Below are positions 1 through 64,000 of a stretch of 64,000 nt of DNA, piece after piece; the stretch's first letter is position 1, and each line of letters starts with the position of its first letter. Source of the DNA: Candidatus Doudnabacteria bacterium (GTDB lineage: Bacteria; Patescibacteriota; Doudnabacteria; UBA920). The stretch is from NCBI GenBank assembly GCA_963837465.1, contig CAWINB010000004.1, positions 522,853-586,852 of the forward strand, read 5' to 3'. Both the position numbers and the translations under genes were made by a program. The notes below the pieces were generated by a model, which was not told the DNA's origin, did not search any database, and was given only the letters and a program-made list of their open reading frames with translations.

Positions 1-444
1 GGATGGTTTAGCTATAAATTTTCCGGTTATTTTCAAAAAGTTATTGCCATTGAGCCTTCGGCTAAGGCCGTGGAAATATGCAAAGAATTGTACCCGCCGC
101 AAAAATACCAAAATATTGAGTGGAGACAGGGTTTTGCGGAAAATGTTTTATCAGGCCTTAAGCTAAATACCCCGGCCTTATTTTTTACCGGGGTAGTTTT
201 AAGCCATTTAAGGGACAAAGAAGTAATAAAAATTTGCGCAGCTGTTAACAGCCTGGCTTTGCCCGGGTCGATTTTAGATTTTAGCGAATGCTGGGGGCAG
301 GAGTCACACCAAATAATGTGGCATGTAAGGACTAAAGAGTGGTGGCAAAGCCAGCTTCCGGGCTGGGAACTGGATTTTCACGGGCCAATAATCCAGGATA
401 CTCCCGGCAGGCACAAAGGTTTTTTTGGTGTAAAAGTTAAATAA
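1..444 (+). CDS. Putative SAM-dependent methyltransferase, 5'-truncated by window edge
   Basis: Frame 1 is open from nt 1 (GWFSYKFSGYFQKVIAIEPSAKAVEI...) and continuous with ORF 70..444. VIAIEPS and LFFTGVVLSHL resemble class I methyltransferase motifs. First gene of a glycan-modification cluster. Confidence 0.4.
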   Translation, partial: GWFSYKFSGYFQKVIAIEPSAKAVEICKELYPPQKYQNIEWRQGFAENVLSGLKLNTPALFFTGVVLSHLRDKEVIKICAAVNSLALPGSILDFSECWGQESHQIMWHVRTKEWWQSQLPGWELDFHGPIIQDTPGRHKGFFGVKVK

Positions 445-446
445 CA

Positions 447-1355
447 ATGCTGAATATTTATACAGAAAATTTTTATATTGGCCCCAGGCTAAAAAATTTG
501 GTGAAGAAAGTTTTGGGAAAAAGCCAGCGGGGACCGGAAGCGGTTTTTTTGAGTTTGCAGAGAGGCTTTCATCAGTTGGCAGAGAAATACGAAGTCAACG
601 CCCCCTTGGCCGAGCATGTAAAATCCGCCGGTGTTTTAAGCGGGGTAATGACACTGCGCTGGGTCATAAAGCAAAAACAGGCCGGGGAAATAAAAAAAAT
701 TATTGCCGGGCCAAACTTAGTGGTTACACCCAAGGATTCCCAAGGTGTTTTGCTTAACCCGTCTATAGATACTGTAATTGTGCCTTGCCAGTGGGTTAAA
801 GATTTCTATATTAAGGTGGCTCCACAGCTGGCGCCTAAAATCCAAATATGGCCCGGCGGCGTGGAAGTTAAAGAGTTGACTAAAGACGACAAAATTTTTG
901 ACTTTCTTGTTTTTAATAAGCTGGGCCAGAAAGCGGGTTTGGCAAGTAAAATTATTGGACATTTAGAGCAGCAAGGGTACAAGCTTAAAATTTTGACCTA
1001 CGGTTCTTTTAAGCAGCAAGATTATTTTAATAGTTTAAATAAGAGCAAGAATTTAATCTATCTTTCGGTTAGTGAAAGCCAGGGCCTGGCCATGTTTGAA
1101 GCCTGGGCCAGGGGAGTGCCGACTTTGCTATGGGACAAAGGTTTTTTTGAACTGGGTGGGGTTTTAGTACAGGGTTTTACCTCCAGCCCTTACTTGGCGC
1201 CTCAGGCCGGAGAAAGGTTTAAGGATTTTGACGATTTTATTTTAACCCTGCCAAAATTTTTAAATTCCAGCTATGCGTCGCGCGAGTACGTATTAAATAA
1301 TTTTTCCGATAAAATTTGCGCCCAAAAATATTTAGATATCTTTTATGAAGCATAA
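447..1355 (+). CDS. Glycosyltransferase, GT-B fold (GT4-like)
   Basis: 302 aa. C-terminal LSVSESQGLAMFEAWARGVPTL resembles the GT4 nucleotide-sugar binding region. Packed tightly against flanking genes. Confidence 0.5.
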   Translation: MLNIYTENFYIGPRLKNLVKKVLGKSQRGPEAVFLSLQRGFHQLAEKYEVNAPLAEHVKSAGVLSGVMTLRWVIKQKQAGEIKKIIAGPNLVVTPKDSQGVLLNPSIDTVIVPCQWVKDFYIKVAPQLAPKIQIWPGGVEVKELTKDDKIFDFLVFNKLGQKAGLASKIIGHLEQQGYKLKILTYGSFKQQDYFNSLNKSKNLIYLSVSESQGLAMFEAWARGVPTLLWDKGFFELGGVLVQGFTSSPYLAPQAGERFKDFDDFILTLPKFLNSSYASREYVLNNFSDKICAQKYLDIFYEA

Positions 1356-2079
1356 AATTTCAAAAGCTTTAAGCTTGGCTAAGTCGTTGCTCGGGGGGCT
1401 GGTTTGGTATCCGAGGGATTATTTTTTTTATAAGCGCCTGCAAAAAAATGCCGGGTTTAACGGACCGTTTTATTTTATGCCGCGCATTCTGGACAAGAAT
1501 CCCGCATCGCACACCTTTGACAAGCATTACGTTTACATGGACAGATGGGCACTCAAACACTTACTCAATGTCCGGCCGGAAGGCCATGTTGACGTGGGTT
1601 CTTCCATAAGGTTTTTGTCCATGGCCAGTGCAGTTGCAAAATTAAAATTTGTTGACATTCGGCCTGTGCAAACGGATTTTGACAACTTTGAATGCATAGA
1701 AGGCAGTATTTTAAAAATGCCGTTTGCGGACGACTCCGTAAAATCTTTGTCCTGCCTGCATGTGGCCGAGCATATTGGCTTGGGGCGTTATGGCGACCCG
1801 TTGGACCCCGAAGGGACAAAAAAAGCCTGTTTGGAGCTTAAACGGATATTGGCCCCGGGCGGAAAGTTATATTTTGCTTTGCCAATAGGAAAAAGTGCTA
1901 TTTATTTTAACGCCCACCGAGTGCACAACCCAAAAACAATTTTGGAATATTTTTCGGGATTAAAGTTGCTGAATTTTTCGGCAGTGAACGATGCCGGCAG
2001 GTTTGTTGCCGGGACAAATATTGGTGATTATGATAATGCCAGTTATTCCTGCGGGATGTTTGAATTCACAAAATTATAA
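1345..2079 (+). CDS. Class I SAM-dependent methyltransferase
   Basis: 244 aa. VDVGSS, LKMPFADDSVKSLSCLHVAEHI and LKRILAPGGKLYFALP match Methyltransf_11-type motifs. Confidence 0.6.
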   Translation: MKHKISKALSLAKSLLGGLVWYPRDYFFYKRLQKNAGFNGPFYFMPRILDKNPASHTFDKHYVYMDRWALKHLLNVRPEGHVDVGSSIRFLSMASAVAKLKFVDIRPVQTDFDNFECIEGSILKMPFADDSVKSLSCLHVAEHIGLGRYGDPLDPEGTKKACLELKRILAPGGKLYFALPIGKSAIYFNAHRVHNPKTILEYFSGLKLLNFSAVNDAGRFVAGTNIGDYDNASYSCGMFEFTKL

Positions 2080-2105
2080 AGCGCATTTGGCAACAGACCC
2101 AAACA

Positions 2106-3320
2106 ATGTCCATTACGGAAAAAATTTATCAGCACTTTAAGCGCAAGACCAACAGCACCAGTTTTATCCCCCAGATTGATGGTTTAAGGTTTTTAGCCAT
2201 AATGATGGTCGTGCTGTACCATATCAATATTTTTGTCACGGTCAAAGTGCCGTTTGCTTTTACACGGCCGCCGGGGGATTATTGGCAGATGTTCAATTTA
2301 CTAAACTCAGACCGCAAGGGAGTATTCCTGTTTTTTGTAATCAGCGGCTTTATTTTGGCGCTGCCTTTTGCCCGCGCGGCCAGGGGCGAAGGTAAACCGG
2401 TGGAACTGAAGCACTATTACTTAAGGCGCTTAACACGTTTGGAGCCGCCCTATATTTTAGTTATGGTGGCCTGCTTTTTTGGTATTTTATTTCTTAAAGG
2501 TCATGAGTTTGCCGCTTCGTTCCCGCATACTTTTTTAGGCTTGCTGCCGCGCCTGGCCGCGTCGCTTATTTATATGCACAACATTATTTTTCCGCAATAC
2601 CTTTCTTTAAATCCAGTGGCATGGTCTTTGGAAATTGAAGTCCAGTTTTATCTGCTGGTGCCGCTGTTGGTTAAGGTTTTTAAATTGCCGCAAATTAGCC
2701 GCCGGGTACTGCTGGTTGCCGCCGCCGCGATGTTTATTTTTTTACAGCACCTGCTGCATCCCACCGTGGATACTCTGTTCAGTTACATCCAATATTTCCT
2801 TGCCGGATTTTTGCTGGTGGATTTATATTTGTCCGGGGTTAAATTTAAGCTTCCCGCCGCGGTCAGTTTAGCCTTTGGTCTGCTGTGCCTAGTGTTTATC
2901 GGCTACGCGAACCTGAGGCCGCACAATTATCTGGAATATATTTTCCCGGCTGTTGTTTTGTCTTTTTACCTGCTGGTTTTAACCGACAATATATGGAAGA
3001 AAGTATTCAGCCTGCGCCTCCTAACCGCTGTTGGCGGGATGTGCTATTCTATATATCTTTTACACTATAATATTATTCCCCTGGTCGGCAACATTACCAT
3101 TGCTTATAACGTCTCGCGTTTTTATCCGCTTGATTATCTGTGGCAGACTGTAATTTTATTGCCGATTATTCTCCTGGTTTCTTCGGTGTTTTACCTGCTG
3201 ATTGAGCGTCCCTGTATGGACAAGGATTGGCCGATAAAACTTTGGGGTTGGGTTTCCGGCCATTTGCCGCCGCGAAAGACAAATAACACGCAACCGTTCC
3301 CGACAGCTGTAATTAAATAA
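2106..3320 (+). CDS. Acyltransferase family 3 membrane O-acyltransferase
   Basis: 404 aa, multi-TM. N-terminal FIPQIDGLRFLAIMMVVLYH is the acyltransferase_3 signature. Confidence 0.85.
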   Translation: MSITEKIYQHFKRKTNSTSFIPQIDGLRFLAIMMVVLYHINIFVTVKVPFAFTRPPGDYWQMFNLLNSDRKGVFLFFVISGFILALPFARAARGEGKPVELKHYYLRRLTRLEPPYILVMVACFFGILFLKGHEFAASFPHTFLGLLPRLAASLIYMHNIIFPQYLSLNPVAWSLEIEVQFYLLVPLLVKVFKLPQISRRVLLVAAAAMFIFLQHLLHPTVDTLFSYIQYFLAGFLLVDLYLSGVKFKLPAAVSLAFGLLCLVFIGYANLRPHNYLEYIFPAVVLSFYLLVLTDNIWKKVFSLRLLTAVGGMCYSIYLLHYNIIPLVGNITIAYNVSRFYPLDYLWQTVILLPIILLVSSVFYLLIERPCMDKDWPIKLWGWVSGHLPPRKTNNTQPFPTAVIK

Positions 3321-3326
3321 AGCCAT

Positions 3327-4127
3327 ATGGACCCGAAAATTTCCATAATAATGCCGACCTATAACAACGCCGCCTTTTTGCCCGCGGCTCTGGAAAGCGT
3401 CTTAAGGCAAAGTTTCGGCGACTGGGAGCTTTTGGTTATCAATGACGCTTCTTCCGATAACACCGACGATATTTTGGAAATTTTTAAAAATAAAGACAGA
3501 CGAATTTTTGTCTGGAACAACCAAGCCAACAGGGGATTGACCAGGAATTTAAATTTTGCGCTGGGTAAAGCCAAAGGCCAATACATTGCCCGCTTGGACA
3601 GCGATGATATTTGGTCGGATAACCGCAAACTGCAAAAACAGGCCGATTTTTTAAATCACAATCCCGGTTGTTGTCTGGTGGGATCGTGGGCCGAAGCCTT
3701 CGGGGCCGATAATAAAAAATCCTTTGCCATAAAGTACCCGACTGCCGACAGGGAGATTCGCGGGCAGTTATTACTGCGCAACTGTTTTGTCCATAGCAGT
3801 ATCCTGGCCCGTAAGGCAAGCCTTTTAGCCGCGGGGGGGTATGATTTAAAATGGCAGTATATCGAGGATTACGCTTTATGGATGAAATTGGGCCTCAGCG
3901 GAAGCCTTGCCAATCTGCCGGAAATTATGGTACGCTATCGCCTGAACAACGTTGGCATAACCAGGACAAAAAACAGCGGGCAAATCAGAAATGTTTTGTC
4001 TTTAATCAAACAATATGGCAGCAGCTATCCCGGCTATAAAATGTCGGTGTGCAAGTGGTATTTACAGTATGCTTTAAGTTTTACAGGTTTGATGAAAGGG
4101 TTGGATTTTTTAAAACATAAAATCTAA
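3327..4127 (+). CDS. Family 2 glycosyltransferase
   Basis: N-terminal ISIIMPTYNNAAFLPAALESVLRQSFGDWELLVINDASSDNT is a classic GT2 (GT-A) motif with the DxD region. Confidence 0.85.
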   Translation: MDPKISIIMPTYNNAAFLPAALESVLRQSFGDWELLVINDASSDNTDDILEIFKNKDRRIFVWNNQANRGLTRNLNFALGKAKGQYIARLDSDDIWSDNRKLQKQADFLNHNPGCCLVGSWAEAFGADNKKSFAIKYPTADREIRGQLLLRNCFVHSSILARKASLLAAGGYDLKWQYIEDYALWMKLGLSGSLANLPEIMVRYRLNNVGITRTKNSGQIRNVLSLIKQYGSSYPGYKMSVCKWYLQYALSFTGLMKGLDFLKHKI

Positions 4128-4129
4128 AA

Positions 4130-5443
4130 TTGATGCAGGGCAGCAAAGGACTTGTAAAATTTTGGCTTTTAACGGTGCCGGTAACGGTTCTGTTTTATGT
4201 TGCTTTGTGGCTGACTATTGTCTTCCGTTACCAGGACACTTTGGGCCACGCCACCATAGCCGAATTAGTCAGGACGTTCAGCTTTATTTTTTTGCTTTGG
4301 CTGGTTGTGTTTTTTATCCACGGGCTGTTTGAAATAGGGATATTCCGCCGCTACACTTCCCTGGTGTTCGGCTTAATCTCGGCCATGGCCGTCAACACCC
4401 TTATTGCCGTTATTTATTTTTATTTCCAGCCCAACCTTATACTTACCCCGCGCCGTTTTTTGCTGACCGATGTTGTTATTACCCTTTGTCTGACTTTTTT
4501 TTGGTATTTGCTGATGAAATATTTTTTTAAGAGCAAGCTGGTACAGGGAGTTTACATTTTTTCCTTTGGCAATGAGTTGGAGGAACTGGAACGGGAGATA
4601 GCGGCCCACAGCTACCTTGGTTATAAAGTTTTGGGTAAAATTTCGGAAACTTCGCTGGCTTCGGCGAAAATTGAAAAAAATTCCATTATTATTCTGCCCG
4701 ACAACCTCAATTCCACTCCGCAAATCAGCGAACAGTTGTATAAGCTCAGGACGCAGGGAGTAATGTTTTACAACCACAAAGATTTTTATGAAAATTTGCT
4801 GCGGCGGATTTATCTTTCGGACTTAAACGAGTTATGGTTTCTGGAAAATATCGATTACCAGGAGAAGCGCCTGTATAATATGGGCAAAAGATTCGTGGAT
4901 GTTATTTTGGGCCTTATCGGGATATTTTTTTTCCTGGTCAGTTACCCGTTTTGCGCCCTGGCTATAAAACTTAACGGCAAAGGGCCGGTCTTATTCGTCC
5001 AGGAGCGGACGGGCAAGCGGGGAAAATTGTTTAAAGTCTACAAATACCGGACTATGGACAGGTCGGATTATAAAGATGGCACATCGGTCCAGGACCAGCG
5101 CATTACCAAAGTCGGCAAATTTTTACGCAAAAGCCGGATAGACGAATGGCCGCAATTTATAAATTTGATTTTGGGGCATATTAGCCTGGTAGGTCCCAGG
5201 CCCGAAAGACCCCACATTGTGGAAGTGCTGCAAAGCCAGATTCCTTTTTACGATGAACGCCATTTGGTTAAGCCCGGAATTACCGGCTGGGGCCAGGTTA
5301 ATAATATTTACGCCACCACCACGGAAGAATCGCGCGCCAAACTTCAGTACGACCTCTACTATGTCAAACACCGCGGCTTTTTATTTGATCTGGAAATCAT
5401 CCTAAAAACCGTTTACTATATCTTTACCTGGCAGGGGAGGTAA
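4130..5443 (+). CDS. Polyprenyl-phosphate sugar phosphotransferase (bacterial sugar transferase, WbaP/CpsE-like)
   Basis: 437 aa. N-terminal TM helices. C-terminal VLFVQERTGKRGKLFKVYKYRTM and DEWPQFINLILGHISLVGPRPERP are PF02397-type motifs. Confidence 0.85.
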   Translation: MMQGSKGLVKFWLLTVPVTVLFYVALWLTIVFRYQDTLGHATIAELVRTFSFIFLLWLVVFFIHGLFEIGIFRRYTSLVFGLISAMAVNTLIAVIYFYFQPNLILTPRRFLLTDVVITLCLTFFWYLLMKYFFKSKLVQGVYIFSFGNELEELEREIAAHSYLGYKVLGKISETSLASAKIEKNSIIILPDNLNSTPQISEQLYKLRTQGVMFYNHKDFYENLLRRIYLSDLNELWFLENIDYQEKRLYNMGKRFVDVILGLIGIFFFLVSYPFCALAIKLNGKGPVLFVQERTGKRGKLFKVYKYRTMDRSDYKDGTSVQDQRITKVGKFLRKSRIDEWPQFINLILGHISLVGPRPERPHIVEVLQSQIPFYDERHLVKPGITGWGQVNNIYATTTEESRAKLQYDLYYVKHRGFLFDLEIILKTVYYIFTWQGR

Positions 5444-5469
5444 AACACGACCATAATTAGTTTTAAAGA

Positions 5470-5500
5470 AAGGCGGCCAATTTGGCCGCCTTTCGGCATT
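5470..5500 (+). terminator. Rho-independent terminator after glycan cluster
   Basis: GGCGGCCAA-TTT-GGCCGCC hairpin followed by TTTCGGCATTTTC, directly after the sugar transferase stop. Confidence 0.6.
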
Positions 5501-5507
5501 TTCTATT

Positions 5508-5535
5508 TTGATTTTTTGGGATTTAATGGTATAAT
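5508..5535 (+). promoter_or_regulatory. Sigma70-like promoter for pilB operon
   Basis: TTGATT (5508-5513), 16-bp spacer, extended -10 TGgTATAAT (5527-5535), about 45 bp upstream of pilB ATG. Confidence 0.5.
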
Positions 5536-5580
5536 CACTACAAAGTTCCGGTCTTTTGAAATAAAAATAAATTTTTTTAA

Positions 5581-7341
5581 ATGGACAAACAACAGCTAAA
5601 TTCAGCTCTGAAGGAAAAAAAGATTTTAGGCGAAGACAAGCTTAAAGTTTTGGAAAAGGAAGCCGCGCAGCTTAAAACCCCTGAGCCCTGGGAAGATTTT
5701 CTTCTGGAAAAAAAAGTTTTAAACCAAGCTGAGCTTTTAAGCCTGAAATCAGAACTTTTAAAAACCCCGATTATTGACTTAACAGCCCAGCAAATTTCCC
5801 AGGATGTCTTAAACCTGGTGCCGGAACCCATTGCCCATCGCCACCAGGTCATCAGCTTTGCCAAAAACAAAGACGAGCTGGCTTTGGCCATGACCGACCC
5901 CGAGGATATCCAGACCAAGGAATTCATTCAAAAAAAGACGGGTTTAAAAATCAAGACTTTTTTAATCGGCCGCGCCAGCCTGGATTTTGGCCTGTCCAAA
6001 TATCATTTGAGCCTGGAAAAAGAAATTAAGCACCTGGTTGCTCCCGGCGCCCAGCCGATTACGGATTCGGCCAAGGCCGAGGGGCAAAGCGCTTTTGACG
6101 ACGGCTTAAAAAAAATGGCCGAAGAAATCCCCGTCATCCGCGTGGTTGATACGCTGCTGGAGTACGCCGTGTTTGAAAAGGCCAGCGACATCCATATTGA
6201 GCCGCAGGAAAATTCCGTGGTCGTGCGTTACCGCATTGACGGCGTGCTCCATGACGTTATGACCCTGCCTAAAGTTATTCAGGCCGCGCTGGTGGCGCGC
6301 ATTAAGGTATTGACCAACTTAAAAATAGACGAGCACCGGCTGCCCCAGGACGGCAGGTTTAAAATCGACAAAGATTCCGTAAAGTTTTCCCTGCGCGTTT
6401 CCACCATCCCTATTTTTGACGGCGAAAAAGTGGTTATCCGTTTATTGGACGAGTCGGCCAAAGCACAGACTCTGGAAGATTTGGGTTTTGAAAAAAGCGC
6501 GCTGGACGCCATTAGCCGCAACATCAAAAAACCCCACGGCATGCTTTTGGTAACCGGCCCCACCGGCAGCGGAAAGTCCACGACCCTTTACACTATTTTG
6601 TCCCTGCTCAACACCAAATCCGTCAACATTTCCACCATTGAAGACCCGGTGGAGTACCGTATTGTCGGCACCAACCAGATGCAGGTTAGTCCCAAAATCG
6701 GCCTGACGTTTGACGTTGGCCTGCGCGCCCTGCTGCGGCAGGATCCCAACATTATTATGATAGGTGAAATCCGCGACCGGGAAACCGCGGAAGAAGCCGT
6801 GCACGCGGCCATGACCGGCCACGTGGTGTTTTCCACCCTGCACACCAACTCCGCGGCCTCGGCATTGCCCAGGCTTTTGGATATAGGCGTGGAGCCCTAC
6901 CTTATAGCTTCCACCATTAACGCAGTGCTGGCCCAAAGGCTGGTGCGCGCCATTTGTAAAGATTGCCAGGCGCCCATAAAGCTGGATGACGCCGCGGTGG
7001 AAACTTTGTCCGGGCAGTTCCATATGGACAAACTCATGGCGACTTTGTCCAAGCTCGGCCTGGCGGCCTCCAAAACCAAAACCATCGGCGAACTTAAATT
7101 TTACAAAGGCCAGGGTTGCGACAAATGCGGGCACACCGGCTACAAGGGCCGCTCGGGCATCCACGAAATTCTGGAAATGACCCCGGAGGTTTCCGAAATG
7201 ATTATGGAGCATAAAAGCGCCCAGGACATCCAGGACATGGCCGAAAAACAGGGCATGCTGCTAATGTGGGAGGATGGCTTTATCAAGGCGCTTAAGGGGA
7301 TAACGACGATAGACGAGATAGTCAGAGTAAGTAAAGAGTAA
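5581..7341 (+). CDS. pilB: Type IV pilus assembly ATPase PilB (GspE family)
   Basis: 586 aa. T2SS_N-like N-terminus, Walker A GPTGSGKSTT, IGEIRD region, Cys-x2-Cys ... Cys-x2-Cys zinc motif (CKDC...CDKC). Confidence 0.9.
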   Translation: MDKQQLNSALKEKKILGEDKLKVLEKEAAQLKTPEPWEDFLLEKKVLNQAELLSLKSELLKTPIIDLTAQQISQDVLNLVPEPIAHRHQVISFAKNKDELALAMTDPEDIQTKEFIQKKTGLKIKTFLIGRASLDFGLSKYHLSLEKEIKHLVAPGAQPITDSAKAEGQSAFDDGLKKMAEEIPVIRVVDTLLEYAVFEKASDIHIEPQENSVVVRYRIDGVLHDVMTLPKVIQAALVARIKVLTNLKIDEHRLPQDGRFKIDKDSVKFSLRVSTIPIFDGEKVVIRLLDESAKAQTLEDLGFEKSALDAISRNIKKPHGMLLVTGPTGSGKSTTLYTILSLLNTKSVNISTIEDPVEYRIVGTNQMQVSPKIGLTFDVGLRALLRQDPNIIMIGEIRDRETAEEAVHAAMTGHVVFSTLHTNSAASALPRLLDIGVEPYLIASTINAVLAQRLVRAICKDCQAPIKLDDAAVETLSGQFHMDKLMATLSKLGLAASKTKTIGELKFYKGQGCDKCGHTGYKGRSGIHEILEMTPEVSEMIMEHKSAQDIQDMAEKQGMLLMWEDGFIKALKGITTIDEIVRVSKE

Positions 7342-7505
7342 TGACAAAAATGAGCAAAAATAATAAAAATTAAAAAAATAACAAACCGTGTTTATCTAAT
7401 AGTTTTATCCCTGACCCTAGACGACGAGGATCCCGCAACTTTCTTCGATACGGCATTAATGCTATTTTTGTCAATTTTGTCATTTTTTTAATTTTTGTCA
7501 TTTAG
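7341..7505. repeat. MITE-like inverted-repeat element between pilB and pilC
   Basis: AT-rich arms 7341-7385 (ATGACAAAAATGAGCAAAAATAATAAAAATT...) and 7463-7505 (TTTGTCA x3; reverse complement of the left arm) flank a 77-bp GC-richer core. Confidence 0.45.
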
Positions 7506-7508
7506 TCT

Positions 7509-8714
7509 ATGGAATTTTCCTACACAGCTTTAACCAAGGACGGGCACAGGGAATCGGCCACTATCCAGGCCGCCAGTTTAGCCGCGGCCGGCCACCTGCT
7601 TAAAGAACAGGGGCTGTTGCCGACAAAAATTACCGAACAAGCCAAAAAAGGCTCCATGGATTTTTTACAGTCGCTTGCCAGCATCTCCCTGGACGAGAAA
7701 ATCGGTTTTATTGAAAACCTCAGCGTCATGCTTAAAGCTGGTATTCCCATAAGCCGCTGCCTGCAAATTTTAGCCAAGCAGACAAAAAACCACAGGTTCC
7801 AGGTAATTTTGGGGGATGTTTACAGCCAGGTCCAGCAGGGCAAGGGGCTTTCCGAAGCCGTGGAAAAATACCCGCGGGTTTTTCCCAACATAATCGTCAG
7901 CATGATTAAAGTCGGGGAAATTTCCGGTAATTTGGATAAAAACCTGGAATATTTAAGCATCCAGCTGCATCGAGAGTCCGACTTAAAAAGCAAAGTCCGC
8001 GGTGCCATGATTTATCCTTCGGTTATTGTCGGCGCCATGGTCATAATTGGAGTTTTAATGTCTATTTTCGTGCTGCCAAACCTGACCTCCATTTTTGAGC
8101 AGCAGAGCGCGTCGCTCCCCCTAAGTACCCAAGTAGTCATAGCCTTTTCCAACTTTATGAGTCACCACGCGGTATTGGTTATCGGCGGCATGATAGCTCT
8201 TATTGCGGCGGCTATCGCCGCTTTGCGGACTTACGAAGGACAGCGCATTTTTGATATGTTGAGCCTCCGTATCATGGCGGTCAACACCGTGGTAAAGAAA
8301 GTCAACCTGGCGCGCTTTTCCAGAATTTTAAGCTCGCTTTTAAAAAGCGGCATTCCCATTGTCCAGGCCCTGGATGTGGCCGGCGAATCTTTGGGCAACA
8401 TCCCTTACCGCCTGCTGGTGCGGGAAACCGCGGCCCAGGTAAAGTTAGGCAAGCCGCTGGCCGACGTCCTGGGCAAAAATACCGACCTGTTCCCCCCGCT
8501 GGTCACGCAAATGATAGAAGTCGGCGAAGAAAGCGGCAGCGTGCAGGAAATTTTGGAGCAGCTGGCGGTGCATTATGAAGAAGAAGTTGACAATACCCTG
8601 AGGAATTTATCTTCCATAATTGAGCCCCTTCTGATTTTGGTGATTGGCGCGGTAGTCGGGCTTTTAGCCATATCCTTAATCACTCCTATTTACAGCATTT
8701 ATCAAAACCAATGA
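7509..8714 (+). CDS. pilC: Type IV pilus inner-membrane platform protein PilC (GspF family)
   Basis: 401 aa. Two T2SS-F-like repeats and 3 TM segments. Immediately follows pilB. Confidence 0.85.
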   Translation: MEFSYTALTKDGHRESATIQAASLAAAGHLLKEQGLLPTKITEQAKKGSMDFLQSLASISLDEKIGFIENLSVMLKAGIPISRCLQILAKQTKNHRFQVILGDVYSQVQQGKGLSEAVEKYPRVFPNIIVSMIKVGEISGNLDKNLEYLSIQLHRESDLKSKVRGAMIYPSVIVGAMVIIGVLMSIFVLPNLTSIFEQQSASLPLSTQVVIAFSNFMSHHAVLVIGGMIALIAAAIAALRTYEGQRIFDMLSLRIMAVNTVVKKVNLARFSRILSSLLKSGIPIVQALDVAGESLGNIPYRLLVRETAAQVKLGKPLADVLGKNTDLFPPLVTQMIEVGEESGSVQEILEQLAVHYEEEVDNTLRNLSSIIEPLLILVIGAVVGLLAISLITPIYSIYQNQ

Positions 8715-9781
8715 TTAAATTTTTATCCAACAGCGTAACTGCATTTGGCCTGGACTTAAGCGCCAGTTCCGTTAAGCTGATGCAGCTGGAAAAAAAAGAC
8801 AAGCGCCTGAGCCTGAAAGCCTATTCCAGCGCGCTTTTGCCCAAGGGTCTGGTTGTAAATGATATTATCGGAGACGCTAAAATTTTTTCGGCCCTGCTGA
8901 AACAAAGTTTGGATAAGCCCGATTTCGGCAAATTCACCACTGATTACGTAGTGGCAAGTCTGCCCGAATCCAAGTCTTTTGTGCGGGTTATCCAACTTCC
9001 CGCAATGAGTAGCGGGGAAGCCGAAAGCGCGGTGCCTTACGAAGCCGAAAGCTTTATTCCCATGCCGCTGGACCAGGTTTATCTTGACTGGCAAAAAATC
9101 GGTGAAACCGGCGATAAAATGAATATTCTGATAATAGCCTCGCCCAAGGATTTTGTTGACGGCTATCTGGAAGTTTTGGATAAATCAGGGCTCCGGTCGG
9201 CGGCTTTGGAGGTGGAGTCGCAAAGCTGCGTCAGGGCGGCGCTGCCTGCCGGAGAAGGCCTCCCGGAAGCGGTTTTGCTCGTAGATTTGGGTTCGGTGCA
9301 CAGCAGCCTGATTATGGTTGAAGACGGCAACTTGCAGTTTACGTCCACCATTCCCATAGCCGGCGGGACATTTACGGAAAGCTTGGCCAAGGCTTTGGGC
9401 ATCTCCAGCGCCAAGGCCGAAGAAATAAAGCGTAAAGTCGGCGTGGCCAACACCACGGAGTATCCAAATATCCAAATCGGCATGCTGCCTGTTTTAAATA
9501 ATCTTGAAGCGGAAATTAAAAACATCCTTAAGTTCCATTCCGAACACTCGGGGCGGCAGGTGCGGAGGATAGTGCTTACCGGCGGCAGCGCCAAGCTTAA
9601 AAATTTGCCGGATTTTTTACTGCCGCTGTTGCAGGAGGTCGGAATTGCCAAAGTGGAGCTAGCTAACCCCTGGCAGGTTTCGGGCCTGCAAAAAACAGCC
9701 GCTTTTAACGACGAAGACAGCCTGAATTTTGCCGCTGTAATGGGTTTGGCCATGCGCGGCGCCGACTATAAAATTATTTAA
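8711..9781 (+). CDS. pilM: Type IV pilus assembly protein PilM
   Basis: 356 aa actin-like fold. N-terminal FGLDLSASSVKLMQLEKK is typical of PilM. Start overlaps pilC stop. Confidence 0.8.
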   Translation: MIKFLSNSVTAFGLDLSASSVKLMQLEKKDKRLSLKAYSSALLPKGLVVNDIIGDAKIFSALLKQSLDKPDFGKFTTDYVVASLPESKSFVRVIQLPAMSSGEAESAVPYEAESFIPMPLDQVYLDWQKIGETGDKMNILIIASPKDFVDGYLEVLDKSGLRSAALEVESQSCVRAALPAGEGLPEAVLLVDLGSVHSSLIMVEDGNLQFTSTIPIAGGTFTESLAKALGISSAKAEEIKRKVGVANTTEYPNIQIGMLPVLNNLEAEIKNILKFHSEHSGRQVRRIVLTGGSAKLKNLPDFLLPLLQEVGIAKVELANPWQVSGLQKTAAFNDEDSLNFAAVMGLAMRGADYKII

Positions 9782-9789
9782 CAGGTTCC

Positions 9790-10344
9790 ATGAAAATCAT
9801 CAACCTTCTTCCCAAACCCAGGCAAAAAGAACTTTATTATTATTTTACGCTGCGTACCCTGTGGCTGGTTGCCAGTTGGTCTTTGGCCAGTTTTGCCGCG
9901 GTGTTTTTGGCGCAATTGGGGGTCAAGTTTTACCTGCAAATTAAGTCCCGCCAGTTAAACAACGAAGTCGCCGCGCTCCAGCAGCAAATTGGCCAGCAGC
10001 AGAACACGGATGTCAAGCAGCAGGTTAAAACCGAGAATAACCTGATTGCCGATTATACTAATCTGACGGCTTCGTCTCCCAAGTGGTCGCAAGTCATAAA
10101 AGCTTTCGCCCCGTTGCCGCCCGCGGGACTTAAAATCAGCTCGTTTGTCGTAAATCCCGCCGATGACTCCGTAACCATTGCCGGCTTAAGCCCCACCCGG
10201 GACCTGGTCATACAGCTTTACAATAATATTTTGCGGGACCAGAGGGATTTTTACGGCATTGATTATCCTCTGGAAAATATTGCCCAGCCCACGGAAGTTA
10301 ATTTCCATTTTACTTTTTACATCCAGAGCAAGCTGCTGCATTAA
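9790..10344 (+). CDS. pilN: PilN-like pilus assembly protein
   Basis: 184 aa. One TM helix after a short N-terminus, Gln-rich coiled coil. Sits directly after pilM. Confidence 0.5.
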   Translation: MKIINLLPKPRQKELYYYFTLRTLWLVASWSLASFAAVFLAQLGVKFYLQIKSRQLNNEVAALQQQIGQQQNTDVKQQVKTENNLIADYTNLTASSPKWSQVIKAFAPLPPAGLKISSFVVNPADDSVTIAGLSPTRDLVIQLYNNILRDQRDFYGIDYPLENIAQPTEVNFHFTFYIQSKLLH

Positions 10345-10371
10345 TTATCAGACATATCCATAAAATCCAAA

Positions 10372-10926
10372 ATGCCCAAAAGTCTTTCCGCGAAAAATAA
10401 AATCATGATACTCTGCCTGGGGTGGTTAATCCTGAGCGGTTTGATGCTGGGCTATTTTTTTAAAATTTTGGACATCCAAAACACTAAAACTTTGGACGGC
10501 ATGGCTCAAAGCCGCCAGACTTTGGCTACTTTACGGACGGAGGATCAGAGTTTTAAAGAGGCGCAGACGGATTTGCAAAAGCTGGCCAGTCAAGCTTATC
10601 AGCCCGATAGTTTTTTTAGTCGCGATATAACTTTGGTGGACGAAATACAAACGCTGGAAGCCTTAAGCCAGAAATTTAACCTGCAAATGGAAATTTCCGG
10701 CGTCAACGGCACGGTAAATTCCGAAACTCCGGCTCCCACCCAGAGCCCTATTGTACTGGTGTCTTACGGATTAAACCTGACCGGCAGTCTGGCCGATGTC
10801 ACCGACTTTGTCCAGACTCTTGAAAACTTAAGTTTTGTTACTACTGTTAACGGCCTGTCGCTGAGCTCGGGGGATAAGGGGCAGATTAACGCCAATTTAT
10901 CAGGGGATTTTTATTTGTTAAAATAA
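10372..10926 (+). CDS. pilO: PilO-like pilus assembly protein
   Basis: 184 aa. N-terminal TM helix then coiled coil. Gene order pilMNO. Confidence 0.45.
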   Translation: MPKSLSAKNKIMILCLGWLILSGLMLGYFFKILDIQNTKTLDGMAQSRQTLATLRTEDQSFKEAQTDLQKLASQAYQPDSFFSRDITLVDEIQTLEALSQKFNLQMEISGVNGTVNSETPAPTQSPIVLVSYGLNLTGSLADVTDFVQTLENLSFVTTVNGLSLSSGDKGQINANLSGDFYLLK

Positions 10927-10931
10927 ATTCA

Positions 10932-11261
10932 ATGGCCGCGCAGAAAAAATCAATTACCCAGTTAAATGTTTCCGCTGTTTTTGGCAAAGGCTTTAATTTA
11001 AGCTGGTTGTTTTTTGTGATTTTTTTAATCCTTATTTGTTTGGAAATTTTGGAAATAAAAAATTCCGTCAGCCTTATTTTGACGGTTAATAAACCCGCTC
11101 CGCTTCCGGTTGTTTCCAGCGATCCGTCCAGCCGCGTTGATTTTTCCTCTTATGACCAAATTATCGGGCGCATCCAGGCGGCGCAAAATTTCCAGCCGAC
11201 AAACGCGCCGACGTCCAACCCTTTCGCGGACCCGACTTCCACCCCGTTATCCGGACAATAG
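10932..11261 (+). CDS. Hypothetical small membrane protein
   Basis: 109 aa with one hydrophobic helix (WLFFVIFLILICLEIL). Last gene of the pilus operon. Confidence 0.3.
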   Translation: MAAQKKSITQLNVSAVFGKGFNLSWLFFVIFLILICLEILEIKNSVSLILTVNKPAPLPVVSSDPSSRVDFSSYDQIIGRIQAAQNFQPTNAPTSNPFADPTSTPLSGQ

Positions 11262-11348
11262 GCTAAGTTTTAAAAGATTTCCGCGTTCCGCCGGAAGCTT
11301 TTAAACTGTCAATTTTGCCCAAACTTGTCTATAATATAATAGTTATTT

Positions 11349-11425
11349 GCACCCGTAGCTCATTTGGATAGAGCGCCTGGCTTCGAACCAGGAGGCAGTA
11401 GGTTCAAATCCTACCGGGTGCACCA
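11349..11425 (+). tRNA. tRNA-Arg (anticodon TCG)
   Basis: Manual cloverleaf. Acceptor GCACCCG/CGGGTGC, D-stem GCTC/GAGC with A in the D-loop, anticodon stem CCTGG/CCAGG with loop CTTCGAA, T-stem GTAGG/CCTAC with loop TTCAAAT, 3' CCA encoded. Possible TGTCAA-16-TATAAT promoter at 11308-11335. Confidence 0.75.
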
Positions 11426-11519
11426 TTCATCAATATTCATCTTTTTTGGAGCTTCTGCCATTAACCGAGCCGACCTGACCATAAAAGGCGACGCTTTATT
11501 AAAATTATAACGACAAAAT

Positions 11520-12311
11520 ATGAGTTTAATTGAAACTTTAACTAAGCTGGAACCAATATTTGTAGAAGCGGGTGATATGGCTGCCAAAATGCAAAGCACG
11601 GCCAGACATCATAATAAAACTAATACTGGTTGGAGCGTCACGGATATTGTGACGGAAGCCGATTTGGCAGTCCAGGAATTTTTACTAGGCGAAATGATAA
11701 AGACAGATTTGGTTAATTGCCGACTACTTGGAGAGGAAGATACATCTTTGGTTTCAAAATTTACAGGGACAAACGGCTATTACTTAGGAATAGATCCCAT
11801 TGACGGAACTGCTATTTACGCAAGAGGAGGAAAATGTTTCAGTGTTATTATTTCCGTTCACGATGGGCAAAATTTGATTTATACTTTTAAATATTTTCCG
11901 GTATTAGGTTGGACACAAAAAATCGTGGAAAAAACCTATTCAACTGCGGGTATTCAGCCAAAGTTTGAGTCTGAATTGTCAAACAAGAATACAATTTTTT
12001 ATTACAAGGGTAATCCCGAAAAAACTATACCCGATATTTATAAAAGCCTTACGGACAAAGGATTAAAGTTTGTAAGTTGCGCAGATAGTTTGGAAGATGT
12101 TGACGAACAGGCCATGTTTATTTGCAACAAAACCGCTGGTTTTTATGCTGAAAATCCAAACCCCTATGATGGCTTAGTATCACTTCACGCGGCTTTGGCC
12201 ACAAACCGGAAAATTTATTCCGGTGGTCCAAAAGGTATACTTGATTTTACCAACATTCAAAAACGTGAGAACGGTTTATATTACCCTGGTTATTACTTAG
12301 CATTAAATTGA
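11520..12311 (+). CDS. Inositol monophosphatase family protein (IMPase/CysQ/SuhB-like)
   Basis: 263 aa. WSVTDIVTEADLAVQE and GIDPIDGT match the DPIDGT metal-binding signature. Confidence 0.7.
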   Translation: MSLIETLTKLEPIFVEAGDMAAKMQSTARHHNKTNTGWSVTDIVTEADLAVQEFLLGEMIKTDLVNCRLLGEEDTSLVSKFTGTNGYYLGIDPIDGTAIYARGGKCFSVIISVHDGQNLIYTFKYFPVLGWTQKIVEKTYSTAGIQPKFESELSNKNTIFYYKGNPEKTIPDIYKSLTDKGLKFVSCADSLEDVDEQAMFICNKTAGFYAENPNPYDGLVSLHAALATNRKIYSGGPKGILDFTNIQKRENGLYYPGYYLALN

Positions 12312-12391
12312 TACTCCAAGAACAATAGAATTCTTGGATTATTTGCTTACAAATCTTAATATTGAAAATATTGCTTAAATCATATAGACTA

Positions 12392-14014
12392 TCATAGTTC
12401 CCATACGGGTCGGTAGCTCAGTTGGTAGTAGCACCTGCCTCTTAAGCAGGTTGTCGTGGGTTCGATCCCCACCCGACCCACCAAGATATTACACAAAGGA
12501 ATTTTTCCAACTTTCCCAAGGGCTGCGCTTAGCGCAGCCCATTGTGTTTGTGGGGTGGAAACAATTTTTTGATTTTTTAAAAATAGGTGCGAGCCAAAGA
12601 TTTTTTGTGCAGCAGATTTTTTGGGGTGCAGTTCGGGCGAAAGCGTTATTTCGCCCAATTTTTGTGCGTCTTTTAAGAAGTTTTTGAGAGGTGCGAGCCA
12701 AATGTTTTGCTTTTGTTCCAGGCGGACAATTTGCTCGCTGTGCGTCTTTTTTTCTGATGTTAGTTTGTTCTTCTCCTGCCGGTATTTATCCGGTTCAATA
12801 TCTTGTTCTAGGTAACCTTGGAAAAGGCGCTCCTGCTTGCGGTCAATATCTTGTATCTTTAACCGCAAGTCCTGGACAAAAGCCGCGGTGGTTTGCGAAC
12901 CTTGCTCTGCGTCTTTGTCCGCCATGGCTTCCAGTTTCGTACCCCATTCCTTAGGCATAATAAACCCTTTTAGGACATTGGACAATTGCTTGTCTAGTTC
13001 CTCGGCTCTGATATGCAGTTGGGAGCAGGTAGTGTTTTTCTTTGTACAACGGTAATAAAGGTAATGGTGGATATTACCGTTTTTTTGATGTTTGGTCTTG
13101 GTTTCAGCGGTAATGCTTCTGCCGCATTCTCCGCATCTAAACAAGCCACATAAGGGCTTGGGGTTACTGACTTGACGGCTGGTTTTGCCTCGCTGTTTTA
13201 AGACTTCCTGAACCTTGTCAAACAGTTGCTTGGTAACGATAGGATGATGATTACCCTGGTGCAGTTCTCCTCCGTATCTGAACAGACCGCAATAAAATGG
13301 GTTGGACAGAATATATGCTGCTTGGTCGCGCTTCATGGCGTTACCTCCTGAACTCTGCCAACGCATAGTAGCTTTGGTTTCAATCCCATTGGCAAAAAAG
13401 AAAGTGGCTATATCTTCCAAGCTATATCGGCTCTCGGCATAGCGTTCAAAAGCTTGTTTGACTATGGGGGCAGTATTTTTATCTTGGACTATGGTCTTAC
13501 TCCGTAAATCGTTAAAATATCCTAATGGGGCAAGTCCCGGATATTCCCCACGCTTAGCTTTTTGGTAAAGTCCGCGCTTAGTGTTGGTGCTTAGGTCACG
13601 GACATATTGATTGGCTATCCCAAATTCTACATTCATGAGCATAACGTTATCAGCGGGATAATAACTGCGCTCCGGGGTTTGGATGTGTTTTATCGTTCCT
13701 TCCTGCAGCAGCCATTCTATCTGAGCGGCATCTACGGGGTTACGGGCAAGTCTATCCAGCTTCCAGCAGACAATGCCTTGAGCCTCACCCTTTTGTATGC
13801 GGGCAAGCATAATGGCAAAGGCAGCGCGACCCGGCCGTTTGGCTGATTGCTTTTCAATGAACTCGTCGGCAATAGTTAACCCCTGTTCCTTGGCCAGCAA
13901 CCTTAAAACCGCAAGCTGGTCTTCAATAGACCGGACTTGCTTGTCTTCAACATCGGTGGATTTGCGTGCGTAGAGGAAATAGTTGTTTACGGAAGAGATA
14001 TTTTTTGGTATCAT
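12392..14014 (-). CDS. Large serine recombinase (SR1); 3' end abuts and reads through tRNA-Lys
   Basis: Resolvase catalytic N-terminus YFLYARKSTDVEDKQVRSIEDQ...CWKLDRLARN (Ser nucleophile), recombinase domain, Cys-rich zinc ribbon, coiled coil. The last 30 aa (GRVGIEPTT...) are an antisense translation of the tRNA, so the true stop is uncertain. Confidence 0.85.
   Translation of the reverse strand: MIPKNISSVNNYFLYARKSTDVEDKQVRSIEDQLAVLRLLAKEQGLTIADEFIEKQSAKRPGRAAFAIMLARIQKGEAQGIVCWKLDRLARNPVDAAQIEWLLQEGTIKHIQTPERSYYPADNVMLMNVEFGIANQYVRDLSTNTKRGLYQKAKRGEYPGLAPLGYFNDLRSKTIVQDKNTAPIVKQAFERYAESRYSLEDIATFFFANGIETKATMRWQSSGGNAMKRDQAAYILSNPFYCGLFRYGGELHQGNHHPIVTKQLFDKVQEVLKQRGKTSRQVSNPKPLCGLFRCGECGRSITAETKTKHQKNGNIHHYLYYRCTKKNTTCSQLHIRAEELDKQLSNVLKGFIMPKEWGTKLEAMADKDAEQGSQTTAAFVQDLRLKIQDIDRKQERLFQGYLEQDIEPDKYRQEKNKLTSEKKTHSEQIVRLEQKQNIWLAPLKNFLKDAQKLGEITLSPELHPKKSAAQKIFGSHLFLKNQKIVSTPQTQWAALSAALGKVGKIPLCNILVGRVGIEPTTTCLRGRCYYQLSYRPVWEL
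12407..12483 (+). tRNA. tRNA-Lys (anticodon CTT)
   Basis: Manual cloverleaf. Acceptor GGGTCGG/CCGACCC, anticodon stem CCTGC/GCAGG with loop CTCTTAA, T-arm GTGGG-TTCGATC-CCCAC, 3' CCA. Its 3' end is the junction with the serine-recombinase island. Confidence 0.8.
12484..12629 (-). repeat. Serine-recombinase 3'-end module, copy a (authentic 3' end of SR1)
   Basis: About 146 bp including the hairpin GGGCTGCGC-TTA-GCGCAGCCC. Near-identical reverse-complement copies at 15292-15429 and 43316-43457. Boundary at ...CACCA|AGATATT. Confidence 0.65.
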
Positions 14015-14069
14015 AGTAATGTATTATAAAAGTCTTTGACTATTATTTTAATAATAGTATTATATTACT

Positions 14070-14282
14070 ATGCGGTCAAGCAATAAATCTAAAATTTCTG
14101 GGAACATAAAAAAATACCGAAATAAACTCGGTATTTCACAAGACCGTCTATCCAAGTTAGCCGATGTGACTTACAACACAATGATTAAAATAGAATCCGG
14201 CGCTAACCAAAATCCTACAATAGAAACCTTGGCAAAAATTGCCAAAGCTTTAAATGTCGGAGTAGATGATCTTATTAAATAA
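14070..14282 (+). CDS. XRE-family (Cro/C1) helix-turn-helix regulator
   Basis: 70 aa. IKKYRNKLGISQDRLSKLADVTYNTMIKIESGANQNPTIETLAKIAKAL is a canonical HTH_3. Confidence 0.8.
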   Translation: MRSSNKSKISGNIKKYRNKLGISQDRLSKLADVTYNTMIKIESGANQNPTIETLAKIAKALNVGVDDLIK

Positions 14283-14303
14283 TAATATAGCGATATATTT
14301 TAT

Positions 14304-15275
14304 ATGCCAGCAGAAACCGGCGGTGGCAATTATCCGCCACCAACACACGATAATTTAGAGGGAGAAGTTCGCCGTTCTTGGGATGTTTGGGAAAACAGAG
14401 GCCTGAAAGAACAGGTAGATGAATGCTTTCCTGGCTCAAACAATAGAGATTTGAGCATTGCTAATCATTTCGCTGCGGGCATTGTAAAGAACCACCAATA
14501 TTTTTTAGTTAACATAGGGAAAAATAATAATGTATACCGTCCTCAATATGAATGGAATTCTCAAATAGACTCTCCAGGGCTTGAGACCCCCGAGCAAAGA
14601 AAGTCTTACGTTGATGGAGTCGTAAAAGGTCTTAGTTGGCTAGAGGATGTTCCTAAAGAAGTTAGAAATTTAACCTTAAACGATTTTGGGTCAGATTTTG
14701 TTAGAAGTAACGGCTCGGTGTTGCGAGTAATACCCTTATGGGAAGATAAAACCAAGCCAATAAACAGACAGTGTAGAGTCTTAATAAATTTTACTGGTTT
14801 TACTTTCAGATCCTCTGACCCACGAGGGACACTAAACAGATACTCAATGATTTATACCATACAAAACCCCGAAAAAAGTAATTTAAACGAGATTGACGAG
14901 TATCATTTGAGACTTATGCGCGTATTACCATTTAGCTTACGAAGTGCCGCATATGTCTTAAATCCGGAAAAGGGAAAGCATTTTTTTGATTCTCAAAATT
15001 GTAACGCCGACGGACAACCCACACATTATATAAATTTCATACATAAATTTGCAGGCTCTATCCCTCCTTTACCAAATGCGATACATGCAGAAGCAAGTGA
15101 CCAAGGAGATTGGAATTTTACCGGAAAAAACTTTTCAAAATCTTCTGATAGTGAGCCAAAACAAATGGCTGACTTTGCTGCCTATACTACAAAAGAAATT
15201 GCAAGACCTGACCCGACACGTGGCGGAACTTTTGATCAGAAGGTTAAACAGCTTATTCCTGATATGTGGAGGTGA
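14304..15275 (+). CDS. Hypothetical protein (cargo of SR1 element)
   Basis: 323-aa ORF 22 bp after the XRE gene. No recognisable motifs. Confidence 0.4.
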   Translation: MPAETGGGNYPPPTHDNLEGEVRRSWDVWENRGLKEQVDECFPGSNNRDLSIANHFAAGIVKNHQYFLVNIGKNNNVYRPQYEWNSQIDSPGLETPEQRKSYVDGVVKGLSWLEDVPKEVRNLTLNDFGSDFVRSNGSVLRVIPLWEDKTKPINRQCRVLINFTGFTFRSSDPRGTLNRYSMIYTIQNPEKSNLNEIDEYHLRLMRVLPFSLRSAAYVLNPEKGKHFFDSQNCNADGQPTHYINFIHKFAGSIPPLPNAIHAEASDQGDWNFTGKNFSKSSDSEPKQMADFAAYTTKEIARPDPTRGGTFDQKVKQLIPDMWR

Positions 15276-15291
15276 ATAAGTTAATTGCGTT

Positions 15292-15429
15292 CTGCGTCCC
15301 CCAAAAAATCTTCCCTGTTCCCGAACCTGTTTTTAAAAAATCAAAAAATTGTTTCCACCCCACAAACACAATGGGCTGCGCTAAGCGCAGCCCTTGGGAA
15401 AGTTGGAAAAATTCCTTTGTGTAATATCT
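15292..15429 (+). repeat. Serine-recombinase 3'-end module, copy b (remnant in the opposite orientation to SR1)
   Basis: CTGCGTCCCCCAAAAAATCT...GGGCTGCGCTAAGCGCAGCCC...GTGTAATATCT. Encodes a ...LFLKNQKIVSTPQTQWAALSAALGKVGKIPLCNIL remnant (ORF 15285-15479). Confidence 0.6.
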
Positions 15430-15884
15430 TGGTGAATTTTCTTAGTGAAGCTCACACCTATTATATCCAAAACAGCTAACTTTGCCTACCCCATTACCCC
15501 CTGCAATACACCCTTGCCGAGGCCAAAACTTTAGCCTAAAATGGAAGCAACTGGTACTTTCCAGCTGTATGAACAGCTGTATGAACATCATTCATACAGT
15601 TTGGCTGTTAAACCCCTTAATTCCATTACCTCTCACTACTCCAAATACCCCTGACTACTATATATCACCAGATAATCTAACTGAACGACAAAATAGATAA
15701 TAATACTAAAAATAATAATAACTAAAATACTATACTTAAAATACTAAAATACTTAATACTAACTAAATACAAATATACTAAACTAACTTAAAACAAACCA
15801 AAAAAACAAGGGAAACAGAGAGGGGAAAAGTGGGGGGGTAGTTTCTCCCGCCGCCGGAGGCGGCGGTTTAGAGGGGGTGGACTG
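15430..15884 (+). repeat. 0.5-kb repeat family, copy 1
   Basis: Starts TGGTGAATTTTCTTAGTGAAGCTCACACC. 270-bp conserved core with a 72-codon ORF (MPTPLPPAIHPCRGQNF...) and hairpin CTGTATGAA-CATCA-TTCATACAG. AT-rich low-complexity spacer. G-run box GTGGGGGGGTAG...CCGCCGCC-GGA-GGCGGCGG...AGAGGGGGTGGA. Confidence 0.7.
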
Positions 15885-15908
15885 ATTTAAAAAATTAAAT
15901 TTGATTTT

Positions 15909-17534
15909 ATGGCAACTTCCAAATACGTTGTCGCCCATCCGGTCTCCCGTACCCCTTTGCCACCGTATTATCTTTTGCACCAAGGCGGCGCAGCAGGACA
16001 GGCCGTCTTGTCCCACCAGTTCAACCAAATGCCTGCGTGGCTTCAGACAGGTTCTCACATCGCCTCTTCCTTATTTTCTCTACTGGTTGTATATTTCATA
16101 CTAAGCTGGCTAGGATTTTTCCCCAAACACGCTTTTGAGAAGATAAAACTTAGAAAAAAGGACTTGGAAGCAGAATTTAAAGATAGTCTGTATTTTGAAA
16201 TCACCATCCCTAAAAATTCCCAAACCACGGCGTTCCAAGTCCAGCAAAAAATCCTCAAAGCCTTCCATTCAATTTACCAAGACCCGGTGGAAGGTGCTCA
16301 TAATTTTTCCACTACCTTTAGCCTAATTTATTTCTTCCAAAAGCTCTGGCGGCATTGGAAAGTCAAACGCAGTAAACAAGTATTTTTCAGTATGCAGATT
16401 TGGGCCCAGCACCCGTATATCTCCTTTAGGCTACAGGTGCCGGGGGCTGACTTTGGGCGCATTGAAAAGGCCATTTTCAATGCCTATCCCAATGCGGAGA
16501 TTACTATGCTAGAAAAATCCAAAGCCCTTGAGGAAATCAAGCAATTTCCACAAGGCTTTTTAAGTTACGGCGAAACTACTATTGAGGGACAATTTTACCA
16601 TAGAGTTAAAACCTTAAAAGACGTATCATCAGACCCTGTAGACTCTATTATCTCGGTTATGGAAGGTCTAAAGCCAGGGCAGTTTATGGCCTACAATATT
16701 TTAATCTCCCCTTCTTCCCATTACTTCAATCAAATCATCCACTACCTTATTGAAGAGCAGGAACAAAAAGGGGTGGTAGACCAAAACCAAAGAAGATTGG
16801 CCATTCAGAAATTTGGCAGCGGTTCGGAACTGGCCAATGCCCTAAACTCCGCCATGATTGAAAAGATGAAAGCCCCTCTTTTCCAGACCATTATTTCCTA
16901 CTGGGCTATTGCCGATACCAAACACAGTGCGGAAGATAAACTCAAAAGTATCCAAGGGGTGTTAACGGAAATCAATCAAAAGAACATGAATACCCTTAAG
17001 CACCAACACCTGTTTACCAAACAGGTGGGTGCTCTTGAGCGGAAAGGCAAGCTGACAGAGATTATCGCCCAAAAGCCGGTGTTCCGCCTAAAGCGTTTTC
17101 CCTTATGGCCATTTGCCAAGTTCAAAAACTACGGGCAGGTCATCTCTGACAGCGAGCTATACTCTTTCTGGCACTTGCCGAATACCACGGGAGGTACGGT
17201 ATCTTCCATTAGGCTGACTAAATTTAAAAAACTCCCGGCCAGCCAAGCGCTTCGGGAATATTCAGACAATTTTTTCATCTCCCTGGGTCATGCCAATTTC
17301 CGTATGCAGGAAGAAACACCAATCGGCATTGCCAGCTGGGAAGACATGAAAAAGCACGTTTACATCCTTGGCGGTACCGGCTCCGGCAAGTCCGAGACTT
17401 TAAAAACCATTCTCCATAGCCTACTGGAAAAAGACAACGACATATCCGCTTACCCTATTGAGCTTCGCCAGGGTTATGGCTGGCAAAAAGAATGCCCTAG
17501 CAGCATTACCCAAAACTGCCCTACTGATAATTGA
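15909..17534 (+). CDS. HerA/FtsK/VirB4-VirD4 superfamily ATPase, N-terminal part (gene interrupted by a frameshift)
   Basis: 541 aa. N-terminal TM segment LFSLLVVYFILSWLGFF. Walker A ILGGTGSGKSETL near its C-terminus. The frame changes between 17404 and 17476. Confidence 0.55.
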   Translation: MATSKYVVAHPVSRTPLPPYYLLHQGGAAGQAVLSHQFNQMPAWLQTGSHIASSLFSLLVVYFILSWLGFFPKHAFEKIKLRKKDLEAEFKDSLYFEITIPKNSQTTAFQVQQKILKAFHSIYQDPVEGAHNFSTTFSLIYFFQKLWRHWKVKRSKQVFFSMQIWAQHPYISFRLQVPGADFGRIEKAIFNAYPNAEITMLEKSKALEEIKQFPQGFLSYGETTIEGQFYHRVKTLKDVSSDPVDSIISVMEGLKPGQFMAYNILISPSSHYFNQIIHYLIEEQEQKGVVDQNQRRLAIQKFGSGSELANALNSAMIEKMKAPLFQTIISYWAIADTKHSAEDKLKSIQGVLTEINQKNMNTLKHQHLFTKQVGALERKGKLTEIIAQKPVFRLKRFPLWPFAKFKNYGQVISDSELYSFWHLPNTTGGTVSSIRLTKFKKLPASQALREYSDNFFISLGHANFRMQEETPIGIASWEDMKKHVYILGGTGSGKSETLKTILHSLLEKDNDISAYPIELRQGYGWQKECPSSITQNCPTDN

Positions 17535-18783
17535 CCCTAAAAACGACTTTGCCACGGATTTATTAACCATGATTCCTGAGAACAGGAAACAAGATGTGGT
17601 TTACTTTAATCCGCAAAGACAAAAGAACAGGCCTTTGGCTTTTCCGTTCTTTTCCAAGTTTTCCGGGGACAAGACCGATGAGGAAAAACTGGAGTTTTTA
17701 ATCTCCATTATGAAAAGGTTTGTGCAAATAGATTCCAGTTATTCTTGGGGGCCGGAACTGGAAAACATCCTAAGGCAACTGTTTGCTACGGCTTTTGTCT
17801 TGCCCGAGCAATCTCTGTCCGGCCTTGACTTACTGCTCCACCAGCAAAGCCAGATTAAAAACATTATCAGATATCTGCCGGAACGGCTTAAGGGGTTTTG
17901 GCAGGATTCAATTTTAAACCGAACAAACAACGATCTGGCTAAGTATTTGGCCACAACTAACAACAAGTTGGGCAAGTTTTTGGATTATCCCGAGTTTATG
18001 AATATCGTGGACAGACAGGGTACAAAAATATCCTTTGAAGATATGATTAACACCGGCAAGATATTTATAGCTAACCTTGGCTCTTCCAGCGAGCAGATGA
18101 AAAAGTACTATTCAGTTTATCTAACCGCCCATATTGCCGAGGCTATCTTTGGTCAGGCTAGGTTTAACAGCGAGGACAGAAAACCAGCAGTCTTTGTGGT
18201 AGATGAGTTCCAAAGAGTGGCCAGCGACATCTTTGAGACCTTGTTTTCCGAGGTTAGGGCTTTTAACACGGCCTTAGTCATCTCTAACCAGTTTATGGGT
18301 CAGCTGGATATTCGTATACAAAAATCCATAGAGTCCAACATTGCCACCAAAATCTTTATGCGGACCCAGTCGGTGGATGACGCCGAGATTGCCGAAAAGA
18401 TATTAGGCCAGAAGGTTTTAGTTGAAGACATTATTAACCTGCCCACAGGTACCGCTTACATCAAGACTTTGGTTAATGGTATACCCCAAGACCCCCTGTC
18501 TATTAATATCCAGAAAACAGAACATCCCAAAGACGCTTCCAAAGACATGGAGGATTACTTTATCAATATGGCTATGGACAAGTACGGTACACCCCTTGAG
18601 GACATATTAAAAGAGCGCACCGCCATAAATTCTCTCTATTATTCAGGAGGGCAAGAAAATAAATTTCACGAAGCTATGGGAAAGCATAGAACCTTTGCCG
18701 CCCCAGATCAAGGAACGGGAGGCAAAGACCAGCAGATGGAAGAACCGCCGGAGCCGGAGGATCCAGAGCCACAAAATATTTAA
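17458..18783 (+). CDS. HerA/FtsK/VirB4-VirD4 superfamily ATPase, C-terminal part
   Basis: LLIIDPKNDF (DP-x-G/N-D/E motif that follows Walker A in this superfamily), Walker B VFVVDEFQ, TALVISNQ. TTG start; continuous with 15909-17534 after a +1 shift. Confidence 0.55.
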   Translation: MSFARVMAGKKNALAALPKTALLIIDPKNDFATDLLTMIPENRKQDVVYFNPQRQKNRPLAFPFFSKFSGDKTDEEKLEFLISIMKRFVQIDSSYSWGPELENILRQLFATAFVLPEQSLSGLDLLLHQQSQIKNIIRYLPERLKGFWQDSILNRTNNDLAKYLATTNNKLGKFLDYPEFMNIVDRQGTKISFEDMINTGKIFIANLGSSSEQMKKYYSVYLTAHIAEAIFGQARFNSEDRKPAVFVVDEFQRVASDIFETLFSEVRAFNTALVISNQFMGQLDIRIQKSIESNIATKIFMRTQSVDDAEIAEKILGQKVLVEDIINLPTGTAYIKTLVNGIPQDPLSINIQKTEHPKDASKDMEDYFINMAMDKYGTPLEDILKERTAINSLYYSGGQENKFHEAMGKHRTFAAPDQGTGGKDQQMEEPPEPEDPEPQNI

Positions 18784-18805
18784 CAATTTTTGATTTTAAA
18801 ATTAT

Positions 18806-19708
18806 TTGCCCATGAATTTTAATAACCCCAATGTTAAATTAACCCCAAGACCCCAAGGCCAAAGCTACCACCTGCACATTAACCAATCGGCTTTGGAAGT
18901 TTTAGGTTTGATTTTTGAATTTAAACTGGCCACCGGCTGGCATATCTCCAGATTTTTAACCCAAAAGGACTATGTCCAATACGTCTATTTAAAGCTCCGT
19001 AGGATGTGGCAGGCAGGTTACTTGGAAAGCTTTAAAATTTCATCGGAATCCGCAAACGGCATCCCCGTCTACTATATACTCTCCCGCTCCGGCCTTAAAG
19101 TCTTAGCCGAACACGGCCTTTATTCTGAAAGCCAGCTGTCAAACTATCCCAAGGCTAAAACTCTGTTTTCTCCGCACTTGTTTAAACACGAATCAGCAGT
19201 TGTGGAACTGGCCAGTCTAGAAGCACAAAACAAGACAAAAGATTTAGACATCAAATTTAAAGGTGAACTAAGTTCCCAAGGCCAAAACATCTTAAGCGAC
19301 AAGACTGTTGAATCCTTAACTCCCGATTATACCGTCTATTATACCCATCAAGGCCAAAGTCATTGTGTCTACAGCGAATTGGAACGCACGTCAAAATCCA
19401 AAACAGCCCAGATTAAGAAAATTGAAAGATACTTGGATTTTTTGAGTTTTGAGCAAAGACAGGCTATAACGTTAAGGCTCATTTTCCAAACAGCGGGCAT
19501 GGAGCAGTCGTTTTGGTTAAACGCCTTAACTAATTTACCCAGGCTCCATAACATCAGGGTTGTTACAACAAATATTGCACTATTACACACGCCTGACAAG
19601 TTCCTTAAGCCCATTTATAGCTCGGAGCAAACAGTCAAACTCGGCAGGTTTGGCGGGCGGCTGACTGTTGATACATCCGGGCGTGTAAAGCTTTTTGAGT
19701 TTTTATGA
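18806..19708 (+). CDS. Replication-relaxation (Replic_Relax) family protein
   Basis: 300 aa. The N-terminal winged-helix-like segment LEVLGLIFEFKLATGWHISRFL resembles PF13814. Sits next to the coupling-protein-like ATPase. Confidence 0.5.
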   Translation: MPMNFNNPNVKLTPRPQGQSYHLHINQSALEVLGLIFEFKLATGWHISRFLTQKDYVQYVYLKLRRMWQAGYLESFKISSESANGIPVYYILSRSGLKVLAEHGLYSESQLSNYPKAKTLFSPHLFKHESAVVELASLEAQNKTKDLDIKFKGELSSQGQNILSDKTVESLTPDYTVYYTHQGQSHCVYSELERTSKSKTAQIKKIERYLDFLSFEQRQAITLRLIFQTAGMEQSFWLNALTNLPRLHNIRVVTTNIALLHTPDKFLKPIYSSEQTVKLGRFGGRLTVDTSGRVKLFEFL

Positions 19709-19856
19709 GTAGCGCGGTTACGGAGCTGTTAGATAAATGCGCGCGCAAGGGCGGGCGAGGCAAAGCGCATTACCTATTAATTTTCCCTCCTTTATATCTT
19801 AAAGGAGGTTTCGTTCTTTCAAACTAGTATGCGAATCAGCAGTTACTATAACGTGG

Positions 19857-20282
19857 TCAAGTACGTGAATACCAAGGAGCTTTCCCGCATCTTACCAATC
19901 GCTTGGTAACAGCAAGGTCTTCTGTTGATGGCTCAAGGCTACCGCTTGGGTGGTTATGGACGAATATCACTGAACAGCAATTCTTTAAAATAGCAGTCCT
20001 AAAACATTCCCGTGGATGGATAATGCTAGCGTTTAATGTGCCAATGCTAACCGTTTCTTTACCGGTAATTCTGTTTTGAGTGTCTAGAAAAAAGACTCGG
20101 AAGTTTTCTTTTCGGGCTTTTTTAATGTCTTTACACCTTAAGGCAATTTCAAGCGGACTGCAAATTGCATCCCGCACTGCCTTAACGTTTAAATTGTTAC
20201 TTACGTAGCTTTGGGCTTTCTCTTTAGCCTCGTTTTCGTTTTCAGCTGTGAAGCTGTAGTTAATGTTGATTTGGTATTCCAT
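19857..20282 (-). CDS. radC: RadC-like JAB/MPN-domain protein (3'-truncated)
   Basis: VIFVHNHPSGSLEPSTEDLAVTKRLV carries the HNHPSG JAMM motif. The ORF ends about 25 aa earlier than typical RadC. Good SD AAGGAG upstream. Confidence 0.7.
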   Translation of the reverse strand: MEYQININYSFTAENENEAKEKAQSYVSNNLNVKAVRDAICSPLEIALRCKDIKKARKENFRVFFLDTQNRITGKETVSIGTLNASIIHPRECFRTAILKNCCSVIFVHNHPSGSLEPSTEDLAVTKRLVRCGKAPWYSRT

Positions 20283-20304
20283 AAAACTCCTTTTTGATTA
20301 CTTG

Positions 20305-20419
20305 TTATGGCAACCAAAAAGAACTCTGGAATGTTTTGGCAGTCAAGGGTGCAGCCCCGCGGCGATTTATGCCCAGGCGTGCAGCGGAATAAAGAAGCCG
20401 CCCCTTTACGGCCAAAAAC
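20305..20419 (-). promoter_or_regulatory. Conserved structured leader element, copy A (upstream of radC)
   Basis: Shares TTATGGC...TGGCAGTCAAGGG...GCGATTTATGCCC...GAATAAAGA...CCCTTTACGGCCAAAAAC with 23494-23610. P1 TCAAGGG/CCCTT. P2 differs compensatorily between copies (GCGGC/GCCGC here, AAAAGC/GCTTTT in copy B). Confidence 0.35.
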
Positions 20420-20605
20420 CCAGAGTTACAATGGGAAGCCCTACGGAAGCAAAAAAGTTTTTAGTTTTAAAAAAATATAAACAAAACAAAAAAGCCCACC
20501 GTGTCCAGATAATGAGGCTGGGCGGCTGCTTTTTCGCTTTTTCGTTTCATGCTGAAAGCTCAACGCTTCAGCAAACCTCCTTTTATAATTTCTCTAGCTT
20601 TCTAA

Positions 20606-21283
20606 TTATTTGACCTGCCGCAGACCGCCATGTGGATGTCTCGGCCTTAGCTGCTCTTCATCGAGCGAATACTCCCGCTCAATGTGATTGGGGTTTACCA
20701 CCAGAATAGCCGTAGTCGGTCCGCCCCATGCCTTAGTACTTAGCAGGGTGCAGATACCTGTCCTTGGATTACCCGGTTTCTCGACGGCCAACAAGGTGTA
20801 ATCCAAACCAGCCCGCTGCTGGCCACCTTTTGACATATCGTAAAACCCAATATCCCTGGTGTCTCCTTTTTGCCGTCTGGGGCAATCCTCGCCGTGGCCG
20901 CAGACTTGGAACACCGCGACCAAGCTCGTTGGCATATCTTCCTTTATTGCCCAGCGAAGCCGAGTCGCCCCTATCAGACAAAGATCGAAGCGAACGCCCC
21001 GCATTTCCAGAATCCACTCGTTTACTACCGGCGGGACTTGGGCGGTCAGATCCAGAAAATGGATGGCTTGGTTTTGGGGCAGTAAGCCACCTTGTTCGTC
21101 GCGTGGTGCAATAACCGTTCTGCCCATCCCCAAACCAATATCAGCGGCGGCTCGCAAAAACCCTTGCAGCCAAGGAGGCTCGGTACTGAAGCCTGCTGGC
21201 AAACAGCCGGGGACGGACATTCCGTGACTATGAGCGTCACCCAGGACATCCTCGATCAGATCAAGCGATGGCATTACTATCAT
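20606..21283 (-). CDS. Hypothetical protein, GC-rich islet (possible metal-dependent phosphoesterase)
   Basis: 225 aa. Local GC about 55% against about 40% background. LGDAHSHG and CGHGED resemble weak metal-binding motifs. Confidence 0.35.
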   Translation of the reverse strand: MIVMPSLDLIEDVLGDAHSHGMSVPGCLPAGFSTEPPWLQGFLRAAADIGLGMGRTVIAPRDEQGGLLPQNQAIHFLDLTAQVPPVVNEWILEMRGVRFDLCLIGATRLRWAIKEDMPTSLVAVFQVCGHGEDCPRRQKGDTRDIGFYDMSKGGQQRAGLDYTLLAVEKPGNPRTGICTLLSTKAWGGPTTAILVVNPNHIEREYSLDEEQLRPRHPHGGLRQVK

Positions 21284-21531
21284 TTTTTTGATTTCCTTTT
21301 TTTTCTCGGCCCCGGCCAGTCGGCTAGGAACCGGCTAAAGTCAGCCTCGGCGATGATCCAAGACTGGCCGATTTTTGATGCTTTCAGTCGTCCCTCCGCA
21401 ATCATCAGGGTGACCGAGACTTGAGTGACGCAGAGTTCCAGCGCAACTATTGATGTCGTCAGCAGGGCCTGTCCGCAACAGGGACAAAGCCCTGGCTGAT
21501 AATCCGATTTGTTCCTCATTTCGTTTCCCAA
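21280..21531 (-). CDS. Excisionase/AlpA-family HTH DNA-binding protein
   Basis: 83 aa. LCVTQVSVTLMIAEGRLKASKIGQSWIIAEADFSRFL matches the HTH_17/Xis-family pattern. Basic tail KKRKSKK. Confidence 0.65.
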   Translation of the reverse strand: MGNEMRNKSDYQPGLCPCCGQALLTTSIVALELCVTQVSVTLMIAEGRLKASKIGQSWIIAEADFSRFLADWPGPRKKRKSKK

Positions 21532-22571
21532 AGGTTTCCCGACCTAATTGGGTAGCCGCGCAATTCGGGTATCCCCAAAAAGGTTGAACCGCTTTCCCGC
21601 TCGATCACAATGTCAATCGCTGCGTGCGACAACCCAGGGAATATGGGGCTCTGGCTTACATACTCTACATGCATCCCTGAATACCATCCGGGGAGCGGTT
21701 CAGGCCAAACGCCTTTTTCATTCGGACAAGCCTTGGCCTCCAAACCGATCAAGGATTCGCCATTGTAGCCAGCAGAAACTTCCACCAGACGCAGGTGTCC
21801 CTCCGGCACGTCTTTGAGGCGATGAACGAACTTAACCCGCACGCCCCATCCCAGCGTTTTTGACAATACAACGGCGCAATCCGCGAACTTTCCTCCTATC
21901 ATTTTTGCCGTTGCGAGGAAGTAAGTATTGTTGAATCGGTCACGATAGCCTACTACCAACTCCTGCTTGGTGTCGAAAAGCTCTTGCAAGTCAATGGAGA
22001 TTTCCTCAATCTCTACCCACTGTCCGGGAAGCTTAAATCCGAGCCGATAGAAACGAAGTAACCAGGACAGCTTGAGACTTCGGAATTGAGTATCTCGCAA
22101 CTCTTCGTGGTCTTTTTTGCTGATTAGTCCCCGGTCGAAAAGGTAGTCAATGCATTCTTCCCAATTCAAGCGGTATACTTTTTCCAAAAGACCGTATAGC
22201 CTAAATGCTGACCATGTGTAACCGCCCTCGGTGGCAATTACCCAGCTATCGCTAATGCGCGCCACGCAGAATCCTGCTCCATTACCTTCCCTGTCACGAT
22301 GAGCGATGTTACCGTGCACTACTGCCGGCTTGTTGTTTTGCCGGGCAACCTGTAGATCACGCAAAATCATGTGACCCAGTTCTGCCGTGGTAGCGACGGG
22401 AGCAACCTCGCCAGATGCACGATCACATTTCATTTGGTTAGTAATCGCTTTATGGCCGTCTCCATCTTGAGCGCAATCTGACGAAGTAGAGAACACCGTG
22501 CCGCGTAAAGCGTCACACACCCAAAGCAGAAAACCGCCTACGATAAACCACGTCTTATAGACTAAATTCAT
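21516..22571 (-). CDS. Hypothetical secreted/membrane-anchored protein, GC-rich islet
   Basis: 351 aa. N-terminal hydrophobic segment WFIVGGFLLWVCDA. Overlaps the HTH gene start (operon). Confidence 0.4.
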   Translation of the reverse strand: MNLVYKTWFIVGGFLLWVCDALRGTVFSTSSDCAQDGDGHKAITNQMKCDRASGEVAPVATTAELGHMILRDLQVARQNNKPAVVHGNIAHRDREGNGAGFCVARISDSWVIATEGGYTWSAFRLYGLLEKVYRLNWEECIDYLFDRGLISKKDHEELRDTQFRSLKLSWLLRFYRLGFKLPGQWVEIEEISIDLQELFDTKQELVVGYRDRFNNTYFLATAKMIGGKFADCAVVLSKTLGWGVRVKFVHRLKDVPEGHLRLVEVSAGYNGESLIGLEAKACPNEKGVWPEPLPGWYSGMHVEYVSQSPIFPGLSHAAIDIVIERESGSTFLGIPELRGYPIRSGNLWETK

Positions 22572-23043
22572 TTAAACCCCCTTCAAATTTTTGCTTGTTT
22601 CCAGTCACATGGGTGGCGAAATTGCCAAAACCACGACTTTCGCACAAAACAAAACCGCCTCAATCTTTTGTGAAAGAGGCGGTGTTAAGAACGAATTAAA
22701 TCACGCTCAAGACGGCCGCTTCCAGCAAAGTTGCAGCCATCATCATGTTTAAATTTTTTAGATAAAAATTCATGGGAATAAAATAAAAGACCCTTTTGCA
22801 AGGGCCTTGAATGTTGAAGATTTACACAAAACAAAATTCAGCCCTTGCGATTAAGGTTTAACATTTTCATCATTTCAGTTTTGGCAGAAATTTGTCGGTT
22901 CATAAGCTTAAAATCATCTTACTCCAATTAAAGAAAAATGTCAATGGGAGGGTACCACCATTATTTATTTGCGCCAATTTTTTTGCACTTATGGCCCATA
23001 GAAAAAGCCACCCTGTGAAGGATGGCTAAATCTTGTTTTTGGT

Positions 23044-23205
23044 TTAAACTTCAAAATATTTCTTGATGTTAAGGTTGCAGGAGCCGCAACCCGGACAGGT
23101 AATGGTGTCCAGGTCAATGATTTCTTGCCTGCTGGCGCTCCAGCAATTTTGGCAGTTGGGGCAGGTGATTAAGTATTGGAAGTAGGCTGTTAGTGTTTTT
23201 AGCAT
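23044..23205 (-). CDS. Small zinc-ribbon protein (53 aa), not in ORF track
   Basis: MLKTLTAYFQYLITCPNCQNCWSASRQEIIDLDTITCPGCGSCNLNIKKYFEV with CPNC...CPGC pairs. Confidence 0.3.
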   Translation of the reverse strand: MLKTLTAYFQYLITCPNCQNCWSASRQEIIDLDTITCPGCGSCNLNIKKYFEV

Positions 23206-23267
23206 TTGTGTTTTGTTAATTATTTTAAGAAAGAATTTTTGTTTTTGTTTTGGTTTTGGTAAGCGGT

Positions 23268-23465
23268 CTAGAGGGAATTCTTGACCGTGATGTACGAGGA
23301 AACTTTTTTCCCGTAATCGTGGTAGTCGCTGGACTTGGGATCTACAGACTTTCTCAACTCCAAGTAGTAGTTGATACTTCTCTGCAAAGCCGCCTTGATG
23401 ATATTTGACTTCATCTCCGGCGTCAGTCCCTGTTTTGCGCTAACTGCCTTTTTGAATTGTGGCAT
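23268..23465 (-). CDS. Hypothetical small protein (65 aa)
   Basis: Strong SD AAAGGAG 7 nt upstream of ATG. Preceded on the minus strand by structured leader copy B. Confidence 0.35.
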   Translation of the reverse strand: MPQFKKAVSAKQGLTPEMKSNIIKAALQRSINYYLELRKSVDPKSSDYHDYGKKVSSYITVKNSL

Positions 23466-23493
23466 GTTAACTCCTTTCTTTGCTTAATTATTA

Positions 23494-23610
23494 TGGCGAA
23501 ATAACACTGGCCGCAGGTTATGGCAGTCAAGGGATTAAAAGCGATTTATGCCCTACGGGAAATAAAGAGCTTTTACCCTTGACCGGCCATAAACGGACAG
23601 TAAAATGGAA
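23494..23610 (-). promoter_or_regulatory. Conserved structured leader element, copy B
   Basis: TGGCAGTCAAGGG...TAAAAGC-GATTTATGCCCTACGGGAAATAAAGA-GCTTTTA...CCCTTGACCGGCCA. Nested helices P1, P2 and CCC-TAC-GGG. A hairpin AGAGCGGT-ATGAATA-ACCGCTCT with T-run at 23655-23690. Confidence 0.35.
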
Positions 23611-23997
23611 ATCCATAAGAAAGCAAAGGCTGTTTTAAAAGCCGTAGACAACATAAAAGAGCGGTATGAATAACCGCTCTACATTTTTTGGTTTGTATTA
23701 AAATTTATTGGGCTTGCTTTTACAAGTCCAATTCGTCTAGATCAATCCCTACATCTTCCATTCTTTGTAAGGCCTCGTCTGCGTCGCCATTGTTAATCTG
23801 CTCGGCTAATTCTTCCTTAAGCCCGTCTTCGTCAACTTCCATTCTGATTTCATCGTCCAAATCTTCAAGCGGCATAAATTTTTCATATTATACTTCAACT
23901 TTACCATTCAAATCTATCAACCATATTTTGGATTGCTCCTTTAATGCGGTCAATAATTCCTTGTCGTTCTTTAATTTTAGGCACTTCTGGTAGTAAA

Positions 23998-26700
23998 TCA
24001 ACAATTTCCTGGCCATTGGGCAGTTTTTGTGTGTAAAGGTATTCGCCAATCAGAATGCTCAAACTTTTCAACTGGAATATTTTCAGCCTTTGCAATGCTC
24101 TTTAAACTCGCGGAACGCTCACTTGCCCAAAAATCGCTAAAGGCTTTTTCAACATCGTCCGCTTTGCCGATTTTTGGCAAATTTTCTTCAATAAATTTCT
24201 TGATTAAGTCTTTTTTCTTACGAAGCTGGACATCCCTGTCAAATAAACGCAAAATTTCTTCAGTTTTCTTTTTGCGCACAACATCGGAAGTGCTGTTTTT
24301 AATCCCCGCTAGAAGCAAAATAATGTAGTCAAAATTAATAATATCTCTGGTTGTCAATTCAATTTCAAAATCAATCTGGTCTAAAATAGATTCGGGTCCG
24401 TTATTGTTATTTTTACGGTCTTCATAAACATCTAAGTATTTGCTCTGGTAATCAAAAAATTCTTGCTCGGTTATCCCGAGATCCATAAATGAAAAATCCG
24501 CAAAAGTTTCCAGTGATGATTTGATTCTTAGCAAGTCACGAAATGTCTTTATAAACTCCGCTTTTTCTTCCTCGCCCTCTAGTTCGTCAACAAATGCAAT
24601 AGTTGGCACCTTTTCTCGCAATTCAGCAAGTTTATCTTCAAACTCTTTTTTTTGCATTTCGTAAGGCTTTTTAAATACGACTTCTTTAGCGTTTTCGTCG
24701 CCAAAAAGCGCCAAGGCTGTATCGGTTGCCTCTTTTAAGTTCCTAAACGACACAATATTGCCGTGGGGCTTGTCGGAGTTCAGCAGCCTGTTAGTGCGCG
24801 AATACGCCTGAATAAGCCCGTGGTAGCGTAAATTCTTGTCTACATACAGCGTATTAAGCCGTGGGCTATCAAAACCTGTTAAAAACATATTTACCACCAA
24901 GACAAGGTCAACTTCCTTATTCTTGATTCTTTTTTGCAAGTCTCGGTAATAATCGTAAAAACGGTCGGTTGAAAAATTGGTAGAATATTGTTTGTTGTAA
25001 TCTTTTATGCAATTTTCCAAAAAGTCTCTCGAATGCTGGTTAATGACCGCCCCTTCATCATTAAACACATCCACATCGAGCATATCGGAACTTTCGTCCT
25101 CATTGGCTTTATAAGTAAAAATTGTCGCAAGGCTAAAATCTGCCGTTTTTTTATTTTTTAGTAATTTATAGTATTTCTTTAATATTTCAATACTGGAAAC
25201 GGCGAATAACGCGTTAAATTTTCCATTCTTTGTTTTTCGTTTCCAATCCGCCAGAACGTAATCAGTAATTTTATTTAGCCGGTCGTCGCTTTCCAAAACT
25301 TCTTTGGTGTTTATGCCTTCCACCAATGAATCTGCAAAAATATCCGCATCTAGCGTATCTGGGTCTTTTTGTTTGTATTTTCCAACGTATTCAACCGCAA
25401 AACCCAACACATTGTTGTCGGAAATTGCGTGGGTAATAATGTATTTGTGCAAACATTCTTCAAAAACATCCACCGTGGTTACGCCACCAACATTATTTTC
25501 GGCAAAAATTGGCGTACCGGTAAAACCAAAAAGCTGGGCTTTTTTGAAGAAGCCTTTTATCCGCGCATGGGTCTGCCCAAACTGGCTTCGGTGGCATTCA
25601 TCAAAAATCACTACCACTTTTTCATTAGCCAAATATTCAAATTGTTTTAAATACGATTCTCTCCCAATAGCAATATCCAATTTTTGAATTGTGGTAACAA
25701 TAAGTTTTCTGTTTTTGTCTTCCAATTGTTTAACCAGGCTGTAAGTGTTGTTCGTACCGTCCACCGCGCCTTCGGAAAAAGAATTAAACTCATTAGTTGT
25801 TTGGATGTCCAAATCCTTCCGGTCAACCACAAAAATCACTTTTTTGATTTCCGGTATTTGCGAAAGCACCTGGCTGGCTTTAAATGATGTTAAAGTTTTT
25901 CCCGATCCGGTTGTGTGCCAAATATAGCCATTTTTGTTAGTTTCCTTAACGCGTTTTTCAATAGCTCTAACTGCATAATACTGATATGGCCTTAGCACCA
26001 TTGGGATTTTGGTAGTCTCCGCCAGTATAATATATTCCGCAATCATTTTTGACACAGTACACTTTTGCAAAAATACGTTAGCAAATTCATCCAGTTGGTT
26101 AATTTTCCTGTTGTCTACATCTGTCCAATAAAAAGTCTGCTCAAATGATTGTTTTGAGTTATTGGAAAAATATTTTGTATTGACTCCGTTAGAAATAACA
26201 AAAATCTGTATATATTCAAATAATGTTCCGGTAAAAGAATGCTTATGATATCTCTGTATTTGGTTAAAAGCCTCTTTTAACTCCATCCCCCGGCGCTTTA
26301 GCTCCACCTGTACCAGCGGCAAGCCATTTACCAACAAAGTTACATCGTACCTGTTTTCGTACTTGCCCACCTGGGTAATTTGCTGTGCCACCTGATACTC
26401 ATTCTTGCACCACTGTTCCATATTAAAAAACCGCGCATAAAAGATACTCCCATCATCCCGGGTCAAAACAAACCTGTCCCGCAAAGTCTTGGCTTTCTGG
26501 AATCTATCACCTTTGTTTAAATGATTTAATATCCTTGTAAATTCATCATGCGTAAAAACTACCCCATTAAACTTTTCCAACTGCTTACGTAAATTGACTA
26601 TCATTGCAGCACTGTCTTCCAACACCACAGGTAAAAATCCCAACCGCCTAAGCTGCTCAATTAATGTTTTTTCAAGTTGTTGTTCGGATTGATGAGTCAT
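23998..26700 (-). CDS. hsdR: Type I restriction enzyme R subunit
   Basis: 900 aa. Motif [14 protein letters not shown], motif [11 protein letters not shown] (DEAD/DEAH-box helicase core), N-terminal nuclease-like region. Last gene of the hsdM-S...R operon. Confidence 0.9.
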
Positions 26701-26703
26701 AAA

Positions 26704-28605
26704 TTATGATTTATTATTCCATATTTCTTCTAATACAATAGTCCCACTATTAGGTCTATTTTTTTTATCTAGGAGATCAATGCTAACTTTTACTGGAATT
26801 TTTACAGCCAGACCTGCAAAAAAACAGCTACCTGTTGAAAGTATAGAAAGAGAGTCAAATGATAGTTTGTCTAAATAAGACACTGTTTTATTAATTGCAT
26901 TTATATCATAATTATTTACCAATTTGTGAATAAAATAATTATGCAACTGAGAGATAATTGTTGTAGAAATATCGTAAGGTCTTTGACTGGCAATTGTTAA
27001 AAAAACATTAAACTTTCTTCCTTCTTTGATTATTTCTTCGAATGTTTCAAGTCTATAATCTTTCCAGGTTTCACTTTCTCGTTCTGAGGAACTCGATAAA
27101 ATATTATGAGCTTCGTCTACAATTAAATGCAATGATTTGCCTTCATAATTATTTTTATGTTCTTCATAAAGTTTTTTGGCAATAATTAGGGGTAATGTTT
27201 TTTTAATTTCAAGATTAGTATTTTTTAAATTTAAAACAACTAAATTTTTACCAGATGGAAAAATTGAATTGCTACTTTCTGTATCTAATATCTTCTCTAT
27301 ATCTTTTTGTTTACTCTTTAATTTATTAATTGCTGGAGAAATATGCTCATTTTGAGCCTTATCATTATAGACATCAAATATTATTTGTAGGTAAAGAAAA
27401 TGTATTAGTTTTGAGATGGCATTTTTAGGGAAAACATAGGCATCAATTTTATTATATAAATCTAAGTTGACTATTTCCTCTTCAGAAATTTGTTTATGTA
27501 CCGTACTACGGGGTAACATAAAATAATTTAAAGTATTGTGCCATTCTGGTATTTTGATTGAATTTGTATCCGTATCTGATATACTCAGAATAATTTTTAT
27601 ATAATCTAATAAAATATGCGACTTTTCTTTTATAACCATTAACAAAATATCTTTTAATCTTTTTTTGAGAATATTTTTAAAAAATTCAAGTGGGTTATTA
27701 TCGTTGCCCATCTCATCTTTTTCTTTATGAATTTTCCTGTAAAAATCAATGGCTCTACTGATAAATGGTCTTTGAGTTTTGTCAGTAGCATTTGAAAGAA
27801 TGGAAATTAGTTCAACATTCATCAAATCGGCTTCTTTTAAGGGTATCTTTTTATCTGTTTCAATTGCACTTAATTCCTTTTTTGTATCTAAAAAATACAC
27901 TTGTTTATTTTCCGTTAGAATCTCATCTTTGTCTCCACCTTTAATTTCTTTTGCATATTCTCCATTAAAATCAAAAATAACAAATTTTGAATTTTCATTA
28001 AAATTGGAGTTGTCTTTATATAATTTAAATAGCTCATGATAAATCTTTGCCAAAGTATTAGACTTACCGCTACCGGTATTTCCAAAAATACCAATATGGC
28101 TGGCGAACAAACCGTTAACACTTACTTCAATTTCTTGAGAAGGCTCTTCTGTTAAAGGACCCAAGGGTATTTTTTGTTCTGTATCTTTATAAAATTGATG
28201 TAAGATATTAAATTCTTCTTTATCTAACAAATAACACTTGTTGTCAATTAATGGCATTTCTTTAATACCCTGCTCAAATTTAACTCCATCAAAATGTCCA
28301 AATAAAGTAACCTCTAAATATCGGACAATTTTTTGTTCTTCTTTATTATATTCTTCATTAAAAATCCTTTCGGTTGTGATAAATTCTCCCTCTACCTTAC
28401 CAATAATTTCAACAAACCCTTTCATAATTTTTACAAAACCACCAACAGAAACATTTTTTAAAATTTTGCCCTGATATAAAAGATGGGATGAGTTTTTATT
28501 TTTATTTACCTTAATTTTTACCTTTCTGCCCTCAACAGAAGAAACGTAGCCAATAATAAAAATTGACTCCTTAGTAAGGCTTCTTTGTATTTGTTCATTA
28601 CTCAT
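26704..28605 (-). CDS. HerA-like (DUF87) ATPase, defence-associated
   Basis: 633 aa. N-terminal HAS-barrel-like region (YLEVTLFGHF), Walker A GIFGNTGSGKSNT, Walker B LHLIVDEAHN. 3-bp gap to hsdR, 8-bp overlap with upstream gene. Confidence 0.7.
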   Translation of the reverse strand: MSNEQIQRSLTKESIFIIGYVSSVEGRKVKIKVNKNKNSSHLLYQGKILKNVSVGGFVKIMKGFVEIIGKVEGEFITTERIFNEEYNKEEQKIVRYLEVTLFGHFDGVKFEQGIKEMPLIDNKCYLLDKEEFNILHQFYKDTEQKIPLGPLTEEPSQEIEVSVNGLFASHIGIFGNTGSGKSNTLAKIYHELFKLYKDNSNFNENSKFVIFDFNGEYAKEIKGGDKDEILTENKQVYFLDTKKELSAIETDKKIPLKEADLMNVELISILSNATDKTQRPFISRAIDFYRKIHKEKDEMGNDNNPLEFFKNILKKRLKDILLMVIKEKSHILLDYIKIILSISDTDTNSIKIPEWHNTLNYFMLPRSTVHKQISEEEIVNLDLYNKIDAYVFPKNAISKLIHFLYLQIIFDVYNDKAQNEHISPAINKLKSKQKDIEKILDTESSNSIFPSGKNLVVLNLKNTNLEIKKTLPLIIAKKLYEEHKNNYEGKSLHLIVDEAHNILSSSSERESETWKDYRLETFEEIIKEGRKFNVFLTIASQRPYDISTTIISQLHNYFIHKLVNNYDINAINKTVSYLDKLSFDSLSILSTGSCFFAGLAVKIPVKVSIDLLDKKNRPNSGTIVLEEIWNNKS

Positions 28606-29719
28606 GCTTTTCAGGTTTCAAGTTAATTCGCTTAAAAAAAACTTCTGTAACCGTACTTAAATCATAAGAATGGATCTCTTCTTCTCCCTCAAATTCATTC
28701 AAAACAATCGTTATGTTTGGAAACTTGAGAATTTCCATCTTATCTTCCATTTCTTTTCTTTTTTCTTTTGAGTGTAAAAATATGAAAATCCGCAGTGTCG
28801 GATTTGATTTTGCAACCCGTTTAGTTATTTCTTTAATATGTTGGTCTGTCATTGAAAAGCCAATCACAAAGAGAACAGAATTTACACGTTCTAATTCACT
28901 AGAATATGAGCGTAATAACTCATAATAATATTTATTTAGTACTGTTTCAGAAAACTTTGCACTCTCTGGATTTACAACAAGTATTTTTTCTTTATAATCA
29001 TCTGTAAACCTTTTCCCAGTCCTTTTTAACAACTTACTATCAAAATGATCAAGCTTAGAAGAAAGCAATATTTTTCTATCTTCTCCTGTCTTGCTGGTTT
29101 CATATTTCCAAGTAAGCGAACCATGAACTTTTAAAATATTAAAAATTGGGATTTCTGATTTATGATCAAAATGCAAACTTCTCTGAAAGACAGATTTTTT
29201 AAAGTTAGATAAAGAAAACGTAGGGTTTAATCTTCCTGAAAAACCATCATTATAATCAATGAACAAATCTTCTAAAGTTTTTTCAAAAAATGGATCAATA
29301 TTTGTAGTAAATATGTTAACTTGTTTATTAAGTATGGTAGTTTCTCTTTCTAAAATTAGCTTAGTTATTGTTTGCAAAAATTTTTCATAAGATTTTTTTG
29401 TATCCCTAAAATCAATTTCTTCAGTCCTGTCCTCACCGTTACTATTTTTTAAACTATTTCCTGTTGCATTTTTTATGGAATCTGTTGAAAATTGTTGTGA
29501 AAAAACCTTTTTATTTGGAAGCATTACCGTTTCTATATACTTTTTATAACCTAGTATTTGCTCTTTGGTTTTGTTGTCCCTAATTGCATTATTTATTTCG
29601 CTTTCAATACCACCTAAGATTGGCAAGAATGGAGTAGAAATACCAGCACCAAAAAGAAAGTTCACATTCGAACTCTGAATTATTTCTTTTAGTTCTGTTA
29701 TAAATTTATCTTTTTTCAT
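28598..29719 (-). CDS. SIR2-like NAD-binding domain protein, defence-associated
   Basis: 373 aa. VNFLFGAGIS (sirtuin GAGIS Rossmann motif) and LKVHGSLTW (catalytic His in the HG motif). Confidence 0.65.
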   Translation of the reverse strand: MKKDKFITELKEIIQSSNVNFLFGAGISTPFLPILGGIESEINNAIRDNKTKEQILGYKKYIETVMLPNKKVFSQQFSTDSIKNATGNSLKNSNGEDRTEEIDFRDTKKSYEKFLQTITKLILERETTILNKQVNIFTTNIDPFFEKTLEDLFIDYNDGFSGRLNPTFSLSNFKKSVFQRSLHFDHKSEIPIFNILKVHGSLTWKYETSKTGEDRKILLSSKLDHFDSKLLKRTGKRFTDDYKEKILVVNPESAKFSETVLNKYYYELLRSYSSELERVNSVLFVIGFSMTDQHIKEITKRVAKSNPTLRIFIFLHSKEKRKEMEDKMEILKFPNITIVLNEFEGEEEIHSYDLSTVTEVFFKRINLKPEKHE

Positions 29720-29725
29720 ATACCT

Positions 29726-30928
29726 CTATACAAACAACCCTTGCATCAAGCCTTTTTTCCATTGCTCGGCTTGGGTGATTTGTTGTTGTTTAGATTCTAT
29801 TACATTGTCGACCGAAGTTAAAAAATCTGCGATTTTTTGCTGTTCCGGAAGGGTTGGAACGGGTAATTTTATATTTGAATATTTAGAAATCCAATGCCTG
29901 CCGTGTCCGCCAATTTCATATTTAATTTGGGTCATAGCTTCATATATAAATTTTATATCGGTCCCATCTTTTGCTTTTAAAATTTTCATCGCCGATGATT
30001 TAACTTTAAATGGAAAATCAACAAACTGCGATGTTGTAGTAAAATCATCAAATATTATTACAGGCAAATCAGTTGTCAGAAAAATTCCACTCGTTTCGTC
30101 TGTAAATCCCAATATAAAAGTTTTACCGGCAGTTAAAACAGGGGTTTTGTAACTACTATCGTATTCTGTGCTTTTTACAATATAATTAGTTGGCTGTTCA
30201 TAATCTAAGCAATCCGCCAACTTTTTCCCTTCCCATTTGGGAAAATCTTTTCCTTTTTCATTTTTAAAACGGATTTCTTGGGAAAATATTTTTTGTACTA
30301 TTCCTTTTTTGTAGGATTCAAAAGATTCTTTTTGCTTTTTTAAATTTTCTATCCACTCATCAACTGCCCCAACAAAACCTATTAACTTTTTTTGTTCGGG
30401 CAATGAGGGTGTATGAATACTAAAATTAGAAACTTGGGCCAAAGAAATATTACTTTGAGCCAATCCTACTTTTAGTCTGTTAATTTGGTTTTGAATAAAA
30501 TCCGAACGCAAAACTTCCCTTATATATTTTGAACTAACCCCACTTTTTGGTGAAATAATCGCAAGTGCCTGGTTTGTATTGGCAGGTAGGACATCTTTAT
30601 TAGCCATCACCACCCGCCCAAGAGCCCCAGCAATTGAAAACAAAATATCACCTTCTTTTAACTGAGACCTTTTTAAGGCCTGATTACAATTTTCATCAAT
30701 ATGAGCAAATTTATCAATTAAAAAATTGCCGTCTTCGGTAATTGATTCAATCTTAATAAAATTAATTCCGCTCTTAGTATAGTTAAACCCCAACGTAGTC
30801 GGGGTAGTCCCTTTTGTAATTCTATCGGAAATATCCCCCAACTTTTTTTCCTCCCACTCACCAGAAAAACCCGGAAAGCGGAGTTTTGGGATTTTTTTAT
30901 TTTGCAGTTGTGCGGCTTTTGCTGGCAT
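29726..30928 (-). CDS. hsdS: Type I R-M specificity subunit
   Basis: 400 aa. Two target-recognition domains separated and followed by conserved LPSLPEQKKLIGFV... and LPVPTLPEQQKIADFLTSVD helices. Confidence 0.8.
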   Translation of the reverse strand: MPAKAAQLQNKKIPKLRFPGFSGEWEEKKLGDISDRITKGTTPTTLGFNYTKSGINFIKIESITEDGNFLIDKFAHIDENCNQALKRSQLKEGDILFSIAGALGRVVMANKDVLPANTNQALAIISPKSGVSSKYIREVLRSDFIQNQINRLKVGLAQSNISLAQVSNFSIHTPSLPEQKKLIGFVGAVDEWIENLKKQKESFESYKKGIVQKIFSQEIRFKNEKGKDFPKWEGKKLADCLDYEQPTNYIVKSTEYDSSYKTPVLTAGKTFILGFTDETSGIFLTTDLPVIIFDDFTTTSQFVDFPFKVKSSAMKILKAKDGTDIKFIYEAMTQIKYEIGGHGRHWISKYSNIKLPVPTLPEQQKIADFLTSVDNVIESKQQQITQAEQWKKGLMQGLFV

Positions 30929-30930
30929 AA

Positions 30931-32508
30931 TTAAAAAGGTTTGTTGATTTTTAGTTCCTCACAAAATTCCGCAATCTTTTTTTGTAGACTTAACTCATTT
31001 ATGTTTAATTCTTTGAGTATCTTAGCAACGCTTTCTATATCAATAATCTCTTCTTCTTCAAATGTGTCCACATAGCGCGGAATGTTTAGGTTGTAATCGT
31101 TTTCTTGAATTTCTTTTATGGTTGCGCGGTGGGAATACTTTTCTATTTCTTTTCGGTCTTTATAGGTTTCAAAAATTTTGGCGATGTGTTCATTTGTTAA
31201 ATAATTTTGATTACCTCTCTTTTCAAATTCTATGGAAGCATCAATAAACAAAATATCTTCATCATCTTTGCGGCATTTTTTAAAAACAAGAACTGTTGCG
31301 GGAATGGAGGCTCCATAAAACAGGTTTGCCGGCAGGCCGATAACCGCATCCAAATAGTTTTGTTTTTCTATAATATATTTTCTTATGTGGCCCTCCGCAC
31401 CGGACCTAAAAAGCGCGCCATGAGGCAAGACTATGGCCATTGTGCCGTTGTCGGCAAGGTGGTGAAGCATATGAGTTACAAAGGCATAGTCCGCGGCGCT
31501 TTTAGGTGCCAGTCTGCCGTATTGGGAAAAGCGGTCATCGTGCGCTAGGGCTGGATCTGTGTCTCCTTTCCACTGGGCGGAAAAAGGTGGATTGGCAACA
31601 ATCGCCTCGGCCTTTAGGTCTGGGTACATATCTTCTTTAAGCGTATCGCCTTGGCGAATGGAAAAACGAGTAAAATTTATCCCGTGCAAAATCATATTCA
31701 TTCTGGCCAGGTTGTATGTAGTTGGATTAAGTTCTTGCCCGTAATAATTAGCTACGTCCGTAAATTCACCAAGACGAAGCAAAAGGGAGCCGCTACCACA
31801 GGTTGCGTCGTAAGCAGATTTAATACGTTTTTTATCTAACGAAACAATTTGTGCAAGCAAACGCGATATTTGAGCGGGGGTGTAATACTCGCCGCCTTTT
31901 TTACCGGCCCCGGCCGCAAATTCTCCAATTAAATATTCGTAGGCATCACCTAACAGATCGCTCTTAGCGTCTTCAAGTTTAAAATCAATACCCGCTAGAA
32001 GCGTTAGCACTTCCACAACAACTTCGTTCTTTTCGTTTTCCCGTGAACCCAGCTTTGAGGAAGCAAGGTCGATATCATCAAACAAGCCCTTAAAGTCGTC
32101 TTCGCTTGCTGTTCCGGCGGAGGTCTTTTCTATATCGTTAAGGATATTTTTAAGATCCTCAAGAATAAAGGTTGTTTGACCCTTTATTTCACCTTTCCCT
32201 TTTTTAACCAGGTATGAAAAAAGTTCCGTCGGTTTAAGATAAAAACCAAGCTCGTCAATACAAGCCTGTTTTGTATGTACCAGATATTCCCGGCCTTCTG
32301 CCGCAGTTTCTTTTACTTGGTCAAAAGTAATTTTGTCGCTAACTAAAAGTTTTTCATTTACATAGCGCTCCAGCTTTTCAGAAAGATATTTATAGAAAAT
32401 AAAGCCAAGAATATAGTTTTTATATTCATCAGCGTTCATCTTCCCGCGAAGCACATTCGCAACGCCCCATAATTGTTTTTCTAACAGCCTTTTTTGTTCT
32501 TCTGACAT
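30931..32508 (-). CDS. hsdM: Type I R-M N6-adenine DNA methyltransferase subunit
   Basis: 525 aa. HsdM N-terminal domain; catalytic motif IV VANPPFS; SAM motif DATCGSGSLL. Confidence 0.9.
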   Translation of the reverse strand: MSEEQKRLLEKQLWGVANVLRGKMNADEYKNYILGFIFYKYLSEKLERYVNEKLLVSDKITFDQVKETAAEGREYLVHTKQACIDELGFYLKPTELFSYLVKKGKGEIKGQTTFILEDLKNILNDIEKTSAGTASEDDFKGLFDDIDLASSKLGSRENEKNEVVVEVLTLLAGIDFKLEDAKSDLLGDAYEYLIGEFAAGAGKKGGEYYTPAQISRLLAQIVSLDKKRIKSAYDATCGSGSLLLRLGEFTDVANYYGQELNPTTYNLARMNMILHGINFTRFSIRQGDTLKEDMYPDLKAEAIVANPPFSAQWKGDTDPALAHDDRFSQYGRLAPKSAADYAFVTHMLHHLADNGTMAIVLPHGALFRSGAEGHIRKYIIEKQNYLDAVIGLPANLFYGASIPATVLVFKKCRKDDEDILFIDASIEFEKRGNQNYLTNEHIAKIFETYKDRKEIEKYSHRATIKEIQENDYNLNIPRYVDTFEEEEIIDIESVAKILKELNINELSLQKKIAEFCEELKINKPF

Positions 32509-32602
32509 AAATATATTTTATAGCTACTTTTATAGTATATACTCTCTTGCTAAATTAATTCCGAAATGTTAGACTAAGGCTAATAACCTTAACCCTAACA
32601 AA

Positions 32603-33022
32603 ATGTACCAAATAAAATTGTCGGTAAGCGAGCTTAAGAAGATTAAACAACTACAAGAAAAGGAGAAAAATGCCAGAGTTTTGCGCCGTCTTGAAGCCAT
32701 AAAGCTCTTAAGCCAGGGGCAAAGCCATCAGGAGATCGCGGAAGCGCTGAATGTATGCATGGATACAATCACAGATTGGGTAAAAATTTACCAATCAGGG
32801 AAACTCCCAGGATTATGTGAACTGCAATTTAAAGATAAGCGAAAGTCAAAAATTAATGATTATGTAGAGCAAATCAAACAGGATGTAAAAGACAACACCA
32901 TTACGACTTTAGCTGAAATGCAGGCCTGGATTAAGGAAAAGTACTCAATTGAAATGGAACAAAGCTGGTTATGGCGTTGCTGTAAAAAAAACTCAATTTA
33001 TCTTACAAAAAAACCCGTATAG
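32603..33022 (+). CDS. IS630 transposase OrfA (HTH part)
   Basis: LRRLEAIKLLSQGQSHQEIAEALNVCMDTITDWVKIY is a Tc1/IS630-type HTH. Ends just after A AAA AAA (33007-33013). Confidence 0.75.
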   Translation: MYQIKLSVSELKKIKQLQEKEKNARVLRRLEAIKLLSQGQSHQEIAEALNVCMDTITDWVKIYQSGKLPGLCELQFKDKRKSKINDYVEQIKQDVKDNTITTLAEMQAWIKEKYSIEMEQSWLWRCCKKNSIYLTKKPV

Positions 33023-33639
33023 TTCCCAGCGGCGCGCCGACACAGGAAGTTCAGAAGGATTTCGTAAAGTTCATTCTTAAAACCATAAAGAAAGCCAATG
33101 AGGATAAGGATATTGTACTATTTTTAGACCCCGCCCACCAAGTCCACAATGTTGATAATAGCTACTGCTGGCAACTTAAAGGTAAAAATGAAACCAAAGC
33201 CGTGCCATCCAATAGCGGCCGGGAAAGATTGACCGTCATCGGTGCCATTGGCGTGGAAAACTTCAAACCGACTATTCTGACGACGACCGATAACTGTGAT
33301 GGGCAAATGATGACGGTATTTTTAGGGGAAATCAGAAAAGATTATCCTGAAGCCCAAACCATATACATTTTCCTGGATAACGCCAAGTACAACCACAGTA
33401 ATTTGGTAACAGCGGAAGCAAAACAGTTAGGTATTGAACTGTTGTTTTTGCCGCCATATTCCCCAAACCTTAACTTAATTGAACGGCTCTGGAAATTCAT
33501 GAAAAAGAAAGTTAAAGCCAATAAGTATTACAAAACTTTTGTTGAGTTTACAAGCGCTATACATGATTTTTTTAAAAACATCGCTCAATACAAACCGGAG
33601 CTTGAAAAACTGTTAACCCTTAATTTTGAGATCATATAA
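32986..33639 (+). CDS. IS630 transposase OrfB (DDE part, via -1 programmed frameshift as an OrfAB fusion)
   Basis: The -1 frame is open from 32986: ...KKTRIVPSGAPTQE...LFLDPAHQVH...IYIFLDNAKYNH...PPYSPNLNLIERLW (D, D, E). Confidence 0.7.
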   Translation, partial: KKLNLSYKKTRIVPSGAPTQEVQKDFVKFILKTIKKANEDKDIVLFLDPAHQVHNVDNSYCWQLKGKNETKAVPSNSGRERLTVIGAIGVENFKPTILTTTDNCDGQMMTVFLGEIRKDYPEAQTIYIFLDNAKYNHSNLVTAEAKQLGIELLFLPPYSPNLNLIERLWKFMKKKVKANKYYKTFVEFTSAIHDFFKNIAQYKPELEKLLTLNFEII

Positions 33640-33853
33640 TCGGAATTAATTTAGCAAGAGAGTATATCTTAATTTTATCACTTTTTAAGCCTTTTGGACA
33701 ATCTTAATTTAAAGCCCCGGGCTCTGTTAAAGAGCCCGGGGCTAGGCAAAAATTACAACTTTTTTAACAGCTTATGGCCACAACAAGACAAATCTTATAG
33801 CCGCTGGTCGATATTAACGATTTGGATATATAATACTCGCAGAAAGGAACTTT

Positions 33854-34228
33854 ATGGACAAGAAATTTCAGGGTAATTTGGAGGATCAGGCAGAAACTGT
33901 AATCGGTCCATCGGCTAACATCCAGGGAGAGTTGATCAGCCAAGGCACTATTAAAATTGAAGGCCAAGTTATAGGTAAGATCACAACCAGCCAAATCGTG
34001 TCTATAACCCAAAATGCAAAAGTTACGGCTGAAGTGGAAGCGGAAAGCGCGGTTATTGGAGGAGAAGTTCAGGGCCATTTAAACATCTCGGGACGCTTGA
34101 TTTTGTTGTCCACCGCCAAGGTTGCCGCTGACATAACTTGTCCAACCTTGAAAGTGGAAGAGGGAGCACTTTATACCGGCAAGTGCATTATGGACGGCAA
34201 TATCCCTGCTGTGTTAAAAAAAGGATAA
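33854..34228 (+). CDS. Bactofilin-family cytoskeletal protein
   Basis: 124 aa. A beta-helical repeat pattern (IQGELISQGTIKIEGQVIGKITTSQIV...AEVEAESAVIGGEVQGHLNISGRLIL) is typical of DUF583. Confidence 0.7.
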   Translation: MDKKFQGNLEDQAETVIGPSANIQGELISQGTIKIEGQVIGKITTSQIVSITQNAKVTAEVEAESAVIGGEVQGHLNISGRLILLSTAKVAADITCPTLKVEEGALYTGKCIMDGNIPAVLKKG

Positions 34229-34299
34229 AATCTCACCAGAACCAAACCTGTAAATCTATATATTGGTATTTCTCGTCTTTTGCTCTGTTTTTGTCTTTT

Positions 34300-34741
34300 G
34301 TCTTCACCTCCCCATTTTTTTCCTGTTTTCGGTCTTTCTTCCACCCCCCCCATTTTCCCCTCTCTGTTTCCTTTGTTTTTTTGGTTTGTTTTAAGTTAGT
34401 TTAGTATATTTGTATTTAGTATTTAAGTATTTTAAGTATAGTATTTAGTAGTATATTGTTTTTAGTATTATTATCTATTTTGTCGTTCAGTTAGATTATC
34501 TGGTGATATATAGTAGTCAGGGGTATTTGGAGTAGTGAGAGGTAATGGAATTAAGGGGTTTAACAGCCAAACTGTATGAATGATGTTCATACAGCTGTTC
34601 ATACAGCTGGAAAGTACCAGTTGCTTCCATTTTAGGCTAAAGTTTTGGCCTCGGCAAGGGTGTATTGCAGGGGGTAATGGGGTAGGCAAAGTTAGCTGTT
34701 TTGGATATAATAGGTGTGAGCTTCACTAAGAAAATTCACCA
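34300..34741 (-). repeat. 0.5-kb repeat family, copy 2 (reverse orientation)
   Basis: Reverse complement of the core seen at 15430. Boundary ...AAAATTCACCA at 34741. Lies downstream of SR2. Confidence 0.7.
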
Positions 34742-34997
34742 AAGCATTTTCACCGCCTGCGTAGGCGGTTTTTGCTTGAAAAATATGCGAAAGTTTTGGG
34801 GTTGTAAATGTTTGATAATTGTAAATTGGTTTTTTAGGAAAAATCAAACCCATGAGTTTTGTTTTTTGCCAGTAAGTTGTCTTAGGCCAGAGCGTGGGCA
34901 AGTCTACGAGGAAGCCGAAGACAAAATTAATAGTGCGCTCAACATCAAAATTTTGACCGCTGTGAGTGTAGTCTTGTAAATCTAAGCTTCTATCCAT
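34692..34997 (-). CDS. Hypothetical ORF spanning the SR2-to-repeat junction
   Basis: 101 aa. C-terminal VNFLSEAHTYYIQNS is repeat-derived. Doubtful as a gene. Confidence 0.2.
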   Translation of the reverse strand: MDRSLDLQDYTHSGQNFDVERTINFVFGFLVDLPTLWPKTTYWQKTKLMGLIFPKKPIYNYQTFTTPKLSHIFQAKTAYAGGENALVNFLSEAHTYYIQNS

Positions 34998-35000
34998 GAG

Positions 35001-36287
35001 CTAACCTTTAACTCTAGCAAAGTCAATTTTAAAATCCTCATCAGGCAGTATATTTCTTTTAACCAAATCTAACAGCCGGTCTTTTTCTTTTTCTAATGAG
35101 GCAACTTGTTTTTTAACTACTTCTTTCCTTTGAGCTAGTTCCTTTGAATGACCGCCCCAAACATCTAAAATGACCTTTTTAAAGGCATTTAAGACTTCGG
35201 CATTCGGAGTAACCCCTTTTAAACACTTATCAAATTCGTCCTCTAGTGTTTTTTTAGCGATAGCTTTTTTGGAGGGGCAGACTTTATGGTAACAGCGGTA
35301 GTAAGGATAAAGGCCACCTAACCTGCCTTTGGAAAAACAGGCAGTTAAGGGACGGCTACACAATCCGCAGTCCACTTGGTGTCGCAGGGGGAAAGCTTCA
35401 TCTGTTCGGCTACCGGCTATGCAATCGCCTTTGGTAGTTTTAGGAAATTGTTTTTGATTTTTGTAATGGGTTTCTTCGCTGATGAGTGCAGGGTGAGTGC
35501 CTTTAAACTCCCCAAATTTGCTAACAATAATACCGCAGTAAAACTTTGAGGCTAAAATTTTATGAATGAGTTGGGTTGAAATCTCTTTACCCTTTTTGCT
35601 TCTAAGTCCCAGCTTGTTGGCTTTCTGCCGTAGCTCTTCTTGGGTATACATTCCAGAGGAAAATTCCTCTAACAAAAATTTGATTATATTACAGCGTGTT
35701 GAGTCTAATACTATGGATTTGTCTTTTTTGCCGTGATTTTGGTTTAAGTAACCAAGCGGAGCGTGGTGCGGCGAACGGCCGGATTGCAGACACTTGATTA
35801 TGCCGTCGGTAACTCTTTCGCTTCTAACATCGTTATCCAGTTGGGCAATGCTGGCCATCATGTTCCCCATGAACTTGCCAAAAGAATTATTGCCAATAGC
35901 TTCAGTGGTAGAAACTAACTCAACATTAAGTTTATCCAGCAAACCTTTAATGGCCGAATAGTCATTGACGTTCCTTGAGAGCCGGTCAACCTTGTTAACG
36001 ATAATGAAGTTGATTTTGTTTTTCTTGTCAGCTACAAATTTCAGCATGTCTTGCAAGCCAGGTCGGTCAGCGGTCTTTGCAGATTCTCCCTCATCGGAAA
36101 ATAACTTAACGATGGTTATGCCCTTGTCATCGGCGTATCTCTGGCAGGCTTCTTTTTGGTTATCCAAACTAAAACCGTCCACTTGGTCAGCTGTGGATAC
36201 TCGATAATACATTACGCCATTTTTCAAATTTTCTTGAGCCATAAGTTTAAGCCAAAATATTATACACCCTTTCGCTCCTTGTCCCAA
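35001..36287 (-). CDS. Large serine recombinase (SR2)
   Basis: 428 aa. N-terminal MYYRVSTADQVDGFSLDNQ...VNKVDRLSRN resolvase catalytic domain, recombinase domain, Cys-rich region CGLCSRP...YYRCYHKVC. Confidence 0.85.
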   Translation of the reverse strand: MGQGAKGCIIFWLKLMAQENLKNGVMYYRVSTADQVDGFSLDNQKEACQRYADDKGITIVKLFSDEGESAKTADRPGLQDMLKFVADKKNKINFIIVNKVDRLSRNVNDYSAIKGLLDKLNVELVSTTEAIGNNSFGKFMGNMMASIAQLDNDVRSERVTDGIIKCLQSGRSPHHAPLGYLNQNHGKKDKSIVLDSTRCNIIKFLLEEFSSGMYTQEELRQKANKLGLRSKKGKEISTQLIHKILASKFYCGIIVSKFGEFKGTHPALISEETHYKNQKQFPKTTKGDCIAGSRTDEAFPLRHQVDCGLCSRPLTACFSKGRLGGLYPYYRCYHKVCPSKKAIAKKTLEDEFDKCLKGVTPNAEVLNAFKKVILDVWGGHSKELAQRKEVVKKQVASLEKEKDRLLDLVKRNILPDEDFKIDFARVKG

Positions 36288-36402
36288 ACCTCATAAGATA
36301 TTTCTGCAAACTGGTACATATCAAGACGCAGCTGCTCAATTTCTTGGTCAGTCAGTGTGCCTGCAAAGTCCCCCAGCGAATTTTTGAATTCATCTAAGGG
36401 AA

Positions 36403-37242
36403 TCATGGCTGTGAGGCTTTGTTTGTTAAAAAGCTTGCTGTATCAAAGCCGTCAGGAAATTGTAAAGTAATCTTTTTTATTTCCCTGCCGTCCAAAGAAA
36501 CAAACGGTTCATGTTCAATGACCTTACATTTGGATAAATCAATCCTATCTAAAACTTTTAAATTTCTGTTGTGGTCTAAACTGGCTTCGGGTTTTTTAAG
36601 TCCCCTTGAACAAAAATATCTTTTTCTAAATTTTTTATGCTTCTTGTCAAAATCTTTTCTGATATACTTGGCGACATAATTGGCTAAGTGGTCTAAATTT
36701 TTAATCTTCTTACCCACGACTGAACCTTGCGCCCAGAGCTTTTGGAAAGTCTTAAAAATATCCGTTATATGGGGCATATTCAAAAACACTGCGTGATAAT
36801 GCACTGACCCGCCGTCAGGTTTTATTTTGCCGTAAAAATCTACATCCTTTTGAAATTCCGGCACACAAATATAACAAAGTTTTTTACCTGTTTTTTTAAA
36901 ACAGTAATAATTAAAGCGTTTAATAAAATTTTTCCAAATGGGATGAGCGACATCAAAGCTGGTGGTGCTTTTGGCAAAGGTGAAAGTATAAAAATATGGG
37001 TTATGGGGCTTCTGCGTCTGCGAATTAAAGTATTGCCAGCCATTGCGTTTGAGTATTTTTCTAAGGCGACTTCTGGATTTGCTAATACACTCAGCAGGAT
37101 TTTTAATAACATCGTCATCAGCCAGCCTAGCCGTACGCCTTACTTTGCCCTTGGGGGTAAAATCAAAGCCAATGGGTTTATCAAATTCCAATAAATCCAT
37201 GTGCGAACCCTGAAAGATAATTTTAAGTTTGGTAGTTTTCAT
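36403..37242 (-). CDS. Rolling-circle replication initiator, Microviridae gpA/VP4-like (HUH superfamily I)
   Basis: 279 aa. Motif I FYTFTF, motif II SVHYHAVF (HUH), motif III ANYVAKYIRKD with two Tyr 4 residues apart, as in the phiX174 gpA active site. Confidence 0.6.
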   Translation of the reverse strand: MKTTKLKIIFQGSHMDLLEFDKPIGFDFTPKGKVRRTARLADDDVIKNPAECISKSRSRLRKILKRNGWQYFNSQTQKPHNPYFYTFTFAKSTTSFDVAHPIWKNFIKRFNYYCFKKTGKKLCYICVPEFQKDVDFYGKIKPDGGSVHYHAVFLNMPHITDIFKTFQKLWAQGSVVGKKIKNLDHLANYVAKYIRKDFDKKHKKFRKRYFCSRGLKKPEASLDHNRNLKVLDRIDLSKCKVIEHEPFVSLDGREIKKITLQFPDGFDTASFLTNKASQP

Positions 37243-37420
37243 ATCGCCCTATGTTTATCCAGTAACAAGTAATACCGGCGGCAGGTGCCAGCGTCCGCGC
37301 GTCTAAAGCCGCGCCGGCCGCAGGACACCTGCGCCGCCAAAAGGCCAAACTAAAAAAAGCCGACCTTTTAAGGCCAGCTTACTAAACTGCTATCCTGCTA
37401 AATTTAGCTGAATGTTAGTT

Positions 37421-38257
37421 TTAGTTTAAATACTTGGAATTTATCTGCATTTTGCCTTGTTTTTTAGAATAGTTAAAAATAAGAAAATCGCCAATGCCTG
37501 TTTCCTTTAAAATCTTATTTTGTATCTTTTCGCAGGCCGTGGTATAACTGGACAGTTTATATTCCTCATCCAGTATGCCCTCGGCTACTTCTGTATAAAA
37601 AAATTCGCTATGCAAATCGCCATAAGCAAAAATATACCGCATAATCCGATATTCGTTGGTAACACGCTTCTGGCCTTTAATGGGGACTACGGCTCCGTTG
37701 ATAAATAAATTGCCGGTATCTACATCAAAGCGAAGGCCTTTTTCTTTTGATTGCCTGACACCGTATTGGAGTTTGCCAAGCTCAAGAGTTAGGTAACGCT
37801 GGATTTTATTGATTTTGTGTGGCAAATTTTTTCTGAAATAGTAATTGTCCCGTTTGGGTTTGCCTGCCTGCAAATCCTTAATGCTTTTGACCATATCAAT
37901 TTGTGCAGGAAATAAATCCTCCTCGGGCGTATGCAGTCGGTAATCATTTAAGGCTTCTTTGGTAAAAGTCAGCTCGGTGAAATCCTCAGAAATATTGGTG
38001 TAGAGCTTCATATCCAAAATCAATTTCATCAAGTCATATTGCCTATCATTTAGGGCTTTGGGAATCCTGCGGCGGGTTTCCCATAAATCGTTATGTTCTT
38101 TTTCCACTAGCTCGTTTAAGACCGGGGAACTTTCCACAAAATTAACATATTTTTCAACATTTAAAACAAAATTAAAATCCACAGGCTTATTTATAACCGC
38201 TTCAAAATGTTGTTTCAATTCTGTTTCTAGTAGTTCTAATTTTTCCAAAGTAGGCAT
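37421..38257 (-). CDS. Hypothetical protein
   Basis: 278 aa, same strand as Rep and SR2. No recognisable motifs. Confidence 0.4.
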   Translation of the reverse strand: MPTLEKLELLETELKQHFEAVINKPVDFNFVLNVEKYVNFVESSPVLNELVEKEHNDLWETRRRIPKALNDRQYDLMKLILDMKLYTNISEDFTELTFTKEALNDYRLHTPEEDLFPAQIDMVKSIKDLQAGKPKRDNYYFRKNLPHKINKIQRYLTLELGKLQYGVRQSKEKGLRFDVDTGNLFINGAVVPIKGQKRVTNEYRIMRYIFAYGDLHSEFFYTEVAEGILDEEYKLSSYTTACEKIQNKILKETGIGDFLIFNYSKKQGKMQINSKYLN

Positions 38258-38610
38258 GGGTATATTATGCCTTATATACAGGGAAAATCAAATGGCTGAA
38301 TGTTCAATAAAACAGGGTTAATTTTATATACTTGGCTTAAATATAGTATATTTAAGTAGCTAATATTGACTTTTTCTATAAAAAGTGCTATAATGTATAT
38401 TCAAAACTAGAAATGGTTTTGAGAGCCAGTATTATCAAATGCCAATAGGCGTTTAATAATCGGCACGCACTTTGACAACTCAAGAGAAATTTTTAGCACC
38501 AAACTTTCACATTTTGTTTTTCCATTCCCTTTTGGCATTTTGCGGCAGAATTTTTTCTGCCATAGAGTCCCAAAAGGGAACAACGTGGCAACCCCACGTA
38601 GGAAAATCAA

Positions 38611-39240
38611 ATGACAAAGAATTTTTTCGACACGGAGTTTGCCACTGTCGTGCTCCCCGATGGCACGACCAAAGTAACGCCGATATCAATCGGCATCACA
38701 GATGAGAGCGGCCGCACTTACTACGCCGAGTTTGTCGGCGGGAGAGAAGCCGCCAACTCCTCTGAGTGGTTGCGAAACAACGTTTTGCCGCATTTGAAAA
38801 GCGGCACGGGGTTTCGGCAGGGAGACCCCCTGGAACTGAAAGGGTACATCATCGCTAACGCCGGATGGTTTGACGAAGGCTCCCCGGCCTTCGTTGAAAA
38901 ATCTCCCGAGACGATTGCTCGAGAAATCGAGCAGTTCTGTGGAGGAGAAATTCCGGAGTGGGTCGCCAGCTACGGGGCGTTTGACTTCGTGCTTTTATGC
39001 GGAGTCTGGGGCGGCATGATGAAAATGCCGAAAGATTGGCCGTGCCGCTTCACGGAAGCGGCGGGACTCGAATTGCCCCGTGTGGAGCGGGTGGGCGGGG
39101 AGCATAATGCTCTCAATGATGCATGCACGCTTCGAAAAGCGTGGATGCAAAAATACGCTCTACCGCCGGAAGTCAAACCCGTGGAAAAGAAGAAATGGTT
39201 TTCATTCTTCTCTCTCGGGCAAACTCGAGCGGCCGAGTAA
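38611..39240 (+). CDS. DEDDh-family 3'-5' exonuclease (DnaQ/RNase T-like)
   Basis: 209 aa. Exo I FFDTEF; Exo III GGEHNALNDACTL (H-x4-D). GC about 55%, clearly above background. SD AGGAAAA upstream. Two hairpins (38517-38580; ACGTGG-CAACC-CCACGT) just before the start. Confidence 0.6.
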   Translation: MTKNFFDTEFATVVLPDGTTKVTPISIGITDESGRTYYAEFVGGREAANSSEWLRNNVLPHLKSGTGFRQGDPLELKGYIIANAGWFDEGSPAFVEKSPETIAREIEQFCGGEIPEWVASYGAFDFVLLCGVWGGMMKMPKDWPCRFTEAAGLELPRVERVGGEHNALNDACTLRKAWMQKYALPPEVKPVEKKKWFSFFSLGQTRAAE

Positions 39241-39261
39241 GTTGCAAACATTTTCTCTTGT

Positions 39262-39312
39262 TTTGTCTTTCCCCGGAATACAGCACGCACAGCTGTTGTT
39301 CCGGGGATTTTT
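39262..39312 (+). terminator. Rho-independent terminator after exonuclease gene
   Basis: CCCCGGAATACAGCACGCACAGCTGTTGTTCCGGGG followed by ATTTTTTATTTTTTT. Confidence 0.5.
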
Positions 39313-39323
39313 TATTTTTTTAT

Positions 39324-40913
39324 CTAAATAATTGCTGAAATGACCTGTTCAAATTGTTTAAACTCGCTTATAATAAGGTTGTAATTCTGAAAACAGTAGT
39401 CCACCAAATTAAAACATTTAGGGTTTTCAGAGTAGGATTTACGGGCGGCACATAGTGCCGCCCATTGTGTTTGTGGGGTGAATTCAATTTTCCCATTCTG
39501 CAAAAACAGGTTCGAACCAAAGACTTTTACTGCAAAGGATTTCTTGTCTGCAAGGGAGGGGCTGGTTGCGATTTCGTTGAGGGTTTGTGCGGTTTTTGTA
39601 AATTCTTTGAGAGGTTCTAACCACGCTTTGTCCTTTTTTTCAAGACGGGCAATTTGCCCCTCCAAAGACTTCTTTTCGGACACTAAGTTGTTCTTGTCGG
39701 TACGGTAGTCCTGTCGTTCAATATCCTGGTCAAGGTACATATCTTTCAGTCTTAGGAGCTTGCGGTCAATGTCCTGTATTTTTAACCGCAAATCTTGAAC
39801 AAAAGTCGCGGTGATATTAGTAGATTCTTTTTCATCTTTATCAATCAATTCCAGCCATTGTTTTTCCCACTCTGGGGGCATGGCGTAGTTGGTAAGTAGC
39901 TTGGATAGCTGCCGTTCTAATTCCTCGGCCCTTATACAGGGCTGGGAGCACGGCTGTCTGCGTTTACCGCAGTGGTAATAGGTATAATAATGGGTATTGC
40001 CGTTTTTTTGGTGCTTGGTCTTGTTCTCAGCCGTAATCATACAATGGCATTCGGCGCAGCGCAACAAGCCGCAAAGAGGCTGGGGGGCAAAGACTTTTAC
40101 CCTGTTCTTGCTCCGCTGTTTTAAGATCTCCTGCACCTTGTCAAAAAGCTGCTTGGAAACCAGCGGCTCATGCTTGCCCGGGAAAAGTTCACCGCCATAG
40201 CGGAACAAGCCGCAGTAAAACGGATTGGCCAGAATGTAAGCGGCTTGGTCACGCTTTACGGCTCTGCCCCCAATACCATTTTTTACATTAGTTTTCTTGG
40301 TTTCAATACCATTGGCAAACAAAAACACCGAGATGTCTTCCAAAGAAAAACGGTTTTGCGAATAGCGTTCAAAGGCTTGTTTGATAATGGGAGCTTTATG
40401 TTTGTTTAGGATAATTGACTTATTTTTTAAGTCATTAAGGTAACCAAGGGGAGCCAAGCCCGGATATTCCCCACGTCTGGCTTTTTCATAAAGTCCACGT
40501 TTGGTATTCGTGCTTAAATCCCGAATATACTGGTTTGCAATCCCAAATTCTACGTTCATTAACATGACATTATCAGCCGAGCGGTAACTGCGGTCATGAG
40601 TTTGAATGTGCTGAATGATTCCTTCTTGGAGCAACCACTCTATTTGAGCGGCGTCTACGGGGTTACGGGCAAGTCGGTCCAGTTTCCAGCAAATAATGCC
40701 ATGGGCTTCGCCCTGCTCAATACGGCGGAGCATTTCGTTAAAGACAGGGCGTCCTGGGCGCTTGGCTGATTGTTTCTCCACAAACTCCTCGGATATATTT
40801 AGCCCTTCAGTTTTAGCCAAAGTCCTTAAAACGGCTAGTTGGTCTTCAATAGACCGAACCTGCTTGTCTTCAACGTCGGTGGATTTGCGGGCGTAGAGGA
40901 AATAGTTTGGCAT
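39324..40913 (-). CDS. Large serine recombinase (SR3), paralog of SR1
   Basis: The ORF runs to 41054 but the likely start is MPNYFLYARKSTDVEDKQVRSIEDQ. Alignable with SR1 along its whole length. The C-terminal coding region carries the variant hairpin GGGCGGCAC-ATA-GTGCCGCCC. Confidence 0.85.
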   Translation of the reverse strand: MPNYFLYARKSTDVEDKQVRSIEDQLAVLRTLAKTEGLNISEEFVEKQSAKRPGRPVFNEMLRRIEQGEAHGIICWKLDRLARNPVDAAQIEWLLQEGIIQHIQTHDRSYRSADNVMLMNVEFGIANQYIRDLSTNTKRGLYEKARRGEYPGLAPLGYLNDLKNKSIILNKHKAPIIKQAFERYSQNRFSLEDISVFLFANGIETKKTNVKNGIGGRAVKRDQAAYILANPFYCGLFRYGGELFPGKHEPLVSKQLFDKVQEILKQRSKNRVKVFAPQPLCGLLRCAECHCMITAENKTKHQKNGNTHYYTYYHCGKRRQPCSQPCIRAEELERQLSKLLTNYAMPPEWEKQWLELIDKDEKESTNITATFVQDLRLKIQDIDRKLLRLKDMYLDQDIERQDYRTDKNNLVSEKKSLEGQIARLEKKDKAWLEPLKEFTKTAQTLNEIATSPSLADKKSFAVKVFGSNLFLQNGKIEFTPQTQWAALCAARKSYSENPKCFNLVDYCFQNYNLIISEFKQFEQVISAII

Positions 40914-41144
40914 ATATTTTTGTTTAAAATTAAAGGGGCAACCCTGGCTGTCCAACTCCACCAAACAGTCGTCTGGCTTCGCTGGCAGGGTTGCCACCTT
41001 AAAAGCGAATATACAAAATAAAAGACTGTTGGTAAATATGGAATTGGACAGCAATAGTATTATATCACAATTTTGTGACTAGGAAAAAAGTGCTATAATT
41101 AAGGCAATAAAATCATTGTCTGTACTTATTTAACTTTAGGTAAA

Positions 41145-41786
41145 ATGAAAAAGAAGACCAGGCAGAAAAAAGTTGAAGTGCCAAAAAAATACCTTGATAA
41201 AAAGGGTACTTTTTGTGTTTATGATGTTTATGAAAAGAGCAAAAAAACAATTTACTATGTCCGTGGTAGCCAAGCTAAACAATTACCTCAAATAACATTA
41301 GATGGTTTTACAGATTTACCGTCAGGACTTTATCTATATAAAGAAGGTTATGGTTTCGGCAAAAAAGGGACTTTTCTGCTATCTGCGATAAGAAAGCATA
41401 TCATTAAATCCGATAAAGTATTTGAATTAATAGTTTCAAAAAATAAAAAGAAAGGTATAAAAAATAGCTCTGTCGGAACTTGCGTAACTTTACCATACGA
41501 TGACGTAAAACAGCTTCTGGCGAGGTTGGGTGGGATAAACGAACAAAATAATGATGAATTAAGGGAAGAAGTTGGTTCTTTTTTGAGCACAAAATTTCCG
41601 AAAAGAATCAACCTTTCATCCAAAAATTTTGATGAATATAAGGCCGGGGAAGTTTACTCAATGCTTTCAAAAAAGAAAGTTGCGCAAAAATTGAATGAGG
41701 ACGATTTGGATGCTCTGAACTGCTCTGATTATACCGTACCACTTCGACCGTTTTTGATGAGAGGTTTTAGAGCGGTCTTGGTGTAG
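41145..41786 (+). CDS. Hypothetical lysine-rich protein, 3' end replaced by IS3 terminus
   Basis: 213 aa. The last ~20 codons run into the IS3 inverted repeat that begins at 41734. Confidence 0.35.
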   Translation: MKKKTRQKKVEVPKKYLDKKGTFCVYDVYEKSKKTIYYVRGSQAKQLPQITLDGFTDLPSGLYLYKEGYGFGKKGTFLLSAIRKHIIKSDKVFELIVSKNKKKGIKNSSVGTCVTLPYDDVKQLLARLGGINEQNNDELREEVGSFLSTKFPKRINLSSKNFDEYKAGEVYSMLSKKKVAQKLNEDDLDALNCSDYTVPLRPFLMRGFRAVLV

Positions 41787-42690
41787 GCCATCGGCGGTTT
41801 GTAGCCGATGCTGCTGTGTAATCTTCTATAATTATAGTAGTTAATTTTCTTCTTTACAAACTTAATAACTTCGGTTAAATTGGTCAGCTCAGATATCTCG
41901 CTTTGCAGCTCAGTCTTAAACCTGCCAAAGAAAGATTCCTGTCCTGGATTGTCCGTTGGAGTGCCAGGCTTGGAAAAAGATATCTTGCCGTGTCCCAGTA
42001 TCGCTTCCACATAACTGTAACCGGTATACTGACTGCCCCTGTCCTGATGCCAAATCATTTTCTTAAATAATCTTTTTAACAGTTTGGGACAAGGTGGGAG
42101 TCGGCTGATAGTTTTTAAAGCGCTGCAAAACGAATTTAAGACTAAAGTTTCTTCCATGTTGTCATCAATATCGTATCCGTAAACTGCTTCCCCTAAGTTG
42201 TCCTTATGTACACACAAGTAAGCTTTTCCGGTTTTGAACTTCAACTCCGTAATATCCGAAGTAACGGCCTGCAAGGGTTTGGTGATATTAGCCTTTAAAA
42301 GTAAGTTGGCTTTATCTCCTAAAGCATTTAAAGTTTTTTGAATAAAAGTATCTTTATTCTTTTTAATATTTCTAGGTAGACTAAGGCCCCAAAGGTTGCT
42401 TAATTTAGCCACTTTATCTCGGCCAATAGTAATGCGCTTGTTATCGTTCAGCTCATAGTAAAGCCTTCTTATTCCATAACCAGAATTATCTTTTATGACT
42501 TTGACAAAGACTGCTTTTAAATGTTTATGGGCAATTTCAAACTTTTGGGTTTTATCACAGGCGTGGTAGTAAGTGTCCTTACTGATATTAAAGAGTTTAC
42601 AGATTTGATTAATCCCAATTCCATCCTGGCCGGCAAACTTGCGACAGTATTCGGCGATGCAAAGCTTGCTTACCCCTGACTGTCTAAAAA
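41729..42690 (-). CDS. IS3 transposase OrfB (rve DDE domain; expressed by -1 frameshift from OrfA)
   Basis: HQDRGSQYTG...KPGTPTDNPGQESFFGRFKTE...YYNYRRLHSSIGYKPP. The frame is open upstream to 42694 and overlaps the orfA end. Confidence 0.7.
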
Positions 42691-43064
42691 ATTTTTAAGT
42701 AAGTTAATTTCCACTTCCTTTTTTCCCAGTAAGGATTCCAGATCACGAATTTGTTGTTTTGCTTGCTCTGTAGTTTTATCTGCTTTGAGTTCAAAGATGC
42801 TGGGACCGTTGTCCAGGAAGTGCCTGCGCCAGGTGGAAATTTGGTTGGGAGCTAAGTTATGCTTCCTGGCCAGTGCTGTAACTTCCGATTGTTTAAAACT
42901 TTCCAGTACCAGGTTAAACTTAAATTGGGCTGAATGTTTAATCTTAGAATTTAATTTGCTGCTACGCTTGTAGACATATTTTTTTACATAATTCATAATG
43001 GTTTTAGCAGGGTTACAATTAATTGTATTTTACCCTCTAAAACCTCTCATGCATAGTGGTACGG
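41734..43064 (-). mobile_element. IS3-family insertion sequence
   Basis: Imperfect ~40-bp terminal inverted repeats CCGTACCACT...GAGAGGTTTTAGAG (41734-41775; reverse complement 43025-43064). orfA/orfB with a -1 frameshift at T TTT TTA. Confidence 0.75.
42670..42996 (-). CDS. IS3 transposase OrfA
   Basis: 108 aa; HTH plus leucine zipper. Confidence 0.75.
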   Translation of the reverse strand: MNYVKKYVYKRSSKLNSKIKHSAQFKFNLVLESFKQSEVTALARKHNLAPNQISTWRRHFLDNGPSIFELKADKTTEQAKQQIRDLESLLGKKEVEINLLKNFLDSQG

Positions 43065-43315
43065 GAAAGCCAGGACAGATCAAAGTTCAATGCTCGTCCT
43101 GCTGATATTGTATAAATTTTATGAATGGATTGAGCTAAAACTACCCAGCCTAAGGACATCGGACCCGTACATTCTTATTGTACTGCTCTTAATCCTTTTT
43201 CTGTATTCTTACAGGAAGCAAACACAATATATTACAAAAAGGATTAAGACAAATAATGGGCAATAATTTTTTTATTTTTGTTTCTCTTGCGTCTTGTGTT
43301 CTGCGCCCTGCGTCC

Positions 43316-43457
43316 CCCAAAAAATCTGCTGCACAAAAAATCTTTGGCTCGCACCTGTTTTTAAAAAATCAAAAAATTGTTTCCACCCCACAAACACAAT
43401 GGGCTGCGCTAAGCGCAGCCCTTGGGAAAGTTGGAAAAATTCCTTTGTGTAATATCT
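43316..43457 (+). repeat. Serine-recombinase 3'-end module, copy c (remnant)
   Basis: 142 bp. One mismatch against the reverse complement of 12484-12625. Encodes ...PKKSAAQKIFGSHLFLKNQKIVSTPQTQWAALSAALGKVGKIPLCNIL. Confidence 0.65.
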
Positions 43458-43968
43458 TGGTGAATTTTCTTAGTGAAGCTCACACCTATTATATCCAAAA
43501 CAGCTAACTTTGCCTACCCCATTACCCCCTGCAATACACCCTTGCCGAGGCCAAAACTTTAGCCTAAAATGGAAGCAACTGGTACTTTCCAGCTGTATGA
43601 ACAGCTGTATGAACATCATTCATACAGTTTGGCTGTTAAACCCCTTAATTCCATTACCTCTCACTACTCCAAATACCCCTGACTACTATATATCACCAGA
43701 TAATCTAACTGAACGACAAAATAGATAATACAAAAAGAGAAACTGACTACAAAAAACTATACTAAAAAATACCAATATACTAAACTAACTTAACTATACC
43801 CTAAAAAACAAAGAAACCCAAAGAACCAAAACACAGCAAATCCAAAGACTACAATTAAAATCTCAATCTAAAACCTAAAAAATACCAAAAACATCAAAAC
43901 CTAAAAATCAATACAAAAGTGGGGGTGGGGTTACCCGCCGAAAAAATCGGCGGGTCAGAGGGGGTGGA
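43458..43968 (+). repeat. 0.5-kb repeat family, copy 3
   Basis: Same boundary TGGTGAATTTTC and same 270-bp core as copy 1. Different AT-rich spacer. G-run box GTGGGGGTGGGG...CCCGCCG-AAAAAAT-CGGCGGG...AGAGGGGGTGGA. Confidence 0.7.
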
Positions 43969-44078
43969 AAAATTGCACACACGAATTTTTAACTTCTATT
44001 CCTATTCCAAACAACAGCCCGAAGGATTTTTAAGATAGATCCTAGAAATTTTTGTCTTGCATTTTTAAAAACCTACCT

Positions 44079-45329
44079 CTAATTAGTCGGCTGTTTTTGA
44101 TCGGCCTGATCCATTAGATTGTTTAATTTTACGAACGCCGCATCAGTATAGGCGTTGCGGATAAGCTTCATATTGGCCGCGCTGCCAAAAAGAACCAGTC
44201 CGCCGCCGTCCGTACCCATAGTCTGGGCAGTGAGGCCTGTGTTGCCATAAGCTGAACCGCCCAGCACGTTACCCAAAAGGTCGGTATTGGTAATGTCCGG
44301 CAAAGCCGTCAGCAGTTCCTGGTCAGTCGGGCTGCCGGAATGAATGCCATTGTCATCTGCCCAGCCGGTGATGTTGCCGTTTGCGTCTTTCATCATGGTA
44401 ACGGTATCGTAACTGCCGTCAGGATTTAACAGCGTGATAGTCGTGGCCGCGGTGGTGCTGGTCAAAGTATTGCCGCTTTGATCCTCAAGTTTAACGGTAC
44501 CGTTATTTTCCACGGTAATACTGTCGCCAGTCGGCTCGCTGGTGGTATCGTCAAGAATGTCATATGTAGTATCGCCGTCATCGTCAACTTGAACTACTGA
44601 ACGGGCTGGCTGGCCGCTGAAGTTAGCGCCCGCTACTATCGTCTGTCCCGCCTTATTCGTCCAATAAAAGTTGCCGCTACCCGGATTTGCGTTGAAAGCA
44701 CTCCCATCGCTAAATTGGACAGAAAAAGCTGTATTGCCTTGCAAGACTTGCATCAAAATAGACTGATACATAGCAGAACCCGGCGGGGCTATAAGGGTTT
44801 GGAGGCCTGCCGCAGCTATAAGGCTGCCAGATTGGGTACCGAATACGCCGTTGGCGGTAATCGAAATAGAATAGAGTCCGTAATTTACATTAACAGAACA
44901 ATTGTTGCAATTTTCCTCATAAGCACCGTACTCTATGGTGCTTAAAGTACCCGCATTAGAATTAGATGTTGTTGGGGTAAGGTCATAAATAAAACCATTA
45001 ACAGCAACACTAGTCTGGTTCAAAACACCAGTCGCGTTAGTGCTACTATTATTATTAGTACTAGTGACAATATTGCCGTTGAGCGTAAGGGTGCCGGTGT
45101 TATAGGTATTATCGCCATATAAAATTACAACAGCCTGTCCCCGCGAAACATAAGCATTAAATTGGGGGGCTGGCTGTCCGTTAATGGCACTGCTGAGATT
45201 AAGTGCTTGATTGAAAAGCGGAGTGAAAGAGCTTGTCATAAATACGGATAGCGGCTGAGTTTGGTAGGCTTGTTGGAGCTGGCTTAGGATGCTCAGATAA
45301 TTGAGCCGTTTGGTAAGCCGTACTTTCAT
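44079..45329 (-). CDS. Hypothetical secreted Asn/Thr/Gly-rich protein
   Basis: 416-aa ORF. Its 5' end overlaps the giant gene by 131 nt, so the real start is probably the internal Met near 45239. Confidence 0.45.
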   Translation of the reverse strand: MKVRLTKRLNYLSILSQLQQAYQTQPLSVFMTSSFTPLFNQALNLSSAINGQPAPQFNAYVSRGQAVVILYGDNTYNTGTLTLNGNIVTSTNNNSSTNATGVLNQTSVAVNGFIYDLTPTTSNSNAGTLSTIEYGAYEENCNNCSVNVNYGLYSISITANGVFGTQSGSLIAAAGLQTLIAPPGSAMYQSILMQVLQGNTAFSVQFSDGSAFNANPGSGNFYWTNKAGQTIVAGANFSGQPARSVVQVDDDGDTTYDILDDTTSEPTGDSITVENNGTVKLEDQSGNTLTSTTAATTITLLNPDGSYDTVTMMKDANGNITGWADDNGIHSGSPTDQELLTALPDITNTDLLGNVLGGSAYGNTGLTAQTMGTDGGGLVLFGSAANMKLIRNAYTDAAFVKLNNLMDQADQKQPTN

Positions 45330-48300
45330 CCATCACTGCATTTGGATCACTTGTGCTATATCCTTGAGCGATTAAGTAAGCTTTCAAAAACAAGTTGGTT
45401 ATTGCCGAGTTCTGGTTATACTGGTTAGCCATAGTTGCAGGGTTAGCGGCGTTGGCTAAATGCTGACCCTCATGTTTGAATACTGACATATACGGAGATG
45501 ATATCTGTATACCATTTTGGACTGACGGAGTTAACACAAATTTTCCCGCGGCATTTTTAGTGATTATATTATTGCTCACCATAAAATTAAATAAGGGCTG
45601 GGCCGCGGCTGGAACTTGACCATTGAGATAATTGAGCTGTGCTACCCAAGCAATCAAACAAGGATTAGTCAAAGTAAATCCGCCTACATTGTTACTACCC
45701 GTATTATTAGGCCACATAGCGTCAAAAGAAGCACCTAATCCCTGCAAAACTGGCAGGGTAGCCACAAAGGACTCTGTCTGATTCTGGCTCTGATAAAGAA
45801 TAACTTGGCCTGAATTAATGGCAGACGATTGAGCTGTAGTCAAAGGAATCTCCGCCAAAGCTGACGCCGCGCTATAAGCTGCGGCTACGACAGGGGCACT
45901 ATTGGCAAGGATGTTGCCTTGGTTGTCAATAAAGTTTGAATCCACGACTCCCGATGTCGTATCCGTATTATCAATAATACTAAAATCACTGTTGACTTCC
46001 TGGACATCTACTCCGGCTAAATTGTTTGCAATGGCATATTGCCAGGCGGCTTTGCCGGCATCGCCCACGGTGTCAACTACCTGTCCGCCGGGCGTCATTA
46101 TGGCGTATTGGTTGGAGCCGTCGGCAGCCGGAGCAATGGGCACTATTTGATAGGAACCGACTGGCGTAGCATTAACACTGCCATCCGTATTGACCGTGGT
46201 TGCCGGAGCAACGCCGCTGGTTAAGGTCATACTGTCACCGGCAGAGGTTGTGCCGGTAATGGAAGTTACGGCTCCGCTGGAGTCAAGGCTTATGCTTACG
46301 TTGGTTAAGGTCATAGTAATGCTTCCATCGCTGCCGTAAATGTTAACACTGGCGGCCTGCGTAGCTCCAGTCGGCAGCTCGGCCCAGACATTACCCATAG
46401 ATTCCATAGTAATTTGGTTCCCGCTGCCGTTAGTGCCCGTGGCTGACAAAATATTACCGCTTGAGTCTTGCGCCACGGTGGCATTGGTCAATACATTGGA
46501 CGGAGTATTATTAAAACCGCCGTACTGGATGCTGGTGGATCCGTCCAAACCTGTCAAAACTTCAAGGCCGTTTTGGGTAGCGGAAACAACCGAATAAGGG
46601 GTAAGGTTAGAGACCATGCCGCTGTCGTCAAAGTAAGTCAGTATCTGGCTGGCGCCGCTGCCGGAAGTAATCATATACAAGCCGTCGTTAGTGGAAGTAA
46701 CCGTAAAATTGGAAAGATTATTAGTTACGGCGTACTGATAAGCCTGCTGGCCGGCGGCGGGGACGGTATCTATGACAAAGTTATTCTGCATTACTAGATA
46801 GTCGGTGCCTGAACCATCGCCCGCTGTATAAGGGACAAAAGTTATGCCGGAGGCACTGCCTGTTACCACTCCCTGGCTGGCTCCGGCGCCGATGGTAAAG
46901 GTCGCCGGTATGCCGCTGGAAGCGTAAACCGGTGAGGCCGAGCCGACGGTGGCGGCCAAAAGGTAGCCGCTGATGCTGACCGGATTGCCGTTGGCATCGT
47001 TGGAAACGGTAGCCGCGCCTAATTTGTAATCCGATGGGCCTATGGAGTTGCCCTGTAAATCAGTCAGCACGTACGCGTTTGGAGTGTTGGTTTGTTCCAG
47101 CCAGGCGCTGCCGACCCGGTAATAGACGAAACCGGCATTGTCGACATAAGAAATAATGTTGCCGTTTTTATCCTTGACCACATCCGAAGCGTTTACCACT
47201 GTGCCGTCAACGTTAAGTTGAAGCTGTGATTGTCCGAACAGCGGGGTCAAAAAACCTATGCCGTTATTTTGGTCAGCGGGCCAATTGGACAGGATTTGTG
47301 TTTGTAAATCCTGGGGCAGTTGGCTGGAGAAATCGCTGTAACTGCCATCAGCTTGCAGCGCCCCTACTTGATCGTCTCTAATAACAACGGTTTGCCCGTT
47401 ATAACTTAAACCAGCCTGGACTTCGCCGTCAGGCAAATAAGTATAAGTTACCTGGTAGCTGTTGCCGGCGGCATCGGTAAAAGTAATGGCCGTGCCGGGA
47501 TTAACAACGTTGCCGGGAAATTGCAGCCATAGGCCGTTAACATAAAGCTGCGGAGAGCTTGTGTTTCTGGTATCGCCGTTTTGGGGCGCGTCCACCCATT
47601 GGTTTTGTGAGCTGTCATAAGTTTGGTGTATGCTGCCGCCATTTTCCTGGGTAACTCTGGTTTGGGTAAGTGGAGCTAAAACGGTAACCGATACCGGATC
47701 AGTAGTGCCCAAGGCGGAAGTTACCGTAACATTGTAATTTCCCGGGGCCATATCAGCAGGCAGCGGCACATTAATTTGGCCGGCAGTTTCCAAAATGCCG
47801 TCAGCCGCCGTATAGGTTTGGTCCCCAATGGTAACTGTATTGTTACTAGCGGAGAAAGTCCCATAGAGAATCAAGTATTGTCCAGCGGTAATATTAGTGC
47901 TGTCTCCATACTGCCCTGTGGCGGGATTGTAACTTTCAACCCCGGAGATGCCGGATGAGGAAATTGCCTGGTTTGGGGTTGTCGTATTTGCCGCCGTTTT
48001 ATCGCCGGTCGTTTTAACAACCGGAGTTGTCTGTAAGCTGGCACGTGAACTGACACTCAAACTCTGCGATACTCCATTGGCATTGCTGACACTAACCGTA
48101 AAAGACGAACCTGTAGTCGTAATGCCCGCAAGCGAAATGTTTATCTGGCCTGTACTTTGGTAGGTTATGGCAGCGGCAGGCACTGTTTGGCCGTTAATAG
48201 ACACTGTGTTGCCCGAAGCGGCAAAGCTGCCGTAAAGGATTAAGTAGGTGTCGTTTGCCATTATGGTATTTTGGGCGGTCTCATAGGTGTTAGTCACATT

Positions 48301-51300
48301 ATTGTAGCCTTGGGTTGACTGTAAAGTCGGAGCCACAGCATATGTGGTAGGTATTTGTGCTGTCTGCGTTGACGGCGCTGTTACAGTAAAGGCCGTTGTC
48401 GTTGTGGCCCCAAATGTAGTATTGACTGTCACGGTGTGGCTGCCAAATGCGATGCCTTGTAATGAGAGATTTATTTGATTGGCCGTCTGGGCAGCGATGG
48501 TGGCAGGCAAGCCGTCAATGGTTACGGTATCACCTGAAGCGTCAAAGGTACCATAGATAATGAGGTAGGTATTGGCAACAGCGGTATTGTTGGTATAGGC
48601 GTTGGTAGTAGGGTCAAAGCCTTGAACGCCGCTAATGGAGGCTGTCTTGGTTGGATTGGAAAGCGTTGGTGTGGACACATTAACGTTTAAGTTTTGGGAT
48701 GTACCGCCGCTATTACTAACAGAAACATTGAGCGAGGTTAGACCGGTAAGATTCCCCAACAAGATATTAATCTGACTGACGCTTTGATAGCTAATGTTAC
48801 CAGTTACTACTGCCTGGCCGTTAATAATAACTGTGTTGCCGGAGGCGGAAAAGTTGCCGTATAGAATAAGGTACTGGTTGGAAGTAACGGTGCCATTTGT
48901 GTAGCTATTACTGATTGGGTTGTAGCCTTGCGCTGAATTTAAAACCGGAGCCGAGAAGGCCGACACGACAGGGACGGAGGCAGGTGGCGGCGGGGCAACC
49001 GGCGGAATAGTAAATGAACTTTGGCTGGAAGTCCCATTGGGATTGGTAACTGTAACCGTGTGTTGACCCGAGGCCAAGCTGCCGCTAAGTAAAACATTAA
49101 TCTGGTTTTGGGTTTGTGCAGTTTCATTAGCCGTTTGTCCGTCTATGCTGACTTTATTATCGTTACTGGCCGAGAAGTTGCCGTAAAGAATAAGGTATTG
49201 TCCGGCAGTAACATTGCTGCTATTAGTGTATTGGCCGGTTGCGGTGTTGTAGCCTTGAACGCCGGAGATGGTGGGAACCGAAACCACAGACGTAGCCTGG
49301 GCAATATTCAAAGTAACTTGCTCGCTTCCTGGGGTATTAACCCCATCACTGGCGGTAACCGTAATATTATTAAAAGAACCGGACACTGTGGGAGTGCCGG
49401 AGATAATCCCAGTAGTTTGATTGATAATTAATCCGCTTGGCAAGCCCTGGGCTGACCAGGTATAATTGCCGTTGCCGTTGCTGGCAGTTAAGGAAGCTGA
49501 ATAGGTTTGATTCACCGTTCCAGAAGCCAAGGAACCGGAAACATTTATCTGACTAACGGTCGGGGTTTGTGCCGGGGCAGTCACGGTAAAGGTACTGGCG
49601 CTGGAACTGCCGCCGATATTACTGACAACCACGCTGTGCTGGCCCGAACCGAGAGTAGAGTTTAGCTGTACATTAATCTGGTTTTGAGTTTGAGCCGTGA
49701 CAGTGGCCTGCTGGCCGTCAATGTTAACGGTGTTATCTTGATTGGCCGAAAAACTTCCATAGAGGATTAGATAGTTGCCAGCCGTTGCTATGCCATTGGT
49801 ATAACTACCAGTAGCGGGATTGTAGCCTTGGATGCCGGAAATAGTCGGGGCAGTTTGGACGGCTGGGGGTGGCGAAGTCTGCTTAACAAATAATCCTTCA
49901 ACGCTGTCGTATGAAGTGAACCCCAAAGATTGAGCCGTTAAATTTAAGCTGGTGCTGCTGCCCATACCCAAAGCCCAGGCAAACACGCTGCCAGGGGCAA
50001 GAGTCTGGAAGTTTTGTCCGGTTAAGGCAGTGGGGTTGTCCGTTAGATAGCTGGTTAAAGCAGACTGTTCATCCGCGGTTAAACTGCCGTAAAGAATGGT
50101 ATTGGCTCCGGCAACTATTTGCTGGACGCGGGCAGAAGTAACAACGGCTGGAGCAGGATCAATATTTAAAGTAAATGCCTGGGTGCCGGGAGTATTAGTT
50201 CCATCGCTGGCGGTAACGGTGACAGTAGGATTTTCGGACTCCGTGGGGGTGCCGGAGATAACACCGGTGCTTGAGTTGATGCTCAAGCCAGCCGGTAAGC
50301 CCTGGGCTGACCAGGTGTAATTGCCATTGCCGTTGCTGGCAGTAAAAGTGGCAGAATAATTTTGGTTAACCGTACCACCTGGGGCTGTGCCGGAAACGGC
50401 TATTTGGCTAACGGTCGGTGTTTGCACAGGGGCAGTTACAGTAAAGGTGCTTTGGCTGGAGGTACCGCCGGTATTACTAACTGTAACATTGTGCTGGCCG
50501 GAACTGATACTAGAGCTAAGCAGCACGTTTATCTGGTTTTGGGTCTGGGCAGTCACCGTTGCTGCTTGCCCGTCTATACTTACCGTATTATCTTGGTTAG
50601 CTGAAAAGCTGCCATAAACAATTAAATAGTTGCCAGCTGTCGCTGTGCCATTAGTATAACTGCCGGTTGTCGCAGCATAGCCCTGGATGCCGGAAATGGT
50701 TGGAGCAATAGCAGCTGGAGCCTTGATTTGCAGGGAAAAACTTTGGCTGCCAGCGGTATTAACCCCGTCACTGGCCGTAACAGTGACAGTAGGATTTTCG
50801 GACTCCGTGGGGGTGCCGGAGATAACACCGGTGCTTGAGTTGATGCTCAAGCCGCTCGGCAATCCTTGGGCTGACCAGGTGTAATCGCCGTTGCCATTGG
50901 CTGCTGTGAGTGTGGCAGAGTAATCTTGGCCGACTGTGCCGGAAGCAAAAGAGCCGGAAACCGTAATTTGCTTTACAGCAGGAGCAGGTACACTAACTTG
51001 GACGTTTAAGCTTTGGGAGGTACCACCTTGGTTGGTAACAGTTACGCTAATGGATGACAGTCCGGAAAGGTTAACTCCGGACAGAGGAACATTGAGCTGG
51101 TTGGTAAGCTGGGAGTCGGGAGTAACTGTCTGGATGTTTTGGCCATTTTGGCTGATCCGGACAGTGTTCCCGGAAGCCGCGAAACTGCCGTAAAGGATTA
51201 AATACTTTCCGGCAGTAACAGTATTGTTGGTGTAGTTACCGGTATCTGGATCATAGCCTTGGGCTGTAACCAAGGTTGGCGCAGAGATGGTTGGCGCGGG

Positions 51301-51777
51301 AATAGCAGGAGCTTGGCTTTGTAGATTCCAAACGTTGCCTTGAAGTGTATACGTCTGGCCAAGAATAGTCTGGCTAGTTTCAACCCCCCCCCAGCCAAGC
51401 ATATATGCCGTTACGCTGTCGCTGTTTATGGCTGAAATCGAGCCGGCCTGAATCAGGCTTACTAAAGCGTCATGGATACCGCTCATATCATCGGCGCTGA
51501 TTGTGGTTGGGTCGTAGGTTGTGGTACTGGCGTTGTCAGCAGTCAAGGTAAAATCAGCATGAGCGGTCTGTGCGCCAAAGATTGACTCCACCTCCTGCTT
51601 TATCTTATCATTGCCGCTATTGGTGTTTGTGCTGACAATAGCCGTCTTGCTCTGATTGGCAAAGCCGGAGCCGGTACTGACCAAAGTGGAGGCCAAACCT
51701 AAACCGGCCAGGATTTTTTCTTTGGTGGTTACGATTTTTTTGTTTCTCTTGACCCGTTTGATTTTTACTCTTTCCAT
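45199..51777 (-). CDS. Giant surface protein with tandem TIG/IPT-like and He_PIG (putative Ig) domains
   Basis: 2192 aa. N-terminal KKIVTTKEKILAGLGLASTLVSTGSGFA anchor or signal. About 10 repeats of PTISGIQGY...YLI(V/L)YGSFSA...TVTAP (TIG-like) alternating with VSGT...YSATLTASNGNGNYTWSAQGLP.GLSIN..TG.ISGTPT (He_PIG). Near-identical DNA tandem repeats inside the gene. Confidence 0.8.
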   Translation of the reverse strand: MERVKIKRVKRNKKIVTTKEKILAGLGLASTLVSTGSGFANQSKTAIVSTNTNSGNDKIKQEVESIFGAQTAHADFTLTADNASTTTYDPTTISADDMSGIHDALVSLIQAGSISAINSDSVTAYMLGWGGVETSQTILGQTYTLQGNVWNLQSQAPAIPAPTISAPTLVTAQGYDPDTGNYTNNTVTAGKYLILYGSFAASGNTVRISQNGQNIQTVTPDSQLTNQLNVPLSGVNLSGLSSISVTVTNQGGTSQSLNVQVSVPAPAVKQITVSGSFASGTVGQDYSATLTAANGNGDYTWSAQGLPSGLSINSSTGVISGTPTESENPTVTVTASDGVNTAGSQSFSLQIKAPAAIAPTISGIQGYAATTGSYTNGTATAGNYLIVYGSFSANQDNTVSIDGQAATVTAQTQNQINVLLSSSISSGQHNVTVSNTGGTSSQSTFTVTAPVQTPTVSQIAVSGTAPGGTVNQNYSATFTASNGNGNYTWSAQGLPAGLSINSSTGVISGTPTESENPTVTVTASDGTNTPGTQAFTLNIDPAPAVVTSARVQQIVAGANTILYGSLTADEQSALTSYLTDNPTALTGQNFQTLAPGSVFAWALGMGSSTSLNLTAQSLGFTSYDSVEGLFVKQTSPPPAVQTAPTISGIQGYNPATGSYTNGIATAGNYLILYGSFSANQDNTVNIDGQQATVTAQTQNQINVQLNSTLGSGQHSVVVSNIGGSSSASTFTVTAPAQTPTVSQINVSGSLASGTVNQTYSASLTASNGNGNYTWSAQGLPSGLIINQTTGIISGTPTVSGSFNNITVTASDGVNTPGSEQVTLNIAQATSVVSVPTISGVQGYNTATGQYTNSSNVTAGQYLILYGNFSASNDNKVSIDGQTANETAQTQNQINVLLSGSLASGQHTVTVTNPNGTSSQSSFTIPPVAPPPPASVPVVSAFSAPVLNSAQGYNPISNSYTNGTVTSNQYLILYGNFSASGNTVIINGQAVVTGNISYQSVSQINILLGNLTGLTSLNVSVSNSGGTSQNLNVNVSTPTLSNPTKTASISGVQGFDPTTNAYTNNTAVANTYLIIYGTFDASGDTVTIDGLPATIAAQTANQINLSLQGIAFGSHTVTVNTTFGATTTTAFTVTAPSTQTAQIPTTYAVAPTLQSTQGYNNVTNTYETAQNTIMANDTYLILYGSFAASGNTVSINGQTVPAAAITYQSTGQINISLAGITTTGSSFTVSVSNANGVSQSLSVSSRASLQTTPVVKTTGDKTAANTTTPNQAISSSGISGVESYNPATGQYGDSTNITAGQYLILYGTFSASNNTVTIGDQTYTAADGILETAGQINVPLPADMAPGNYNVTVTSALGTTDPVSVTVLAPLTQTRVTQENGGSIHQTYDSSQNQWVDAPQNGDTRNTSSPQLYVNGLWLQFPGNVVNPGTAITFTDAAGNSYQVTYTYLPDGEVQAGLSYNGQTVVIRDDQVGALQADGSYSDFSSQLPQDLQTQILSNWPADQNNGIGFLTPLFGQSQLQLNVDGTVVNASDVVKDKNGNIISYVDNAGFVYYRVGSAWLEQTNTPNAYVLTDLQGNSIGPSDYKLGAATVSNDANGNPVSISGYLLAATVGSASPVYASSGIPATFTIGAGASQGVVTGSASGITFVPYTAGDGSGTDYLVMQNNFVIDTVPAAGQQAYQYAVTNNLSNFTVTSTNDGLYMITSGSGASQILTYFDDSGMVSNLTPYSVVSATQNGLEVLTGLDGSTSIQYGGFNNTPSNVLTNATVAQDSSGNILSATGTNGSGNQITMESMGNVWAELPTGATQAASVNIYGSDGSITMTLTNVSISLDSSGAVTSITGTTSAGDSMTLTSGVAPATTVNTDGSVNATPVGSYQIVPIAPAADGSNQYAIMTPGGQVVDTVGDAGKAAWQYAIANNLAGVDVQEVNSDFSIIDNTDTTSGVVDSNFIDNQGNILANSAPVVAAAYSAASALAEIPLTTAQSSAINSGQVILYQSQNQTESFVATLPVLQGLGASFDAMWPNNTGSNNVGGFTLTNPCLIAWVAQLNYLNGQVPAAAQPLFNFMVSNNIITKNAAGKFVLTPSVQNGIQISSPYMSVFKHEGQHLANAANPATMANQYNQNSAITNLFLKAYLIAQGYSTSDPNAVMDESTAYQTAQLSEHPKPAPTSLPNSAAIRIYDKLFHSAFQSST

Positions 51778-51918
51778 ACCTTTGGTTTTGAGAGCATTGA
51801 ATAAATGGCTACATGGTAGTAGCCAAGCTTGGAACTTGGCTTAATTTTATCTTTTTTTAAAGGCTTTAGCAAGCTGCAGCTACGGAAAAGTTTCAGGATT
51901 CTTTACCCCCTTGACCCA

Positions 51919-52398
51919 CTACTGTGAAGAAACAAGGTCTTGGACACTAAGCACATCACTGATAAAGAGCCCATTTTTGGCGGTACTACTTGAAATATCA
52001 ATAACTCTTATTTTTCCTTGATAGTATTTTATATATCCGGTTATGGTTCCATCGGGCCCATCAGCAGACGAGGGCAGCAGTATATAAGCTGGATTACCTT
52101 GATTTGTGACTGGTGGCAAATTCTGTATCAAATTTAAGTTTTGGTCCAAATAAATTGCTGTCTGATATCCTGCATTGGTCAAAGCCTGTTCATAGTAAGT
52201 CAAAAAGTTTTGGTCGCCCCCGTAAAAGCCCGCGTAGGTACTAGTACTATTTTCCCATGCCAAAATACCAGGGTCTGTATTTGTTGCTTCATAGAATTGG
52301 CCTGTCAGAGATAATGTTTTGTCGTTTATATCAAACTCATCATACCCAATGTCAGATGAGGTGGCGGACGCAGAGTGCCATGCGTCTTTTGAATACAT
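51919..52398 (-). CDS. Hypothetical protein
   Basis: 159 aa, immediately upstream of the giant gene on the same strand. Confidence 0.4.
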   Translation of the reverse strand: MYSKDAWHSASATSSDIGYDEFDINDKTLSLTGQFYEATNTDPGILAWENSTSTYAGFYGGDQNFLTYYEQALTNAGYQTAIYLDQNLNLIQNLPPVTNQGNPAYILLPSSADGPDGTITGYIKYYQGKIRVIDISSSTAKNGLFISDVLSVQDLVSSQ

Positions 52399-52427
52399 GG
52401 CCGGAACAGTGAAATTTGCTCCGTCAT

Positions 52428-52718
52428 CTATTGAGGTGATTGAAGCAGTCTGTTGAGTGGTTGTAGGACTAATGCCTGTTGACTAACAGAGGCCGGTATT
52501 GCTGATAGACTAAGAGCCATATTTTTTGGTTTGTATTGGACTACTACTGGCCCTAAGTTTTGAGGCTGATTGTAAATAAAATAAATCCAGACCGAAACCG
52601 CCGCTACCACGGCCAATATGCAAATGACAATTATGCCTTTGTGGTTATACCATTTTTTAGGTTGTTGCGGCTGTTGTTGAGATTGAGATGGAGGCAAAAC
52701 TTCATTTGAATTTTCCAT
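52428..52718 (-). CDS. Small membrane protein, Gln-rich N-terminus
   Basis: 96 aa, one TM helix IIVICILAVVAAVSVWIYFIY. First gene of the minus-strand operon. Confidence 0.4.
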   Translation of the reverse strand: MENSNEVLPPSQSQQQPQQPKKWYNHKGIIVICILAVVAAVSVWIYFIYNQPQNLGPVVVQYKPKNMALSLSAIPASVSQQALVLQPLNRLLQSPQ

Positions 52719-52758
52719 TTTTTTATTCCATTTTTTGAAGATAATTTTTTATTCACCC

Positions 52759-52769
52759 ATATTATACCA
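52759..52769 (-). promoter_or_regulatory. Extended -10 promoter element for the giant-protein operon
   Basis: Reads TGgTATAAT on the minus strand, about 45 bp upstream of the 96-aa gene start. Confidence 0.4.
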
Positions 52770-52934
52770 CACTTGGTTCTAATTCCTGTTTCTTTTATAC
52801 AAAAAATACCTATTCTTATAGGTAAATTTATACTGGAGCGGTCTTAGGGACGATTATTGATTCCCCTGGTGATTAATCATTCCCATAAGCTGTTTGGTTA
52901 GGCCCGCATTAGTTTCCTGGCAGTCCACTATACT

Positions 52935-53444
52935 CCCCGGTTTCTCCCACCCCTGTTTTTTGAGTCTTTTCCACCCCCCATGCTTTTGTATTGATTTTTA
53001 GGTTTTGATGTTTTTGGTATTTTTTAGGTTTTAGATTGAGATTTTAATTGTAGTCTTTGGATTTGCTGTGTTTTGGTTCTTTGGGTTTCTTTGTTTTTTA
53101 GGGTATAGTTAAGTTAGTTTAGTATATTGGTATTTTTTAGTATAGTTTTTTGTAGTCAGTTTCTCTTTTTGTATTATCTATTTTGTCGTTCAGTTAGATT
53201 ATCTGGTGATATATAGTAGTCAGGGGTATTTGGAGTAGTGAGAGGTAATGGAATTAAGGGGTTTAACAGCCAAACTGTATGAATGATGTTCATACAGCTG
53301 TTCATACAGCTGGAAAGTGCCAGTTGCTTCCATTTTAGGCTAAAGTTTTGGCCTCGGCAAGGGTGTATTGCAGGGGGTAATGGGGTAGGCAAAGTTAGCT
53401 GTTTTGGATATAATAGGTGTGAGCTTCACCAAGAAAATTCACCA
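52935..53444 (-). repeat. 0.5-kb repeat family, copy 4 (reverse orientation)
   Basis: Reverse complement of the core (one substitution in the 72-codon ORF). Boundary ...AAAATTCACCA at 53444. Lies downstream of the truncated SR4. Confidence 0.7.
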
Positions 53445-53541
53445 CTTAGTGCACCTCGTCAACATGACCGAGGTGCTTTAAGTTTGCCTAAAGAAAAAAC
53501 ACGAGCGATCGTGTTTTTATTTTATGCTATTTTCTAGTCTA

Positions 53542-54390
53542 TTACAAACTGACGGTTATTTGCTTGTCTTTGAGGATTAATTTGCTTTTTAGGCAGGCCA
53601 TCAGTTCTCTCTTTTCCAGTAAACTACCGTCGGTCAAAATATATTTGGTATAATTTTTTAGGTCTAAATTTTTCTGTAGTAGTTGATCCTGCTGGCTCTG
53701 ACCTAATACTAAGTGTCGGAATTTATTATAGCTCTCTAGCTTTAGCTCTATCTGCTGTTTGATGCCCAGCTTATCCAAATCTACTTCCTCGATAACTTTT
53801 AGCAGCTGACCTACTAAGAGGTCTTCTTTAATATAGTTGCCTGGGCAAGCCCGGTCTTTACTCTTGGTACAGCAGTAGTATACGTATTTAGCTACCGAAC
53901 CGTCTTTGAGATTTTTAAACTTTTCATTGGCGCTTATGCTGGAGCTACAAATGCCGCATACTATGAGTCTGGTAAAAGCGAATTCTTTACCGATAGTTCT
54001 GGGCTTAAGCTCAGCATCCAAAGTTGCTTGGGCTTTATCGAACATTTCCTTTGTGATAATCGGCTGGTGCTTTCCTTGGAAATATTTTTTACTTCTTCGC
54101 GGATACTCAATCTGCCCGTAGTAGAACGAGTTCCTTAATAATAAATAAAGATTACTTAAGTGGAACGGCTTGCCATTTTTAGTTACAAACCTGACCTCAT
54201 CTCGCGGCCACAAGTAGACCCTCCGTCCGCTCTCGCCCTGCCCGACTTTTTCAAACACTTGCTTAACCACCGGCGCTCTAATTGGATCAGGGATTACCGA
54301 GCAAGGCCTGTCTTTATGATATTCGTTGACGTACTCGGTCGGAGCCATTCCCCTGCAAGGGTGTTTTGCAGGGGGTAAAGGGGTGGCCAA
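53542..54390 (-). pseudogene. Truncated large serine recombinase (SR4)
   Basis: 282-aa ORF keeps the recombinase domain, zinc ribbon (CGICSS...YYCCTKSKDRAC) and coiled coil. It lacks the resolvase catalytic domain; the N-terminal MATPLPPAKHPCRG is translated from a degenerate copy of the repeat core. Confidence 0.65.
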
Positions 54391-54720
54391 AATCAGCCGT
54401 TTTGGATATAATTAGTTCGTACCAAGTTGTAAGGGTACACCAAAATATTACACAAAGGCATTTTGCCAACTTTTTGATGGGCTGCGCTTAGCGCAGCCCA
54501 TTGTGTTTGCGGGATGAATTCAATTTTTTGATTTTTTTAAAACAAGTTCGGGCCGAAAATTTTTGCGCAGTATATTTCTTGTCTGCAAGGAGGTGTAAAC
54601 TGCGATTTTACTGAAGGTTTGGACACCTTGTATGAAGTTTTTCAGAGGTTCTAACCAAGCTCTACGGTTTTGTTCAAGGCGGCCAATTTGCTCGTCCAAA
54701 GCCGGCTATTTACAGACAGT
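54352..54720 (-). repeat. Degenerate repeat core plus SR3-like 3'-end remnant
   Basis: CAAGGGTGTTTTGCAGGGGGTAAAGGGGTGGCCAAAATCAGCCGTTTTGGATATAAT (diverged core, reverse complement) then CACCAAAATATTACACAAAGG...GGGCTGCGCTTAGCGCAGCCCATTGTGTTTG and about 200 bp alignable with the SR3 3' region. Ends where holA begins. Confidence 0.55.
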
Positions 54721-54768
54721 CTCTTAAATCGGATAGCCAAAATTGGCAGTTTTTGATAAAGTATCCCT

Positions 54769-55746
54769 ATGGTCACTCTGCTTTTAGGTCCGGATGATTT
54801 TTCCAAAAAAGAATATGTAAATGCTTTGTCTGCCTGCGAAAAAGTTCAGGTGGAGGTTTTAAGCTCGCCCGAAAGTTTGCCGGTTAGCGAACTTGTTTCA
54901 CAGGATTTATTTCCGGCCAAAAAAATTTTTGTCGTCAACGGGGGATTAAAATATCTTGATGAAAAAAACCTCGGCGCTTTAATAGCCGGTAAAAATCAGA
55001 TTTTATTTCTGGAGACCAAAGTCGACAAAAGAATTAAATTTAACAAAGACTTGCTGGCAAATAAAAATATAGTGGTAAAGGAATTCATTCTTCCCCGCGG
55101 CAGCGAACTGGACCAATGGATTATAGCGCGGGTTTTATTGCTTGGCGGGAAAATTTCGCCCCAGGCGGCCGGTACCTTAGCTCAGCGGTTGGGCCGCGAC
55201 AACGCCAAAGAATCAAAATTTGGCGGAAAAATAGTAGATATAGAAGAGATTTATGATTTATGGCAGGCGGACTCCGAAATTCAAAAATTAATCGCGTACG
55301 CGGGCACCGGGGAAATATCGGTAAGTGATGTTTTAGCGCTGGTTTCCGAAAATGTGGAGGTGGATGTGTTTGATTTAACCAACGCCATTGCCGACAACCA
55401 AAAACAAAAAGCTCTGGAACTCCTACACGGCTTTTTAAAAGATCAGGCCGGGAGCGACGAAAAGGGCGCCATAATCCAGTTAAACGCTTTGCTCAGCGAG
55501 CAGTTTAGGAATGTTTATGTTGTCCAGGATTTTTTGTCGCGCAAAACCGCGGAAACGGAAATTTTGGATAAAACCGGCTGGAAAAGCGGCCGGCTGTTTG
55601 TAATAAAAAAAATCGCAACCAAATTTCCGCCAAAAAAAGTCCTGGAACTACTAAACAAACTCGCCGCCTTAGACGAAGAACTAAAAACCTCCAGCACCCC
55701 CCCAAGAGTTTTGTTGGATTTAATCGTAAGCCAACTGTTGACTTAG
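54769..55746 (+). CDS. holA: DNA polymerase III delta subunit-like protein
   Basis: 325 aa. N-terminal LLLGPDDFSKKEY and overall length fit HolA. Weak call. Confidence 0.4.
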   Translation: MVTLLLGPDDFSKKEYVNALSACEKVQVEVLSSPESLPVSELVSQDLFPAKKIFVVNGGLKYLDEKNLGALIAGKNQILFLETKVDKRIKFNKDLLANKNIVVKEFILPRGSELDQWIIARVLLLGGKISPQAAGTLAQRLGRDNAKESKFGGKIVDIEEIYDLWQADSEIQKLIAYAGTGEISVSDVLALVSENVEVDVFDLTNAIADNQKQKALELLHGFLKDQAGSDEKGAIIQLNALLSEQFRNVYVVQDFLSRKTAETEILDKTGWKSGRLFVIKKIATKFPPKKVLELLNKLAALDEELKTSSTPPRVLLDLIVSQLLT

Positions 55747-55821
55747 TCCTTATGTTTATAATATCCGTTTGCGCTAGCGTACTAGTACGCTAGCGCAAAC
55801 GGGATGGGTAAATAATTTTGT

Positions 55822-56196
55822 ATGACCTGGGTAATTCTTTCTTTTTTGGCGCCGTTATTCTGGGCAACCGGCAATGTGGGCGACAAATATATTTTTGCCA
55901 AATGGCTTAAGCGTTCATTTGCCGCTTTAATGGCCTTTGGTTTTTTTGGCGCAATCGCCGCAATAATTATTTTTGCTTTTAGGGGTTTTGGGCATTTTTC
56001 CGCGGGTTTGGTTCTGGGAGCCTTGTTTTCCGGCGCGCTTTATATGGGTGCGAACATTTTTTACTACCGGGCCGCGCGATTGGGAGAAGTATCCAGGATT
56101 ATCCCCATAATCTATCTGGAGCCGCTTTTTACCGCAGCGGTATCAGCAGTTATTTTAGGAGAGATATTTTCAATTTTAGAGATTTTGAGTATTTGA
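55822..56196 (+). CDS. Small EamA/DMT-like membrane protein
   Basis: 124 aa, 4 TM helices. Followed by hairpin GGAGAGGACTCATATAGAATCCTCTCC. Confidence 0.4.
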   Translation: MTWVILSFLAPLFWATGNVGDKYIFAKWLKRSFAALMAFGFFGAIAAIIIFAFRGFGHFSAGLVLGALFSGALYMGANIFYYRAARLGEVSRIIPIIYLEPLFTAAVSAVILGEIFSILEILSI

Positions 56197-57036
56197 AATT
56201 TTTGCTTAAATTTGAGAGAAAATAAACGGAGAGGACTCATATAGAATCCTCTCCACGTTTAGTATTAGAATTATATCAGTTTTTTGACTTTTGTCAAGCT
56301 TAAGTCTTATACAATGGAACATGGCCCCTATCTTTGAGACAGCCTCTAAAGGAGGACGGTACCCCAATTGCTGAAACCGGAGGGTTGCCCGGAAGCTGTA
56401 CAAAGAGCATAAGCCTGCCACACTGACTTGATGACAATCGATATGACAGACTTAAGCGTTACGAGCATAGCTCAAATCAAGGAATTTCTAAAGGTCAATA
56501 CAGCAATTAATTTTACCTCAGTTTCCAGAAAGGAGAAATATGAATGGATTAACAACGTCTTAAACAAGTTTGGCTATGTCCGGCTTAAAGGCAAAAAAGA
56601 CAAGGGGCAGATTAAGGAATATATCCAACGGATGACCGGCATGTCGGGCAGACAGCTAAAACGACTGATTACCAACAAGAGAGGAAGTGGGTTAGTGGCC
56701 TTGTCCCCGAATTGGGGCAAGAAAAACCGGTTTGTTACTGTTTATGGCCCGGCAGAAATACTATTGCTGGCTGAAACCGATAATCTGCACCAACGAATGA
56801 ATGCCCATGCCACCAAACAGATCCTAATGGCTGAATATGAAATATTCGGTGACGAACGGTTTAAAAGACTAAAAGATATTTCCGTTTCCCATATCTACAA
56901 TCTGCGAGTTAAAAGAATTTACACCAGCCACTCCACCACCTTTACCATAACCGATCCAGTAAGCACCCCGATTGGTATTATTGACCTTCGCCAATTAGCT
57001 TGAATATGGATTAATTTTGTGCTACCATGAAGGTAT

Positions 57037-57534
57037 ATGAAAAACAAACATATATCTTCAGGGTCTCGCAAACGGGATCCACAGGCGCTGGAGTCGCGCC
57101 GCAGACAAGCCATCAGGCTCCATAGCCAGGGCAAAAGCCAGTATTTTATAGCCAAAAAGCTAAAAGTCAGCTTTGAGGCGGTCAGTAACTGGGTGGAGCT
57201 CTATAAAGATGGCGGTTTAGAGGGCTTAAAAAGCAAGGGCAGGCCCGGCCCCAAGCCTCAACTGGATAATGAAGACCGGAGAAAGCTCAAAGCCGCTATC
57301 TTAAAGGGCCCCAAAGCCCTGGGTTATTCCACCGACTTATGGACACTTCAAAGGATCGGCAAGGTAATTAAAAGCATCAGTAAGGTTAACTACCACCCGG
57401 GCCATGTCTGGAAAATTCTCATCTCTTTGGGCTTTTCCTGCCAAAAGCCTGAAACCAGAGCCAAAGAACGCGATGAGTCAGCCATCAAAGCCTGGAAAGT
57501 TCAAAGCTTTCCGGCCTTAAAAAAAATGGGCTGA
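57037..57534 (+). CDS. IS630 transposase OrfA
   Basis: HTH; KSKGRPGPKPQL... Confidence 0.7.
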   Translation: MKNKHISSGSRKRDPQALESRRRQAIRLHSQGKSQYFIAKKLKVSFEAVSNWVELYKDGGLEGLKSKGRPGPKPQLDNEDRRKLKAAILKGPKALGYSTDLWTLQRIGKVIKSISKVNYHPGHVWKILISLGFSCQKPETRAKERDESAIKAWKVQSFPALKKMG

Positions 57535-57610
57535 TAAACACCTGTATTTACTGGGCTTCCACGATGAGTCGGGAATTTCTGAAAAACCTACTGTCAGAAG
57601 AACCTGGTCT

Positions 57611-58084
57611 GTGGTGGGCAGGACGCCGATAATACAATCCACGGGCTCTTGGGCGACAATGAGCCTTTCCGGGACAATTGTTTGTACCCCTAAAGGCAAT
57701 AATCCCCGGTTGTTTTTAAAAAGCCTGCCCCATAGCGTCAAATTTCCCGATGTTATTGACTATTTAAAAGAACTGAAACGCCACTTAAAGGGTAAGAAGC
57801 TGTTGTTGTTTTGGGACGGACTATCGGCGCATAAGGCTAAAGCGACGATAGAATACCTCAAAACTCAAAAGCATTGGCTGAAGGTGGAGCGGTTTCCGGC
57901 TTACGCGCCGGAACTCAACCCGGCCGAATACCTGTGGTCCGCTATGAAGAACAAACATTTATGCAACCTGCGGCCCAAAGGCTTGCCGCTGTTAAAGGCC
58001 GCGGTTGGCAGGAGTTATCGTAAAATCAGGAATGACCGGGAACTGTTACGGGGATTTCTGAGAGCCTCGGTACTCTATGTTTAA
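57611..58084 (+). CDS. IS630 transposase OrfB (DDE)
   Basis: LFWDGLSAHKAK...FPAYAPELNPAEYLW. The -1 frame upstream reads HLYLLGFHDESGIS. Confidence 0.7.
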   Translation: MVGRTPIIQSTGSWATMSLSGTIVCTPKGNNPRLFLKSLPHSVKFPDVIDYLKELKRHLKGKKLLLFWDGLSAHKAKATIEYLKTQKHWLKVERFPAYAPELNPAEYLWSAMKNKHLCNLRPKGLPLLKAAVGRSYRKIRNDRELLRGFLRASVLYV

Positions 58085-58877
58085 GACTATTCAATCTAAT
58101 TGGCGAAAGTCAATAGAAGAAGACCCGACAATATGGGCATTCCGGGCTATCTGCGGGTGGATACCGTGCATCAGGGCGACCGTAAGCTGGCTTTGGGCAA
58201 GTATGAGAAAGGTATTTACCACTTAAACCTGGTGGATGAAGTCACCCAATGGGAAATGGTCTTCTGTGTGGAAACGATTTCCGAGCTGCATTTAAAACCC
58301 ATATTTGAACAGTTGCAGCAAATGTTTCCCTTTACAGTAATTAACTTCCACTCTGACAACGGTAGCGAGAACATTAATTACACGGTAGCTGATATTCTTA
58401 GAAGGTTAGTTATTAAACAGACAAAATCACGAAGCAGGCACTGCAATGACAATGCCTTAGTGGAAAGCAAGAACGGCAGTGTCATCAGAAAGTATATGGG
58501 CTACACTCATATCCCGAAAACCTACGCGCAGGAGATTAACGAATTTTACCAGAAGTTTTTTAACCCTTACCTGAACTTCCACAGACCCTGCGGCTTTGCC
58601 ACCACCACGGTTGACCATAAGGGCAAGGAAAAGAAAAAATATGATATTTACTTAACTCCCTATGCCAAACTGAAGACTCTGGATAATTGGACACGCTACC
58701 TTGCCCCAGGACGGACGGAAAAACAACTGGATGACATCAGCACCGGCCACAGCCATAACGGATGGGCAAAACTTATGCAGGAAGCAAAGTCAGCAGTATT
58801 TAAAAACATTAAACTTAAGGAACATCAAAAAATGGCCGCTGGCGGATAGGGGCCATGTCTTGATTAGAAACTACTGC

Positions 58878-60743
58878 TTATCTCGCTGCTCTTTTCCTGT
58901 CGTTCGCGTTCAAAAGTTTTTTGCGGATGCGGATGGATTTTGGGGTTACTTCTACCAGTTCGTCGGGACCGATGTATTCCAGGGCGAAGTCGAGTTCTAC
59001 GGGGCGCGGGGGAGTAAGAATAATCGCCTCGTCGGTTCCGCTGGAGCGGATGTTGGTCAGTTTTTTGGTTTTGCAGACGTTAAGTTCTATGTCGCTGTCC
59101 ACGGCGTTTTTGCCTACAACCATACCCTCGTAAACTTCCACGGCCGGGCCGATAAACATAATGCCGCGTTCCTGCGCGTTGTTAAGGCCATAGGCGTTAC
59201 TAACGCCGGTTTCGGAAGAAATTAAACTGCCGTGGTCGTTGGCGTGGGTATCTACATCGTGCACGGGTTTGTAGCTGTCAAAAAGGTTGTTGATGATAAC
59301 CGTACCGCGGGTTTGGGTTAAAAGCGCGCTCTTAAGGCCAATAAGCCCGCGCGTGGGAATTAAATATTCGGCGTGAATTTCGCCGGAGGGGTTGGTATCC
59401 ATTACCTGCATTTCGCCGCCGCGCCTTCCTAAATTTTCTATCATCGCGCCCTGGTATTCGCTGGGCACGTCTATGCTGGCAATTTCATAGGGTTCCATCT
59501 TCGCGCCATCTTTTTCGTGGTAGATAACCTGCGGCTGGGATACTTGCAGTTCAAAACCTTCTCTTCTCATCGTTTCTATCAAAATTCCCAAATGCAGTTC
59601 GCCGCGTCCGGAAACCAAAAAGTTTTCGCCGCCGCCGCCCGAGCTTTCGGTTAAGGGCGCCCCTTCCATAGTTTGCACTTTCAGCGCCACATTAATTTCC
59701 AGCTCTTTAATAAGTCTGTCGCGGATGTTCCTGGAAGTTACCAGTTTCCCCTCTTTGCCGGCGAACGGGGACGTGTTGACGCCAAAAGTCATTTTAATGG
59801 TCGGCGGTTCTATTTCCACCGGCTCTAAGTGAATAGGGTTTACCGGGTCGGTTAAAGTTTCGCCAATGGAGACATCGTCAAAACCGGAAATGGCCACAAT
59901 GTCGCCGGCCGTGGCCTCTTCCACGTCCGCGGGTTTAAGGCCAATGTACATTTGCAAAGAAGTAATTTTGCCCGGAGTTTTGCTCTCGTCCGGTTTAATC
60001 CGCACAATGTTCTGGCCTTTTTTGATGTTGCCGGAAACAATTTTACCAATGCCCATTTTGCCTTTGTAGTTGTCGTAAACCAGGGCCAGCACCAGCATGG
60101 CAAACGGATCTTCCGGTTTTACGTCCGGAGCCGGGATGTATTTTACAATGGCGTCAAAAAGAGGGGAAACATCCGGAGCCGCGCCGGAAGCGATTTTTTT
60201 CTTTAAAGTTTCAAGGTCCGTGTCTGCCAAACCTTTTACGCCCGAGGCGTAAACTATGGGAAAATCCAGTTGTTCGTTAGTGGCGTTAAGTTTGCCGAAT
60301 AAATCAAAAGTTTTGTCCACGGTGCCGTCGGGGTTGGCGCCGTCTTTATCTACTTTGTTAATTACCACAATGGCTTTAAGGCCAAGTTCCAAAGCTTTTT
60401 TAAGCACAAATTTGGTTTGCGGCATTGGGCCTTCTTTGGCATCCACCAAAAGCAAAACGCCGTCCGCCATTCTAAGCGTGCGTTCTACTTCTCCGCCAAA
60501 GTCGGCGTGTCCCGGAGTATCTACAATATTAATTTTAGTGCCGTTGTAAACCAAAGAAGCGTTTTTGGCCCGAATAGTAATACCGCGCTCGCGCTCCAAA
60601 TCCATACTGTCCATTATCAAATCTTTGGTGTCGGCATTGTCCTTAACCGTCTGCGTCTGCTTAAGCATAGCGTCCACTAAAGTAGTCTTGCCATGGTCAA
60701 CGTGGGCAATAATGGCGATGTTGCGAATGTTGTTTCTTTTCAT
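58878..60743 (-). CDS. typA: Translational GTPase TypA/BipA
   Basis: 621 aa. [33 protein letters not shown]-like domains. Confidence 0.9.
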
Positions 60744-61034
60744 ACTTTGTTATCCTTATGTCCGCTAATAAGTCGCTGATAGGAACGCTGATTTATCGCT
60801 GAGCGCCATTTCAGCGTTTGCTCAGCGTACTTATCAGCGTCTATTCAGCGGTGTGCAAATAAAAATCCCGGATTTCTTTTCGGGAAAGATACGTAAAATA
60901 TAGCATAAATATTGATGATTTGTCAACTATTTATCCCGTTAGAAAAAAAAGCTTGTAATTATAAGGGTTTTGTAATTTGATAAAACTTTTATTGCTTATA
61001 TAAAAGTAAAAGAAGTAATTTTTTTCTATTGGGA

Positions 61035-61063
61035 TTGACGAAATAGAGGAAAAGTGGTATAAT
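61035..61063 (+). promoter_or_regulatory. Near-consensus sigma70 promoter
   Basis: TTGACG (61035-61040), 17-bp spacer, TGgTATAAT (61055-61063). Confidence 0.55.
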
Positions 61064-61070
61064 ATAGTCA

Positions 61071-61140
61071 AAGTTCAGAATCGGAGAATCGGAGAATCGG
61101 AGAATCGGTAGTGCAGGCCCGTGGCCTGCTTTAGCGTTTT
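61071..61140 (+). ncRNA. Candidate small RNA with GGA-containing tandem octamer repeats
   Basis: A predicted transcript of about 70 nt: (GAATCGGA)x4 at 61076-61107, then terminator GCAGGCC-CGT-GGCCTGC plus TTTAGCGTTTT. Confidence 0.3.
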
Positions 61141-61425
61141 GCAAGCTCCTTAAAAATAAAAATCCTTTGCGGAAAGCAACTTGGCGGTTTGTGTGTCATC
61201 CCGGAAAATTTATATTGCTATTAAATTTATCAGGGATCCATATTCAAAAGACACAATAAAGTTGTCAGTTTGCTTTCCGTGAAAATGGGAAGAAAGAATC
61301 GGCAACAACAGGTGAGAGATAGCCTGTTGCCAAGAACAACATATCTTTCCAGTTTGGTAAAACTGGGCTACAAAAATTACCCTGCGCCAACATCCAAGGA
61401 TGTCGCAGCCCTTTAGGAGGGAAAA

Positions 61426-61758
61426 ATGATTATCATTTATGAAAAAGGAACCTGTAAAATTTGCGTGCCGGAAGGTACGCAAATTGGGAGGGTGGGTATA
61501 TCTCCCTCCGCTGGGGAGAAGTATGTAGACTGGGTTAATACCAGTCTACCCCAACCTTGGGGAAGTCCGGCCATCCGATTGCCGGATGGCAGATATTTTA
61601 AGGTCGGGTCCAGTTCTTCCGGACCCAACACCATAGAAATAATAGAAGCTCTGCCTCCCGAAACTTTATTTGTGGGGGTTAGTGAACCCCAATGGGTGGC
61701 GGCGGAAGCCCATGACCCTGGCCACAAAACCCGCAGATGGTGGGAGAGCGCTGGGTAG
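61426..61758 (+). CDS. Hypothetical protein
   Basis: 110 aa. SD AGGAGG 6 nt before ATG. Confidence 0.35.
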   Translation: MIIIYEKGTCKICVPEGTQIGRVGISPSAGEKYVDWVNTSLPQPWGSPAIRLPDGRYFKVGSSSSGPNTIEIIEALPPETLFVGVSEPQWVAAEAHDPGHKTRRWWESAG

Positions 61759-62374
61759 CAAGCGTTACCTTTTTAGTTGGTATTTAGTCGGCGATTTTTG
61801 AAAAAAATCCTTATCAAAATTAGATTATTCAACAGATACGCGCGTTTTGAAATTTATATTTCAACACATACGTATCCCTTGAAGCAACTTAACTAGTCAA
61901 GCCACGATTTTTTGTCTTAATTGTCTCTTAAAAGGTTAATCTCACCAACTAAAAAGGTAACGCTTTCCGCTGGGTCTATCCAGTTATTCGGCGCTCGGGG
62001 AGGGGCGCCGATGCAGGTGAAGTGATAATTCTATTATAGTCGGTATTAGCCGACAAACACTGTCAAAATAGGCAGGAAGAAGTTTGCAGTAAAAACTTAG
62101 GGCTTATGCCCAAAGGACACCTTGTTAATCTTGGCATTCTTTTTTTTGTGCAAAATGCTTTTTGTGCGGCTTTTTGCTATAATATATAGAGAAAAGAATC
62201 AAATTTAGAAACAGAAAATCGTTTGGATTTAAATCCTAAATCACTAAACGCCATTCCGAGCGCAGCGAGGAATCCCTTAATCTGAGAATTTTAGATTAAA
62301 TAAGGGATCCCTCGGGTGCACTCGGGATGGTTCGCAATCTGAAATCAAAAATCTTTACATCATAAATATTTCCT

Positions 62375-63403
62375 ATGCCCTTAGCCAAACAACGCGCGCA
62401 AAATATCAGCTTCTATCTTCTTTTAGCCATTGTCGGGTTGACGGTGGTTTTTATGTTTCTGCCTTTTTTTAAACTGATTGCATTGGGCGGGATTTTGGCC
62501 GTGCTGTTTCATCCGCTAAAGGTTAAAATTTCCAAATATATAAAGTCGCGAACTTTGGCGGCCATAATTACTTTGGTTCTGGCAATTATCATAATTATCT
62601 TACCGCTTTACGCCATTGGACAGCTGGTGTTTAACGAAATCTACAGCGTTTACAGCCACGCCAAAAATGGCGGTTTTGGTTTAAACCAGAGTGAAATATT
62701 AAACCATCTTAGCGGCAACTCGCGCCAGGCCGCGCAAAATCTTTTAAACACCGCCGGGCAAAAAATTTCCGGGCTGGCGGGCAATGCTTTTTACAGCATC
62801 AGCGGCCTGCTTTCCAACATTGCCAGTTTTGTGGTCAGCGTAATTTTGGTGGTGTTTACTTTATATTACTTTTTAAAGGACGGTGATAAATTTAAACTTT
62901 TTATGGAAAAAATTTTTCCGCTGTCCCATACCCACGAAGCTTTGCTGGTGGACAAACTGGAAATGGCCATAAAAGGAGTGGTACAGGGATCGTTTACGGT
63001 GGCGCTGCTGCAGGGCACGGTTTCCACAATCGGCTTTTATATTTTTGGCGTGCCCAACCCGCTGCTGTGGGGCGTGTTTACAGTGCTTGCCGCCCTGGTT
63101 CCCACCGTGGGCACTTTACTGTCGCTTGTCCCGGCGGTTCTCTATTTGTTCATTACCGGCCATACCGGAGACGGCATTGGCATGACTATTTGGGCATTTT
63201 GCAGTATTCAGGGCATAGACAATTTTATTAGTCCCCGGTTGATTGGACACAAAACCAATTTGCATCCGCTGCTGACTTTATTAAGCATTCTTGGAGGCAT
63301 TGGCATGTTCGGCTATTTGGGATTTTTAATCGGGCCAATCCTGATGGCGGTGTTTATGGCGCTTCTTGATATTTACGCGGACGGGGCAAAGCAGAAAACG
63401 TAG
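62375..63403 (+). CDS. AI-2E family transporter-like membrane protein
   Basis: 342 aa, about 8 TM helices. Overall architecture fits PF01594. Confidence 0.5.
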   Translation: MPLAKQRAQNISFYLLLAIVGLTVVFMFLPFFKLIALGGILAVLFHPLKVKISKYIKSRTLAAIITLVLAIIIIILPLYAIGQLVFNEIYSVYSHAKNGGFGLNQSEILNHLSGNSRQAAQNLLNTAGQKISGLAGNAFYSISGLLSNIASFVVSVILVVFTLYYFLKDGDKFKLFMEKIFPLSHTHEALLVDKLEMAIKGVVQGSFTVALLQGTVSTIGFYIFGVPNPLLWGVFTVLAALVPTVGTLLSLVPAVLYLFITGHTGDGIGMTIWAFCSIQGIDNFISPRLIGHKTNLHPLLTLLSILGGIGMFGYLGFLIGPILMAVFMALLDIYADGAKQKT

Positions 63404-63520
63404 TTGCGGCGTGCCCGATTTTTTGGGCGTCGATGGCTTTGTCGCCCAACAAACCGGGCACGCCGCAGGGCTCCATGGAAAAATATTGCTCCCACCCCCA
63501 ATTTGTACTAATATTCATGT

Positions 63521-64000
63521 ATGAAGCCCTCTAAAAACATCCACAAACTCGCGCAGGGTTTCCCGCCCACCATCCTTACCATTTTTGGCGCCACCGGCGA
63601 CCTGTCCGCGGACTATCTTCTGCCTGCGCTTTTGCATATGGACGAACACGGGCTGTTGCCTAAAACTTTTAAGCTGGTCTGCGTGGGTCGGCGTCCCCTT
63701 AACGCCAAAAATTATCTGGAGTTTATTTTAAAAAAATCCCACGTCCTGAAAAAATTAAGCCCGGCAAAAAAATCCAAATTTTTAAGGCACTTGGTTTATT
63801 ACAAAGGCGACTTTGTCCAGCCGGAAGATTTTAAAGGTTTGGCCGAGGTCTTGTCGGATACTGAAAAACCAAAACACACCTGTTACAACCGGCTGTTTTA
63901 TTTTGCCACCAGCCCCCAGCAGTTTGCCGGCATCACCCACATTTTAAAAACTTCGGGACTGCTTATGGCCTGTAGCGGCCACGAGCGAAAAGTCCGCGTG
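63521..64000 (+). CDS. zwf: Glucose-6-phosphate dehydrogenase, 5' part (runs off window)
   Basis: ILTIFGATGDLSADYLLPALLHM...FKLVCVGRR is the G6PD NADP-binding N-terminus. No stop before the window end. Confidence 0.85.
   Translation, partial: MKPSKNIHKLAQGFPPTILTIFGATGDLSADYLLPALLHMDEHGLLPKTFKLVCVGRRPLNAKNYLEFILKKSHVLKKLSPAKKSKFLRHLVYYKGDFVQPEDFKGLAEVLSDTEKPKHTCYNRLFYFATSPQQFAGITHILKTSGLLMACSGHERKVRV

What the first reader, a model, noticed from the sequence alone, without database searches (positions are those of the whole stretch)
61035..61140. Candidate small RNA with four tandem GAATCGGA repeats between a near-consensus promoter and a terminator
TTGACG-17 bp-TGgTATAAT is one of the strongest promoter matches in the window. 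About 10 nt downstream come (GAATCGGA)x4, then a GC hairpin with a U-tract. The predicted transcript is about 70 nt with no ORF. Repeated GGA motifs in single-stranded context are the hallmark of CsrA/RsmA-sequestering sRNAs (CsrB/RsmZ type). It could also be a leader for the downstream 110-aa ORF (61426-61758, which has a perfect AGGAGG SD).
Basis: partly seen in the sequence, partly recalled or inferred. Interest (0 to 1): 0.55.

Follow-up and report, generated by a model that had tools for sequence, protein, structure and literature searches.

The report
Octamer repeat in an orphan-gene leader
A strong promoter, four perfect copies of an 8-base repeat and a hairpin really are there, but they most likely form the start of the messenger RNA of a lineage-specific orphan gene in an uncultured Doudnabacteria-like bacterium, and nothing tested supports a CsrA-titrating small RNA.

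Summary
TTGACG-17-TGgTATAAT lies at 61035-61063. (AGAATCGG)x4 at 61077-61108 is perfect. A 7-bp GC hairpin at 61113-61129 is followed by an interrupted U tract.

The CsrA-sponge reading fails what I could test:
- There are only three GGA motifs, in AUCGGAG context with no A(N)GGA. None sits in a hairpin loop, and neighbours are 8 nt apart.
- Rfam gives no match and there is no csrA in the window.
- About 25 Doudnabacteria relatives show no conservation.

The element lies in a roughly 1.2-kb lineage-specific insert between the divergent bipA and AI-2E transporter genes, which are 127-375 nt apart in 18 of 23 relatives. The insert carries ORF110, which has no credible homolog, an AGGAGG ribosome-binding site and host-like codon usage, and I found no other good promoter for it. 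The 355-nt leader is strongly structured (z = -5.3).

The same octamer array occurs in 96 unrelated metagenome contigs, both coding and intergenic. At one of those loci the copy number differs between strains.

Best reading: a slippage-generated repeat in the 5' leader of an orphan gene, next to a promoter-proximal attenuator-like hairpin. A separate roughly 65-nt RNA is not excluded. The interest is low.

The parts
61035..61063 (+). Sigma-70-type promoter: TTGACG, 17-nt spacer, extended -10 TGgTATAAT. Predicted transcription start near 61070.
   Evidence: 11/12 plus TG; 4 such sites in the window against 0.03 expected. The same TGnTATAATATA form occurs at the AI-2E promoter, 62175-62186 (D6).
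61077..61108 (+). Perfect tandem repeat (AGAATCGG)x4, at about +8 to +39 of the predicted transcript. It contains three GGAG/GGA motifs and four GANTC sites.
   Evidence: Identical in the independent assembly L001.
61113..61142 (+). GC hairpin (7 bp, 3-nt loop, 61113-61129) plus the interrupted U tract TTTAGCGTTTTGC. It is terminator-like or attenuator-like. The last repeat unit can pair with the U tract and extend the stem.
   Evidence: -17.5 kcal/mol, z = -2.7. Not called by the terminator scan.
61111..61134 (+). Speculative 7-codon mini-ORF (GTG CAG GCC CGT GGC CTG CTT TAG) that overlaps the hairpin. Its start lies 8 nt after the last GGAG.
   Evidence: Read directly from the sequence. A start codon in that window has a chance probability of about 0.3, so this is an idea, not a finding.
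61163..61290 (+). Long imperfect hairpin (about 128 nt) in the leader.
   Evidence: -45.4 kcal/mol, z = -5.6. The whole leader 61070-61440 gives z = -5.3.
61295..61331 (+). Fifth, isolated copy of AGAATCGG (61295-61302), running into a 10-bp bulged hairpin (61301-61331).
   Evidence: it is the only copy in the window outside the array; hairpin z = -4.0. After allowing for the 8 rotations of the unit, the proximity is only marginally significant (p about 0.05).
61415..61758 (+). AGGAGG ribosome-binding site (61415-61420) and orphan ORF110 (61426-61758, 110 aa).
   Evidence: no credible homolog and no family hit; frame-0 codon score is 0.157. Genuine genes average 0.268 (sd 0.089) and the best off-frame score is -0.095. 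AlphaFold2 mean pLDDT is 43.
61757..61967 (.). 211-bp AT-rich element resembling a MITE (miniature inverted-repeat transposable element). It has 22-bp perfect inverted repeats (61760-61781 and 61944-61965) and is flanked by the direct repeat CGCTGGGT (61749-61756, 61968-61975). It truncates ORF110.
   Evidence: (I2), 27, 81: clean excision restores a 126-aa ORF. No other copy in the window or in 181 loci.
60933..62149 (.). Lineage-specific insert of about 1.2 kb between the divergent bipA and AI-2E transporter promoters. It contains all the parts above.
   Evidence: the gap is 127-375 nt in 18 of 23 relatives and 1631 nt here. Only 60861-60932 and about 62145-62195 are conserved.

Best explanation
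The promoter at 61035-61063 is real. It most likely drives the mRNA of ORF110, an orphan gene carried on a roughly 1.2-kb insert that this lineage acquired between bipA and the AI-2E transporter gene.

The (AGAATCGG)x4 array is a long simple-sequence repeat made by replication slippage. It sits at about +8 to +39 of a 355-nt, highly structured 5' leader. The GC hairpin with its interrupted U tract, just after the array, would act as a promoter-proximal partial terminator or attenuator, or as a 5' stabilising stem. In that case a short RNA of about 60-72 nt would be a by-product of attenuation rather than a dedicated regulator.

The repeat may be neutral. It may instead tune expression through its copy number, as the 5'-UTR repeats of hmw1A and uspA2 do, or by offering three SD-like GGAG motifs.

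Shown here: the anatomy, the lineage-specific insertion, the coding-like character of ORF110, the absence of another good promoter, and copy-number variation of this same unit at another locus. Inferred: transcription, partial termination, and any effect of the repeat on expression.
For: - Promoter quality is far above chance.
- The array is perfect and is reproduced in a second assembly.
- ORF110 has an AGGAGG 5 nt before its ATG. Its in-frame codon score is inside the range of genuine genes and well above all off-frame scores.
- No other promoter-like site was found on the + strand between 61063 and 61426.
- The leader folds far better than shuffled sequence, z = -5.3.
- The U tract is interrupted and a standard scan does not call the hairpin a terminator, which fits partial read-through.
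- The neighbouring bipA gene has a similar layout: a strong promoter, then a GC hairpin plus U tract within about 10 nt, then a long structured leader. That layout is conserved with different stem sequences in about 20 relatives. This shows that such a promoter-proximal hairpin can belong to an mRNA leader in this clade.
- The region is not conserved and lies in a lineage-specific insert.
- (AGAATCGG)n with n of 3 or more occurs in 96 unrelated metagenome contigs. Some are in-frame in genes (ychF, a glycosyltransferase), some intergenic.
- At one locus with near-identical flanks the number of units is 6, 5 and 15 in three contigs. This shows the unit expands and contracts.
- 5'-UTR repeats that modulate expression are documented for hmw1A (PMC12721329) and uspA2 (PMC4679880).
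Against: - There is no transcript data, so both the promoter-to-ORF link and the efficiency of the hairpin are inferred.
- The stem is strong (7 bp, 6 of them G-C) and its first three tail bases are U, so termination could be efficient. ORF110 might then be silent or transcribed from elsewhere.
- ORF110 has no homolog and is truncated by a MITE-like insertion, so it could be decaying.
- Only one sample carries this organism, so copy-number variation at this locus is untested.
- Four copies is short for a classical contingency locus.
- A fifth AGAATCGG 187 nt downstream on the same strand hints at a sequence-specific role that simple slippage does not explain.
Confidence: 0.5

Rival explanations
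1. It is a stand-alone small RNA of about 60-72 nt that ends at the hairpin. Its single-stranded 5' repeat region acts in trans, either by base-pairing or by binding a protein. The CsrA/RsmA sponge is the specific version proposed by the first reader.
For: - The layout (strong promoter, unstructured 5' region, 3' GC hairpin plus U's, no ORF) is the classic sRNA layout.
- The first two repeat units are unpaired in the predicted folds.
- It has three GGA/GGAG motifs.
- csrA transcripts have been reported from ultra-small groundwater prokaryotes (PMC9938205), and about 30% of bacterial genomes carry csrA (PMC13443453). CsrA therefore cannot be excluded for this genome.
Against: - It is not conserved in any of about 25 relatives and lies in a lineage-specific insert.
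- Rfam gives no match.
- The short unit folds no better than shuffled sequence (z = -0.8 and -1.5).
- For CsrA: there are only 3 GGA motifs, none in A(N)GGA or CAGGA context, none in a hairpin loop, and neighbours are 8 nt apart (criteria from PMC7652899). There is no csrA in the window. Csr sRNAs are described for Gammaproteobacteria.
- For base-pairing: the best predicted duplex with the 48 translation-initiation regions of the window (-26.4 kcal/mol) equals the mean for shuffled versions of the RNA.
- The U tract is interrupted.
Confidence: 0.2
2. It is a translation-coupled attenuator. The tandem GGAG motifs recruit 30S subunits to the GTG mini-ORF (61111-61134), which overlaps the hairpin. 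A ribosome there would prevent hairpin formation and allow read-through into ORF110. This is a mechanistic variant of the leader reading.
For: - The last GGAG (61099-61102) lies 8 nt upstream of the GTG at 61111.
- The 7-codon ORF spans the whole hairpin and stops inside the U tract (sequence).
- A CUCC at 61146-61149 can pair with a GGAG of the array.
Against: - A start codon at a suitable distance is expected by chance about 30% of the time.
- GGAG is only a 4-nt SD core.
- There is no conservation with which to test the idea.
- No comparable system is known in Patescibacteria.
Confidence: 0.07
3. It is a DNA-level element. The four 8-bp direct repeats at +8 to +39, plus the fifth copy at 61295, are binding sites for a repressor that blocks transcription. 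Alternatively they form a cluster of GANTC methylation sites that acts as an epigenetic switch, as the GATC sites at agn43 do.
For: - Each unit contains GAATC. Four GANTC sites in 32 bp is the densest cluster in the window, and GANTC is mildly under-represented overall: 108 observed against 146 +/- 13 expected.
- All five exact copies of the octamer in 64 kb lie in this one transcription unit.
Against: - An 8-bp period puts successive sites on different faces of the helix, which is unlike known operator arrays.
- I did not identify a GANTC methyltransferase in the window. The only methylase I found is a type I HsdM.
- The density of GANTC follows automatically from the tandem repeat.
- There is no conservation.
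Confidence: 0.07
4. The promoter is functional but the cargo is decaying. The insert is a remnant of a mobile or foreign segment, and neither the repeat nor the hairpin has a function.
For: - The insert is lineage-specific.
- It is full of palindromic and MITE-like pieces.
- ORF110 is truncated by an insertion and has no homolog.
- The surrounding window is rich in IS elements, recombinases and defence islands.
Against: - The promoter is near-consensus and intact.
- The ribosome-binding site is perfect and codon usage is host-like.
- The array is perfect, with no decay between copies.
Confidence: 0.15

Closest known systems
Heptamer repeat (ATCTTTC)n in the 5' UTR of Haemophilus influenzae hmw1A/hmw2A (PMC12721329)
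   Same: A short tandem repeat lies between the transcription start and the start codon and is transcribed as part of a long structured 5' UTR. Stable hairpins are part of the same leader.
   Different: - hmw arrays have at least 11 copies and form one arm of the hairpin by pairing with a G-rich region. Here there are 4 copies, mostly unpaired, and no complementary array.
- Copy-number variation and dependence on RNase III are shown for hmw and are untested here.
- The downstream gene of hmw is a known adhesin. Here it is an orphan.
AGAT tetranucleotide repeat in the 5' UTR of Moraxella catarrhalis uspA2, and the poly-G tract of uspA1 (as summarised in PMC4679880)
   Same: A repeat between the promoter and the start codon, with a copy number that affects expression.
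   Different: The unit length and copy number differ (6-23 copies there). Those are host-adapted pathogens with surface-protein genes. No expression data exist here.
Intergenic TAACTGA direct repeats of marine Beggiatoaceae, Cyanobacteria and Bacteroidetes (PMC4679880)
   Same: Two to six tandem copies of a short unit in 5' leaders, proposed to bind a post-transcriptional regulator (S1, Csp or CsrA were considered). The same unit recurs in unrelated lineages.
   Different: - There are 169 such sets in one genome, mostly a few nucleotides upstream of start codons. Here there is a single array in 64 kb, 317 nt upstream of the start codon.
- No similar arrays were found in 653 kb from relatives.
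CsrB/CsrC/RsmX/Y/Z CsrA-sequestering sRNAs
   Same: A non-coding unit with repeated GGA and a 3' hairpin, under a strong promoter.
   Different: - It has 3 GGA motifs, whereas CsrB carries many repeated CAGGA(U/A/C)G elements.
- The context is wrong (AUCGGAG), the motifs are not in hairpin loops, and the spacing is 8 nt.
- It is not conserved and has no Rfam match.
- The lineage is outside the group where such sRNAs are described.
Long simple sequence repeats (LSSR) with 5-11-nt units in prokaryotes (Mrazek et al. 2007, as summarised in PMC4679880)
   Same: A perfect array of a 5-11-nt unit that is longer than chance allows. Such repeats are sporadic in distribution, prone to slippage, and found in both coding and non-coding DNA.
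   Different: None in kind. This is the category it falls into. Only its position, directly between a near-consensus promoter and a hairpin, is noteworthy.
Type III toxin-antitoxin loci (toxIN, cptIN, tenpIN)
   Same: The order is promoter, tandem repeats, terminator, ORF.
   Different: - From my own knowledge, repeat units there are at least about 34 nt and fold into pseudoknots, and the toxin gene follows the terminator closely.
- Here the units are 8 nt, the gap is 285 nt, and ORF110 matches no defence or toxin model.

Membership tests
CsrA/RsmA-sequestering sRNA (CsrB/RsmZ type) | Many GGA motifs per molecule | tested here: inconclusive
   There are three GGA motifs in 61070-61140, and the fourth unit ends in GGT. 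This is fewer than in dedicated sponges. Base-pairing sRNAs with at least 2 GGA motifs do bind CsrA, however (PMC7652899).
CsrA/RsmA-sequestering sRNA (CsrB/RsmZ type) | GGA in a consensus context: A(N)GGA, CAGGA(U/A/C)G, or the SELEX consensus RUACARGGAUGU | tested here: not met
   There are no A(N)GGA motifs. Every GGA is in AAUCGGAGAA context. Consensus taken.
CsrA/RsmA-sequestering sRNA (CsrB/RsmZ type) | GGA presented in the loop of a short hairpin | tested here: not met
   The minimum-free-energy and centroid folds leave the repeats unpaired or weakly paired, with no GGA-in-loop hairpins. One GGAG pairs with CUCC at 61146-61149.
CsrA/RsmA-sequestering sRNA (CsrB/RsmZ type) | Site spacing that lets one dimer bridge two sites (10-63 nt, optimum about 18) | tested here: inconclusive
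   Neighbouring GGA motifs are 8 nt apart, which is too close. The first and third are 16 nt apart, which is allowed (criterion).
CsrA/RsmA-sequestering sRNA (CsrB/RsmZ type) | A cognate csrA/rsmA gene in the genome | not testable with these tools
   tblastn with E. coli and B. subtilis CsrA finds nothing in the 64-kb window or in the 181 loci. The remaining roughly 800 kb of the genome could not be fetched. csrA expression has been reported for some ultra-small groundwater prokaryotes.
CsrA/RsmA-sequestering sRNA (CsrB/RsmZ type) | Conservation in related genomes, or a match to a curated model | tested here: not met
   Rfam gives no hit, even at E up to 10. blastn finds no match for 61035-61140 in about 80 bipA loci, and the insert is absent from relatives.
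Repeat-mediated expression tuning or phase variation in a 5' UTR (hmw1A, uspA2 type) | A perfect tandem array of a short unit, longer than chance allows | tested here: met
   TRF reports 8 nt x 4.0 copies at 100% identity. Only 5 arrays with period 5-12, at least 3.5 copies and at least 90% identity occur in 653 kb of relatives, and none has period 8.
Repeat-mediated expression tuning or phase variation in a 5' UTR (hmw1A, uspA2 type) | The array lies between the promoter and the start codon, in the transcribed leader | tested here: met
   By position: the -10 ends at 61063, the array spans 61077-61108 and the ATG is at 61426, with no other promoter-like site between. Transcription itself is inferred.
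Repeat-mediated expression tuning or phase variation in a 5' UTR (hmw1A, uspA2 type) | Copy number varies between strains or within a population | not testable with these tools
   The organism is seen in a single run, ERR10755945, and both assemblies show 4 copies. The same unit does vary (6, 5 and 15 units) at another locus, L135/L142/L176.
Repeat-mediated expression tuning or phase variation in a 5' UTR (hmw1A, uspA2 type) | Expression of the downstream gene depends on copy number | not testable with these tools
   This needs reporter or transcript data.
Type III toxin-antitoxin | Repeat units of roughly 34 nt or more, and a ToxN/AbiQ/CptN/TenpN-family toxin directly downstream (criteria from my own knowledge) | tested here: not met
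   The unit is 8 nt. ORF110 starts 285 nt after the tail of the hairpin. It has no PADLOC, Pfam or PHROGs hit.
Rho-independent (intrinsic) terminator | A GC-rich stem followed immediately by a U-rich tract | tested here: inconclusive
   The stem has 7 bp, 6 of them G-C, with a 3-nt loop. Folded with its flanks it gives -17.5 kcal/mol. The tail UUUAGCGUUUU has only 4 U in its first 8 bases and fails the scan's rule of 5 in 8.

The most novel reading that the evidence does not exclude
The short RNA from 61070 to about 61140 is a genuine regulator specific to Patescibacteria. Its tandem single-stranded GGAG/GGA octamers would titrate an RNA-binding factor: a divergent CsrA-like protein, ribosomal protein S1, or the anti-SD of 30S subunits. 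That would make it a protein or ribosome sponge in a lineage where no such riboregulator is known. The isolated fifth octamer in the ORF110 leader would be the cis target of the same factor.
Probability: 0.05. Interest if true: 0.65.

Novelty: new member of a known kind. Interest (0 to 1): 0.2.

Why it matters
If the leading reading is right, this is an ordinary, if tidy, example of a long simple-sequence repeat in the 5' leader of a strain-specific orphan gene. Its main value is as a caution that repeated GGA next to a hairpin does not make a Csr sponge.

It would matter more if the array proved hypervariable and tuned ORF110 expression. I am not aware of contingency-type regulation having been described for ultra-small Patescibacteria.

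The by-product finding may be more useful. A promoter-proximal hairpin plus U tract is conserved at the 5' end of the bipA leader across Doudnabacteria, with different stem sequences in different genomes. It is a better candidate for a real cis-regulatory RNA element and can be tested by comparative analysis.

Tried and rejected
- **Rfam.** Gathering thresholds on the whole window gave only two tRNAs. E up to 10 on 60700-62400 gave only miRNA-type noise on an unrelated hairpin.
- **Homologs of ORF110.**
  - The word-indexed search of 5.8 billion proteins found only ORF110 itself.
  - The full phmmer search of 1.84 billion representatives found five weak hits. All are heterogeneous repeat proteins (Ig-like, WD40, Calx-beta, DUF11), which I judged spurious.
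  - Pfam, PADLOC and PHROGs gave nothing.
  - The AlphaFold2 single-sequence model had pLDDT 43 and was not usable, so I ran no fold search.
  - The viral-contig search with the restored 126-aa protein found nothing.
- **Strain variants.** Exact-protein look-ups for ORF110, AI-2E and BipA returned only the same run, ERR10755945. The metagenome scan for the left flank of the array returned 0.
- **Phage and plasmid BLAST** of the 1.2-kb insert gave no match.
- **(AGAATCGG)x3 in collections.**
  - There were 3 viral hits and 96 metagenome hits, none sharing the promoter or hairpin context.
  - L135/L142/L176 have a promoter-like upstream sequence and a downstream T run, but they lie in an unrelated defence island.
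  - Three composition-matched control octamers gave 0 viral hits each. This unit therefore belongs to a favoured family of repeats, but the counts are tiny.
- **Base-pairing targets.** RNAduplex against the 48 translation-initiation regions of the window did no better than shuffled RNA.
- **Complement of the repeat inside ORF110.** UCCGAUU occurs at about 61573. I rejected it as chance, because the probability is about 0.3 once the rotations of the unit are allowed.
- **csrA.** There is none in the window or the loci. The supplementary files of PMC9938205 hold no csrA detail.
- **GANTC methylation idea.** The under-representation is only mild and I found no cognate methylase.
- **RNAalifold on the bipA-leader alignment (A2).** It returned no structure because the MAFFT alignment is not in structural register. 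I used per-sequence folds instead.
- **Promoter-proximal hairpins as a general trait.** Only 3 of 24 extended -10 sites in the window have one under strict criteria.
Full report
**1. What is in the sequence**

The + strand reads TTGACG (61035-61040), a 17-nt spacer, and TGgTATAAT (61055-63). Thirteen bases further on comes (AGAATCGG)x4 at 61077-61108. After TAGT comes the hairpin GCAGGCC-CGT-GGCCTGC (61113-61129), followed by TTTAGCGTTTTGC.

- The consensus scan scores the promoter 11/12 with an extended -10.
- Only four sites in the 64-kb window are this good. Composition-matched simulations expect 0.03. The other three sit upstream of bipA, upstream of the 38611 gene, and upstream of a small ORF at 56240.
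- Tandem Repeats Finder (TRF) gives 4.0 perfect copies of an 8-nt unit, the best perfect short repeat in the window.
- A Logan assembly of run ERR10755945 is base-for-base identical over 1.59 kb, including the 4 copies, so the array is not an assembly artefact.

- The U tract is interrupted, and the terminator scan does not call the hairpin. The stem itself is strong: folded with its flanks it gives -17.5 kcal/mol, z = -2.7.

**2. Genomic setting**

- The left neighbour, on the minus strand, is bipA/typA. The right neighbour is an AI-2E family transporter. Further left are IS630-type and rve-type transposase fragments.
- The closest BipA relatives, at 72-88% identity, come from Candidatus Doudnabacteria and related Patescibacteria MAGs. 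The source contig is 868 kb.
- The AI-2E gene lies divergently upstream of bipA in 23 relatives. In 18 of them the gap is only 127-375 nt. In the window it is 1631 nt.
- blastn shows that only the bipA promoter and leader (60861-60932) and the AI-2E promoter (about 62145-62195) are shared. Nothing matches 61035-61140 or the rest of the gap.
- The finding therefore sits in a roughly 1.2-kb lineage-specific insert (about 60933-62149). Five relatives carry different insertions at the same spot, so this intergenic region appears to be an insertion hotspot.
- The insert has no match in phage or plasmid collections. Apart from its own inverted repeat it has no other copy in the window.

**3. What else the insert holds**

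*The leader.* Downstream of the hairpin the RNA is highly structured. The stretch 61070-61440 folds with z = -5.3. It contains:

- a 128-nt hairpin at 61163-61290 (-45.4 kcal/mol, z = -5.6);
- a fifth, isolated AGAATCGG at 61295-61302, running into a 10-bp hairpin (z = -4.0);
- two further small hairpins;
- AGGAGG 5 nt before the ATG of ORF110 (61426-61758).

*ORF110.* It has no credible homolog:

- 5.8 billion proteins searched by word index gave only ORF110 itself.
- 1.84 billion representatives searched by full phmmer gave only spurious hits to repeat proteins.
- Pfam, PADLOC and PHROGs gave nothing.
- Viral contigs gave nothing.

Its in-frame codon score is nevertheless 0.157. Genuine 330-nt gene chunks average 0.268 (sd 0.089, minimum 0.055), and the best off-frame score is -0.095. 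It therefore looks like a real coding sequence adapted to this genome.

*The MITE-like element.* The 3' end of ORF110 is interrupted by a 211-bp AT-rich element resembling a MITE (miniature inverted-repeat transposable element). It has 22-bp perfect terminal inverted repeats and is flanked by the direct repeat CGCTGGGT. Clean excision restores a 126-aa ORF.

*Promoters.* No other promoter-like site lies on the + strand between 61063 and 61426.

**4. Testing the CsrA-sponge reading**

The defining features are taken from the review PMC7652899:

- repeated CAGGA(U/A/C)G elements;
- the SELEX consensus RUACARGGAUGU;
- GGA in the loop of a short hairpin;
- bridging of two sites 10-63 nt apart;
- dedicated Csr sRNAs in Gammaproteobacteria, with FliW as the antagonist elsewhere.

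What is found here:

- There are three GGA motifs, all in AAUCGGAGAA context, and no A(N)GGA.
- The predicted folds leave the repeats unpaired or weakly paired, never in hairpin loops.
- Neighbouring motifs are 8 nt apart.
- Rfam gives no match, even at E up to 10.
- The element is not conserved.
- There is no csrA in the window or in any fetched locus.

I could not reach the rest of the genome. csrA expression has been reported for ultra-small groundwater prokaryotes (PMC9938205), and about 30% of bacterial genomes carry csrA (PMC13443453). The presence of CsrA therefore stays open. Membership of the CsrB/RsmZ family is not supported.

A generic base-pairing role also finds no support. The best predicted duplex with the 48 translation-initiation regions of the window is no better than for shuffled RNAs.

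**5. The nature of the repeat**

- The exact 24-mer (AGAATCGG)x3 occurs in 96 metagenome contigs and 3 viral contigs. Three composition-matched control octamers gave 0 viral hits each.
- The contexts are heterogeneous. They include:
  - long mixed arrays of GGGGAATC-type and GGAGAAAC-type units, often followed by the complementary array;
  - in-frame insertions in ychF, in a PMT-type glycosyltransferase and in a hydrolase;
  - intergenic arrays.
- None of them shares the promoter or hairpin found here.
- At one locus with near-identical flanks, three contigs carry 6, 5 and 15 units (L135, L142, L176). This is direct evidence that the unit expands and contracts by slippage.
- Comparable arrays are rare in relatives. 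There are 5 in 653 kb, and none has period 8.
- The array is thus a long simple-sequence repeat in the sense summarised in PMC4679880.
- The fifth copy 187 nt downstream is the only other exact copy in 64 kb. Allowing for the eight rotations of the unit, five non-array matches occur window-wide. Its closeness to the array is only marginally significant (p about 0.05).

**6. A comparison that bears on 'sRNA or leader'**

The divergent bipA gene has a similar layout.

- Its promoter (minus strand, 60926-60897: TTGACA, 18 nt, TGcTATATT) is followed within about 10 nt by the hairpin UCCCG...CGGGA and UUUUUAUUUG. A long leader built from CGCTGA/TCAGCG motifs comes next.
- The hairpin plus U tract is present in about 20 relatives with different stem sequences: UGCCC/GGGCA, UCCCG/CGGGA, CCCGG/CGGGG, GCGCAC/GUGCGU and GCCUG/CAGGC.
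- There it is unambiguously part of an mRNA leader. A promoter-proximal, terminator-like hairpin therefore does not by itself imply a separate sRNA in this clade.
- It is not a universal trait. Only 3 of 24 extended -10 sites in the window have one under strict criteria.

**7. Most likely mechanism**

Confidence is about 0.5.

- The promoter transcribes an ORF110 mRNA with a 355-nt structured leader.
- The octamer array is a slippage product at the 5' end of that leader.
- The hairpin acts as a partial terminator or attenuator, or as a 5' stabiliser.
- A short RNA of about 65 nt, if it accumulates, is a by-product.
- The repeat is either neutral or modulates expression. It could do so through copy number, as in hmw1A (PMC12721329) and uspA2, or through its SD-like GGAG motifs.
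- One speculative variant is that the last GGAG lies 8 nt before a 7-codon GTG mini-ORF covering the hairpin. That could couple translation to read-through.

Rivals: a stand-alone sRNA (0.2, of which the CsrA sponge is about 0.04), decaying cargo with no function (0.15), the translation-coupled attenuator above (0.07), and a DNA-level operator or GANTC methylation cluster (0.07). Only transcript mapping, read-level copy counts and a whole-genome csrA search can separate them.

**8. Verdict**

This is a new member of a known kind: a simple-sequence repeat in a 5' leader. It is confined to one lineage-specific insert in one MAG, so interest is low (0.2). The conserved bipA leader hairpin, noticed in passing, is a better target for follow-up.

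Noticed in passing
window 60853-60926 (minus strand); L002-L053, just upstream of bipA: The bipA promoter is followed within about 10 nt by a short GC hairpin plus UUUUUAUUUG. This is present in about 20 Doudnabacteria relatives with different stem sequences (UGCCC/GGGCA, UCCCG/CGGGA, GCGCAC/GUGCGU, GCCUG/CAGGC). It looks like a conserved promoter-proximal attenuator-like element in the bipA leader. Rfam has no match for it.
   Followed up: partly
window 60762-60851 (bipA leader); the same position in L004, L015, L021, L024, L026, L029, L031: The rest of the bipA leader is built from one short motif repeated directly and then invertedly with a period of about 11 nt. In the window this is CGCTGA x5 then TCAGCG x3, giving 41-nt arms that are 76% complementary. 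Each relative uses a different motif (for example ATCCGGAT, TTCCGTAG, CTAGGAAC), so the layout is conserved but the sequence is not.
   Followed up: partly
window 61757-61967: A 211-bp AT-rich MITE-like element has 22-bp perfect terminal inverted repeats and is flanked by the 8-bp direct repeat CGCTGGGT. It is inserted in the 3' end of ORF110, and excision restores a 126-aa ORF. It also carries promoter-like sites in both directions (61798-61826 on +, 61851-61824 on -), so an invertible switch is an alternative reading. No other copy is present in the window or in the 181 loci.
   Followed up: partly
window 56227-56297 (minus strand): This is the only 12/12 promoter with an extended -10 in the window (TTGACA, 16 nt, TATAAT). 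It is followed at about +9 by the hairpin GGAGAGGA...UCCUCUCC plus GUUUAUUUUC, which encloses the ribosome-binding site and ATG of a 42-aa ORF (56112-56240). That ORF is antisense to the 3' end of a 124-aa ORF with hydrophobic, membrane-protein-like sequence (55822-56196).
   Followed up: no
window 62245-62334: A long, near-perfect hairpin lies in the leader of the AI-2E transporter gene. It gave only weak miRNA-precursor-like Rfam noise. The Logan assemblies break here: L001 ends at 62275 and L085 starts near 62249.
   Followed up: no
window 23998-32508: A low-GC island (30-38% GC) holds a type I restriction-modification system: HsdR, HsdS and HsdM. A SIR2-like protein and a HerA-type helicase pair is inserted between hsdR and hsdS.
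   Followed up: partly
window 12392-14014, 39324-41054, 53542-54390; 15562, 34584, 43590, 53287: There are three large serine recombinase genes, one of them truncated. A 12-nt motif, CAGCTGTATGAA, is repeated at four places in both orientations, next to AT-rich degenerate tandem repeats (15692-15797, 34385-34472). This suggests several copies or ends of one mobile element.
   Followed up: no
window 7340-7385 and 7464-7503: Two degenerate 9-nt arrays, (AATGACAAA)x5 and (ATTTTTGTC)x4.4, lie in inverted orientation to each other in the gap before a type II secretion/pilus F-family gene (7509-8714).
   Followed up: no
L086-L181 (metagenome contigs): (AGAATCGG)n is one member of a recurrent family of G-rich 7-8-nt repeats (GGGGAATC, GGAGAAAC, GGGGAAC). 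These form long mixed arrays, often followed by the complementary array. L135/L142/L176 show 6, 5 and 15 units between near-identical flanks, inside a defence island with BrxL, a resolvase and JetD.
   Followed up: partly
L006, L015, L025, L029, L031 (upstream of bipA): The divergent bipA/AI-2E intergenic region holds different lineage-specific insertions of 0.5-1.8 kb in five relatives, with ORFs of about 209, 241 and 403 aa. The site appears to be a recurrent insertion hotspot.
   Followed up: partly
whole window: GANTC is mildly under-represented: 108 observed against 146 +/- 13 expected under a first-order Markov model.
   Followed up: no
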